Source: a virus (lineage: Duplodnaviria > Heunggongvirae > Uroviricota > Caudoviricetes). Taken from it: a stretch of DNA of 18,936 nucleotides. Below the pieces are notes generated by a model, which did not search any database, was not told the DNA's origin, and saw nothing but the letters and a program-made list of their open reading frames with translations. The stretch spans positions 1-18,936 of the IMG/VR virus record IMGVR_UViG_2529293138_000006. The stretch is one strand, 5' to 3'. Positions 1 to 18,936 of the stretch are shown here, in pieces. A program made the position numbers and the translations under genes. How positions within the stretch are numbered: the stretch's first letter is position 1; every line of letters begins with the position of its first letter.

Positions 1-1143
1 CTATGCTGTTTTGATATCTACGATAATCCAGTCTTTACCACGATCATCATTGTATCGGTCGGTCATTTTTCTGGATTTATGGCCTAACAACTTTTGCGTA
101 TCCAGACCCTGTTCCCGATATAACCGTTCTGACAGAGATCGCTGTTCATGAAATGTGGGCGCAGTTCCTTGCTCCCATTTTATGCCACATTTTTCCCGGG
201 CCTTTTTAAAAGCCGTTGTCAGAGTATTTGCAGAAACCTGGTCTCCTCTGTTTGCTTGAGAGGTAGTGTGACGGTAATGGACCAGATATTTACTAACAAC
301 AGCATCCCTGCACTGAGATATAACTTCACGAAGGGTAATATTCAGAGCATCGCATTTCAGGTTAAGCGGAATAGCAAGTTTTGAACCGGTTTTTTCCTGA
401 GTAATGTGCAACATGTCGTCCCATATATCAGAGAATTTCAAATTGCAGATATCGCCTAAACGTTGTCCAGTAACAAGAGCAAGTAGCATGCCGCATTTTA
501 AATAGGGCTGCCGTCTGCTTACGCTTTCAAATATTGCCTGCCATTCGAGCAGTGACAATCTTTGGCGGTTTACTCGATTTCGCGGTTGTTTTGTTGCCTG
601 CGCTGGGTTAAATCCTGGCGGAACATGTCCTGCGTGTTGTGCTTCTTTGAAGACGTCGATCAACACCATTCTCACGACTTGCGCCATCCTGTTATGACCT
701 TCAGCCTTTACAGCATCAATTATTTCGGCAATATCAAGTGCGGTAATATCCTTGAGGTGTTGCATTCCACAATGCTCACGGAAAAGACGAATGGGTTTGC
801 CTTTTTGCCGATAGGAGTTGGGTCTTAGTTCATTATGTTGCAGCCTGTCCTCCTGGATAGAAATATATTTATCAAGCCATTCTGTCACCGTAATGTCTGA
901 GCGCCTGCCTTTCATTCTTTCCAGACGCTCATTGACGCTTAATATTTGTCTGGTACGTTGTTCAGCAATAATGGTATTTGCTTCAGTAGCAACTTGTTTT
1001 GCTTCATTCTCATCAGTTCCTAAGCTATGAAAACGACCGGATAGTGGATGTTTGTATTGCCAATATACCTTTCCGGTTCGCTTATCTAATTTGCAATATA
1101 AATTGGGTATAGAGATTTTGTGAGATCGGGGTCTAGCAGCCAT
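1..1143 (-). CDS. int: Phage integrase, tyrosine recombinase of the lambda Int family (380 aa)
   Basis: Full-length ORF with the stop codon at window position 1-3. C-terminal motifs typical of lambda-family integrases are visible in the translation (LALVTGQRLGDICNLKFSDI, TFHEQRSLSERLY, LLGHKS). Overlaps the excisionase by 11 nt. Not identical to lambda Int. Confidence 0.9.
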   Translation of the reverse strand: MAARPRSHKISIPNLYCKLDKRTGKVYWQYKHPLSGRFHSLGTDENEAKQVATEANTIIAEQRTRQILSVNERLERMKGRRSDITVTEWLDKYISIQEDRLQHNELRPNSYRQKGKPIRLFREHCGMQHLKDITALDIAEIIDAVKAEGHNRMAQVVRMVLIDVFKEAQHAGHVPPGFNPAQATKQPRNRVNRQRLSLLEWQAIFESVSRRQPYLKCGMLLALVTGQRLGDICNLKFSDIWDDMLHITQEKTGSKLAIPLNLKCDALNITLREVISQCRDAVVSKYLVHYRHTTSQANRGDQVSANTLTTAFKKAREKCGIKWEQGTAPTFHEQRSLSERLYREQGLDTQKLLGHKSRKMTDRYNDDRGKDWIIVDIKTA

Positions 1144-1369
1144 CAGCGATTATCCGTTGGAGTTTTGGGTTTGCGTTTATTGGGAGTTGCGGTTCTGCAA
1201 GCGTTCCTACAAAACGGGAATTTCGGTCAATCATCCAGTAGCGACCAACTTTTATAGCGGGTGGGGCCATCATTTTCCCTTGCGCGTATTTTTTCAGAAC
1301 TCGCTCACTTGGTGCTAAGTCCCCAAATTCTTCTTTAGCCCAGTCCTGTAAAGTGATTAGTCGAGACAT
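1133..1369 (-). CDS. xis: Excisionase-like small DNA-binding protein (78 aa)
   Basis: Small ORF immediately upstream of and overlapping int, the usual xis position. Strong SD (GGAGGA) about 4 nt before the ATG. Identity to a specific excisionase family is inferred from position and size only. Confidence 0.7.
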   Translation of the reverse strand: MSRLITLQDWAKEEFGDLAPSERVLKKYAQGKMMAPPAIKVGRYWMIDRNSRFVGTLAEPQLPINANPKLQRIIADGC

Positions 1370-1508
1370 TTGTCCTCCTCTTAGCTGCTGAGGGAGTTTG
1401 TGACCGATATATCTGACATGATATTAAGCTCATGGCAGGTACATCTCTTGACTGGTCATAGAGATAAATTTAATGCTGAGAAATGCAGTATTGAATTTAT
1501 CAATTTTT

Positions 1509-1748
1509 CTATTTCCTGCGTATGGCACGTAACTTCTTAATGTGTTCTGCCGTTTCGATCTCTTCTGCTATCCGATCTGCATCAGCTTTATTCACAGGTT
1601 CAAAGTCATGATTAAAGCGGAACATGCTGGCGATACATGTTCTGCCTTTTCGGATGTAGTGAACTTTGTTGTGGGTAGAACGCAGGATTTTGCAGGGAGT
1701 GCCGTGGTGGTCGACGTACCAGGTGTTAGGAAAAATGATTCTGAACAT
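1509..1748 (-). CDS. Hypothetical protein (79 aa) in the int-proximal accessory region
   Basis: ORF with a GAGGTG SD 5 nt upstream of the ATG; same orientation as neighbouring early-left genes. Not recognised. Confidence 0.5.
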   Translation of the reverse strand: MFRIIFPNTWYVDHHGTPCKILRSTHNKVHYIRKGRTCIASMFRFNHDFEPVNKADADRIAEEIETAEHIKKLRAIRRK

Positions 1749-1795
1749 TTTTACACCTCAGTTGGACGATGTTGAAATTTGCTGCTTTGAGGCCA

Positions 1796-2014
1796 TCACA
1801 ATCCCCATTGTTTGTTCTTAAGTTCGATCTCCTCCTGGCAACTTGCACAAGTCCGACAACCCTGAACGACCAGGCGTCTTCGCTCATCTATCGGATCGCC
1901 ACACTCACAACAATGAGTGGCAGATACAGTCTGGTAGTTCAGACGACGCATTTTTATTGCTGTATAGCGCTGTAATTCTTCGATTTCTGATGCTGAATCA
2001 ATGATGTCTGCCAT
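1796..2014 (-). CDS. DksA/TraR-family C4 zinc-finger protein, lambda Orf73-like (72 aa)
   Basis: Four-cysteine motif CxxC-N17-CxxC (CECGDPIDERRRLVVQGCRTCASC) in a ~70 aa protein, characteristic of TraR/DksA-type RNA polymerase-binding proteins carried by lambdoid phages. Confidence 0.7.
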   Translation of the reverse strand: MADIIDSASEIEELQRYTAIKMRRLNYQTVSATHCCECGDPIDERRRLVVQGCRTCASCQEEIELKNKQWGL

Positions 2015-2111
2015 CTTCCATTAATCCCTGAATTGTTGGTTAATACGCTTGAGGGTGAATGCGAATAATAAAAAGGAGCCTGTAGCTCCCTGATGATTTT
2101 GCTTTTCATGT

Positions 2112-2327
2112 TCACCGTTCCTTAAAGACGCCGTTTAACATGCCGATTGCCAGACTTAAGTGAGTCGGTGTGAATCCCATCAGCGTTACCGTTTCGCGGT
2201 GCTTCTTCAGTACGCTACGGCAAATGTCATCGACGTTTTTATCCGGAAACTGCTGTCTGGCTTTTTTGATTTCAGAATTAGCCTGACGGGCAATACTGCG
2301 AAGGGCGTTTTCTTGCTGAGGTGTCAT
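2112..2327 (-). CDS. Lambda orf61-like hypothetical protein
   Basis: Translation from the internal Met (MTPQQENALRSIARQANSEIKKAR...) matches my recollection of lambda orf61. The six-frame ORF extends to 2393, but the upstream 22 codons look non-genuine. Start choice is uncertain. Confidence 0.6.
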   Translation of the reverse strand: MTPQQENALRSIARQANSEIKKARQQFPDKNVDDICRSVLKKHRETVTLMGFTPTHLSLAIGMLNGVFKER

Positions 2328-2403
2328 TGAACAAGTCCCATGTCGGCAAGCATAAGCACACAGAATATGAAGCCCGCTGCCAGAAAAATGCATTCAGTGG
2401 TTG

Positions 2404-2595
2404 TCATACCTGGTCTCTCTCATCTGCTTCTGCTTTCGCCACCATCATTTCCAGCTTTTGTGAAAGGGATGTGGCTAACGTATGAAATTCTTCGTCTGTT
2501 TCTGCTGGTATTGGCACAAACCTGACTCCAATTTGAGCAAGGCTATGTGCCATCTCAATGCTCATTCTTAACTCAACAGGAGATGCTTTGTGCAT
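2404..2595 (-). CDS. Lambda orf63-like hypothetical protein (63 aa)
   Basis: Translation [23 protein letters not shown]... closely matches remembered lambda orf63; position between orf61 and orf60a as in lambda. Confidence 0.65.
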   Translation of the reverse strand: MHKASPVELRMSIEMAHSLAQIGVRFVPIPAETDEEFHTLATSLSQKLEMMVAKAEADERDQV

Positions 2596-2756
2596 ACAGC
2601 CCCTCGTTTATTATTTATCTCCTCAGCCAGCCGCTGGGCTTTCAGTGGATTTTGGATAACAGAAAGGCCGGGAAATACCCAGCCTCGCTTTGTAACGGAG
2701 TAGACGAAAGTGATCGCACCTACCCGGATATTATCGTGAGGATGCTTCATCGCCAT
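2568..2756 (-). CDS. Lambda orf60a-like hypothetical protein (62 aa)
   Basis: Translation [26 protein letters not shown]... matches remembered lambda orf60a; lies immediately downstream of exo with a short overlap. Confidence 0.6.
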
Positions 2757-3427
2757 TGCTCCCCAAATACAAAACCAATTTCAGCCAGTGCCTCGTCCAT
2801 TTTTTCGATGAACTCCGGCACCATCTCGTCAAAACTCGCCATGTAATTTTCATCCCGCTCAACCACGACATAATGCAGGCCTTCACGCTTCATTCGTGGG
2901 TCATAGTTGGCAAAGTACCAGGCATCTTTTCGCGTCACCCACATGCTGTACTGCACCTGGGCCATGTAAGCCGACTTTATGGCCTCGAAACCACCGAGCC
3001 GGAATTTCATGAAATCCCGGGAGGTAAACGGGCATTTCAGTTCAAGGCCGTTGCCGTCACTGCATAAACCATCGGGAGAGCAGGCGGTGCGCATACTTTC
3101 GTCGCGATAGATGATCGGGGATTCAGTAACATTCACGCCGGAAGTGAACTCAAAGAGGGCTCTGGCGTCGTTCTCGTACTGTTTTCCCCAGGCCAGCGCC
3201 TTAGCGTTAACTTCCGGAGCCACACCGGTGCAAACCTCGGCAAGCAGGGTGTGGAAGTAGGACATTTTCATGTCAGGCCATTTCTTTCCGGAGCGGGGTT
3301 TTGCTATCACATTGTGAACTTCTGAAGCGGTGATGACGCCGAGCCGTAATTTGTGCCACGCATCATCCCCCTGTTCGACAGCTCTCACGTCGATCCCGGT
3401 ACGCTGCAGGATAATGTCCGGTGTCAT
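2747..3427 (-). CDS. exo: Lambda exonuclease (Red-alpha, 5'-3' dsDNA exonuclease), 226 aa
   Basis: Translation is near-identical to lambda Exo along its whole length ([72 protein letters not shown]...GFVFGEQWR). Confidence 0.95.
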
Positions 3428-4209
3428 GCAGCCACCTTCTGTTCAGAGGCTTTCTGTTTCAGGAATCCAAGAGCTTTCACTGCTTCGGCCTGTGTCAGTT
3501 CTGACGATGCGCGAATGTCGCGGCGAAATATCTGGGAACAGAGCGGCAATAAGTCGTCATCCCATGTTTTGTCCAGGGCAATCAGCAGAGTGTTAATCTC
3601 CTGCATGGTTTCATCGTTAACCGGAGTGATGTCGCGTTCCGGCTGACGTTCTGCAGTGTATGCGGTATTTTCGACAATGCGCTCGGCTTCATCCTTGTCA
3701 TAGATACCCGCAAATCCGAAGGCCAGACGGGCACACTGAATCATGGCTTTATGACGTAACATCCGTTTGGGATGCGACTGCCACGGTCCGGTGATTTCTC
3801 TGCCTTCGCGGGTTTTGAATGGTTCGCGGCGACATTCATCCATCCACTCGGTAACGCAGATAGGATGATTGCGGTCCTTGCGGTAAATCCGGCATGTGCA
3901 GGATTCATTGTCCTGCTCAAAGTCCATACCATCAAACTGCTGGTTTTCATTGATGATGCGGGACCAGCCATCAACGCCCACCACCGGAACGATGCCGTTC
4001 TGCTTATCAGGGAAGGCGTAAATTTCTTTCGTCCACGGATTAAGGCCGTACTGGTTGGCGACGATCAACAATGCGATGAACTGCGCATCGCTGGCATCAC
4101 CTTTAAATGCCGTCTGGCGAAGAGTGGTGATCAGTTCCTGTGGGTCGACAGAATCCATGCCGACACGTTCAGCCAGCTTCCCAGCCAGCGTTGCGAGTGC
4201 AGTACTCAT
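3424..4209 (-). CDS. bet: Lambda Bet (Red-beta) single-strand annealing protein, 261 aa
   Basis: Translation matches lambda Bet along its length; stop overlaps the exo start, as in lambda. Confidence 0.95.
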
Positions 4210-4214
4210 TCGTT

Positions 4215-4511
4215 TTATACCTCTGAATCAATATCAACCTGATGGTGAGCAATGGTTTCAACCATGTACCGGATGTGTTCCGCCATGCGCTCCTGAAACT
4301 CAACATCGTCATCAAATGCACGGGTAATGGCTTTTTTGCTGGCCCCGTGGCGTTGCAAATGATCGATGCATAGCGATTCAAACAGGTGCTGGGGCAGGCC
4401 TTTTTCCATGTCGTCTGCCAGTTCTGCCTCTTTCTCTTCATGGGCGATCTGCTGGTAGTGACGCGCCCAGCTCTGAGCCTCAAGACGATCCTGAATGTAA
4501 TAAGCGTTCAT
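4215..4511 (-). CDS. gam: Gam (short form, GamS) RecBCD inhibitor, 98 aa
   Basis: Translation [60 protein letters not shown]... matches lambda Gam. AGGAG SD upstream of the ATG. The upstream frame contains TAA stops, so only the short form is encoded. Confidence 0.93.
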
Positions 4512-4586
4512 GGCTGAACTCCTGAAAATGGCTGTGAAAATATCGCCCGCGAAATGCCAGGCTGATTAGGTAAACAGGAAAGGGGA

Positions 4587-4793
4587 TTAGTGATTCAGAC
4601 CGTTGCCGCGCCCGTCGAGAAAAACTTCCACGAGCAAGTCACGGGTATAAGTGCGCTCGATGCCGCGATGCAGATAAAGCCGTCCGCGTAAATTAGCTGA
4701 TGCAGTCCAGGTACCATCTTTGTGTTTGACCAGCATTCCTGGCATGACCGCGCCGCGATTAACGGTCTGCGTTCCGTAATGTTGATGAACCAT
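4587..4793 (-). CDS. Hypothetical small protein (68 aa from the internal start; the ORF extends to 4877) at the kil/cIII position
   Basis: First ORF downstream of the predicted PL. The internal ATG at 4793 has an excellent SD (AGGAG, 5 nt spacer); the longer 96 aa form starting at 4877 has a poor SD. Sequence not recognised as lambda Kil, CIII or N. Confidence 0.5.
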   Translation of the reverse strand: MVHQHYGTQTVNRGAVMPGMLVKHKDGTWTASANLRGRLYLHRGIERTYTRDLLVEVFLDGRGNGLNH

Positions 4794-5070
4794 AAAAACT
4801 CCTGCCCGTAAGCTGGGCTGCTGAACATATAGAGACTTCTGCGCGTATTCAGGCGGTGGATGGCCGCCGGTTGTCATAACTAAGCCGCCTCGTTGAAGCG
4901 ACTAAGGTATGAAATGTTGAGTTGATTTCAGCTGGTCACACCGACGTTCACGCGTCCGTTTCACCCCTCGCACTCCCCGAAGCCTGCTGAAATTCAAACT
5001 GCGGATCTAAGCGGTCATCGCAACGGTGAATCAGGTGGTTGCCGTATCGTTGTGTTGTTGCGATGAACTT

Positions 5071-5099
5071 ATTTAAAACTATAGTTGTTTTACCGTCAA
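5071..5099 (-). promoter_or_regulatory. Candidate PL early-left promoter (-35 TTGACG, 17 nt spacer, -10 TTAAAT on the minus strand)
   Basis: Read on the minus strand: GTTGTTGACGG taaaacaactatagt TTAAAT. The -35 is embedded in a GTTGTT...AACAAC operator palindrome, mirroring the PR arrangement. Confidence 0.5.
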
Positions 5100-5127
5100 C
5101 AACAAAAGTTGTTTTATTGGTTGTTTT
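5082..5127. promoter_or_regulatory. OL-type operator cluster (GTTGTT-N8-AACAAC and AACAAC-N4-GTTGTT palindromes plus further GTTGTT half-sites)
   Basis: Repeated GTTGTT/AACAAC half-sites as inverted repeats, the same half-site as the perfect palindrome at OR (6876-6900). Confidence 0.5.
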
Positions 5128-5237
5128 AGATATAACTGGTTGTATTTAGGATGGATTTATTTTGTGACTTGCATCGCATAGCGATAACTGAAGTGAGGTC
5201 GTGGTGGTTTTTTGAACGGTGTGTGATGAGGGGAGGG

Positions 5238-5268
5238 CAAAAGAAAACCCGGCACGGTGGCCGGGTTT
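5238..5268 (-). terminator. Rho-independent terminator ending the leftward repressor/cargo operon (t-imm analog)
   Basis: Perfect 6 bp GC stem (CCCGGC / GCCGGG) with a 6 nt loop; on the minus strand it is followed by TTTTCTTTTG. Lies about 75 nt downstream of the stop of the 5343..5786 gene. Confidence 0.65.
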
Positions 5269-5342
5269 AGATGATTGGTTAAGAGCGAGGGTAATGGGGA
5301 ATGAAAAATCGCTTTACCTAATGCAAGGGTGCGAGCATTTTC

Positions 5343-5786
5343 TTAAGCACTAAAGAAAAAGTACATTGATAGCTTATAAAGTCCTGTTCCTGCAGCGATG
5401 ATTGCTGGAACACCAAGCAATACCGCAAGCTTTGCGTCTGAAATCTTTCTATCGACAGCATCACTTGATGGCTTGTTTGTTAAGGATTCTTTTATAGAGT
5501 CCAGACGTGCAAGAATAGTTATCATATTTTTGTCGATAGCTTTAACGTCTGTTTTAAGTTCATCAACGTCTCGTTTGATATGAGCAACATCGGACTCCAG
5601 TTTTGCAACTTTTTCAGGCATGTTATCACTCCCAGACCCACTGCTACCACTTGATTGTAGCATGTCCCATCTTTTTCCAGATATACCTGCTAGCTGGGAA
5701 GACGCACTGGAGTGCAAACAAAATGATTTTGCCGCCTTTGCAATTTTATCATTTAGGTTTGGAGCTTCGTAATAATCGTGTTTCAT
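5343..5786 (-). CDS. Hypothetical C-terminally membrane-anchored coiled-coil protein (147 aa; alternative start at 5621 gives 92 aa) in the rexB-equivalent position
   Basis: Single predicted C-terminal TM helix (LAVLLGVPAIIAAGTGLYKL) preceded by a heptad-like charged stretch (EKVAKLESDVAHIKRDVDELKTDVKAIDKNMITILARLDSIKESL). Internal ATG at 5621 has a GGGAG SD with a 7 nt spacer. AT-rich relative to flanks. Same strand as and downstream of the repressor. Confidence 0.6.
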   Translation of the reverse strand: MKHDYYEAPNLNDKIAKAAKSFCLHSSASSQLAGISGKRWDMLQSSGSSGSGSDNMPEKVAKLESDVAHIKRDVDELKTDVKAIDKNMITILARLDSIKESLTNKPSSDAVDRKISDAKLAVLLGVPAIIAAGTGLYKLSMYFFFSA

Positions 5787-5798
5787 AATTAATTACGA

Positions 5799-6062
5799 TT
5801 AGTTTGTTTTAGCTTTGTCATGCTGGTCGCGAATGAAGTCAGCCAATTTAAGCATCAATTCTTCGGGCATTCTAATGGTTGCAATGTTGTACTTTATGTT
5901 CTCAACATCGTCACTTTCATCAACAGGCCATTCAGTTACATTATGAAAAAAAGAAATTGAACCTAGGCGCTGAGAGCCGTCACCAAACGAAGAGTAGCCA
6001 AACGCGTCGGCGTATGCATCGACACAGTTATTTGATTTTTTAACAAGTGTTTTATTACTCAT
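5799..6062 (-). CDS. Hypothetical acidic soluble protein (87 aa) in the rexA-equivalent position
   Basis: ORF with a good SD (GGGAAAGG) about 6 nt upstream of the ATG; ends 12 nt before the next ORF (operon-like). AT-rich. Not recognised. Confidence 0.6.
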   Translation of the reverse strand: MSNKTLVKKSNNCVDAYADAFGYSSFGDGSQRLGSISFFHNVTEWPVDESDDVENIKYNIATIRMPEELMLKLADFIRDQHDKAKTN

Positions 6063-6144
6063 TTTTTGCCTTTCCCGTAATGTTATTTTTTATAAGGTAT
6101 TTTCTTCAGCGTATTACCCAAAAGCCTCATCAACACGCGGCTGA

Positions 6145-6834
6145 TTATCCGTGTTTTCTGTACGTCTGCGGCATGCTCCCAATAACCTTACCGAAGATGA
6201 ACACCCGGTTCATCTCGTCTTTCTCGATCGGGTCCCACGGTGAGTAGCTTTTGTTATCAGAGATGACCAGCAGCTTATCCTTCATCATTTGCAGGCGCTT
6301 TACATGGGCTGTGTCGTCGTACAGAAACGCATAGATACCATCACCGTCGAAAGATTTAACTGTGATATCAACGAACAGCAGATCACCTGGTTCGATCGTT
6401 CCTGACATGCTGTCACCACGCACGTTAATGATGCGGATATTTTCCGCCTTCCTACCATCGAACATATGACGAGCATCGTCAAACGAGTACTCAACCGAGC
6501 GTAGAACTTCTACAAACTCACGGTTGATGACTCCCGGCCCAGCACTGACTTCTATATCAAGAACGTCAATCTTGAAGTATTTGGAATGGCTGACAGTTGA
6601 TTGTATTGGTTGCACTGTACTGTCTGACATATTTCCAACGCCAGAAGATAACCATTCTGCGCGCACACCCAAAGCGTTCGCGATCTCCACGATTTTAGTT
6701 GTTTGATTAGCTTTCCCTGTTTCGATTTTCTGAATAGCAGCTTGGCTAACCCCGACCAAATCCCCAAGCGCCTTTTGTGTAAGGCCTCGCGCTAATCTGG
6801 CTTCTTTAAGTCTTTCTGAGAGTGTTGTTTTCAT
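6145..6834 (-). CDS. Prophage repressor, cI-type (N-terminal XRE-family HTH, C-terminal S24 LexA-like autopeptidase), 229 aa
   Basis: HTH region (LKEARLARGLTQKALGDLVGVSQAAIQKIETGK), an Ala-Gly cleavage site (EVSAGPG), the catalytic Ser motif (GDSMSG) and a downstream Lys (HVKRL). Start chosen at MKTTLSERL (6834) rather than the ORF-track start at 6900. Divergent from the Cro-like gene. Confidence 0.9.
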   Translation of the reverse strand: MKTTLSERLKEARLARGLTQKALGDLVGVSQAAIQKIETGKANQTTKIVEIANALGVRAEWLSSGVGNMSDSTVQPIQSTVSHSKYFKIDVLDIEVSAGPGVINREFVEVLRSVEYSFDDARHMFDGRKAENIRIINVRGDSMSGTIEPGDLLFVDITVKSFDGDGIYAFLYDDTAHVKRLQMMKDKLLVISDNKSYSPWDPIEKDEMNRVFIFGKVIGSMPQTYRKHG

Positions 6835-6875
6835 AGTCCAAATGTACAACCAAGGTTTTATTTCATCAAACGAAA

Positions 6876-6900
6876 ATGGTTGTTGACTAAAAACAACCAT
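6876..6900. promoter_or_regulatory. OR operator: perfect palindrome ATGGTTGTT-N7-AACAACCAT
   Basis: A 9 bp perfect inverted repeat with a 7 bp spacer, lying between the divergent repressor and cro-like genes and overlapping the -35 of the predicted PR. A weaker related site is at 6845-6858 (ACAACCaaGGTTTT). Confidence 0.6.
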
Positions 6901-6911
6901 AGTTTTAATCT
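6883..6911 (+). promoter_or_regulatory. Candidate PR promoter (-35 TTGACT, 17 nt spacer, -10 TAATCT)
   Basis: Hexamers with 17 nt spacing upstream of the Cro-like gene; GGAGG SD at 6927-6931 precedes its ATG at 6939. Confidence 0.5.
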
Positions 6912-6938
6912 TGATTCAAATTAACCACGGAGGTTGTT

Positions 6939-7169
6939 ATGAACCCAGCTATCAAAACAGCGATCAATATCGTTGGTTCACAAAAGAAACTGGGCGCTGC
7001 TTGCGAAGTTTCACAGCAGGCCGTCTATAAGTGGCTTCACAACAAAGCAAAGGTATCCCCTGAACATGTCGGCAGCATTGTTACGGCTACTGGTGGAGTA
7101 GTGAAGGCATACCAGATTCGCCCGGATCTTCCGAAGTTGTTTCCACACACCGAAAAGAACGCAGCTTAA
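6939..7169 (+). CDS. Cro-like / YdaS-family small HTH regulator (76 aa)
   Basis: Small ORF divergent from the repressor with a strong SD. A helix-turn-helix-like segment (QKKLGAACEVSQQAVYKWLHNK) is present. Role inferred from position. Confidence 0.8.
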   Translation: MNPAIKTAINIVGSQKKLGAACEVSQQAVYKWLHNKAKVSPEHVGSIVTATGGVVKAYQIRPDLPKLFPHTEKNAA

Positions 7170-7181
7170 ATTTCCATTTCA

Positions 7182-7194
7182 CGCTCTTTAACAA
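7182..7194 (+). promoter_or_regulatory. boxA-like element (CGCTCTTTAACAA) at the nutR position
   Basis: Matches the NusB/NusE boxA consensus (GCTCTTTAACAA) 12 nt after the Cro-like stop codon. No convincing boxB hairpin follows. Confidence 0.45.
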
Positions 7195-7238
7195 TAAGCA
7201 ATCAACTTAACAGTCAATTCAAACTAAAGGAGTCAATT

Positions 7239-7982
7239 ATGCAACCACTTACATACCAACAGACTAGCGGATTTAGCCCGACTGCGGTGATAAATCGTTC
7301 TCAAACAAAACAGGTGCCAGGCCACGAAAAAATCCGTGATGCCGTCCGCGCTTGGTCGGCTGAAGATAATCAGGATGTCGTTGCCACACTCATTGTGAAT
7401 GAGTATCGGGAGCAGGGCGGCGGCACCATCGATTTCCCTGATGATGTCAGCCGTGCACGCCAGAAGCTGTTCCGCTTCCTCGATAACAAATTCGATTCTG
7501 AAAAATACCGAAATAACGTGCGTGAACTGACCCCGGCAATTCTGGCGGTACTACCGCTGGAATATCGCGGCCACCTGGTTGAGCAGGATAGCTTCATGGC
7601 TCGGCTGGCTGAAATGGAAAAGGAACTCAGTGAGGCAAAGCAGGCGGTCATTCTCAACGCACCACGCCACCAGAAACTGAAGGAGATGAGTGAAGGCATT
7701 GTGTCGATGTTTCGAGTGGACCCGGATCTGGCTGGTCCATTGATGGCGATGGTCACCACCATGCTGGGGGCAATATGGCAGGTTCAAAAATGGCGAAAGT
7801 CGGTCTGCGGGAACAGAACCGACTTTCAGGTGCAAATCGTAACACACTCATTGCGGGAGGAATTATGGCAAACACTGCTGAGATATTCAATTTTCCAGTG
7901 CCGGATGCGGCACAAAAGGAGCCGCGCGTGGCAGATCTCGATGATTATACGCGCATTGCAAATGAGTTGCTGGAAGCTGTAA
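7239..7982 (+). CDS. Hypothetical protein at the cII position (possibly a CII/YdaT-like regulator); C-terminal extent uncertain
   Basis: ORF starting with a good SD (AAAGGAG) after the boxA region. The last ~70 codons overlap the O-like start by 118 nt and have an atypical W/Q/R/C-rich composition, suggesting either a shorter true gene or a frameshift. Confidence 0.45.
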   Translation: MQPLTYQQTSGFSPTAVINRSQTKQVPGHEKIRDAVRAWSAEDNQDVVATLIVNEYREQGGGTIDFPDDVSRARQKLFRFLDNKFDSEKYRNNVRELTPAILAVLPLEYRGHLVEQDSFMARLAEMEKELSEAKQAVILNAPRHQKLKEMSEGIVSMFRVDPDLAGPLMAMVTTMLGAIWQVQKWRKSVCGNRTDFQVQIVTHSLREELWQTLLRYSIFQCRMRHKRSRAWQISMIIRALQMSCWKL

Positions 7983-8791
7983 TGCTGGCCGGATTAACAC
8001 AGCACCAGCTTCTGGTCTTCCTGGCTGTCATGCGCAAAACATATGGCTTTAATAAAAAACTGGATTGGGTGAGCAACGAGCAACTTTCCGAGTTGACCGG
8101 GATATTGCCGCACAAGTGTTCTGCTGCAAAAAGTGTTCTGGTAAAGCGTGGGATTTTTATTCAGAGCGGGCGGAATATCGGCATTAATAATGTGGTCAGT
8201 GAATGGTCAACATTACCCGAATCAGGTAAGAAAAATAAAGTTTACCTGAAAGAGGTAAATTTACCTGAATCAGGTAAGAAAAGTTTACCCAAATCAGGTA
8301 AAGGCACTTACCCGAATCAGGTAAACACAAAAGACAAACTAACAAAAGACAATATAAAACCTTATTCGTCCGAGAATTCTGGCGAATCCTCTGACCTGCC
8401 AGAAAACGACCTTCCTGTGGTGAAAGCGGATGCTGCGATTCAGAGCGGCAGCAAGTGGGGGACAGCAGAAGACCTGACCGCCGCAGAGTGGATGTTTGAC
8501 ATGGTGAAGACCATCGCGCCATCAGCCAGAAAACCGAATTTTGCAGGGTGGGCTAACGATATCCGCCTGATGCGTGAACGTGACGGACGTAACCACCGCG
8601 ACATGTGCGTGCTGTTCCGCTGGGCATGCCAGGACAACTTCTGGTCCGGTAACGTGCTAAGTCCGGCCAAACTCCGCGACAAGTGGACCCAACTCGAAAT
8701 CAACCGTAACAAGCAACAGGCAGGCGTGACAGCTAGCAAACCAAAACTCGACCTGACAAACACAGACTGGATTTACGGGGTGGATCTATGA
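7865..8791 (+). CDS. O: Replication initiator, lambda O-like (308 aa), with an origin embedded in the coding sequence
   Basis: N-terminus MANTAEIFNFPV...ADLDDYTRIANELLEA...RKTYGFNKK resembles lambda O (MTNTAKILNF...). The C-terminal ~100 aa (NFAGWANDIRLMRERDGRNHRDMCVLFRWACQDNFWSGN...WIYGVDL) matches the lambda O P-interaction domain. GGAGG SD precedes the ATG at 7865. Confidence 0.88.
   Translation: MANTAEIFNFPVPDAAQKEPRVADLDDYTRIANELLEAVMLAGLTQHQLLVFLAVMRKTYGFNKKLDWVSNEQLSELTGILPHKCSAAKSVLVKRGIFIQSGRNIGINNVVSEWSTLPESGKKNKVYLKEVNLPESGKKSLPKSGKGTYPNQVNTKDKLTKDNIKPYSSENSGESSDLPENDLPVVKADAAIQSGSKWGTAEDLTAAEWMFDMVKTIAPSARKPNFAGWANDIRLMRERDGRNHRDMCVLFRWACQDNFWSGNVLSPAKLRDKWTQLEINRNKQQAGVTASKPKLDLTNTDWIYGVDL
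8213..8365. repeat. Replication origin: five ~18 bp iterons (TTACCCGAATCAGGTAAG type, each an internal palindrome) followed by an A/T-rich tract
   Basis: Iteron copies at 8213-8230, 8242-8258 (degenerate), 8261-8278, 8285-8302 and 8308-8325, followed by the AT-rich 8326-8365 (cacaaaagacaaactaacaaaagacaatataaaacc). Classic lambdoid ori architecture inside O. Confidence 0.8.
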
Positions 8792-9489
8792 AAAACATCG
8801 CCGCACAGATGATTAACTTTGACCGTGAGCAGATGCGTCGGATCGCCAACAACATGCCGGAACAGTACGACGAAAAGCCTCAGGTACAGCAGGTAGCGCA
8901 GATCATCAATGGTGTGTTCAGCCAGTTACTGGCAACTTTCCCGGCGAGCCTGGCTAACCGTGACCAGAATGAACTGAACGAAATCCGCCGCCAGTGGGTT
9001 CTGGCTTTCCGGGAAAACGGGATCACCACAATGGAACAGGTTAACGCTGGAATGCGCGTAGCCCGTCGGCAGAATCGACCATTTCTGCCATCACCCGGGC
9101 AGTTTGTTGCATGGTGCCGGGAAGAAGCATCCGTTATCGCCGGACTGCCAAACGTCAGCGAGCTGGTTGATATGGTTTACGAGTATTGCCGGAAGCGAGG
9201 CCTGTATCCGGATGCGGAGTCTTATCCGTGGAAATCAAACGCGCACTACTGGCTGGTTACCAACCTGTATCAGAACATGCGGGCCAATGCGCTTACTGAT
9301 GCGGAATTACGCCGTAAGGCCGCAGATGAGCTTGTCCATATGACTGCGAGAATTAACCGTGGTGAGGCGATCCCTGAACCAGTAAAACAACTTCCTGTTA
9401 TGGGCGGTAGACCTCTAAATCGTGCACAGGCTCTGGCGAAGATCGCAGAAATTAAAGCTAAGTTCGGACTGAAAGGAGCAAGTGTATGA
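8788..9489 (+). CDS. P: Lambda P replication protein (DnaB helicase loader), 233 aa
   Basis: Translation is near-identical to lambda P over its full length; ATG overlaps the O stop (ATGA). Confidence 0.95.
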   Translation: MKNIAAQMINFDREQMRRIANNMPEQYDEKPQVQQVAQIINGVFSQLLATFPASLANRDQNELNEIRRQWVLAFRENGITTMEQVNAGMRVARRQNRPFLPSPGQFVAWCREEASVIAGLPNVSELVDMVYEYCRKRGLYPDAESYPWKSNAHYWLVTNLYQNMRANALTDAELRRKAADELVHMTARINRGEAIPEPVKQLPVMGGRPLNRAQALAKIAEIKAKFGLKGASV

Positions 9490-9788
9490 CGGGCAAAGAG
9501 GCAATTATTCATTACCTGGGGACGCATAAGAGCTTCTGTGCACAGGACGTTGCCGCGGTAACAGGCGCAACCGTAACCAGCATAAATCAGGCTGCGGCTA
9601 AAATGGCGCGGGCAGGAATCCTGGTCGTTGATGGTAAGGTCTGGCGAACGGTGTATTACCGGTTCGCTACCAGAGAAGAACGGGAAGGAAAGGTGAGCAC
9701 GAATCTGATTTTTAAGGAGTGTCGCCAGAGTGCCGCGATGAAACGCGTATTGAGGGTATATAAAAGAACATCAATGGGTACACAATGA
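9486..9788 (+). CDS. ren: Ren (Rex exclusion protein), 100 aa
   Basis: Translation MTGKEAIIHYLGTHKSFCAQDVAAVTGATVTSINQAAAKMARAGILVVDGKVWRTVYYRFATREEREGK... matches lambda Ren; overlaps the P stop. Confidence 0.9.
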   Translation: MTGKEAIIHYLGTHKSFCAQDVAAVTGATVTSINQAAAKMARAGILVVDGKVWRTVYYRFATREEREGKVSTNLIFKECRQSAAMKRVLRVYKRTSMGTQ

Positions 9789-9855
9789 TGAAACAGGTGA
9801 GTTGATTTCAAACTGTAGTACAATTCTCTCCAGTTTGAACAGGAAAGAATATGCT

Positions 9856-10188
9856 ATGAACCCTTATATTTATCTTGGTGGTGCAATACTTGCAGAGGTC
9901 ATTGGTACAACCTTAATGAAGTTTTCAGAAGGTTTTACACGGTTATGGCCATCTGTTGGTACAATTATTTGTTATTGTGCATCATTCTGGTTATTAGCTC
10001 AGACGCTGGCTTATATTCCTACAGGGATTGCTTATGCTATCTGGTCAGGAGTCGGTATTGTCCTGATTAGCTTACTGTCATGGGGATTTTTCGGCCAACG
10101 GCTGGACCTGCCAGCCATTATAGGCATGATGTTGATTTGTGCCGGTGTGTTGGTTATTAATTTATTGTCACGAAGCACACCACATTAA
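9856..10188 (+). CDS. emrE: EmrE small multidrug resistance (SMR) efflux transporter, 110 aa
   Basis: Translation from MNPYIYLGGAILAEVIGTTLMKFSEGFTRLWPSVGTIICYCASFWLLAQTLAYIPTGIAYAIWSGVGIVLISLLSWGFFGQRLDL... matches E. coli EmrE. Four TM helices are evident. Same location (after ren) as in the DLP12 prophage. Confidence 0.93.
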   Translation: MNPYIYLGGAILAEVIGTTLMKFSEGFTRLWPSVGTIICYCASFWLLAQTLAYIPTGIAYAIWSGVGIVLISLLSWGFFGQRLDLPAIIGMMLICAGVLVINLLSRSTPH

Positions 10189-10217
10189 AATAATTTGTTT
10201 CTAAACGACTAAAATAT

Positions 10218-10250
10218 GGAGGCTCTTATATTTATATGAGCCTCGTTTTA
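10218..10250 (+). terminator. Rho-independent terminator downstream of emrE
   Basis: Perfect 7 bp stem GAGGCTC...GAGCCTC with a 12 nt AT loop, followed by GTTTTATGCTTTTTG. Confidence 0.6.
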
Positions 10251-10442
10251 TGCTTTTTGTTAATGTCTTTATTTTTTATGTATTCTTTTGTGCTTTCAAG
10301 ATTATGGCGTAAGAAAATTGCAATACGATTATTGTTGTATATTCAAGATAATGTGACCTTAATTGTCTTTTTAAATAAAAATTAAACAAAAATTATATCC
10401 CACCACTAAGGTTTATAAAAGCATACGTTAGCAGGTGTCACC

Positions 10443-11969
10443 ATGAAAAAAGCCATAGCATATATGCGATTTTCATCACCAGGTCAGATGTCTGGCGACT
10501 CATTAAACCGACAGAGAAGACTTATTGCTGAATGGTTAAAGGTAAATAGTGATTATTATCTTGATACCATAACATATGAAGATTTAGGATTAAGTGCATT
10601 CAAAGGAAAGCATGCACAATCAGGAGCTTTTTCGGAATTTTTAGATGCTATAGAGCATGGTTATATATTGCCAGGAACTACATTGTTAGTTGAAAGTCTG
10701 GACAGACTTTCAAGAGAAAAAGTCGGTGAAGCGATTGAGCGTCTGAAATTGATTTTGAATCACGGTATTGATGTTATAACTCTTTGCGATAATACAGTCT
10801 ATAATATTGACTCTTTGAATGATCCATATTCATTAATAAAAGCCATACTTATAGCACAAAGGGCAAATGAAGAAAGCGAGATAAAGTCAAGTCGGGTTAA
10901 ATTATCATGGAAGAAAAAACGGCAGGATGCACTGGAGTCAGGCACGATTATGACGGCGTCTTGTCCGAGATGGCTCTCCTTAGATGACAAAAGAACGGCT
11001 TTTGTTCCAGACCCCGACAGGGTGAAAACTATTGAGCTAATTTTTAAACTCAGGATGGAAAGGCGCTCATTGAATGCAATAGCCAAGTATTTAAATGATC
11101 ATGCTGTAAAGAATTTCTCAGGAAAAGAAAGTGCATGGGGACCTTCTGTAATTGAAAAATTATTAGCGAATAAAGCTCTGATAGGTATATGCGTACCTTC
11201 ATATCGTGCAAGAGGTAAAGGAATAAGTGAAATCGCTGGCTATTATCCCAGAGTCATATCAGATGATTTGTTTTACGCTGTGCAGGAAATTCGGTTGGCA
11301 CCTTTTGGTATTAGCAATAGTAGCAAAAATCCTATGTTGATAAATCTACTTCGAACAGTTATGAAGTGCGAGGCTTGTGGTAATACCATGATTGTTCATG
11401 CGGTATCTGGAAGTTTGCATGGCTATTATGTTTGTCCGATGAGAAGACTGCATCGATGTGACAGGCCATCAATAAAGAGAGATTTGGTTGATTATAATAT
11501 CATTAATGAGTTGCTTTTTAATTGTAGTAAAATCCAACCAGTTGAAAACAAGAAAGATGCTAATGAAACTTTAGAGTTGAAAATTATTGAGCTCCAGATG
11601 AAAATTAATAATTTAATTGCTGCATTATCTGTTGCGCCTGAAGTTACCGCTATAGCAGAAAAAATCAGAGTATTAGATAAGGAATTACGAAGGGCTTCTG
11701 TATCATTAAAAACTTTGAAGAGTAAAGCGGTGAGCTCACTTGGTGATTTTCATGCTATTGACTTAACCAGTAAAAATGGGCGAGAGCTATGTCGTACACT
11801 TGCCTATAAAACATTCGAAAAAATCATAATCAATACAGATAATAAAACCTGTGATATCTATTTTATGAATGGCATTGTTTTTAAACACTACCCTTTAATG
11901 AAAACAATATCCGCCCAGCAGGCGATAAGTACTCTCAAATATATGGTTGATGGTGAGGTTTATTTTTGA
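10443..11969 (+). CDS. ybcK: Large serine recombinase (DLP12 YbcK-like), 508 aa
   Basis: N-terminal resolvase-type catalytic region with the serine motif (AIAYMRFSSPGQ), a long recombinase domain and a Cys-rich segment (CEACGN...CPMRRLHRC) consistent with a zinc ribbon. AT-rich codon usage. Confidence 0.85.
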   Translation: MKKAIAYMRFSSPGQMSGDSLNRQRRLIAEWLKVNSDYYLDTITYEDLGLSAFKGKHAQSGAFSEFLDAIEHGYILPGTTLLVESLDRLSREKVGEAIERLKLILNHGIDVITLCDNTVYNIDSLNDPYSLIKAILIAQRANEESEIKSSRVKLSWKKKRQDALESGTIMTASCPRWLSLDDKRTAFVPDPDRVKTIELIFKLRMERRSLNAIAKYLNDHAVKNFSGKESAWGPSVIEKLLANKALIGICVPSYRARGKGISEIAGYYPRVISDDLFYAVQEIRLAPFGISNSSKNPMLINLLRTVMKCEACGNTMIVHAVSGSLHGYYVCPMRRLHRCDRPSIKRDLVDYNIINELLFNCSKIQPVENKKDANETLELKIIELQMKINNLIAALSVAPEVTAIAEKIRVLDKELRRASVSLKTLKSKAVSSLGDFHAIDLTSKNGRELCRTLAYKTFEKIIINTDNKTCDIYFMNGIVFKHYPLMKTISAQQAISTLKYMVDGEVYF

Positions 11970-12081
11970 GTAATAATCACTTTTTTCAACCGTGCTATAG
12001 TAAGAAAGTTAGGTAAGTACAATAAAATTATCTATCCTGAACGAAGCGTCCTGAGCTATGGTTTTACTATAGGGACTGCCA

Positions 12082-12411
12082 ATGGATGCTGGCGTTCTCG
12101 TTCTAGCAGTTCAACAATCCCCAATCACAAAACAATTCACTGATAACGAACTTTGCACACTCGCCTGGTTATGGCGAGCAGGGAATGTGATGTTAATTGC
12201 CTACCAGAACGTTACTCATCTTCTTCAGGATGCGGAGCATGGTGAAGCTGGTCGCTTCACTTCCATCGAGCAAGAATATCCCCAGATACTCACCAGAGCG
12301 CGAGCAATCCTCGCCAGAGAAACGGCACATGTAAAATTCCAGCCGTGGCAGGATGATAAGTGGAGTCGAGTATTGCCACATTTGCGTCAGAATGTTATTA
12401 AACAACGTTAG
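12082..12411 (+). CDS. Hypothetical protein (109 aa)
   Basis: ORF only; weak SD. Not recognised. Could be a gene remnant. Confidence 0.35.
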   Translation: MDAGVLVLAVQQSPITKQFTDNELCTLAWLWRAGNVMLIAYQNVTHLLQDAEHGEAGRFTSIEQEYPQILTRARAILARETAHVKFQPWQDDKWSRVLPHLRQNVIKQR

Positions 12412-12470
12412 CTACTGTGTCTCTCCAATTTAGCTAACATATGGATTCATAAGAAAAAGGAGCTTTTGCC

Positions 12471-12722
12471 ATGATGTCCTTCACCAAATGTAAATTAATG
12501 CACAGCCATAAAACTAGCGTAAATGCAGCGCTCTTGGACGATACGAAATTAGTTGTAGAGAGGGATCTCCATTTTCTTCGTGAGTTATACATATCAAGCC
12601 CAGAAGAATTTGTCGGACATTGGGTTTATGCAAATGAGCCAATATTTCATGAACATCCACTGTCTGTTGGCCTTTCTGGTATTGTCTATCACAAGGTTAT
12701 TGATGAAATTGAAAAATCATAA
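12471..12722 (+). CDS. Hypothetical protein (83 aa)
   Basis: ORF with a good SD (AAGGAG, ~8 nt spacer). Not recognised. Confidence 0.45.
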   Translation: MMSFTKCKLMHSHKTSVNAALLDDTKLVVERDLHFLRELYISSPEEFVGHWVYANEPIFHEHPLSVGLSGIVYHKVIDEIEKS

Positions 12723-12892
12723 TCAATAAGCAATAATACCGTCACCGTTGGCCTGAACACCCTGCGGTGACTTCTGCGCATATGATTGGGAAATTATATG
12801 CGACCACAAGTTAAACTCCTCGCCTTGCCACAGATGCAGAAATGCACCTGCGTTTTTTTGCATCCAACGTTTGACCTCTGCGGAGGTGAAGC

Positions 12893-13348
12893 GTGAACCT
12901 CCCACAAGACGGCATCAAATTACATCGCGGCAACTTCACCGCTATCGGCCAGCAGATCCAGCCTTATCTGGAGGACGGAAAATGCTTTCGCATGGTGCTT
13001 AAACCGTGGCGTGAGAAACGCAGTCTTTCCCAGAATGCACTCAGCCACATGTGGTACAGCGAAATCAGTGAATACCTCATCAGCAAGGGTAAAACGTTCG
13101 CCACTCCAGCTTGGGTAAAAGATGCTCTCAAACACACATATCTCGGTTATGAAACCAAAGACCTGGTTGATGTCGTAACCGGTGATATCACCACTATCCA
13201 GTCGTTACGCCATACCTCCGATCTTGATACCGGAGAGATGTATGTCTTCCTGTGTAAGGTTGAAGCCTGGGCGATGAATATTGGCTGCCACCTGACTATT
13301 CCGCAGAGCTGCGAGTTCCAGCTGCTGCGCGACAAGCAGGAGGCGTAA
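12893..13348 (+). CDS. ybcN: NinB-family recombination protein (DLP12 YbcN-like), 151 aa, GTG start
   Basis: Translation matches remembered DLP12 YbcN ([19 protein letters not shown]...). GGAGG SD 6 nt upstream of the GTG. Confidence 0.85.
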
Positions 13349-13518
13349 TGGCTACACCGCTTATTCGTGTCATGAACGGACACATCTACAAAGTACCAAA
13401 TCGTCGTAAGCGTAAACCTGAGCTGAAGCCATCCGAAATACCAACACTGCTCGGATATACCGCCAGCCTGGTTGATAAAAAATGGTTGCGACTGGCAGCA
13501 AGGAGGAATCATGGCTGA
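13348..13518 (+). CDS. ninE: NinE-like small basic protein (56 aa)
   Basis: Manually translated: [59 protein letters not shown] overlaps the ybcN stop (TAATG). Below the ORF-track size cutoff. Confidence 0.6.
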   Translation: MATPLIRVMNGHIYKVPNRRKRKPELKPSEIPTLLGYTASLVDKKWLRLAARRNHG

Positions 13519-13801
13519 TTTGAGAAAAGCAGCGCGTAGTCGGGAATGCCAGGTAAGAATCCCTGGCGTATGTAATGGCAACCCTGAAACGTCTGTACTG
13601 GCACATATCCGGCTGACTGGATTGTGCGGCACCGGTACCAAACCGCCAGACTTGATTGCCACCATTGCATGTTCTGCCTGCCACGACGAAATCGACCGCC
13701 GCACACATTTTGTCGATGCTGCATATGCAAAAGAATGCGCGCTGGAAGGTATGGCGAGAACACAGGTTATCTGGCTGAAAGAGGGGGTTATTAAGGCGTG
13801 A
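13511..13801 (+). CDS. ybcO: YbcO-like protein (DUF1364 family, putative nuclease), 96 aa
   Basis: Start chosen at [10 protein letters not shown] with an AGGAGG SD; Cys-rich translation ([11 protein letters not shown]...CSACHDEID) matches remembered DLP12 YbcO. Confidence 0.75.
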
Positions 13802-14160
13802 ATACCTACAGCATCACATTACCTTGGCCTCCGAGCAATAATCGCTACTACCGGCATAATCGCGGGCGCACGCACATCAGCGCAGAAGGGCAGGCATACC
13901 GTGATAACGTCGCCCGAATCATTAAAGGCTCAATGCTGGATATCGGCCTGGCTATTCCTGTGAAAATCCGCATAGAGTGCCACATGCCGGATCGCCGTCG
14001 CCGTGACCTGGATAATCTGCAAAAAGCCGCTTTTGACGCACTCACTAAAGCAGGTTTCTGGCTGGATGATGAGCTGGTCGTTGATTACCGCGTTGTGAAG
14101 ATGCCTGTTACCAAAGGTGGGAAGCTGGAACTGACCATCACTGAACTGGGAGATGAATGA
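13798..14160 (+). CDS. rusA: RusA Holliday junction resolvase, 120 aa, GTG start
   Basis: Translation [26 protein letters not shown]...[27 protein letters not shown]... matches E. coli RusA. Confidence 0.9.
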
Positions 14161-14297
14161 TGTTTGAGTCTTGTATGGCAGAACGTCTTCGCCGCCGCTG
14201 GGTGCGCCTGCGCTTATATCGTTTCCCCGGTTCTGTTTTGACCGATTACCGAATACTGAAGAATTACGCCAAAACCCTGACAGGAGCAGGAGTATGA
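14157..14297 (+). CDS. ylcG: YlcG-like small protein (46 aa)
   Basis: Manually translated: [46 protein letters not shown]. Overlaps the rusA stop. Matches remembered DLP12 YlcG. Confidence 0.6.
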
Positions 14298-14382
14298 AGT
14301 CAGAGATAACAATCAACTAATACTGTTTTGTTGATTTTTGCTTGTAATTGGCGTTCTGGTCTGATTTTTGTGGAGTAAGTTG

Positions 14383-14727
14383 ATGCGTGATATGTATGAA
14401 GTTTTGGATCGCTGGGGGGCATGGGCTGCAGCAGATAACAGTGGTGTGGACTGGCAGCCGATAGCAGCAGGCTTCAAGGGGCTTTTACCTCATGGCAAAA
14501 AGTCCCGGATGCAGTGTGATGATGATGAAGGTCTTATGATTGATGGATGTGTGGCGAGGTTGCGTAAATATAAGCCAGAAGAATATGAGCTACTAATTGC
14601 CCACTTTGTTATTGGGATCTCATTACGCACCATTGCTAAGAAAAGAAAATGCTCTGATGGCACAATTAGGAAGGAGTTGCAAACTGCAGTAGGATTTATA
14701 AACGGTGTAATGTCAGTATTTAAATAA
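14383..14727 (+). CDS. Late-gene antiterminator Q-like protein (DLP12 QuuD-like family), 114 aa
   Basis: Position (last gene of the nin region, before the lysis genes), a Cys/His cluster (CDDDEGLMIDGCVARL...) and resemblance to remembered QuuD. Start chosen at ATG 14383 (GGAGT SD) rather than TTG 14368. Confidence 0.75.
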   Translation: MRDMYEVLDRWGAWAAADNSGVDWQPIAAGFKGLLPHGKKSRMQCDDDEGLMIDGCVARLRKYKPEEYELLIAHFVIGISLRTIAKKRKCSDGTIRKELQTAVGFINGVMSVFK

Positions 14728-14745
14728 GCGCCAATTAAGGCGCTT
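14726..14745. terminator. Hairpin between the convergent Q-like and minus-strand cargo genes (possible bidirectional terminator)
   Basis: AAGCGCC-AATTAA-GGCGCTT inverted repeat overlapping both stop codons. T-tracts are short, so efficiency is uncertain. Confidence 0.4.
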
Positions 14746-15298
14746 TAAATGGAACGGGAACCTGTAAAGCGTTAGCAGCTATCTCAACTATTTTCTCGTT
14801 TGGAATATTTGCTAATATAAAGCGTTCCCTTTCTTGTAAAATTTTGTTTATAACGTAATACACGCTTAACATGCTGAACAACATTGATTCTTCCTTTGCT
14901 TTGCAAGAATAGTTATCCACTTTCCAGTTTTCAGACACATAGTCATATTTTGATTTAATTTGCTTTGATAGTAATAGAACATTTTTTAATGCTATTCGAG
15001 TGTCTCGATTGTAGTAAGAGTAAATATTATCTATGTTCTTCTCTAGAATAATTGGTTCAAACGTTTTCCCTAAAGAAATATACTGAAAATCTTTGGGTTT
15101 AAATGTGCGTTCTTTTATGCTTTTGCTAGTGGTTTTGATAGATTTCTCTAGTATTGATAATTCATCCTCTAACTCAGTGAATATGCTTTTTTTTAATGTT
15201 TTTATCTTTTCTTTTTCCTTTCTAGACTCAACATATGGCGCTAGTATAATACCCAAAAGAAAAGTGGTAAAAGGAATTAAGCTTTTGATAATGTCCAT
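14735..15298 (-). CDS. Hypothetical membrane-anchored, Lys/Glu-rich protein (187 aa); AT-rich moron
   Basis: N-terminal hydrophobic helix (LIPFTTFLLGIILAPYV), then a highly charged, low-GC body. AGGAAA SD before the ATG. Opposite orientation to the late operon. Confidence 0.6.
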   Translation of the reverse strand: MDIIKSLIPFTTFLLGIILAPYVESRKEKEKIKTLKKSIFTELEDELSILEKSIKTTSKSIKERTFKPKDFQYISLGKTFEPIILEKNIDNIYSYYNRDTRIALKNVLLLSKQIKSKYDYVSENWKVDNYSCKAKEESMLFSMLSVYYVINKILQERERFILANIPNEKIVEIAANALQVPVPFKAP

Positions 15299-15412
15299 GG
15301 TTTCCTTATTTTTTCATATGATTAACGCTAGGAAAATATGATAATAAAAAACTAACGCGTACGCAAAAATTATTGTATCGTGTTAAGAGTGGTTACTTTG
15401 TCACGTGGCTTA

Positions 15413-15440
15413 AGCCCGCCGTCGAGCGGGTTTCGTCGTT
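15413..15440 (+). terminator. Rho-independent terminator-like hairpin (candidate tR')
   Basis: GCCCGC-CGTCGA-GCGGGT stem-loop followed by TTTCGTCGTTT on the plus strand, immediately before a G9 homopolymer. Confidence 0.5.
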
Positions 15441-15452
15441 TGAGGGGGGGGG

Positions 15453-18936: not shown

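Follow-up and report, generated by a model that had tools for sequence, protein, structure and literature searches.

The region between the early-left promoter and the recombination genes of the window (the whole stretch of DNA analyzed, 18,936 nt) is the 5′ leader of the early-left transcript in a Bievrevirus-type prophage that lacks N and is a mosaic of lambda and phi80. This leader is non-coding and modular, starts at PL +1, is under purifying selection, and contains neither a nut site nor a put RNA. It is a mosaic of three modules, namely, a 5′ stem, a G-rich core, and a homologue of the phi80 tL1 region. Our tentative preference, held at somewhat short of an even chance, is that the leader acts as a cis-regulatory 5′ UTR for kil-gam-bet-exo and that the N-dependence of the left operon was lost by deletion of N and of the first terminator.

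The window is a lambdoid prophage, and its genes and gene groups are as follows.
1-1143, minus strand: int.
Between int and exo, minus strand: xis, a TraR-like gene, and homologues of lambda orf61, orf63, and orf60a.
2747-3427, minus strand: exo.
3424-4209, minus strand: bet.
4215-4511, minus strand: gam.
4587-4793, minus strand: kil, 68 aa, a cell-division inhibitor of the phi80/Rac type and the first clear gene of the PL operon.
6939-7169, plus strand: cro, YdaS-type.
From 7239, plus strand: a YdaT/cII-like gene, downstream of cro.
Plus strand: O, P, ren, a nin-like region, and Q (14368-14727).

Upstream of the Kil-type gene lie the leader, then PL, two moron genes, and a cI-type repressor gene (6145-6900). 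Positions 1819-4593 of the window correspond to lambda 30418-33193 at 96.6-97.6% identity. The lambda homology ends at 4593, inside lambda kil, indicating that the lambda segment from N to cIII is missing. The immunity cassette extends from about 5160 (or 5064) to 7238, and homology with phages of the Perceval type returns precisely where cII begins. Among the nearest phage records are 4A7 and Perceval, of the genus Bievrevirus, together with the PhiR series; no N is annotated in the fetched stretches of PhiR5_1, Perceval, and 4A7. An O157:H7 strain, the infant-gut phage 4A7, and Perceval are all represented in the leader-carrying group. Perceval, a prophage of strain LF82, is active and makes particles (PMC9928086), and several group members have entries as phage isolates for which plating hosts are given.

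The elements of the leader region are as follows.
5099-5071, minus strand: PL promoter as read from the sequence, with −35 TTGACG (5099-5094), a 17-nt spacer, and −10 TTAAAT (5076-5071).
5064-5017, minus strand: 5′-terminal stem, in which AUCGCAAC (5064-5057) pairs with GUUGCGAU (5024-5017) around a 32-nt CA-rich, G-poor loop.
4915-5016, minus strand: leader core (module 1), G-rich and non-coding, with a TCAAC copy-number polymorphism at its 3′ end.
4957-4925, minus strand: invariant 33-nt block in the core, GGACGCGUGAACGUCGGUGUGACCAGCUGAAAU, without variation in 53 unique loci.
4914-4845, minus strand: module 2, an extended hairpin; its homologue in phi80 is the segment immediately following tL1A.

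The positions given in an earlier note on this DNA were re-read on the sequence, and all proved correct. PL, which that note had placed at 5071-5099, has its promoter elements on the minus strand and is embedded in repeated AAAACAAC operator motifs; the same operator/promoter type recurs at PR (6876-6910). The predicted PL +1 lies near 5064, and as the note had said, no ORF of at least 60 aa occurs between 5064 and 4878. Its leader of about 180 nt was too short, since kil probably starts at ATG 4793, and the untranslated leader thus runs for about 270 nt from +1 near 5064 to the kil AUG. Identity between phages of different immunity begins exactly at 5064, in some at 5030. A near-identical PL is present in Salmonella phage UPF_BP1, where it is joined to putL at the same position.

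The 5′ stem folds with z = −2.89, and 1 of 200 shuffles was as stable. In the variants of another immunity type, both arm positions are similar, the pairing is kept, and the loop is replaced. The arm similarity in these variants may be operator-derived, and their own folds are unexceptional. The first 60 nt of the leader contain 20 C and 11 G, and the likeness of its first ~20 nt to the PL starts of phi80, S9-5, and phiEt88 was not significant (nhmmer E = 9.5).

The first gene after the leader, a "small unrecognised gene" in the earlier note, is recognizable as kil: residues 20-96 of a 96-aa ORF match the Kil family (PHROG 294, E = 1e-38). This ORF, which opens at ATG 4877, is an in-frame upstream extension of kil. 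The likely kil start is ATG 4793, with an AGGAG Shine-Dalgarno sequence 5 nt upstream and 207-nt annotations in HK225, 4A7, and RefSeq O157:H7. Pfam and PHROG scans of the ORFs judged to be genes, covering both early operons to Q, found neither N nor cIII, and a six-frame scan for Arg-rich stretches found no N. The family scans, the Arg-rich scan, and the end of the lambda homology bear out the claim that N and cIII are both missing, in the window as in its group relatives 4A7 and Perceval.

The earlier note had added that an N-like ORF with a non-canonical start would count against its reading. Such an ORF is present as an open frame.
4997-4902, minus strand: Arg-rich ORF with a TTG start, MNFSRLRGVRGVKRTRERRCDQLKSTQHFIP, ending in TAG, in frame with Kil and containing KRTRERR.

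Of 80 IMG/VR loci collected by Kil, 64 carried the leader core, giving 41 unique variants. The terminal TAG was found in 10/41 variants and CAG in the other 31; in Perceval, CAG likewise stands in place of TAG, and the depositors annotate a 139-aa "Kil". The ORF, alone or as a 136-aa Kil fusion in the CAG variants, might be a real N-like antiterminator: it lies directly downstream of PL, KRTRERR is similar to the arginine-rich motifs of lambda and P22 N, most of the CAG variants keep the 136-aa frame, and the long form is annotated as Kil by some depositors. However, TTG 4997 has no Shine-Dalgarno sequence ahead of it, the TAG stop is joined by frame-breaking changes in 6/41 variants (a 5-nt TCAAC insertion in four and 1-nt indels in two), and the 14 variable sites fall 5/4/5 over the codon positions, without periodicity. 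Moreover, Arg-rich windows are common in off-frames, the six-frame translation of the window containing ten comparable ones, and neither operon offers a boxB-like partner hairpin. A search of 5.8 billion proteins gave Kil homologues of 74-102 aa at 73-86% identity; these are confined to the Kil core, without the Arg-rich extension. The ORF was judged not to be a gene, and we regard an N-like function for it as very improbable.

The distribution of the leader was examined next to its variation. The leader was found at 95-100% identity in 2222 of 5426 complete E. coli genomes (~40%); in the 60 matches listed, the aligned stretch carried no annotation. The core is also present in 16 phage records, which cover several immunity types, and phages of different immunity keep the leader at 95-100% identity from 5064 onward. 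To date, the core has turned up in E. coli prophages only. A 21-mer of the core searched against one genome per species (185,579 species) gave two chance matches, in Streptomyces and Acidobacteriota. Across the 53 unique loci, nucleotide diversity in the core was pi = 0.024, with 16 of 116 sites segregating (density 0.14), compared with pi = 0.055-0.057 and ~37% segregating at the third positions of gam and bet codons from the same loci. The diversity of the core is thus below that of synonymous sites, and together with the invariant block, this shows that the core is constrained at the nucleotide level and under purifying selection. The core itself has no codon periodicity. The invariant 33-nt block would be unexpected if the leader were a UTR only.

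The core had no homology to Rfam families, put, lambda, or phi80. Rfam searches of the leader and of the boxA region on the rightward side, at the gathering threshold and at E ≤ 10, gave nothing, and an nhmmer profile of module 1 searched against lambda, phi80, HK639, HK225, ENT1, and the put loci gave a best E of 2. One suggestive resemblance was an 18/22 match to the lambda N-leader just downstream of the nutL boxB, at the same offset from +1, which was equaled in 5 of 300 shuffles. This match could mark the core as a decaying, functionless remnant of nutL/N, kept similar as a young recombination linker hitchhiking beside the immunity cassette. Such an origin would suit the Arg-rich frame, whose N-motif-like KRTRERR is broken by TAG and frameshifts, as well as the narrow 21-mer distribution, with only two unrelated matches, and the position of the leader exactly at a mosaic boundary. 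However, the lambda match was not significant by nhmmer (E = 3), the density of segregating sites is 0.14 against ~0.37 at synonymous sites of the same loci with the 33-nt block unchanged, and the core is retained in several immunity types recorded as isolates with plating hosts. We therefore consider a functionless remnant quite unlikely.

Secondary-structure and covariance analyses of the leader, which the earlier note had proposed, gave a divided result: the 5′ stem and module 2 are stable, and the core folds at the level of shuffled sequences. For the core, z was 0.03 (4926-5006), or 0.33 with the stem included (4926-5066). The consensus fold of the core consists of two irregular adjacent hairpins of ~76 nt. 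In the 27-variant alignment, no two-sided change was seen at an identity of 95%, which is too high for covariation power. The inverted repeat TTTCAGC/GCTGAAA that the earlier note had emphasized does exist and is in fact 8 bp rather than 7 (4925-4932 with 4986-4993); its significance did not hold up, as 49% of shuffles of the 185-nt segment contain a 7-bp inverted repeat and the enclosed domain has z = 0.03. As a control, HK022 putL gave a likewise unremarkable folding z of −0.8, indicating that weak folding statistics do not exclude an RNA that binds RNA polymerase.

The earlier note had suggested a put-like leader as in HK022. The leader occupies the position of such an element, since its conserved part starts at 5064, the predicted PL +1, and HK022 putL also begins at PL +1 (PMC9378689). 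A put alignment was rebuilt from the phage records (HK022 L and R, UPF_BP1, phiEt88 L and R, CobraSix, S9-5 L and R, HK639, and PdC23); these 10 RNAs showed good covariation and formed the basis of a covariance model. With filters off, the model recovered both positive controls, with 94.5 bits for HK022 putL and 74 bits for its putR. It gave no match at E ≤ 10 in the leader (4794-5066), near the boxA at 7182, or in PhiR5_1 and Perceval. Rfam is without a put family, and HK022's own putL gives no match there. Alignment of the leader to HK022 by BLAST and local alignment reached only chance level, and blastn-short against the window yielded chance matches only, with no second copy of the leader on the right operon. 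These results reject a put-like leader. A putR is not universal, the fetched HK639 stretch annotating only a putL-like RNA.

What the leader shares with HK022 putL/putR, and with HK639, phiEt88, S9-5, and CobraSix, is a non-coding element at or near PL +1 in an N-less lambdoid phage, with a phi80-type tL1-region module downstream in both. It differs from put RNA, for which the tested consensus was a two-stem structure with an invariant GAACGGC loop, GUCGG, GGCG, and CAAUG, in that the GAACGGC loop and CAAUG motifs are missing. Unlike in put-type phages, the terminator upstream of the tL1 region is absent from the window, and so is a copy on the right operon.

The core might still be a new class of cis-acting antiterminator RNA, an analogue and not a homologue of put, that would fold while emerging from RNA polymerase at PL, remain attached to the elongation complex, and take it past the lambda-type terminators after exo toward xis and int. 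In favor of such an RNA, the core shares its starting point, PL +1, with HK022 putL (PMC9378689), UPF_BP1 has putL joined to a nearly identical PL, and the core is under purifying selection with its 33-nt invariant block and folds by consensus into two adjacent irregular hairpins. The group is without N and yet includes isolates with plating hosts (PMC9928086), terminator hairpins derived from lambda lie downstream of the leader, and Casjens and colleagues have invoked put for N-less lambdoids (PMC12315714). Against it stand the failure of the put model to match, the missing put motifs and right-operon copy, the lack of covariation, and a folding z of about 0. Furthermore, tL1A, which is kept upstream of module 2 in put-type and N-type relatives, has been lost here, a needless loss if an antiterminator were present. 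We consider this explanation a minority possibility, unlikely on balance. The broader proposition, that the ~150-nt core from PL +1 represents an unrecognised class of RNA polymerase-modifying antiterminator RNA belonging to the N-less Bievrevirus-type prophages (~40% of sequenced E. coli) and paired in some immunity types with a boxA-only, rrn-style mechanism on the right, appears rather doubtful.

Module 2 provided the evidence for how the left operon could have escaped from N. In its fold, an outer stem, UCAUA/UAUGA, buries the AUG of a small ORF at 4877. The inner 9-bp stem is AGUCGCUUC-AAC-GAGGCGGCU (4903-4883), with GAGG in its 3′ arm, and is followed by the invariant small-ORF start AUGACAACCGGCGGCCAUCCACCG (MTTGGHPP), which contains a GGCGG/CCGCC hairpin (4867-4851). 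Module 2 folds with z = −5.03, and none of 200 shuffles was as stable. It is also present in phi80, HK225, Enterobacter phage ENT1, HK639, CobraSix, and S9-5. Independent folds of the window, ENT1, phi80, and HK639 showed the same hairpin architecture with different inner-stem sequences, and HK225 aligns with the stem of the window and has a different loop. By blastn, module 2 matched three phi80 records at 84-86% identity, with tL1 features annotated at or next to the match in two of them.

In phi80, gene N is followed by the Rho-independent terminator tL1A, module 2 comes directly after it, and the Rho-dependent tL1B stands beyond module 2. In HK225, in ENT1, and in HK639, a put-type phage, a GC hairpin and U-run lie directly upstream of module 2. 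Among the phages examined, tL1A is missing only in the group of the window, where module 1 abuts module 2 and ...AAAUCAACUCAACAUUU takes its place. No terminator-like site was found in 4915-5064, and from 5064 to the end of exo there are only weak ones. The loss of tL1A upstream of module 2 argues that the left operon escaped from N-dependence by deletion and not by means of a new antiterminator. An ops/RfaH element was also considered; the only match, GGCGG, was rejected by eye.

Further down the left operon, the first strong terminator-like sites are the following.
2686-2664, minus strand: hairpin and U-tract just downstream of exo, in DNA 97% identical to lambda, with 9 pairs, 6 of them GC; its position is presumably that of lambda tL3.
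2091-2073, minus strand: second hairpin, AGGGAGCUACAGGCUCCUU then UUUAUUAUU, flanked by the TraR-like gene and the orf61 homologue, in the way of PL transcription toward xis and int.

Thus, the claim that the delayed-early genes lie behind terminator-prone DNA is supported by lambda-derived hairpins; lambda's own terminators are kept downstream of exo and upstream of Q. Given the N-less growth of the group and the retained lambda terminators, a read-through mechanism may still be needed.

According to the cis-regulatory 5′ UTR reading that we prefer, the whole N-nutL-tL1A block would have been lost, leaving the left operon free of N-dependence. After derepression, transcription from PL would proceed straight through the leader into kil-gam-bet-exo, meeting no strong terminator on the way, and the leader would act in cis as a regulatory 5′ UTR and not as a processive antiterminator. 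The 5′-terminal stem may stabilize the RNA, and Rho would gain access to it through the long untranslated stretch, which is rich in C and poor in G. The conserved hairpin that hides the AUG and GAGG of the small upstream ORF may set how much this ORF is translated and thereby both kil expression and shielding from Rho. Transcription of xis and int, which lie past the lambda terminator that follows exo, would depend on leak-through or on other promoters. Rac kil was reportedly shown by Cardinale et al. in 2008 to be silenced by Rho in E. coli K-12.

On the rightward side, the earlier note had described a consensus boxA after cro that is not followed by a boxB, and this description was confirmed.
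7182-7195, plus strand: boxA of the rrn type, CGCUCUUUAACAAU, between cro (6939-7169) and the cII/YdaT-like gene (7239-).

The sequence CGCTCTTTAACAA at 7182-7194 is the only match in the window to the rrn boxA 13-mer at one mismatch or fewer. The consensus boxA GCUCUUUAACAA is present as an exact 12-mer at 7183-7194 on the plus strand in a single copy, and GCTCTTTAACAAT (7183-7195) agrees at 13/13 positions with the boxA of the rrn leader. The chance expectation of an exact 13-mer is ~6e-4 for the window. The 44 nt after boxA are unstructured (MFE −0.8 kcal/mol) and contain no boxB, compared with −14 kcal/mol for the lambda nutR boxB by the same procedure. The site lies inside the immunity cassette (right edge 7238); every locus with this cro has the identical site, and loci with other cro types, Perceval and 4A7 among them, lack it. 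In the leader, no boxA was found at up to three mismatches. A boxA-like CGCTCTTA (5287-5280, minus strand) was dismissed as chance, being upstream of PL and in a moron cassette present in only three loci.

The proposal of boxA-only Nus antitermination therefore survives in part. It is plausible for the right operon of this cassette; it does not extend to the left operon, whose leader is without boxA. Perceval and 4A7 carry the same leader without a boxA, indicating that boxA is independent of the left leader and is not the general solution of the group. The boxA is probably a genuine NusB/NusE site of this cassette, and its most likely role would be to protect the untranslated cro-cII gap and the downstream operon from Rho. 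Alternatively, it could act without antitermination, with the Nus complex recruited there holding down translation of the cII-like gene and so tuning the lysis-lysogeny decision. There is precedent for such a role in the repression of suhB by boxA/Nus (PMC5725501), and here a consensus boxA sits in an untranslated gap 44 nt before the cII-like start codon; the MFE fold shows weak pairing between this boxA and the Shine-Dalgarno sequence of cII. This pairing is, however, no better than in shuffles (z = −0.28), and the site after cro is where lambdoid nutR sites sit and where the Rho-dependent tR1 of lambda acts. Anti-Rho protection of the right operon is thus more likely than suhB-like repression of cII, which we regard as distinctly improbable.

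The rightward GCUCUUUAACAAU resembles the rrn leader boxA, the site of the NusB-NusE-SuhB complex, in that it matches the E. coli rrn boxA and lies in an unstructured, G-poor untranslated gap. It differs from the rrn system in standing ~290 nt downstream of PR, after a translated gene, and in being confined to one immunity cassette, without a counterpart in the sister phages or in the left leader.

Compared with the nutL-N-tL1 region of lambda and phi80, the leader occupies the same position, between PL and the delayed-early recombination genes; it shares with phi80 the segment after tL1A (module 2) and a kil of phi80 type, and with lambda a weak patch (18/22) downstream of boxB. In contrast to these regions, it has no N gene, boxA, boxB, or tL1A, and ~150 nt in the window replace roughly 730 nt of phi80. 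The leaders of toxic genes, such as hok/mok and the Rho-silenced rac kilR, offer a further parallel: ahead of a cell-division inhibitor stands a long 5′ UTR in which a small upstream ORF has its start buried in a hairpin. This likeness is architectural only, as no antisense RNA or homology was found.

How RNA polymerase passes the early terminators in N-less lambdoid phages is an acknowledged gap, for which genome papers guess "perhaps put-like" (PMC12315714). The present results show that one very common E. coli prophage group has neither N nor put, and they define conserved, unannotated candidates, namely, the 33-nt block, the covarying hairpin with its small upstream ORF, and the consensus boxA. 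The interest of this leader is moderate at present and would be high if the antiterminator reading were true. The findings bear on how resident prophages control their Red recombination genes and the toxic kil gene.

One conserved element of the leader, the untranslated start of the PL transcript, was a hairpin covering the AUG of a small ORF, and counterparts of both were located in four phage records.

Window 4845-4914, minus strand: hairpin over the small-ORF AUG, conserved across phages
phi80 (L099) 2501-2560: hairpin and small ORF
HK639 (L096) about 105-160: hairpin and small ORF
HK225 (L086) about 2990-3057: hairpin and small ORF
ENT1 (L087) 3490-3560: hairpin and small ORF

In the window and these four phages, the conserved hairpin buries the AUG of the small ORF, which begins MTTGGHPP(P/T). 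Between phages, its opening 24 nt were nearly invariant; the hairpin stem, by contrast, covaried freely. In all phages compared, with the sole exception of the window, the hairpin lies directly 3' of the first early-left terminator. Neither the hairpin nor the small ORF carries a feature annotation of its own in the fetched phi80 record. Together, they may act as a translational or Rho-coupling gate for the delayed-early genes.

A similar short string occurs in both early transcripts.

Window 4915-4924, minus strand: TCAAC repeat at the end of the leader, with 2 or 3 copies depending on the prophage
Window 7200-7212, plus strand: AAUCAACU(C/U)AAC string 3' of the rightward boxA, resembling the leader repeat

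The match between the two was at chance level (E = 15), yet each early transcript has one. Further along the rightward side, the cII/YdaT-like gene reads TGG at 7776-7778, where the related phage PhiR5_1 has a TGA stop overlapping the O start (ATGA). The ORF in the window therefore extends to 7982, overlaps O, and encodes 247 aa versus 179 aa.

The nin region contains, between ren and ninB, a recombinase gene.

Window 10443-11969, plus strand: serine recombinase, 508 aa, PHROG 95 and 125

The same gene is present in the related phage 4A7, so it is not a recent insertion but a stable trait of the group.

On the leftward side, the region from cI to the operators contains the following features.

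Window 5343-6062, minus strand: two moron genes between cI and PL, at the rexAB position (gene 1, 147 aa, PHROG 3556; gene 2, 87 aa, PHROG 4231; neither with an annotated function)
Window 5275-5287, minus strand: boxA-like CGCTCTTAACCAA, including the exact lambda boxA octamer CGCTCTTA
Window 5160-5245: conserved block of ~85 bp, with the immunity-operon terminator on one side and the operators on the other

In relatives, HipA-like, SIR2, or ASCH genes replace the two morons, and the position resembles a variable slot that may serve defence genes. CGCTCTTAACCAA was limited to three loci, those with the same moron cassette as the window, and lies upstream of PL, with the terminator hairpin that closes the cI-moron operon (5268-5245) following 11 nt downstream; the chance expectation for an 8-mer match such as CGCTCTTA is about 0.6. 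The conserved block, which contains the palindrome ATCGCTATGCGAT, is kept in phages with different operators (e.g., Perceval), and it and the leader bracket the immunity-specific operator segment, one on each side, like recombination linkers. In Salmonella phage UPF_BP1 (L088, first 60 nt), PL and the operators GTTGTTGAC...ACAACCATAGTTTTAAAT are nearly the same as those of the window and are followed by a bona fide putL, the HK022-type antiterminator RNA. This junction shows that a single PL type can be joined to different downstream modules, with the exchange point exactly at +1.

Follow-up and report, generated by a model that had tools for sequence, protein, structure and literature searches.

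What is the function of the two small genes that lie directly after the repressor gene of a lambdoid prophage, in the place where lambda carries rexA and rexB? The window (the whole stretch of 18,936 nt analysed here) covers the early region of a lambdoid prophage of E. coli. The original prediction described the two genes, named A and B in this work, as an acquired cargo cassette and suggested that they could form an abortive-infection effector (B) with a soluble partner (A).

Gene order and the lambda rexA-rexB position

The gene order of the window is int, exo, bet, gam, kil, a leader without N, OL/pL, a terminator, B, A, cI, cro, a YdaT/CII-like gene, O and P. The features on which the analysis is based are:

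3424-4209: bet
4215-4511: gam
4587-4877: kil
5073..5130, unstranded: OL-like operator repeats, presumably with pL, with half-sites GGTTGTT/AACAACC
5268-5245, minus strand: intrinsic terminator with a 9-bp stem (6 G-C pairs) and a T-run, which closes the cI-A-B unit
5343-5786, minus strand: gene B, long form of 147 aa, phrog_3556; the 147-aa form is the one called by RefSeq
5343..5621, minus strand: gene B, putative short form of 92 aa, with an internal ATG (5621-5619) and a GGGAG Shine-Dalgarno sequence (5633-5629)
5373..5432, minus strand: predicted transmembrane (TM) helix of B, residues 119-138, LAVLLGVPAIIAAGTGLYK, KD19 maximum 1.8, the most conserved segment of the family
5799-6062, minus strand: gene A, 87 aa, phrog_4231
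6063..6144, minus strand: cI-A spacer of 82 nt; no minus-strand hit in the terminator scan
6145..6834, minus strand: cI-type repressor with HTH_3 (6.5e-13) and Peptidase_S24 (1.5e-18) domains according to Pfam; phrog_4, transcriptional repressor

The cI-type repressor is presumed to be the first gene of a pRM-type operon. Transcription from the repressor promoter is expected to continue into A, since the cI-A spacer contains no terminator on the minus strand; the stop codon of A is separated from the start of B by a gap of 12 nt. This anatomy (cI, no terminator, A, 12-nt gap, B, terminator) is operon-like. The terminator at 5268-5245, which is the equivalent of lambda timm, is the left boundary of the slot and is kept in sibling phages. 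The half-sites of the OL-like repeats (5073-5127) are also found in the OR palindrome at 6876-6900. With cI upstream of the cassette, and the terminator and then the OL-like repeats downstream, the cassette occupies the interval from cI to OL/pL, where the lambda map has rexA-rexB. The operator half-sites thus agree with the rexAB slot that had been predicted, and the higher AT content claimed for the cassette was also found, with a GC content of 0.39 in the cassette versus 0.465 in cI, 0.52 in exo-bet-gam-kil and 0.453 in the whole window.

Two further observations were made in the regions next to this unit. No N gene is present between pL and kil, where a leader of approximately 260 nt (4880-5140) shows 95-99% conservation in a group of lambdoid phages that includes PhiR5_1, PhiR34_1, Turner and 4A7. 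This leader might be an antiterminator RNA of the HK022 put type; a search of the leader for put-type RNA gave no match in Rfam, and its predicted fold was no stabler than that of shuffled sequence (z=+0.59). On the plus strand, the YdaT/CII-like ORF (7239-7982) shows TGG at 7776-7778, where the prophages of SE11 and 2014C-3307 have a TGA stop. By the loss of this stop the ORF becomes 68 codons longer and overlaps the start of O, which could be due to prophage decay or to a sequencing error.

Products of genes A and B

Both genes are annotated in RefSeq as encoding hypothetical proteins. Searches of A and B against Pfam, NCBIfam and PADLOC (PADLOC-DB v2, 5027 models) gave nothing significant, and the PHROGs matches were limited to families of unknown function, in agreement with the earlier statement that neither protein resembles RexA/RexB or known exclusion and toxin-antitoxin proteins. 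Furthermore, A and B are not listed in the DefensePredictor supplements. In the literature, whose coverage was incomplete, we found no paper naming the accession numbers and no published test of the pair, and nothing on the pair in the work on the rex slot, XhlA and sieA.

Protein A is mildly acidic (14 D/E versus 10 K/R, pI 4.96) and shows no hydrophobic segment, as expected from its description as an acidic soluble protein. Its predicted fold (AF2, pLDDT 78) consists of four beta strands followed by a C-terminal helix. A profile search with A found only 8 clusters among 1.84 billion representatives, none of them informative, and the fold search against BFVD gave one unnamed match of 93 aa (E=9e-3). 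No match to A was obtained in the profile search against PDB; profile and structure searches, BFVD and PDB profiles included, gave no known function for A or for B.

Protein B is predicted to contain a variable N-terminal region (residues 1-42), a Gly/Ser linker (43-55), a coiled coil (56-103), a KPS juxtamembrane helix and a single hydrophobic segment (about residues 119-138), which corresponds to the C-terminal TM helix. The AF2 model, of low confidence (pLDDT 62), shows helices at 11-33, 56-103 and 108-146 and disorder at 34-55, and supports the coiled coil and the single TM helix that had been proposed. Mean pairwise identity in the family is 22% in the N-terminus, 35% in the linker and 57% in the coiled coil, and rises to 77% in the juxtamembrane segment (KKPSxDAVDKKISDAK) and 82% in the TM helix (LLGVPAIIAxGTGxYK), with 31% in the last residues. 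According to this alignment, constraint on B, a predicted tail-anchored protein, is strongest in the TM helix and in the segment next to it, which would not be so if the helix were a passive anchor.

In PADLOC, B matched only coiled-coil regions of PbeC, LmuB and JetC, with E values of 0.004 or weaker, and its profile search against PDB gave only generic coiled coils. The resemblance to XhlA that had been pointed out is one of architecture, both being short phage proteins in which a cytoplasmic coiled coil at the N-terminus is followed by one TM helix at the C-terminus; however, membership in the family (PF10779) was rejected, with 14.1 bits and E=0.053 versus a gathering score of 34.7. Only one of 20 family members matched at E<0.01, and generic coiled-coil families matched more often. 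Weak matches to phrog_1193 and phrog_937 (“hemolysin”) were also obtained, at 1e-4 and 1e-3. In addition, XhlA of PBSX and phages of Gram-positive bacteria belongs to a late lysis cassette, whereas B is located in a lysogenic immunity operon of Gram-negative prophages, and the lysis genes of the window are found near 16.6-17.6 kb, away from B.

The ambiguity between 92 and 147 aa for B proved to be real, since the internal ATG is preceded by a GGGAG 7 nt upstream. The ATG at 5786, which starts the long form, has no Shine-Dalgarno sequence; in every locus the start of the long form is only a few nucleotides from the stop codon of the partner gene, or overlaps it. Each of the eight loci that were inspected has a GGAGG, GGGAG or GGGGG motif whose end lies 4-7 nt before the conserved first codon of the core; this codon is ATG, except for GTG in the 79.5%-identical E. 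coli allele. Gene callers often start B at the internal ATG, as in P0010 and P0014. The conservation of an internal Shine-Dalgarno sequence and start codon suggests that B may be made as long (147 aa) and short (92 aa) isoforms, although the GG-rich motif also encodes the Gly-rich linker and its conservation could therefore be at the protein level. Such a pair of products would resemble lambda S107/S105 and P22 sieB/esc. Versions of B with 173-175 aa have N-terminal extensions conserved between Rahnella and Citrobacter, so the long form is clearly coding there.

The profile search with B found 179 homologues, none with a Pfam domain and one labelled “Hemolysin XhlA” in the source database. The family is widespread in Enterobacterales. 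Its members in lambdoid and Rac-like prophages of Klebsiella, Salmonella and Citrobacter invariably come second after the repressor, which is either of the S24 type (217-251 aa) or of the 155-aa Phage_CI_repr type. Two copies lie elsewhere: in Pantoea at a prophage end, beside tail genes, and in Rahnella at a locus with no phage genes seen among the neighbours. At least three sequence-unrelated classes of partner gene precede B, which are the A type (87-99 aa), a 93-aa type (phrog_12039) and a type of 136-153 aa, and the N-terminal extension of B differs by partner class. A fold shared by A and the 93-aa class was considered and rejected, as the hhalign comparison was not significant (probability 0.25%).

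Comparison with the P22-like Salmonella phage UPF_BP1 delimits the exchanged parts:

5614..6090, unstranded: exchange module, made of gene A and codons 1-57 of B, 84.5% identity with UPF_BP1

Nucleotide homology to UPF_BP1 is confined to this stretch (query 415-891 of window positions 5200-6200). The B cores of this window and of UPF_BP1 belong to different lineages, with the junction exactly at the boundary between linker and core. Because the homology ends there, A and the N-terminus of B form one exchangeable module and the core of B another; since the first two are exchanged together, we infer that A works with the N-terminal region of B.

Some modules of the family carry additional small genes. 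A third gene after B was observed in Citrobacter (L022 4474-4854), which encodes 126 aa with a lipoprotein-like signal (…LTGC), and in Serratia (L029 4957-5262), which encodes 101 aa with a signal-peptide-like N-terminus and belongs to phrog_19844. Furthermore, a conserved gene of phrog_3975 (65-74 aa) is found directly downstream of B, and convergent to it, in loci of Klebsiella, Salmonella and Citrobacter (L009 4303-4509, L016 4294-4500, L022 4886-5110 and L025 4552-4749). In this window, only the terminator is found at that place.

Exchange and spread of the cassette

The full cassette was found in 198 of the 5,426 complete E. coli genomes (about 4%), always annotated as hypothetical. An allele with at least 99% identity is present in 151 genomes, the O26:H11 lineage among them, an allele with 79.5% identity in about 50, and the P22-type copy in four. 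The dN/dS of A is 0.086 against the 79.5%-identical E. coli allele and 0.045 against the P22-type copy, and that of the B core is 0.118 against the 79.5% allele. These low values (0.05-0.12) indicate purifying selection on A and the B core and therefore real genes. In the N-terminal 54 codons of B, dN/dS is 0.5-0.6; this part is open in every allele and its MKHDYYEAPNL start is kept. In one E. coli genome, P0070 is a 134-aa in-frame fusion of approximately the first 57 residues of A to the coiled coil and TM helix of a P22-type B, and probably arose from the pair by a deletion.

Two phages, PhiR34_1 and Turner, match this window on the left up to and including the terminator and on the right from the last codons of cI onwards, and only some 130 bp lie in the slot itself. 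The limits of the cargo were set from these empty slots:

5270..6160, unstranded: cargo segment; homology to PhiR34_1 and Turner stops just past the terminator stem and resumes in the last codons of cI

The empty slots indicate that the cargo, about 5270-6160, is dispensable for phage growth. These alignments show the cassette to behave as exchangeable, mobile cargo, as the original prediction proposed. The cassette is moreover tied to more than one immunity type, given that homology to the prophages of SE11 and 2014C-3307 breaks within cI (~6596) and resumes at 7238. The DNA shared with these two prophages comprises the cassette and the C-terminal half of cI, while the DNA-binding half of cI and cro (window ~6596-7238) are of another immunity type than in SE11/2014C-3307.

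Sibling phages with the same terminator and pL leader carry their cargo directly after cI and co-oriented with it. The contents of the slot are:

PhiR5_1: HipA_2 kinase and DUF3037 protein (“HipA/HipD” of the depositors), PADLOC PDC-M66A/B
PhiR47_2: “GevT/GevA”, PADLOC PDC-M11A/B (E=2e-133 and 7e-52), a PDC-M11A protein with an ASCH-domain protein
PhiR68_2: unannotated proteins of 341 and 149 aa, no Pfam or PADLOC match
Perceval: a 340-aa protein and a 168-aa protein annotated as transmembrane, no Pfam or PADLOC match
PhiR34_1 and Turner: slot empty

The slot after cI is a hotspot for two-gene cargo, and two of the cargo pairs match PADLOC defence candidates, which fits the expectation that defence genes gather at this position. 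The pairs of PhiR5_1 and PhiR47_2 are, like A and B, two-gene units directly after cI with the same flanks and orientation; however, their proteins are unrelated to A and B and none is a membrane protein.

Among 50,697 sequenced phage records, the pair was found in one, UPF_BP1, and it is absent from all deposited PhiR phages. Its presence in a single record suggests that most copies reside in possibly defective prophages. In UPF_BP1 and in a P22-like prophage of E. coli, the pair is flanked by gene 16 and mnt, with an overlap of 8 nt between the mnt stop and the start of A. Overlaps with mnt, of 8 and 4 nt, were also observed for distant homologues of A in Serratia marcescens and another P22-like prophage, where the next gene encodes a protein of phrog_5820 (207-225 aa). 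This is a family other than B with a B-like architecture (low-complexity N-terminus, coiled coil, single TM helix). In P22, Mnt acts as the maintenance repressor of immI, and the translational coupling of A to mnt would therefore imply expression in the lysogen. The pair is thus found in two kinds of lysogeny operon, behind cI in one and behind mnt in the other, and its co-expression with the lysogenic repressor, which had been proposed for the cI locus, is strongly implied by this gene organization.

Candidate functions of the pair

The reading that we prefer, with a probability of about 0.4 and on the basis of genomic context, is that the cassette is a phage-exclusion moron expressed in the lysogen, which would act by triggered membrane permeabilisation in a Rex-like abortive infection. 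The lysogen would transcribe A and B together with the prophage repressor. Protein A, probably oligomeric, would bind the N-terminal region of long-form B and either set specificity or hold B inactive. A phage cue at infection would alter the A-B complex, after which the coiled-coil/TM core of B would oligomerise and compromise the inner membrane, with an outcome analogous to the abortive infection caused by RexA-RexB. The internal start probably gives a short B consisting of the core only, and the long and short forms might work like antiholin and holin or like SieB and Esc.

The cassette and RexA-RexB share a location between the repressor and OL/pL, the orientation of cI and a closing terminator, with the soluble protein first and the membrane protein second, and expression in the lysogen is expected for both. 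However, searches in Pfam, PADLOC and NCBIfam revealed no sequence similarity of A or B to RexA or RexB. RexA has approximately 279 aa, compared with the 87 aa of A, and RexB is a polytopic protein with four TM segments, while B is a predicted single-pass, tail-anchored coiled coil. A prophage-expressed pair of a cytosolic and a membrane protein, gp30/gp31 of mycobacteriophage Sbash, reportedly has a proposed role in aborting infection; its host belongs to another phylum, and the likeness to A and B is by description, with no homology expected. A defence role is plausible by association, and A and B would then be a functional analogue of the Rex and Sie cassettes built from unrelated parts.

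We consider rather doubtful the wider proposal that the B core represents a new and widespread class of tail-anchored effector. Such a class would have dual-start isoforms and at least three swappable sensor modules, each made of a partner and the matching B N-terminus, and would permeabilise the membrane when triggered by phage, from within cI and Mnt operons. If the defence reading is true, the pair would be a defence family new to PADLOC-DB v2 (2023), present in ~4% of complete E. coli genomes, including O26:H11 STEC, and with relatives across Enterobacterales. One membrane effector would then be re-targeted by swapping a small sensor module, and the pair (87 aa + 147 aa) would be a compact system in which to study the activation of a tail-anchored coiled-coil protein, with PhiR34_1 and Turner, which have identical flanks and an empty slot, as a natural clean control.

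An unlikely alternative in our judgement is superinfection exclusion, in which inner-membrane B together with A would block the genome-injection machinery or a host entry factor with no killing of the cell; P22 SieA and HK97 gp15 act by such a block of DNA entry. It is suggested by the P22-like prophages, in which the pair stands in for orf59a-sieA downstream of mnt: P22 itself carries orf59a-sieA at this place between gene 16 and mnt, and the product of sieA is also an inner-membrane protein. Among P22-like phages, only 22 of 66 carry sieA (PMC10883804). The high identity of the TM helix, in a protein of the inner membrane, would be expected if B touched a conserved host membrane protein; however, at most about 9 residues of B would be periplasmic, and the variable, presumably specificity-setting parts (A and the B N-terminus) would be cytosolic. 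Furthermore, SieA is one polytopic protein, expressed from a promoter of its own, whereas A and B are a two-gene unit coupled to mnt, and neither A nor B shows similarity to SieA, its FxRYPxEAxxFNK motif or its polytopic topology.

RexAB of lambda also affects the lysis-lysogeny switch, so that genes in the rex slot can serve beyond defence. The pair could serve the prophage itself, either as an addiction module, with B as toxin and A as its neutraliser, or by modulating the switch between lysogeny and lysis or the timing of lysis, which we regard as very unlikely. The order of the genes, with a small acidic protein upstream and a membrane protein downstream, would suit this role, as would the toxin-antitoxin-like pairs in the same slot of neighbouring phages, the resemblance of the dual start of B to holin/antiholin genes and the presence of the pair in operons of two different maintenance repressors. 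However, PhiR34_1 and Turner are functional phages without the cassette, the module is also found away from repressors at the Pantoea prophage end and the Rahnella locus, and the A::B-core fusion P0070 argues against lethality of B without an intact A.

A host-physiology moron, in which C-tail-anchored B with A as cofactor would alter stress tolerance or ribosome/membrane physiology, as ElaB, YqjD and YgaM do, is in our view also very unlikely. B resembles tail-anchored proteins of E. coli in size and architecture, and about 150 E. coli genomes, O26:H11 included, have retained the cassette with at least 99% identity, but no DUF883 or other Pfam match was obtained at E<=1, and rapid swapping of the partner and N-terminus is typical of conflict systems and not of housekeeping.

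Finally, the prophage of E. coli 2014C-3307 (L032), whose cassette is 100% identical to that of this window, shows other defence-like cargo in other slots: a gene for a DGQHR-domain protein beside exo (9332-10396) and one for a NACHT-domain protein after ren (17825-19720). In this window, the region after ren contains SE11-like sequence instead, which in SE11 is annotated with emrE and ybcK.

Follow-up and report, generated by a model that had tools for sequence, protein, structure and literature searches.

The two-domain nature of the O initiator of lambdoid phages, the co-variation of the iterons with its N-terminal half and the viability of crossovers in the middle of the gene were established with phages lambda, 82 and phi80 around 1978-1981. 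The lambda-82 and lambda-phi80 hybrid O genes and the comparison of ori sequences are reportedly due to Furth and Yates in 1978, Moore et al. in 1979 and 1981, and Grosschedl and Hobom in 1979, and the hybrids are said to have revealed that the N half together with the iterons sets origin specificity and that the C half matches P. The lambda origin is made up of four 18-bp iterons and a 38-bp AT-rich sequence (PMC3349717). According to PMC5043065, its inverted-repeat iterons serve as binding sites for O dimers, a 40-bp A+T region opens and the P-DnaB complex is recruited. Origin binding is attributed to the N-terminal 162 aa of lambda O in work cited in PMC2629481, where a lambda-type N-domain combined with a helicase partner is also described for phages ES18 and epsilon34. 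In the Stx phages 933W and P27 (six iterons), additional iterons in comparison with lambda lengthen the O linker (PMC7466680).

We analysed a stretch of DNA of 18,936 nucleotides (hereafter the window), which corresponds to the early region of a prophage of the lambdoid group that resembles both DLP12 and phage 82. The genes follow the order int, exo (YqaJ), bet (RecT), kil, cI, YdaS-type cro, a YdaT/CII-like gene, O, P and ren, and after ren come emrE, the ybcK serine recombinase, a nin region with rusA, a Q-like gene and the genes for holin, lysozyme and Rz; the cI-cro-(YdaT-like)-O-P segment is oriented rightward throughout, the direction of the transcription on which replication from lambdoid origins depends. 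Positions 12741-14287 are 94.6% identical to the nin region of phage 82 (X92588), and among the N-terminal matches in the phage collection no phage 82 record was found. The region around O is very probably a lambdoid theta-replication origin placed inside its own initiator gene, and this gene a natural recombinant of two modules. The sequence features of the lambdoid O/ori module are present, i.e. a Phage_rep_O N-domain, at least four inverted-repeat iterons of about 18 bp in the middle of O and an A+T-rich stretch of some 40 bp directly adjoining the last iteron on its right side.

The O gene is the open reading frame at 7865-8791 on the plus strand (308 codons), whose 308-aa translation is an O-type replication initiator identical to WP_032296406.1, "replication protein [Escherichia coli]". 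We placed its start at 7865 because a GGAGG sequence sits 8 nt 5' of this ATG and because the frame is collinear with the O starts of lambda, GZ7 and SEN34: the N-termini of these proteins and of the E. coli relatives all align at 7865, and the sequences upstream of it differ. A longer frame from 7775 exists, and its upstream ATG serves as the O start in some annotations, e.g. in that of phage Perceval; the corresponding 338-aa form is also present in the protein collection. The Pfam family Phage_rep_O (PF04492) matched residues 22-114 with E = 1.8e-30 and 105.8 bits, the cut-off being 28.7 bits. The layout of a minus-strand promoter at the start of O fits lambda pO. Minus-strand open reading frames at 7945-8115, 8196-8522 and 8440-8763 overlap the region, where the analyses gave no sign of a further gene, and an Rfam search of the window for RNA families gave no match.

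Features of the O/ori region, with positions in the window
Feature	Position	Strand	Description
N part, compared with lambda	7865-8212		nucleotide identity 53.3%
O N-terminal domain, type-specific, predicted iteron-binding winged-helix part	7865-8209	+	residues 1-115; from identity to other O proteins
Iteron segment, compared with lambda	8213-8324		nucleotide identity 52.9%
Iteron 1	8213-8229		TTACCCGAATCAGGTAA; extra copy without lambda counterpart, 29 bp before iteron 2
Iteron 2	8242-8258		TTACCTGAAAGAGGTAA; positional counterpart of lambda ITN1 (alignment)
Iteron 3	8261-8277		TTACCTGAATCAGGTAA; 7-nt arms fully complementary; lambda ITN2 counterpart
Iteron 4	8285-8301		TTACCCAAATCAGGTAA; lambda ITN3 counterpart
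Iteron 5	8308-8324		TTACCCGAATCAGGTAA; lambda ITN4 counterpart
A-rich tract, predicted DNA-unwinding element and recombination joint	8325-8362		38 nt, 73.7% A+T, 24 A; nucleotide identity to lambda 76.3%
O C-terminal part, lambda-type, predicted P-binding domain	8363-8791	+	residues 167-308; identity to lambda 97.0% (nucleotide), 97.9% (aa)
P gene, lambda-type DnaB helicase loader	8788-9489	+	identity to lambda P 98.3% (nucleotide), 230/233 aa (98.7%)
ren-like gene, right end of the lambda-like block	9486-9788	+	nucleotide identity to lambda ren 90.4%; phrog_142 Ren-like

The O allele itself is common: fifteen phage records contain the entire gene at 96.7-98.1% identity under the annotation replication protein O, among them Perceval, 4A7, Lambda_4C10 and the PhiR series, and its presence in genome records under phage names supports the viability of this O type. 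The records of the allele list neither origin nor iteron features. The copy in the window departs from its relatives in two places. The motif DLDDG[YF], which is invariant in 15 of 15 aligned relatives as well as in lambda, P22, SEN34 and mEpX1, here lacks Gly28 owing to a 3-bp deletion. In the YdaT/CII-like gene upstream, the stop codon has been changed from TGA to TGG (7776-7778), and this gene reads 66 extra codons, overlapping the start of O. Both changes recur in a few assemblies, e.g. in E. coli STEC_MHI813. On account of these two losses there is a modest possibility that the prophage copy in the window is impaired, and it could be argued that the architecture is as described but that the copy is a decaying, non-functional prophage origin or initiator. 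In favour of this, the E. coli records that match best (99.1%) do so over 930 bp as compared with the 927-bp query, consistent with the codon having been retained there, and the exact protein, WP_032296406.1, occurs on only 5 contigs, its 90% cluster having 7825 members. However, the iterons, the A-rich tract, the C-domain, P and the reading frames are all undamaged, the loss of one residue close to the boundary of the Pfam domain does not necessarily inactivate O, and the allele recurs in several assemblies, so that we regard decay as rather unlikely.

The pattern TTACCNNAANNAGGTAA yielded five matches, at 8213-8324, and none elsewhere in the 18.9 kb, compared with 0.03 expected by chance as estimated from shuffles, none of 200 of which equalled the observed count; the array of five iterons beside an AT-rich tract, noticed in a sequence-only reading of this DNA, is thus borne out. 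All five are 17-bp palindromes, and their half-sites TTACC-N7-GGTAA differ from TCCCTC-N5-GAGGGA of lambda, in agreement with the earlier impression that the iterons are not those of the lambda ori. In the multiple alignment iterons 2-5 nevertheless fall on lambda ITN1-4, with start-to-start spacings of 19/24/23 bp as compared with 20/24/23 bp, and the last iteron directly borders on ACACAAAAGACA of the A-rich tract in lambda and the window alike. The extra iteron 1 results in a longer protein, 309 aa in the relatives as compared with 299 in lambda. Relatives have gained one or two LPESGKKS units of 24 bp, bringing the iterons to 6 or 7 copies; these added units parallel the six-iteron origins of Stx phages (PMC7466680). 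A full-text search of the open-access literature for the iteron sequence found no paper quoting it.

The same repeats might alternatively be a peptide linker of LPESGKK units selected in the protein rather than DNA binding sites, seeing that three copies encode LPESGK or LPKSGK and that it is whole 24-bp LPESGKKS units that were gained in relatives. But this reading applies to iterons 1, 3 and 4 alone, so that the LPESGKK linker proposed from the sequence holds for these three and fails for iterons 2 and 5, which retain the DNA sequence in another frame as YLKEVN and YPNQVN. Every copy is moreover a palindrome, needless for a peptide repeat, and in position, in spacing and in its adjoining A-rich tract the array corresponds to the experimentally defined iterons of lambda, which are likewise translated in several frames. 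The maintenance of the same DNA in two frames, together with the palindromes, indicates that it is the DNA and not the peptide that is constrained, and with the lambda-like placement it led us to reject a purely peptide-level repeat as very improbable.

The O of the window and that of lambda are collinear, and the proteins share 55 of 114 positions (48%) over residues 1-115 and 139 of 142 (97.9%) over residues 166-308. In nucleotides the identity to lambda steps from 53% to 97% within 8325-8362, and the difference between the two sides of the joint is highly significant (Fisher p = 2e-56). The N-terminus is therefore lambda-related but diverged, as had been supposed, and the near-identity claimed for the C-terminus is confirmed, although it extends over about 142 aa and not the approximately 100 aa first estimated. 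Since the step in identity is completed within about 40 bp, divergence along O is not uniform and the suspected breakpoint lies inside the gene. The near-identity expected for the downstream P was also found; its start overlaps the stop of O (ATGA), it was matched by Phage_lambda_P (PF06992) with E = 5.4e-62, and the lambda-like block stops abruptly at ~9770.

Natural controls for the association of the modules were found among the relatives. The N-domain of the window is 48% identical to that of lambda O, 60% to P22 gp18, 60.5% to SEN34, 83.5% to Klebsiella phage GZ7 and ~90% to the 284-aa O of E. coli. The latter protein (P0006) comes from the prophage loci L009 and L010 and has 90% identity to the O of the window in its first 166 residues, and a third locus, L012, encodes a 285-aa O (P0024), so that the N-domains of GZ7, L009/L010 and L012 together are 83-90% identical to that of the window. 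A scan for iterons in GZ7, L009 and L012 revealed in both prophage loci the five-iteron array of the window, spaced 29/19/24/23, and in GZ7 iterons 2-5 at the spacing of the window with a degenerate first copy. Their C-domains, like that of P22 gp18, are unrelated to the C-domain of the window, and in GZ7, L009/L010 and L012 an IstB/DnaC-type loader takes the place of P downstream. The N-domain and iteron array are thus paired with three C-domain/loader sets, one in the window, one in GZ7 and L009/L010 and one in L012. In mEpX1, conversely, both the N-domain (52%) and the iterons (GTCTC...GAGAC) are of another kind and occur with a C-domain 65% identical to that of L009 and a DnaC-type loader, and SEN34 combines TTAGC...GCTAA iterons with a lambda-type C-domain and P. 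From these combinations it follows that the N-domain travels with the iterons and the C-domain with the loader, and that the two units assort independently; the co-variation of N-domain and iterons, foreseen in the sequence-only reading, is accordingly upheld by GZ7, L009, L012 and mEpX1.

The position of the joint was delimited from both sides. The nucleotide similarity of GZ7 and L009 to the window is 0.73-1.00 up to ~8355 and ~0.3 beyond, and the similarity to lambda climbs from at most 0.6 to at least 0.87 over 8327-8363, high identity beginning at ~8342-8363. These reciprocal limits place the exchange within the A-rich tract. In the lambda record itself, recombination points (misc_recomb) are annotated within O at 39157/8 and 39165/6; they coincide in the alignment with the joint of the window and flank ATTCGTCA, exactly where the identity between the window and lambda starts. 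A 24-nt A-rich core is common to lambda, 434, 933W, P22, SEN34, GZ7 and the E. coli prophage relatives, and in the form CACAAAAGACA-N3-6-ACAAAAGA a single copy is present in the window, as in each of 11 of the 12 fetched O-bearing loci, whatever their type; this core provides the homology for exchange. Divergence of O in place, with an N half evolving fast under diversifying selection and a C half fixed by the interaction with P, would agree with the frequently faster divergence of specificity domains than of partner-binding domains in phage regulators and with an N-domain that can be aligned with lambda over its full length at 48%, but this rate heterogeneity without recombination was rejected as extremely improbable, as the C part is 97% identical in nucleotides, synonymous sites included, vs 53% to the left, with the change taking place within ~40 bp, synonymous divergence is unequal across the joint, GZ7 and L009 form reciprocal mosaics (73-100% identical to the window up to ~8355, then unrelated) and the near-identity to lambda runs on through P and ren to its abrupt end at ~9770.

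The locus shares features with several known systems. It has in common with lambda the origin inside O, inverted-repeat iterons spaced by 19-24 bp, and nearly the same C-domain, P and ren, and it differs in the N-domain, in the half-sites, in the number of iterons (five vs four) and in the upstream gene, which is of the 181-aa-class YdaT/CII-like kind instead of cII. Because of the TTACC-N7-GGTAA iterons and an N-domain only 48% identical, the origin is not of the rep-lambda type (lambda, 434, 21, 933W), despite the lambda-type C-domain and P. By sequence the N-domain type is nearer to P22 gene 18 than to lambda O, and the P22 gene 18/ori/gene 12 system has similar TTACC...GGTAA-like half-sites and the A-rich core in addition; however, the C-domain of gp18 is unrelated and the partner in P22 is the DnaB-type helicase gp12. 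The gene 18/12 type is defined by an initiator followed by a phage DnaB-type helicase, and in the window the initiator is followed by lambda P. GZ7 and the E. coli 284-285 aa O proteins (P0006, P0024) resemble the window in N-domain type (83-90% aa) and iteron array, but their C-domains are non-lambda, their loader is of the IstB/DnaC type and the similarity ceases at ~8355. The Stx phages 933W and P27 share with the window the extra iterons, the lambda-type C-domain and P, but their iterons and N-domain are of lambda type and their additional copies duplicate lambda iterons.

The first module, from 7865 to ~8355, comprises a type-specific N-terminal DNA-binding domain with the five palindromic iterons as its expected targets, and the second, from ~8363 to ~9770, comprises P, ren and the C-terminal domain of O in its lambda-type form. 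It was very probably homologous recombination in the A-rich tract that brought the two together. If the origin works as in lambda, a dimer of O would occupy each iteron, the DNA would be bent and wrapped, the adjoining A-rich tract would melt and the C-terminal domain of O would recruit the P-DnaB complex; the near-identity of the C-domain and P suggests that the joint keeps compatibility with lambda P. Residues 115-199 of O are 75% disorder-promoting and strongly hydrophilic, the origin sequences encode residues 117-166, and the stretch encoded by the A-rich tract belongs to this hydrophilic and probably flexible linker. Such a linker would explain both the accommodation of binding sites within a coding sequence and the tolerance of in-frame crossovers, and an in-frame exchange at the A-rich tract would be tolerated because origins of different types have this tract in common and because it codes for a portion of the linker. 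The AlphaFold2 model of O, built on a shallow alignment of 16 sequences, is too poor to inform on domain folds or linker disorder (mean pLDDT 45, pTM 0.25) and hints weakly at helices only at residues 22-94 and 201-286. Searches of the PDB by sequence and profile found no solved structure of the O family, and the sole hit for O, to ChaB with E = 0.008, was dismissed as meaningless.

Beyond its predicted role as unwinding element, the A-rich tract (24-38 nt) might also be a conserved joint for in-frame exchange, a possibility that we put forward only tentatively. If it were true, the conservation of the tract would be maintained in part because it allows modular exchange, between at least five types of iterons and N-domain on one side (lambda, the window type, P22, SEN34 and, with a variant tract, mEpX1) and at least four solutions for the C-domain and helicase recruitment on the other (lambda P, two DnaC-type sets and the P22 helicase).

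The finding is already known in kind and in sequence, and the interpretation, though correct, restates a long-known property of lambdoid O. The lambda-82 and lambda-phi80 hybrids were reportedly laboratory-made; the window holds a natural and widespread allele built on the same principle. The locus is therefore a clean natural example of a principle about 45 years old and has little value as a discovery: origin specificity (N-domain and iterons) and loader specificity (C-domain and P) form distinct modules within a single gene, and recombination between the two takes place in a linker encoded by the origin itself. With matches covering at least 80% of the O gene as the measure, 2368 of 5426 complete E. 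coli genomes (~44%), including O157:H7, match it. With this origin type in such a proportion of genomes, co-resident lambdoid prophages with a lambda-type P and different origins are the rule, and this mixture of origin types bears on the prediction of cross-activation or incompatibility among prophages.

Public data disagree on where the replication initiator gene O starts (window 7775-7864): phage Perceval uses an upstream ATG, giving a protein of 339 aa there, and the window's own 338-aa form beginning at 7775 is also present in the protein collection. Homology to the O proteins of lambda and of phages GZ7 and SEN34, together with a GGAGG site, supports 7865 as the probable start. On the opposite strand, a promoter-like site lies at this position: the -10 element overlaps the start codon of O and the -35 element falls within O codons 7-9, the same layout as that of lambda pO, the promoter of oop. 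The hairpin that follows has a dG of -25.2 kcal/mol (z = -3.56) and is preserved, with compensatory changes, in SEN34, GZ7 and in three prophage loci carrying the same type of O N-domain (L009, L010, L012). The two elements together look like an oop-type antisense RNA running across the 3' end of the upstream YdaT/CII-like gene; the Rfam search of the window returned no match, the candidate RNA included.

Coordinates of features around the O start and in the interval from the Q-like gene to the lysis genes.
Feature	Position	Strand	Remarks
YdaT-toxin-family gene	7239-7982	+	phrog_163, 'CII-like'
Hairpin, then CGCCAUUUUUG	7785-7826	-	~70 nt downstream of the promoter-like site
Promoter-like site	7862-7890	-	TTGAAT-17-CATAAT, TG upstream
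Leftward ORF, function unassigned	14735-15298	-	phrog_31367
Leftward ORF, function unassigned	15643-16191	-	phrog_5663/DUF2441

The YdaT/CII-like gene encodes a product of 181 aa in Perceval and in the prophage locus L010. The window reads TGG for the TGA stop at 7776-7778, and the gene is thereby extended by 66 codons, running 118 nt into the start of O. The exact 247-aa product of the extended gene is found in E. coli STEC_MHI813 (EGX08268.1). Within O itself, a 3-bp deletion at codon 28 (window 7943-7948) removed the glycine of the DLDDG[YF] motif. All 15 relatives in the alignment share this motif without variation, as do lambda, P22, SEN34 and phage mEpX1. The exact glycine-less protein, WP_032296406.1, is found on five contigs. 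The top E. coli genome matches to O span 930 bp of the record versus 927 bp of the query, consistent with these genomes having retained the codon lost in the window.

Further downstream, DLP12-like cargo (emrE and the large serine recombinase gene ybcK) immediately follows ren at window 9802-11969. The nin region of phage 82 (X92588) is 94.6% identical to that of the window (within 12741-14727), but the match ends before Q82, and the window carries a different Q-like gene (14368-14727, phrog_79). The two leftward ORFs sit between this gene and the lysis genes, a typical position for morons. Related phage records also list a porin (OmpD) somewhere within the stretch that matches the window.

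Variation was also observed inside the specificity type of the window O. Iteron copy number is variable: three Salmonella prophage O proteins (P0043, P0070 and P0097) hold one or two additional LPESGKKS units of 24 bp each (alignment A1, columns 159-174), which corresponds to six or seven iterons. The N-domain (window 7865-8210) is itself mosaic at a finer scale. Identity to SEN34 is 80-89% over window 7865-7966 and about 50% beyond, the 284-aa O type of E. coli is 96-100% identical over 8117-8206 versus 71-87% leftward of 8117, and the match to phage D2 is confined to the initial 243 nt of the N part of O.

Follow-up and report, generated by a model that had tools for sequence, protein, structure and literature searches.

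The locus considered here raises a simple question: why does the gene that follows a Cro-like gene in this prophage run so far into its neighbour, the replication gene O? The sequence belongs to an 18,936-nt stretch of Caudoviricetes DNA (hereafter the window), and the reading frame concerned lies on the plus strand at 7239..7982, where it starts with ATG, comprises 247 codons and closes with TAA at 7980-7982. The overlap with O that had been noticed in a preliminary description of this DNA, 118 nt counted from 7865 to 7982, is borne out by the list of open reading frames. The same description had pointed to a C-terminal tail rich in W, Q, R and C, and this is what the translation gives, with 5 W, 9 R, 8 Q and 3 C in W180-L247 compared with 1 W and 0 C in residues 1-179. 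Two explanations had been put forward, namely that the real gene stops earlier and a point frameshift has carried it on, or that the gene overlaps O in an unusual, genuine manner. In this report we argue that the 247-codon ORF is very probably a stop-loss allele of a prophage ydaT-family gene, produced by a single A>G transition that changed its stop codon from TGA to TGG. The coordinates of the features are collected in Table 1.

Table 1. Features of the ydaT-O region in the window (strand: +, plus; -, minus;., no strand assigned)
Feature	Position	Strand	Basis
CI-like repressor, HTH + S24 peptidase	6145..6900	-	Pfam HTH_3, Peptidase_S24
ydaS (Cro-like)	6939..7169	+	Pfam YdaS_toxin 4e-17, P22_Cro
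ydaT-family gene, cII-position regulator: native coding part, 179 codons	7239..7775	+	Pfam, homology, AF2, polymorphism
Former stop codon: TGA in relatives, TGG (Trp180) here; A>G at 7778	7776..7778	+	Alignments, 61-mers
ydaT-O spacer, 86 nt, non-coding on + in the ancestral arrangement	7779..7864	.	Variable sites by codon position
Read-through tail, 67 codons + TAA: ydaT-O spacer and first 39 O codons in +1 frame	7779..7982	+	
Hairpin then GCCAUUUUUG, candidate terminator of oop-like RNA	7786..7827	-	Inverted repeat, fold
O Shine-Dalgarno GGGAGG	7855..7860	+	Read from sequence; GGAGG at 7856-7860 is 4 nt before ATG
pO-like leftward promoter, TTGAAT-17-CATAAT with TG extension	7862..7890	-	Promoter scan, lambda alignment
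Replication initiator O, 308 aa	7865..8791	+	Lambda O alignment, Pfam Phage_rep_O, WP_032296406.1
Lineage-specific in-frame 3-nt deletion in O: GAT GGT TAT to GAT TAT	7943..7948	+	Alignments
Lambda-type P	8788-9489		Pfam

The gene had been said to occupy the position of cII, and the Pfam assignments agree, the order cI, cro-like gene, ydaT, O and P being that of lambda. The rest of the window encodes an integrase, exo, bet, EmrE and a ybcK-type recombinase, a gene set that we take to be that of the DLP12 prophage family of E. coli K-12. The multidrug efflux gene emrE and the ybcK-type serine recombinase gene (9802-10188 and 10443-11969) stand directly after the P and ren-like genes, which is the DLP12-type cargo arrangement. 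The 931 nt from 7170 to 8100 match 2,416 of 5,426 complete E. coli genomes at 95–99% identity, and all 30 of the matches listed are annotated as a toxin YdaT domain-containing protein followed by a replication protein. On the opposite strand the CI-like repressor probably starts at an internal codon, its ORF running for 251 codons from 6900 and its relatives being annotated at 229 aa. Between this gene and ydaS there is a perfect palindrome with 9-bp arms, ATGGTTGTT-N7-AACAACCAT (6876-6900), which includes TTGACT and is likely an operator/promoter element. The interval between ydaS and ydaT was inspected by eye for an operator of the CP-933P type (TTGATT-N6-AATCAA), and only half-site-like AATCAA/TTGA was seen there.

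By profile, fold and position the gene in the window is a member of the YdaT family. [quoted passage not shown] The structure predicted by AF2 from a 42-sequence alignment reaches pLDDT values of 70–90 for residues 28-177, and its top Foldseek matches are 3c4r and 8bt1 (probability 1.00, TM(target) 0.66–0.69, about 120 aligned columns). The model thus shows the arrangement known from the crystal structures of YdaT, in which a long helix comes after a POU-like HTH domain. With the YdaT proteins of CP-933P and Rac (PF06254; 8bt1, 3c4r) the window protein shares the YdaT_toxin domain and the predicted POU-like HTH and long helix, and the genes also resemble each other in their surroundings, a YdaS/Cro-like gene coming immediately before and a CI-like repressor lying opposite (PMC9986795). 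However, sequence identity to those proteins is only about 26–28%, and unlike the 141-aa YdaT of CP-933P the proteins in the subfamily of the window have 179 aa, being extended by 27 residues at the N-terminus and by two additional helices at the C-terminus. The extension (residues 1-27, 7239-7319) is a low-confidence part of the model, and the extra helices (residues about 143-179, 7680-7775) close with PLMxMVTSMLGxx, a strictly conserved hydrophobic motif that the solved CP-933P YdaT lacks. A further difference from the CP-933P protein is the 68-residue non-homologous tail that the window allele adds. By analogy of position and function, the ydaT-family gene can be regarded as a functional stand-in for lambda cII.

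The native length of this protein is well defined by its relatives. In a comparison of the 247-aa query with 5.8 billion proteins, hundreds of homologues were found at 64–98% identity and with lengths of 178–180 aa, and they span 72% of the query, that is, residues 1-179 only. They come from Escherichia, Citrobacter, Klebsiella, Enterobacter, Leclercia, Kosakonia, Kluyvera and Phytobacter, those at 64–73% identity being contributed by at least six other genera. All along this range the proteins finish at a conserved ...GPLMxMVTSMLG plus two hydrophobic residues, with L168, V172, M175 and G177 invariant. Residues 1-179 of the window protein are 98–99% identical to the 179-aa WP_001182897.1, a 'toxin YdaT domain-containing protein' that is encoded in E. 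coli L73 by a ydaT of 540 nt; this protein belongs to DLP12-like E. coli prophages with the same gene neighbourhood, and its 179 aa stand against 247 aa in the window. In a Citrobacter locus (L005) the DNA past the ydaT stop is unrelated and consists of an 85-nt gap, a 48-codon ORF and a different O/DnaB module. Taken together with the conserved C-terminus, the unrelated DNA beyond the Citrobacter stop therefore marks the end of ydaT as a fixed gene boundary. The window protein does not end with ...PLMxMVTSMLGxx at 178–180 aa as the rest of the subfamily does, and carries 68 extra codons, because TGA has become TGG. Within ydaT itself the polymorphism is coding-like, with 26/16/42 variable sites at the three codon positions and a ratio of synonymous to nonsynonymous changes (syn:nonsyn) of 52:41.

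The lesion can be read directly from the alignments. Over 7170-8100 (931 nt), the pairwise alignment with E. coli L73 shows ATA TGA CAG at the junction where the window has ATA TGG CAG (7773-7778 and the following CAG), and no indel in ydaT or the spacer; the nucleotide alignment with more than 80 relatives is equally free of indels in 7239-7864. The comparison set contains 63 distinct sequences, the window included, from 81 loci, and its IMG/VR loci were chosen by their possession of the same O gene. At the end of ydaT, TGA is found in all 62 of the other distinct sequences (80 IMG/VR loci and L73). A 61-mer centred on 7778 has 375 exact matches in the 5,426 complete E. coli genomes when it carries A and none when it carries G, a count that a G accompanied by another nearby SNP would escape. 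The long ORF is thus due to the A>G substitution at 7778 within the stop codon. Two parts of the preliminary description fit this result well: the real gene does end earlier, its native end being 7778 after 179 aa in the alignments with relatives, and the tail is an out-of-frame reading of the 5' region of O without homology. With a lesion of this kind the gene keeps its coding capacity for the YdaT domain, for the oligomerisation helix that is predicted, and for the entire native C-terminus.

The substitution is also found outside the window. The exact 247-aa sequence is GenBank EGX08268.1, a hypothetical protein of E. coli STEC_MHI813, and it is encoded on 7 contigs. Over 7170-8100 the window is matched at 100% identity by AFDZ01000011.1 and by contigs from the runs ERR10434963 and SRR17020611. 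Since the same allele occurs in an NCBI assembly and in independently assembled runs, the TGG allele is genuine and belongs to a small clonal group.

Loss of this stop codon has occurred in other copies of the gene too. The preliminary description had proposed homologues of the full 247 aa with a conserved C-terminus as the observation that would refute its reading; such a search found only a cluster of seven sporadic stop-loss variants, which do not refute it. In this cluster of 247/248 aa the six members besides the window protein are all 248 aa long, and their codon 180 is W (TGG; four proteins, five loci), L (TTA) or G (GGA). The TTA and GGA alleles also destroy the ATG at the position of 7775. 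Compared over 812 nt, locus L093 equals its TGA partner L029 except for the stop codon itself, L089 and L090 differ from their nearest TGA haplotypes at 2 and 3 sites, respectively, and the window has 6 differences from L73 and at least 9 from any other stop-loss allele. Each of these alleles is closer to some TGA haplotype than to one another, and thus they are independent and sporadic. The loci L087-L093 hold at least five further independent losses of the ydaT stop, each on a different haplotype and each rare. Any one stop-loss allele is present on 1–7 contigs, as against at least 1,000 contigs for single common 179-aa sequences, and these contig counts give no sign of enrichment or spread of the stop-loss alleles. 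Two of the variants come from low-coverage metagenome contigs (1.5x and 4.4x) and may be errors. Other lesions of ydaT are comparably rare, an example being a nonsense mutation at codon 55 in one of the IMG/VR relatives (among L006-L085).

The frame of O that the tail enters contains 17 stops in 336 codons, and 67 open codons in succession would be met there with a probability of about 0.03. A tail this long is thus mildly unusual at most, which explains why it caught the eye. Of the 63 distinct relatives, 55 have this frame open for 68 codons, and 6 have a C>T change at 7785 that creates a TAA two codons past the normal stop. For the read-through frame the spacer gives a syn:nonsyn of 2:13, and the stretch shared with O one of 4:4. 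The AF2 model gives pLDDT values of 32–44 to the tail (residues 178-247), and among 5.8 billion proteins no homologue of the tail was found outside the seven-member stop-loss cluster. Judged from these patterns, the tail consists of 68 unselected residues without coding-type conservation. The purifying selection and the maintained open frame that would characterise programmed read-through or a conserved overlapping gene are thus not what the downstream frame exhibits.

The extent of the overlap depends on where O begins. Its start at 7865 had been considered well supported, and we reach the same view: Met1 of lambda O (MTNTAKILNF) aligns to MANTAEIFNF at this position, with 67% identity over the whole protein in BLASTP, and a Shine-Dalgarno (SD) sequence is present. 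Lambda has caGGAGtcattATG at the corresponding place, in the same SD-ATG layout. The exact 308-aa protein is WP_032296406.1, and it matches Phage_rep_O in Pfam at 2.1e-30 and also TIGR01610. A longer O has been annotated by PGAP in L73, where a 339-aa protein begins at the ATG equivalent to 7775 and overlaps the ydaT stop as ATGA, and public records carry both 338/339-aa and 308/309-aa forms. This long isoform was considered and rejected: the lambda Met1 corresponds to 7865 and the spacer is without coding signal, which at only 15 variable sites is supportive but not conclusive evidence. In the frame of the long O these 15 sites in 7779-7864 are distributed as 3/7/5 over the codon positions, with syn:nonsyn of 5:10, and there is no third-position excess in any frame of this interval; the O gene proper has 11/23/74 and 77:40. 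These comparisons suggest that the true start lies 30 codons further downstream than the widespread 339-aa annotation has it. If the long O were true, the same base change would turn its codon 2 from Thr to Ala and would also abolish a junction for termination-reinitiation. On the ratios of 52:41 and 77:40, respectively, both ydaT and O are under purifying selection.

Another derived change is found within O itself. The 3-nt deletion is confined to the window and the identical contigs L002-L004 among 89 loci, and it removes the Gly of DLDDGY in the N-terminal DNA-binding domain, a residue kept by lambda O as Gly28. That two derived lesions lie within 170 nt of each other is in keeping with a relaxed constraint on this copy of the prophage.

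The spacer between ydaT and O holds a candidate oop-like antisense RNA of about 70 nt, which would extend from about 7854 to 7786. The pO-like promoter, of sigma-70-like sequence, is the sole promoter-like match of the promoter scan in 6800-8200, and, exactly like that of lambda pO, its -10 element overlaps the start codon of O. A perfect 10-bp stem is formed by pairing of 7818-7827 with 7795-7804; the 84-nt fold of the minus strand has -25.2 kcal/mol (z = -4.2), and a T/C polymorphism at 7800 preserves pairing on the minus strand only. The U-run is broken in most relatives, with G at 7787 in 42 of the 63 distinct sequences, and Rfam gave no match in the whole window. Lambda oop is transcribed from pO up to the tO hairpin and shares 52 nt with cII (PMC5869508). 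The two loci are alike in gene order (cI, cro, cII-position gene, O, P), in the homologous Met from which O begins, in the leftward CATAAT at the O start and in the minus-strand hairpin with its U-run. They differ in the spacer, which is 86 nt here and 32 nt in lambda, and in the protein at the cII position, which is unrelated in sequence to lambda CII. Whereas lambda oop reaches into cII, the candidate RNA would end about 8 nt past the ancestral ydaT stop, and, unlike in lambda, in the window allele it falls wholly within the extended ORF. When the plus-strand mRNA was folded around the ribosome-binding site of O, the result was not significant (z = -1.5) except for the spacer hairpin. Because the plus-strand fold is not significant at the binding site itself, there is no sign that read-through would unmask a sequestered SD.

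Several other readings have to be weighed against stop loss. A point frameshift around 7750-7800 would place the true C-terminus in another frame, and both the abrupt shift of composition near residue 180 and the ORF that opens in another frame at 7775 could be taken in its favour. The alignments do not bear this out: between 7239 and the O gene there is neither an insertion nor a deletion, the window protein is collinear with the 179-aa homologues through their final residue, Ile179, and the ORF from 7775 is an upstream extension of O, not a continuation of ydaT. The frameshift suggested in the preliminary description is thus replaced by a substitution in the stop codon, and its probability is virtually nil. 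A sequencing or assembly error, by which the G at 7778 would be missing from the actual genome, might be suspected given that the source assembly is an older draft (AFDZ01) and that two other stop-loss variants were taken from the thinly covered metagenome contigs; yet the allele recurs together with the linked 3-nt O deletion in the NCBI assembly, in ERR10434963 and in SRR17020611, on seven contigs in all, so the chance of an error is negligible. The unusual genuine overlap with O that had been offered as the other explanation also fails, since the overlap is not conserved and a length of 247–248 aa is reached by the seven-member stop-loss cluster only. A wider version of this idea would make the extension functional, either as a selected longer isoform with a genuine overlap or as programmed read-through of a leaky TGA-C that has become fixed. 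TGA followed by C is a weak termination context in E. coli, and the ancestral stop is of this kind; the open downstream frame of most distinct relatives and the repeated origin of TGA>TGG likewise speak for it. Nevertheless we consider a functional extension exceedingly improbable in view of the excess of nonsynonymous changes in the spacer and the even ratio in the overlap, the early TAA in six distinct relatives, the unrelated sequence past the stop of distant homologues such as that of Citrobacter, the lack of homologues and low pLDDT of the tail, and the handful of contigs with stop-loss alleles compared with those of the common 179-aa forms.

The recurrence of the lesion could instead indicate adaptive domestication, in which recurrent stop loss would be selected because the replication or induction of the prophage is crippled, either by ribosomes that overrun the start of O or by the disabling of a CII analogue. 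In favour of this, the same codon has been lost as a stop in at least six independent events, and the window lineage has in addition lost the conserved Gly in the DNA-binding domain of O. Such events are, however, extremely rare relative to the sequenced copies and have not spread, their rate is comparable with that of other sporadic lesions such as the nonsense at codon 55, and ydaT and O remain under purifying selection, all of which makes domestication highly improbable. By analogy with lambda CII, whose C-terminal 16 residues are described as an FtsH degradation signal in work cited in PMC5869508, the conserved C-terminus might act only when free, for example as a degron; stop loss would then mask the degron, and ribosomes would cross the oop-like target and the O start. 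This is very unlikely in our view, and if true it would mean a stabilised lysogeny regulator and less O synthesis, helping to lock the prophage in place. We conclude that the long ORF is an ordinary, rare decay mutation, neither a frameshift nor a designed overlap.

On this stop-loss reading the consequences for the two genes can be sketched. In the ancestral state ydaT stops after 179 codons at TGA 7776-7778, followed by an 86-nt untranslated spacer and by O from 7865. In the TGG lineage, which comprises E. coli STEC_MHI813 and a few related isolates, ribosomes should run through the spacer, the ribosome-binding site and start codon of O and 39 of its codons in the +1 frame, until TAA at 7980-7982. 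The POU-like DNA-binding domain, the long helix and the native C-terminus remain encoded, with 68 residues appended. For CP-933P it has been described that YdaT forms a tetramer via its long C-terminal helix and that oligomerisation is needed for DNA binding; it binds an inverted repeat at the ydaS-ydaT junction, raises the activity of a pRE-like promoter when overexpressed, and is disordered in its last 17 residues (PMC9986795). Because of this disordered end of CP-933P YdaT, an appended tail might be tolerated. In an expressed product, PLMxMVTSMLGxx-COOH, the C-terminal end that is hydrophobic and strictly conserved, would be buried by the tail, which would probably alter stability or oligomerisation and assembly rather than abolish DNA recognition. 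Ribosomes crossing the start of O may also change its translation. The host would hardly see the mutation, because an intact CI-like repressor would keep the rightward genes silent, and we infer that the stop loss is neutral-to-mildly-harmful decay tolerated because of this silencing. Such near-invisibility to the host fits the rarity of the allele and its failure to spread.

Mutations in which a lost stop codon lets a reading frame continue into the next gene are well known, and the protein described here had already been deposited. What the present analysis contributes to annotation is that the 247-aa EGX08268.1 is best understood as a YdaT-family regulator of 179 aa that has lost its stop, and not as a new protein. 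With the TGG allele, nature at the same time supplies a variant on which the role of the conserved C-terminus in this analogue of CII could be tested. For the prophage family, it represents one more case of sporadic decay in a widespread and largely silent prophage of E. coli.

Follow-up and report, generated by a model that had tools for sequence, protein, structure and literature searches.

The ren-to-ybcN interval of a DLP12/Perceval-type lambdoid prophage: emrE, the large serine recombinase gene ybcK and exchanged flanking cargo

Gene content and composition of the ren-to-ybcN interval

The window, that is, the whole stretch of 18,936 nucleotides analyzed here, belongs to a lambdoid prophage in which ren stops at 9788 and ybcN starts at 12893, so that 9790-12892 is the entire ren-to-ybcN/ninB interval. 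The initial annotation had described it as a markedly AT-rich island of approximately 3 kb carrying the EmrE efflux pump, a 508-aa large serine recombinase and two small ORFs of unknown identity, in a prophage that already has a tyrosine integrase. Its coordinates proved exact, and windowed GC content is far from uniform, with 0.380 in the interval (0.35 in its core) against 0.467 in the rest of the window and approximately 0.50 in the immediate flanks. The low GC is unevenly spread (0.40 in the emrE module, 0.349 in ylcJ-ybcK and 0.418 in the right module), and third-codon-position GC is 0.29 in ybcK and 0.35 in emrE versus 0.56-0.61 in P and ybcN. Further AT-rich patches of the window lie at 14600-15450 (GC 0.34) and 5000-6100 (GC 0.40).

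The interval encodes EmrE, YlcJ (49 aa), YbcK (508 aa), a 3' fragment of a rha antirepressor gene and an 83-aa ORF. Pfam domains bear out both the pump and the recombinase; the two small ORFs are also present, but one of them is the rha/ant fragment, and ylcJ had been overlooked. The features are as follows:

1-1143, minus strand: lambda-type tyrosine integrase of the prophage (PF09003 and PF00589), Perceval-like and not the IntD of SE11/K-12
9486-9788, plus strand: ren, named 'protein ren' in SE11, K-12 and Perceval
9779-10190, plus strand: emrE module (promoter region and emrE), 92.5% identical to positions 5001-5412 of the related sequence L006, with homology ending 2-6 bp past the emrE stop
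9807-9839, plus strand: hairpin-flanked promoter-like element upstream of emrE, TTCAAACTG-tagTACAAT-...-CAGTTTGAA (inverted repeat I13)
9853-10188, plus strand: emrE, SMR multidrug/quaternary-cation efflux pump of 110 aa (PF00893, E 2e-35; phrog_1395, moron category; emrE in RefSeq)
10189-10208, plus strand: half-site-like relic, AATAATTTGTTTCTAAACGA, marking the left edge of the ylcJ-ybcK insertion and matching the attL P' arm of the mdtG paralog at 14/20 positions
10219-10258, plus strand: terminator-like hairpin 3' of emrE, GAGGCUC...GAGCCUC followed by a U-rich tail, overlapping the ylcJ start codon
10236-10385, plus strand: ylcJ, small hydrophobic ORF of 49 aa (PF23688, E 2e-35)
10309-10442, plus strand: conserved leader upstream of ybcK (non-coding/ylcJ 3' region), pi 0.012-0.02, 2-4 times below neutral
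10443-11969, plus strand: ybcK, intact large serine recombinase gene, 508 aa (Pfam Resolvase, Recombinase and Zn_ribbon_recom)
11970-11985, no strand: breakpoint zone, in which the K-12 type splits from the window type 9 bp past the ybcK stop (11978)
12082-12411, plus strand: rha/ant antirepressor 3' fragment, a 109-aa 'P22AR C-terminal domain' ORF (PF10548, P22AR_C, E 2e-13)
12471-12722, plus strand: 83-aa ORF (phrog_9613, E 1e-41; no Pfam match)
12703-12735, no strand: right boundary, where all variants re-converge, with the near-palindrome TTTGATTTTG.AAAATCAA in most variants
12893-13348, plus strand: ybcN (NinB-like; ybcN in RefSeq, weak NinB Pfam match), first gene of the conserved nin block

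The last approximately 36 nt of ren, from 9752, are unlike those of island-free relatives, and homology to the island-free prophage L003 stops at this position. At the other end of the prophage, window positions 1-5265 are 96.8% identical to Perceval, while SE11 intD has no match in the integrase module of the window.

A known cargo block and its emrE module

The AT-rich stretch is the well-known emrE-ylcJ-ybcK cargo block of DLP12/Perceval-type E. coli lambdoid phages and is not new. It is 99.2% identical to the block of E. coli SE11; at least 80% of 9400-13400 was found in 1328 of 5426 complete E. coli genomes, and the ybcK module in 1426 of the same 5426 (about a quarter). The complete-looking phage context noted earlier is likewise real and already known, as 12 deposited lambdoid phage genomes have the island, including the experimentally active prophage Perceval of LF82, 4A7, Lambda_4C10, Turner, 1W, 3W, D2, PhiR34_1, PhiR47_2, PhiR68_2 and PhiR70_1. 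The ybcK counterpart is labeled 'Large serine recombinase' in the Perceval record, and the Perceval prophage was shown to produce virions (PMC9928086). These coliphages share ren-emrE-(ylcJ)-ybcK at 95-98% identity, together with a tyrosine integrase/excisionase, but differ in the cargo right of ybcK, where Perceval has an alpha/beta hydrolase gene on the opposite strand.

The arrangement had been likened to that of DLP12 of K-12 (ren-emrE-ylcJ-ybcK-ybcL-ybcM-ybcN), and window positions 9575-11978 are indeed 97.5% identical to it at the nucleotide level. The slot, the genes, the left junction and the downstream nin/Q/lysis block are in common, with ren, emrE, ylcJ, ybcK and the nin/lysis block matching at 95-97.5%. 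After ybcK, however, K-12 has approximately 300 bp followed by ybcL-ybcM, whereas the window lacks these two genes and has the rha fragment and the 83-aa ORF. K-12 also has an IS3 in ren, no immunity/replication region and IntD at tRNA-Arg, whereas the window has a Perceval-like integrase module and complete early regions. The window prophage is thus best described as a DLP12/Perceval-type mosaic relative.

The emrE module is also found as the left end of a chromosomal, fliE-adjacent emrE-ybcL-ybcM islet. In the protein, PF00893 spans residues 4-95 with the essential Glu at position 14 of MNPYIYLGGAILAEV..., and the SE11 counterpart at the same position, WP_001070442.1, is EmrE in RefSeq. The promoter-like element has 12-nt arms that are 92% complementary, is kept in the fliE islet and has a spacer pi of 0.005; it probably acts as the emrE promoter. 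The terminator-like hairpin folds at -15.5 kcal/mol (z -2.58), and O157 changes in both of its arms retain pairing. The gene is expressed from the Perceval prophage and induced in DMEM (PMC9928086), and amplification of DLP12/emrE under erythromycin has been described in the literature. Only emrE has the attributes of a moron, namely, the promoter-like TACAAT element, the terminator hairpin, a GC of 0.40 and reported expression in Perceval, whereas ybcK is not among the genes expressed in Perceval lysogens (PMC9928086). As the first of three modules, emrE is a classic moron through which the lysogen gains cation/drug efflux, in keeping with the lysogenic-conversion trait proposed for it at the outset. 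It resembles the lambdoid phage morons (lambda bor/lom and the HK97 morons) as a low-GC, self-contained transcription unit flanked by conserved phage genes and active in the prophage, but unlike them it specifies an SMR efflux pump and is physically joined to an orphan integrase gene.

YbcK: family, selection and relatives

YbcK contains PF00239 (E 5e-19), PF07508 (E 2e-14) and PF13408 (E 8e-8), and its family profile matches SPbeta SprA (1e-18; residues 142-515) and the A118 integrase (7e-15; 37-318). Residues R9, S11, Q15, D87, R88 and R91 and the zinc-ribbon cysteines C309, C312, C331 and C339 do not vary among the 18 aligned family members or among 32 protein alleles of E. coli. On these sequence features, both catalytic and those of the Recombinase/zinc-ribbon region, YbcK is a member of the large serine recombinase (serine integrase) family. 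Phage large serine integrases (SPbeta SprA, the Listeria A118/LI integrase and phiC31 Int) are its best solved-structure matches and share its three domains, catalytic Ser/Arg set and four-Cys zinc ribbon. However, they are less than 30% identical to YbcK and lie beside their own attP as the sole integrase of the element, whereas YbcK lies mid-genome, without detectable partner sites, as the second integrase of its phage.

A DNA invertase that flips a neighboring segment as a promoter or cargo switch had been among the roles suggested for the second recombinase. Serine recombinases beside variable cargo are often invertases, and a 14-15-nt inverted repeat pair does exist, with one copy at the ybcK stop and the other further down- or upstream; these repeats are, however, short, AT-rich and at chance level, with one arm within ybcK, and no flanking inverted repeat rises above chance. 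Every module has the same orientation in 80 of 80 sampled contigs. The small serine invertases (Pin of e14, Gin of Mu and Cin of P1) are prophage-borne and share the serine-recombinase catalytic domain, but they have approximately 190 aa, a C-terminal HTH and inverted crossover sites around tail-fiber segments, whereas YbcK has 508 aa, the architecture of a large serine integrase and no invertible segment, in contrast to the Hin/Gin/Pin type as a whole. An invertase role is thus scarcely credible.

The dN/dS of ybcK is 0.06-0.08 in all pairs at a dS of 0.13-0.18, low in all domains and lowest in the DNA-binding Recombinase domain, and 93 segregating sites are synonymous versus 39 nonsynonymous. 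The ORF is intact in 79 of 80 copies, a sample picked as the best protein matches. This pattern indicates that ybcK is under strong purifying selection and is not dead. Disrupted copies do occur (a frameshift in O157:H7 EC4115, IS insertions and an O104:H4 deletion fusing emrE' to 'ybcK), as would be expected of a neutral pseudogene-to-be hitch-hiking with emrE. However, a neutral 1.5-kb ORF at such divergence is expected to have many stops and frameshifts, and this explanation, already contradicted by the selection statistics, is hardly tenable. Of the roles first listed for the second recombinase, a domesticated or retained cassette agrees with what is seen of ybcK today, namely, an intact ORF and a dN/dS of approximately 0.06.

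Conservation might instead reflect co-option for a host-beneficial role other than recombination, such as stress or solvent tolerance or regulation. Overexpression of ybcK raised sabinene tolerance by 128% in BL21(DE3), and the knockout was less tolerant, but this phenotype has no mechanism and depends on T7 overexpression (PMC7181518). The invariance of the catalytic residues across the 32 protein alleles and the wider family, the silencing of the gene in lysogens and its presence in plaque-forming phages as well as cryptic prophages also speak against co-option, which is considered very unlikely.

As regards expression, a Rho/NusG-dependent terminator, 'tybcK', sits in the untranslated region upstream of ybcK (PMC4150792). 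In the literature, Rho-dependent termination in the leader keeps ybcK silent in lysogens, so that the gene is most likely expressed only under N-type antitermination from pR, a timing that derives from the K-12 and LF82 papers rather than from the window phage.

Judged by their genomic settings, the relatives of YbcK act as genuine integrases of phages or islands. For instance, a 509-aa recombinase with equal domains, near-equal length and approximately 44% identity over residues 1-310 is encoded by a degraded prophage of approximately 15 kb in E. coli FDAARGOS_944 and Shigella flexneri, a rare prophage (17 genomes) precisely inserted within mdtG (overlap of 4 bp; attP dyad 15/22). The gene lies 40 bp from the edge of that prophage and reads inward from the left junction, and the P' arm there looks like the ybcK junction sequence. 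In contrast to ybcK, the mdtG prophage still has both junctions, an attP with dyad symmetry and a host ORF that it interrupts; its recombinase is a real integrase with the element still attached. In addition, a 39% subfamily of YbcK adjoins a truncated T2SSE-type (secretion) ATPase gene, a 60% homolog is encoded 540 bp away from the ssrA 3' end and others come after tail-fiber genes.

Two lambdoid prophages of other genera have homologs near P. In Atlantibacter RC6 (O-P-...-Dcm methylase-LSR-...-DUF1367-NinG-Q), the homolog occupies the post-P slot, and in Ca. Pantoea alvi it lies next to P in reversed orientation. Recombinase and P are 60% and 58% identical to those of the window in the former and 49% and 46% in the latter. 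In base composition, the recombinase gene stands out as foreign in E. coli as well as in Atlantibacter.

Origin of the slot and its possible meaning

The island is one slot with three modules of differing history and not a single unit. In K-12, ylcJ-ybcK is a 2084-bp insertion starting 6 bp past the emrE stop when compared with the fliE-locus emrE-ybcL-ybcM, and the empty emrE-ybcL form has only CATCC at this place. The uninterrupted cassette occurs in 2619 genomes. An unbroken run of emrE, ylcJ and the 5' end of ybcK was found in 1399 genomes, compared with 1400 that have an intact module. The left neighbor is always ren-emrE, and ybcK was seen only beside emrE, between ren and ybcN (1399 of 1400 genomes; 77 of 77 contigs whose left flank was informative), with no emrE-unlinked copy or permuted prophage among approximately 1400 genomes. 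Within the module, ylcJ is broken in several relatives (a frameshift in SE11 and strain c1-17, and a 10-bp deletion that shortens the O157 copy).

At the left edge of the insertion, the half-site-like AATAATTTGTTTCTAAACGA matches the P' arm of the mdtG-integrating paralog in register from the junction. The likeness was spotted post hoc, and its 14/20 does not exceed the best match that chance gives anywhere in the window, so that the position alone is significant; the motif is not common to other family members. The sequence drifts neutrally, with a pi of 0.055 compared with 0.052 for third positions of ybcK, and its O157 counterpart is degenerate. Joining the K-12 insertion ends gave a dyad score of 11-12/22 against a null mean of 11.1, compared with 15/22 in the paralog control, and neither an attP/attB nor an attL/attR pair of the serine-integrase kind (approximately 40-50 bp, imperfect dyad, 2-bp crossover) is discernible. 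The missing att sites lower the case for an active integration module at this locus, but not the family membership of YbcK.

A complete, mobile single-gene mini-element that excises and reinserts would account for a compact insertion of approximately 2.1 kb between the imperfect direct repeats TTAAAA(AA)TAA, and family members often stand alone in unrelated surroundings, one of them a Duffyella plasmid, with no more than 0.5 kb of flank of their own. However, dyad symmetry at the joined ends does not rise above chance, the junction motif has evolved neutrally, and the near-universal linkage to emrE, with no copy elsewhere in E. coli, is not that of an autonomous element, of which only a single relic end is present. 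Moreover, the K-12 right end is missing in most variants, which diverge from 9 bp past the ybcK stop. Such an element is highly improbable.

To the right of ybcK, at least five variants have been exchanged, with further divergence points at 12036 (O157) and 12253 (E1/Perceval). The 109-aa ORF shares 88% DNA identity with the 3' portion of the Rha gene (250 aa) that occupies this slot in phage PhiR5_1, and the 83-aa ORF is present in SE11 and absent from 80 of 80 sampled viral contigs. In the boundary alignment, the variants regain homology between 12718 and 12741, usually at 12719-12721, and an exact 17-nt repeat (D2) has one copy at the right boundary (12712-12728) and the other within ybcK (11819-11835). 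Fixed boundaries and a lack of target sites had been named in advance as signs of ancient fixed cargo; this is largely what the left side looks like, while the right side is variable.

Taken together, the interval is probably a hypervariable ren-to-ninB (ybcN) cargo slot made up of the emrE moron, a truncated serine-integrase element and exchanged filler. The ylcJ-ybcK module would be the integrase-bearing left end of an element that once integrated a few bp past the emrE stop, within a phage-borne emrE-ybcL-ybcM cassette, and the decaying half-site-like sequence would be the only remaining trace of this event. With no partner site, the segment can no longer excise and, within E. coli, would travel only as fixed phage cargo. 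The third module would be filler swapped by recombination, here the 5'-truncated rha gene and the 83-aa ORF. The clean insertion into the emrE-ybcL spacer, the relic half-site and the paralogs that are true integrases also fit the remnant of a nested mobile element proposed initially.

One observation does not sit well with this history. In K-12, the insertion ends on the right within approximately 5 bp of the expected attR, yet without a P-arm, and a random deletion ending that near the original site would be a coincidence, which counts against integration followed by truncation. In addition, the position of the Atlantibacter RC6 and Ca. Pantoea alvi homologs after O/P and their parallel divergence with P speak more for a long stay in the nin region than for a single accidental integration. 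YbcK might accordingly be a long-standing functional component of the nin region rather than a foreign leftover. It would, for instance, provide another integration route into an alternative attB or serve in early recombination, and it would be passed on together with the replication module; the 'insertion' would then be ordinary mosaic shuffling. Selection on all domains, above all the Recombinase domain, the constrained leader and the co-orientation of ybcK with the pR operon behind a Rho-dependent terminator, like other nin genes, agree with this possibility. It is nonetheless unlikely, as there is no attP-like dyad next to ybcK, permuted prophages and emrE-unlinked copies are missing from the approximately 1400 genomes, the Pantoea alvi orientation is reversed, the gene is compositionally foreign and the emrE-ybcL interruption is clean at the base level.

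Under the favored cargo-slot reading, the phage would integrate through its own tyrosine integrase, which makes YbcK redundant for integration, so that the second recombinase needs a role other than integration, as the initial annotation had reasoned. YbcK may be an early phage gene product that acts on a DNA target outside the island. A further, rather doubtful proposal is that YbcK is a live, early-expressed recombinase long kept in the post-replication (nin) slot by lambdoid phages of Escherichia, Atlantibacter and Pantoea. Its target might then be a secondary attB that serves when the site of the tyrosine integrase cannot be used, or might lie in competing phages or resident elements; if true, otherwise lambda-like phages would possess a second, cryptic site-specific recombination system, as would E. 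coli K-12 itself.

Composition and modular structure of the island

The cargo between ren and ybcN/ninB occupies 9790-12892, exactly the interval from the ren stop (9788) to the ybcN/ninB start (12893). Its AT-rich character, proposed in the initial annotation for these same coordinates, is borne out by a GC content of 0.380 as against 0.467 in the remaining window and approximately 0.50 in the immediate flanks, yet the dip is uneven: 0.40 in the emrE module, 0.349 in ylcJ-ybcK, and 0.418 in the right-hand module. GC at third codon positions is 0.29 in ybcK and 0.35 in emrE, compared with 0.56-0.61 in P and ybcN. The previously listed genes (emrE, a 508-aa recombinase, and two small ORFs) are present, as is the tyrosine integrase ascribed to the prophage, but ylcJ had been overlooked.

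Genes of the island and the tyrosine integrase (window coordinates)
1-1143: lambda-type tyrosine integrase
9853-10188: emrE (PF00893)
10236-10385: ylcJ (PF23688)
10443-11969: ybcK, 508 aa (Resolvase, Recombinase, and Zn_ribbon_recom domains)
Within the island: 109-aa ORF with the P22 antirepressor C-terminal domain
Within the island: 83-aa ORF, known only as phrog_9613

No island protein had a PADLOC match that would suggest a role in anti-phage defence, Rfam returned zero structured-RNA matches between 9600 and 13000, and the 14 internal sigma-70 promoters, with 11.3 expected, were uninformative.

Comparison of the window with variants in which the island is altered or missing, including island-free relatives, defined its boundaries and showed that it is composed of three modules and is not a single island. 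On the left, homology to the island-free prophage relative L003 ends at 9752, within the ren 3' end; on the right, where the content varies, every variant re-converges at approximately 12718-12741, mostly at 12719-12721, with a small ORF and ybcN lying downstream. A near-palindrome, TTTGATTTTG(N)AAAATCAA, lies at this right boundary (window ~12700-12735) and at equivalent positions in L003, in the fliE islet of E. coli CFSAN061772 (L006), and in four further slot variants (L002, L004, L007, and L100); the sequence might mark a module boundary or bind a protein.

Modules of the slot and contents of Module C (window coordinates)
9779-10190: Module A, emrE with a hairpin-flanked TACAAT element upstream
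10191-11978: Module B, ylcJ-ybcK
11979-12720: Module C, variable
Module C, window and SE11: 3' fragment of the rha antirepressor gene (rha') and the 83-aa ORF
Module C, K-12: ~300 bp followed by ybcL-ybcM
Module C, E1 and Perceval: rha' piece and an alpha/beta hydrolase gene on the opposite strand
Module C, O157: short unique stretch
Module C, O104:H4: rha' followed by a 169-aa ORF

The 109-aa ORF of the window is identified as a rha fragment because phage PhiR5_1 holds a full-length 250-aa rha in the same slot. An IMG/VR scan for distant contexts gave only near-identical E. coli copies and served as a population sample of 80 contigs, in which the left side is ren-emrE wherever visible and the right side is of the rha' (~46), K-12 (22), hydrolase (10), or O157 (2) type; the 83-aa ORF of the window occurs in none of the 80.

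The flanks had been proposed as a place to look for repeats and att or crossover sites. A repeat search of 9700-12950 for att sites flanking the whole island yielded short AT-rich repeats at chance level, with the exception of an exact 17-nt direct repeat, AAAAATCATAATCAATA, at 11819-11835 in the 3' part of ybcK and at 12712-12728, exactly on the right boundary of re-convergence. The chance expectation of this repeat is roughly estimated at well below 0.01, and since its copies lie in different reading frames, it does not reflect protein homology; no counterpart was found in the other slot variants. The suggested role as a DNA invertase is unsupported because the modules have a single orientation in the 80 contigs and flanking inverted repeats do not exceed chance.

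Other AT-rich patches of the window lie at 14600-15450 (GC 0.34) and 5000-6100 (GC 0.40). The former, together with 15643-16191, forms a second strongly AT-rich cargo slot downstream of the Q antiterminator, with two minus-strand ORFs of 187 aa (no Pfam match) and 182 aa (DUF2441); SE11, K-12, and Perceval have an nmpC-type porin at this place, so the slot differs in content. At 5343-6062, two minus-strand ORFs of 147 and 87 aa (no Pfam match, GC about 0.40) follow shortly after the CI-type repressor gene (6145-6900), which shares their strand; this position is a frequent site of exclusion or defence cargo in lambdoid phages.

Distribution of the block and the two genomic states of emrE

The emrE and ybcK genes of DLP12 are textbook K-12 annotations, and the emrE-ybcK object is already known and widespread; no new kind of system is revealed. 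E. coli SE11 has the 4-kb region at 99.2% identity in its argU-associated prophage, and at least 80% of the region is found in 1,328 of 5,426 complete E. coli genomes, while the ylcJ-ybcK segment alone is found in 1,426. Positions 9575-11978 share 97.5% identity with K-12 DLP12, and 12 lambdoid coliphage genomes on deposit carry the block with 95-98% identity (Turner, Perceval, two records of 4A7, Lambda_4C10, 1W, 3W, D2, PhiR34_1, PhiR47_2, PhiR68_2, and PhiR70_1). DLP12-like cargo in an intact phage was rightly recognised, but it was already documented in deposited phage genomes: the Perceval record carries the annotation 'Large serine recombinase, DLP12 prophage YbcK homolog' with a separate tyrosine integrase and excisionase, and in strain LF82 the Perceval prophage has been shown by experiment to be active (PMC9928086). 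The window is mosaic: Perceval matches the integrase and the early-left region (96.8% over 1-5265), and SE11 is the best match to the island and nin region.

The emrE gene is followed directly by ybcL, with neither ylcJ nor ybcK between them, in 2,619 of the 5,426 genomes; in the one such locus inspected, CFSAN061772, emrE-ybcL-ybcM lies in the core chromosome beside fliE. Relative to this empty form, K-12 DLP12 has a 2,084-bp insertion starting 6 bp past the emrE stop, where the empty form has only 'CATCC'; ylcJ-ybcK accordingly interrupts an emrE-ybcL-ybcM cassette as an insertion. Between phage and fliE-type copies, emrE and ybcL-ybcM diverge by 8-11%, which indicates an old split. The fliE islet (L006 5001-7153, corresponding to window 9779-10190 and 12829-12895) is AT-rich (GC 0.36-0.42) and spans from 9 bp before the ren-stop position to the ybcN start codon. 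Because the edges of the phage slot are included in it, the islet is probably phage-derived, which suggests a fossilised phage cargo cassette with the exact content of the ren-ninB slot. Thus, emrE is fused to ybcK on phage in ~26% of complete genomes and forms emrE-ybcL-ybcM in ~48%. Within E. coli, ybcK is never found away from emrE, a probe of emrE, ylcJ, and the ybcK 5' end being contiguous in 1,399 genomes compared with 1,400 with an intact module.

The start codon of ylcJ lies inside a terminator-like hairpin after emrE (10219-10258) that stays paired even where both arms have changed; ylcJ itself has frameshifts in SE11 and in strain c1-17 and a 10-bp deletion that shortens it in O157. 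The conserved feature at this position may be an RNA or leader element and not a small protein.

YbcK and its integrase relatives

YbcK is a bona fide large serine recombinase, as judged from its invariant residues and from profile matches to integrases. R9, S11, Q15, D87, R88, and R91, which correspond to R8, S10, Q14, D67, R68, and R71 of gamma-delta resolvase, are invariant in the family alignment together with four zinc-ribbon cysteines. A single-sequence search of solved structures found nothing, and the family profile was needed to match SPbeta SprA (E 1e-18), the A118 integrase (7e-15), and the phiC31 integrase. Homologs with 39-60% identity occur across Enterobacterales, in contexts that point to integrases.

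The mdtG paralog of E. coli FDAARGOS_944 (509 aa, about 44% identity over the compared N-terminal 310 residues) has its start 40 bp from one edge of a degraded prophage of ~15 kb (L097 20259-35456) that precisely splits the mdtG ORF, and that is also found in Shigella flexneri (L037) and, being rare, in 17 complete E. coli genomes. Its attL and attR share only 4 bp, TCAG; attB lies in mdtG (...GTCTTCAGCATTAC..., at 2059-2062 of L098, a locus with the mdtG attB), and the reconstructed attP, GTGTATTTAGGGAAC...GTTCCTAAACAC, also written GTGTATTTAGGGAACAAATATCAGTATAATGGGTTCCTAAACAC, is dyad-symmetric at 15/22 positions (null mean 11.1, 95th percentile 13). With att sites that can be defined, the mdtG paralog is a candidate for a new serine integrase.

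In a 39% subfamily, the gene neighbourhood (~8300-14500 of each locus) is conserved between genera: a truncated gene for a T2SS-E ATPase and a T2SS-F gene adjoin the recombinase start, and on the downstream side lie two AbiTii abortive-infection genes in tandem and a small resolvase. In Serratia fonticola (L030) and Mixta (L032), the recombinase gene abuts the T2SSE-type ATPase gene, of which the C-terminal 166 aa are left; Leclercia (L031) and Rahnella (L033) apparently have the same layout, with matching ORF sizes and spacing. The arrangement resembles an integrative defence islet in a secretion/pilus ATPase gene. In one Atlantibacter genome, a 60% homolog lies 540 bp from the ssrA 3' end, convergent with ssrA. 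The homologs of Erwinia, Ewingella, Yersinia, and Citrobacter come after tail-fibre genes, sometimes with umuDC-like genes between, which would be the usual place of int/attP on the lambdoid vegetative map. Pairs of umuD-like (Peptidase_S24) and umuC-like (IMS) genes stand between tail-fibre genes and recombinase in several prophages of Enterobacteriaceae G50 and Ewingella (L019, L020, and L021), while Atlantibacter (L011) and Erwinia (L014) have shorter UmuD-like ORFs flanking the recombinase. A Duffyella plasmid carries a homolog alone among metabolic cargo. Low GC was considered as a family-wide trait; it holds in most prophage contexts and fails in the Pantoea and Duffyella copies.

Directly past the emrE junction, 10189-10208 reads AATAATTTGTTTCTAAACGA, which agrees with the P' arm of the mdtG paralog attL, TATAATGGGTTCCTAAACAC, at 14/20 positions in the same register from the junction. 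This score is unremarkable genome-wide, as shuffled sequences also reach 14, and the half-site resemblance, spotted post hoc, is notable for its position alone. Near 27 family members, the half-site motif GTTYCTAAAC was found up- or downstream of only ybcK and the mdtG paralog, and its count in the window is at chance level. Sequence 10189-10208 varies neutrally (pi 0.055, benchmark 0.052 at ybcK third codon positions) and is degenerate in O157, and the joined K-12 insertion ends, under three junction models, gave attP dyad symmetry not above the null; all three results speak against a site that is still maintained. No P arm can be recognised at the right end of the K-12 insertion, which comes within about 5 bp of where attR would be expected. 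It is concluded that at most a fossil attL half-site is left and that the ylcJ-ybcK segment cannot excise.

Maintenance, expression, and origin of ybcK

The ybcK gene is maintained under strong purifying selection. For the alleles of the window, K-12, E1, and Perceval, pairwise dS lies between 0.11 and 0.18, with E1 vs Perceval (0.04) as the exception, and dN/dS is 0.06-0.08 in all pairs, ranging from 0-0.02 in the Recombinase domain to 0.15-0.18 in the C-terminal tail. The ORF is intact in 79 of the 80 contigs, a sample of best protein matches biased toward intact copies; the 80 contigs comprise 48 nucleotide alleles with 93 synonymous vs 39 nonsynonymous segregating sites and invariant catalytic residues throughout. 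The 130 bp upstream are conserved 2-4 times beyond neutral. Disrupted copies include EC4115 (frameshift), IS insertions, and the O104:H4 deletion. Third-position pi in emrE (0.014) is about four times below that in the adjacent ybcK (0.052; 61 unique haplotypes), and dS between K-12 and the window rises from 0.03 in the first third of ybcK to 0.27 in the zinc-ribbon/coiled-coil part; this unevenness indicates homologous recombination breakpoints inside and between the two genes.

The untranslated region ahead of ybcK contains a Rho/NusG-dependent terminator in K-12, and the gene is de-repressed in Rho or NusG mutants (PMC4150792). In the LF82 lysogen, ybcK is not among the expressed Perceval genes, and emrE is induced in DMEM (PMC9928086). 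Erythromycin selection amplifies DLP12 and emrE (PMC8382913), and overexpression of ybcK raises sabinene tolerance (PMC7181518). On these data, the efflux pump gene emrE is the lysogenic-conversion gene, as had been proposed. The ybcK gene, co-oriented with the pR operon, would most plausibly be transcribed only under phage antitermination.

The history favoured here, taken as a whole, is a fairly probable one. An element with a serine integrase would have entered an emrE-ybcL-ybcM cassette carried by a phage, at a point shortly after emrE, and then shed everything but its integrase end; the emrE-ylcJ-ybcK block would have become fixed in DLP12/Perceval-type phages while the DNA on its right was still exchanged, and YbcK would persist as a functional, site-less (orphan) recombinase with its target elsewhere. 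The main rival, in which YbcK has resided in the nin region for a long time and is functional, is rather unlikely. It draws on two other lambdoid prophages with a homolog right after O/P, in the same orientation in Atlantibacter RC6 and inverted in Ca. Pantoea alvi, where the recombinase and P diverge in parallel (60% and 58% in the former, 49% and 46% in the latter).

The initial annotation was thus correct in its observation and only partly right in its interpretation, and what is new is description, namely of the module boundaries, the comparison with the empty site, the way relatives act as integrases, and selection statistics. The modest interest of the locus comes from the role of a conserved orphan serine recombinase in E. 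coli K-12, where an intact enzyme without visible substrate sites, under strong purifying selection, poses a small and directly testable question. The two genomic states in E. coli of emrE, a model multidrug transporter, bear on the spread of the pump. The enterobacterial YbcK family appears to integrate into ORFs (mdtG and a secretion ATPase gene) or beside ssrA, and those of its enzymes with definable att sites could serve as genome-engineering tools.

Follow-up and report, generated by a model that had tools for sequence, protein, structure and literature searches.

Gene content of the locus and comparison with K-12

The sequence analysed here, referred to as the window, is the whole stretch of 18,936 nt of the IMG/VR record IMGVR_UViG_2529293138_000006. 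All of it belongs to a DLP12-like lambdoid prophage, in which the plus strand carries, in this order, the replication genes O and P, ren, emrE, ylcJ, ybcK, the interval under study, ybcN, ninE, ybcO, rusA, ylcG and quuD. Gene annotation was taken from Escherichia coli SE11, whose locus is colinear with the window and 98.5% identical to it over positions 9701–14300. The interval and its surroundings contain the following features:

10443–11969, plus strand: ybcK, an ORF encoding a large serine recombinase of 508 aa, annotated as ybcK in SE11, H10 and K-12
11979–12094, plus strand: junction DNA, restricted to lineages that carry ybcK, between the end of K-12 homology (11978) and the start of homology to full-length antirepressor genes (12095)
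12082–12411, plus strand: ORF109, 109 aa, ATG start, most likely an antirepressor 3′ remnant (Pfam P22_AR_C, phrog_7640)
12242–13085, no strand given: putative imported block of 844 bp, delimited with a mismatch map, with 100% identity to the E. coli 2014C-3307 prophage (L002)
12471–12722, plus strand: ORF83, 83 aa, ATG start, a putative small accessory gene (PHROG 9613, RefSeq WP_000986835.1)
12723–12892, plus strand: conserved segment preceding ybcN, the right boundary of the slot, common to every cassette type
12798–12896, plus strand: ylcH-like ORF of 32 aa, a hypothetical protein in SE11 and ylcH in K-12
12893–13348, plus strand: ybcN, NinB-type, the right flank, annotated as 'DNA base-flipping protein'

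The two ORFs that an earlier note on this DNA had placed between the serine recombinase and ybcN, of 109 and 83 aa, were found at these positions, both on the plus strand. The note had also placed ybcL and ybcM at this point of DLP12, in agreement with the gene order of K-12 MG1655 (NC_000913.3), namely ybcK, ybcL, ybcM, ylcH and ybcN. The two prophages have the same flanks, with emrE, ylcJ and ybcK on the left and the ylcH-like ORF, ybcN, ninE, ybcO, rusA, ylcG and quuD on the right, at DNA identities of 97.5% (through ybcK and up to 11978) and 94.6%, respectively. However, they differ in what lies between. In blastn comparisons, homology to K-12 stops at 11978 and resumes at 12721, and the 742 bp of the window enclosed by these points (11979–12720) stand in place of 1,858 bp with ybcL and ybcM in K-12. 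No blastn alignment links this stretch to the K-12 locus (L004), and neither ORF109 nor ORF83 matches the PEBP or AraC families of Pfam.

The left flank, ybcK, belongs to an emrE-ylcJ-ybcK module. At the other end, the ylcH-like ORF, which the earlier note had omitted, is part of the shared backbone, outside the variable part; it overlaps the start of ybcN by 4 nt and has a terminator-like hairpin inside it. No Rfam family was detected in the window or in the interval, and the interval holds no meaningful repeats. At the scale of the whole window, the best coverage in one place by any complete E. coli genome was 85%, and the best partial genome matches have genes for a DGQHR-domain protein and a porin among their neighbours. 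The mosaic of the window is uncommon, and its left part may hold other cargo.

ORF109 corresponds to the C-terminal half of an antirepressor

ORF109 has P22_AR_C (PF10548) as its sole Pfam match, with 50.7 bits against a gathering cut-off of 22.4 (1.9e-13). The domain is complete, since residues 15–85 correspond to positions 3–73 of the 73-position profile. The protein also matches phrog_7640 (2e-70), while no Bro-N domain was found in it with Pfam and no PADLOC defence model matched it at E≤0.1. Both domains are present in WP_021568450.1, a protein of 204 aa from E. coli 2014C-3307, with Bro-N at residues 17–100 and P22_AR_C at residues 110–180. Residues 5–109 of ORF109 are 90% identical to residues 100–204 of this protein. 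At the nucleotide level, the window and the full-length antirepressor gene are homologous from 12095 onwards, that is, from 13 nt past the ATG of ORF109 and from about codon 100 of 204. The ATG itself, a weak Shine-Dalgarno (SD) motif (AGGGA, 12071–12075) and the first four codons belong to unrelated DNA 3′ of ybcK. The N-terminal half of the antirepressor is absent from the entire window. ORF109, thus, shares a complete P22_AR_C domain with antirepressors of the Bro-N/P22_AR_C type (WP_021568450.1; annotated as 'Rha protein' in phage PhiR5_1), but it differs from them in the loss of the whole Bro-N domain, in its four foreign N-terminal residues, and in the relaxed constraint and nonsense alleles described below.

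The earlier note had regarded both ORFs as unrecognised cargo. This holds for ORF83, to which homology assigns no function, but not for ORF109, which is most plausibly the 3′ end left over from a Bro-N/P22_AR_C antirepressor gene and is already listed in RefSeq as a 'P22AR C-terminal domain-containing protein'. The note had also reasoned that matches to fragments of known genes would speak against its proposal; ORF109 is such a fragment, whereas ORF83 is not, given that its homologues align with it from end to end.

Spread and probable decay of the truncated antirepressor gene

We examined a set of 80 IMG/VR loci encoding antirepressor relatives. The truncated form occurs in 54 of them, and about 26 carry full-length genes of 201–234 aa. 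In every truncated locus of this set in which ybcK was captured, the ORF starts 114 nt past the last ybcK sense codon, and none of the ~26 full-length loci has ybcK. The junction between ybcK and the remnant is present in 520 of 5,426 complete E. coli genomes (~9%). Judging from these sequences, the distribution points to a single ancestral junction that would have spread with the emrE-ybcK module. A site-specific insertion of this module into an antirepressor gene by YbcK was considered and rejected, the 5′ half of the target being missing from the window; because of that absence, a replacement or an illegitimate joining at the antirepressor/ybcK junction seems more likely than a simple insertion.

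ORF109 is most likely a decaying remnant of an antirepressor gene, apparently beheaded at its junction with the ybcK module, and most likely without a function of its own. The alternative is a functional stand-alone P22_AR_C protein, kept by selection after truncation, such as a dominant-negative factor or modulator that binds full-length antirepressors or the repressors of co-resident lambdoid prophages; we consider this proposal, including its specific form, clearly unlikely. One argument for decay is a pairwise dN/dS over 91 shared codons of 0.31 for the truncated form, which is still below neutrality but ~4-fold above the 0.08 of the full-length genes, in a comparison of 12 versus 4 unique alleles that is blurred by recombination with full-length alleles. 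It is joined by the extra premature stops seen in 10 of the 54 truncated loci, which represent two independent nonsense alleles, of 79 and 99 aa (none is evident in full-length copies, in which internal stops were unchecked). A selected gene would fit the frame that stays open at 105–109 aa, from the same start, in the other 44 truncated loci, as well as the moderate SD duplex (−5.6 kcal/mol) and the treatment of the sequence as a protein family by both PGAP and PHROGs (phrog_7640). However, the N-terminus of such a protein would be built from unrelated junction DNA, and Lambda_4C10-type phages retain only the first ~90 nt of the remnant, followed by different cargo. Presence in ~9% of complete E. 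coli genomes could likewise be taken as a sign of function, but hitch-hiking with the common emrE-ybcK module explains this wide spread. Some uncertainty as to a residual function persists, because most copies have kept an open frame and dN/dS stays below 1.

A slot with at least nine alternative contents

The slot belongs to the early-right operon of a DLP12-like lambdoid prophage, where it immediately precedes ninB/ybcN. It extends from the stop codon of the antirepressor gene to a stretch of ~180 nt that is conserved ahead of ybcN. The variable cargo slot with different content that the earlier note had suspected is borne out by the related prophages and phages, whose shared flanks enclose at least nine alternatives:

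ORF83
a 118-aa protein
a 168–169-aa protein
a 260-aa protein
a 309-aa BstA homologue (PADLOC PDLC02356, E=3.6e-121)
a pair of 58 and 210 aa
a 240-aa protein, minus strand
an alpha/beta hydrolase, minus strand, in Lambda_4C10-type phages
ybcL-ybcM, in K-12

Synteny with DLP12 and its relatives, therefore, supports a variable slot, but places ORF109 outside its cargo, as an antirepressor remnant.

The BstA homologue occupies the slot in six IMG/VR prophages whose left flank consists of ybcK and the antirepressor remnant (in UViG_2534681673_000008, L029, at positions 3523–4452). BstA is a characterised abortive-infection protein of prophages and, in BTP1, bstA is found downstream of cI and adjoining it (Owen et al. 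2021, PMC8585504). The prophages of the L029 type carry the homologue at the same site as ORF83, between the antirepressor remnant and the segment preceding ybcN, whereas the bstA site of BTP1, downstream of cI, is a different one. BstA and ORF83 share no similarity, and ORF83 is a quarter of the size of BstA.

Three further arrangements were recorded around the slot. Escherichia virus Lambda_4C10 (L005, LR595861.1), of the genus Bievrevirus, carries at 886–4393 emrE, ybcK, ~90 nt of the remnant and the minus-strand alpha/beta hydrolase, of the BD-FAE family. Since emrE and ybcK are present in sequenced Bievrevirus phages, the 'cryptic DLP12' module also travels in records deposited as phage genomes. 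In E. coli 2014C-3307 (L002, 1196–3091), the place of the emrE-ylcJ-ybcK module of the window, here delimited by a truncated ren and the full-length antirepressor gene, is taken by a gene for a 631-aa protein with a NACHT domain; the region left of the antirepressor is, therefore, a second variable slot, in which defence cargo is possible. Finally, in the IMG/VR record UViG_2925914267_000006 (L065, 3909–5065), an IS3-family element with transposase ORFs of 100 and 272 aa lies between ORF83 and ybcN.

The right boundary of the slot is the stretch of ~180 nt preceding ybcN, which was found in every cassette type. Its part at 12820–12892 retains 86–91% conservation in loci as distant as L009 and L010, and in L002 (3176–3287) a diverged second copy of the stretch, with 74% identity, precedes the full-length antirepressor gene. 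The segment contains a hairpin followed by a T-run at 12833–12864, which resembles a terminator on the plus strand; the only plus-strand terminator-like site retrieved in a consensus scan (12832–12855) is situated here, in the shared backbone, 3′ of ORF83. The stretch may act as a terminator of the tR2 type, mark a boundary for the exchange of modules, or both.

ORF83 belongs to a family of small proteins with a predicted all-beta fold

ORF83 is preceded by the SD motif AAGGAG (12457–12462), located 8 nt 5′ of its ATG and with an anti-SD duplex energy of −7.9 kcal/mol, which agrees with the good SD that the earlier note had ascribed to it. Its product lacks transmembrane segments, and its pI is 5.9. 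It matches phrog_9613 from end to end (residues 1–82 on positions 1–82 of the 82-position profile, E=1.2e-41), a family without an assigned function, structure or Pfam model. This profile was likewise matched by all six aligned members of the ORF83 family, that is, ORF83 and five diverged homologues, none of which has a match in Pfam. Searches of the PDB with sequence profiles and of the PADLOC defence models (E≤0.1) gave no match for ORF83, and a literature search by accession retrieved nothing.

The gene is rare. It was detected in 10–11 of 5,426 complete E. coli genomes, with at least 99.7% identity, and in seven of the 80 IMG/VR antirepressor-relative loci, and no match was found in the GenBank phage collection by either tblastn or blastn. 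A word-indexed search of 5.8 billion protein clusters returned only ORF83 itself and one frameshifted variant. This variant, P0002 (85 aa; L007, 1133–1390; Logan SRR25240054), was discarded as a diverged homologue: it switches after residue 37 to the +1 ORF at 12580–12729, and either a real mutation or an assembly error is possible. An exhaustive HMMER search retrieved the five diverged homologues, with 33–58% identity, four of them full-length (74–80 aa) and one a fragment of 54 aa. Together with ORF83, they form an end-to-end alignment with nine invariant residues. Because the homologues are similar in length and align over their whole extent, we rejected the idea that ORF83 is a fragment of a larger gene. 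A profile search extended the family to 14 clusters, all 'hypothetical', including hits named for Kosakonia and Pectobacterium and a 94–97-aa E. coli subfamily with 29–33% identity to ORF83.

AlphaFold2, run on the six-sequence alignment, predicted a six-stranded all-beta protein with a pLDDT of 84 and a pTM of 0.74. A helical model from the single sequence (pLDDT 58) was dropped in favour of this one. Foldseek comparisons of the model with the PDB and BFVD yielded nothing significant (best E 0.45–1.6, TM≤0.46).

In four other lineages (L008, L009, L010 and L106), the homologues are encoded directly upstream of a NinB/YbcN/Orf-type gene, and their own upstream neighbours are not antirepressor genes. 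Two further subfamilies are found near the far end of the early-left region, adjoining exc/int, or at the edge of a prophage. In Pectobacterium-type prophages (L012–L017, 6001–6760), a distant family member is followed by a conserved 158-aa protein (phrog_1636) and usually then by exc/int; in an E. coli prophage (L105, 5001–5285), another distant member comes after a dATP/dGTP pyrophosphohydrolase gene. A consensus scan, in which the counts of promoter-like sites were near chance level, found no sigma-70-like site directly upstream of ORF83 (12412–12470), and no strong terminator-like signal beside the gene. Given its operon position, ORF83 is probably co-transcribed with the neighbouring plus-strand genes.

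Status and possible roles of ORF83

On these sequence grounds, we regard ORF83 as a real, though rare, small gene, as the earlier note had thought probable, because it combines a strong SD, a match to phrog_9613, homologues of conserved length, a conserved position and a confidently predicted fold. The opposite view, that of a non-coding ORF present by chance in AT-rich filler DNA, is effectively refuted. It could draw on the near-invariance of the sequence in E. coli, which leaves no within-species signal of selection, on the lack of a Pfam family or a GenBank phage match, and on the frameshifted variant in one SRA assembly, but a chance ORF would not be expected to have full-length homologues that retain nine residues at 33–58% identity, with more found by profile search, nor to gain from their alignment a rise in AlphaFold2 pLDDT from 58 to 84, nor to have so strong an SD. 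We also considered that ORF83 works solely with the antirepressor, for example as its inhibitor, chaperone or co-factor, and has been orphaned here by the truncation of its partner gene. The two are indeed linked in E. coli, with ORF83 following the antirepressor gene or its remnant at a distance of 59 nt in ten out of ten complete genomes and in seven out of seven IMG/VR loci, six of which have the full-length gene. However, the same antirepressor alleles precede at least six other unrelated cassettes, the homologues in L008, L009, L010 and L106 have kept only the position next to ninB/orf, without an antirepressor neighbour, and the remaining family members adjoin exc/int near the far early-left end or lie at a prophage edge, and we hold such a partnership to be very unlikely.

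What the family does can be proposed in general terms. ORF83 is probably a dispensable accessory gene of lambdoid prophages, carried in accessory slots of their early regions. Its product would be a small soluble all-beta protein that binds a host or phage macromolecule, which is a guess at the level of a functional class. A role in phage–phage or phage–host conflict is possible, and our confidence in any specific role is low. The most specific version of this idea is that the PHROG 9613 family (~74–97 aa, all-beta, with no neighbour in the PDB or BFVD) represents a new early-expressed small effector of lambdoid phages in such conflicts, which would be a counter-defence factor, an exclusion factor or a modulator of the NinB/Orf recombination function encoded next to it. 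We put it forward tentatively and judge it rather unlikely as it stands. If it were true, the fact that four or five diverged lineages carry the gene directly in front of ninB/orf would have a functional reason as well as one of slot geometry.

Probable origin of the arrangement by recombination

The mismatch map, made base by base, relates the window to two prophage types. Compared with a ybcK-type prophage (L019), the window has only two mismatches over 11900–12253. Compared with the 2014C-3307 type (L002), there are 15 mismatches in 12101–12241 and none in 12242–13085, after which mismatches resume. The prophage of 2014C-3307, which provides the donor-type match over 12242–13085, has a full-length antirepressor gene. 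The block comprises the 3′ end of the antirepressor remnant, ORF83, the segment preceding ybcN and the 5′ part of ybcN. Its complete identity to a prophage with a full-length antirepressor suggests that ORF83 arrived by homologous recombination. The combination of ybcK, the remnant and ORF83 was otherwise found only in SE11 and in the IMG/VR locus L018. Both have the same cassette, with the left crossover further to the right, after 12339, and this difference indicates that the cassette was captured at least twice independently.

The following course of events would account for these data. An ancestral antirepressor gene encoding 201–205 aa, with Bro-N and P22_AR_C, would have lost its promoter-proximal half, up to about codon 100, on being joined to the emrE-ylcJ-ybcK module. 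The junction DNA would by chance have provided an ATG and a weak SD, and the resulting ORF of 105–109 aa would have stayed open. From then on, ORF109 would have been under relaxed selection, with its DNA serving as a passive left homology arm for swapping the downstream content. A block of no more than 844 bp (12242–13085), derived from a prophage with a full-length antirepressor, would have brought ORF83 into the ybcK-type prophage, through a left crossover within the C-terminal coding sequence of the antirepressor (12242–12253) and a right crossover within ybcN (~13018–13085). In the established model of lambdoid mosaicism, modules are exchanged through recombination between homologous patches that have diverged (Martinsohn et al. 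2008, PMC2327257). The exchange proposed here is the same in kind: the cassette lies between the antirepressor 3′ end on the left and the segment preceding ybcN, together with ybcN, on the right, and the crossovers map inside these conserved patches. Taken as a whole, we consider it likely that the interval is a cargo slot upstream of ninB/ybcN, with a beheaded antirepressor gene and an ORF83 imported by recombination.

Implications

The slot and its contents are a case of ordinary phage mosaicism, and nothing in them contradicts current understanding. ORF109 is the remnant of a gene with a known domain, and ORF83 is an accessory gene of orphan-like character, housed in a variable phage slot of a familiar type. 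For genome annotation, the consequence is that ~9% of complete E. coli genomes carry an ORF that is named 'P22AR C-terminal domain-containing protein' but is best regarded as an antirepressor stump left by the emrE-ybcK module. For phage evolution, the locus offers a clean, base-resolved example of a lambdoid cargo swap, with crossovers in a dead gene fragment and in ybcN. Finally, the presence of a known defence protein, BstA, in the slot makes its uncharacterised occupants, namely ORF83 and the 118-, 168-, 260- and 58+210-aa cassettes, reasonable, though unproven, candidates for conflict-related functions.
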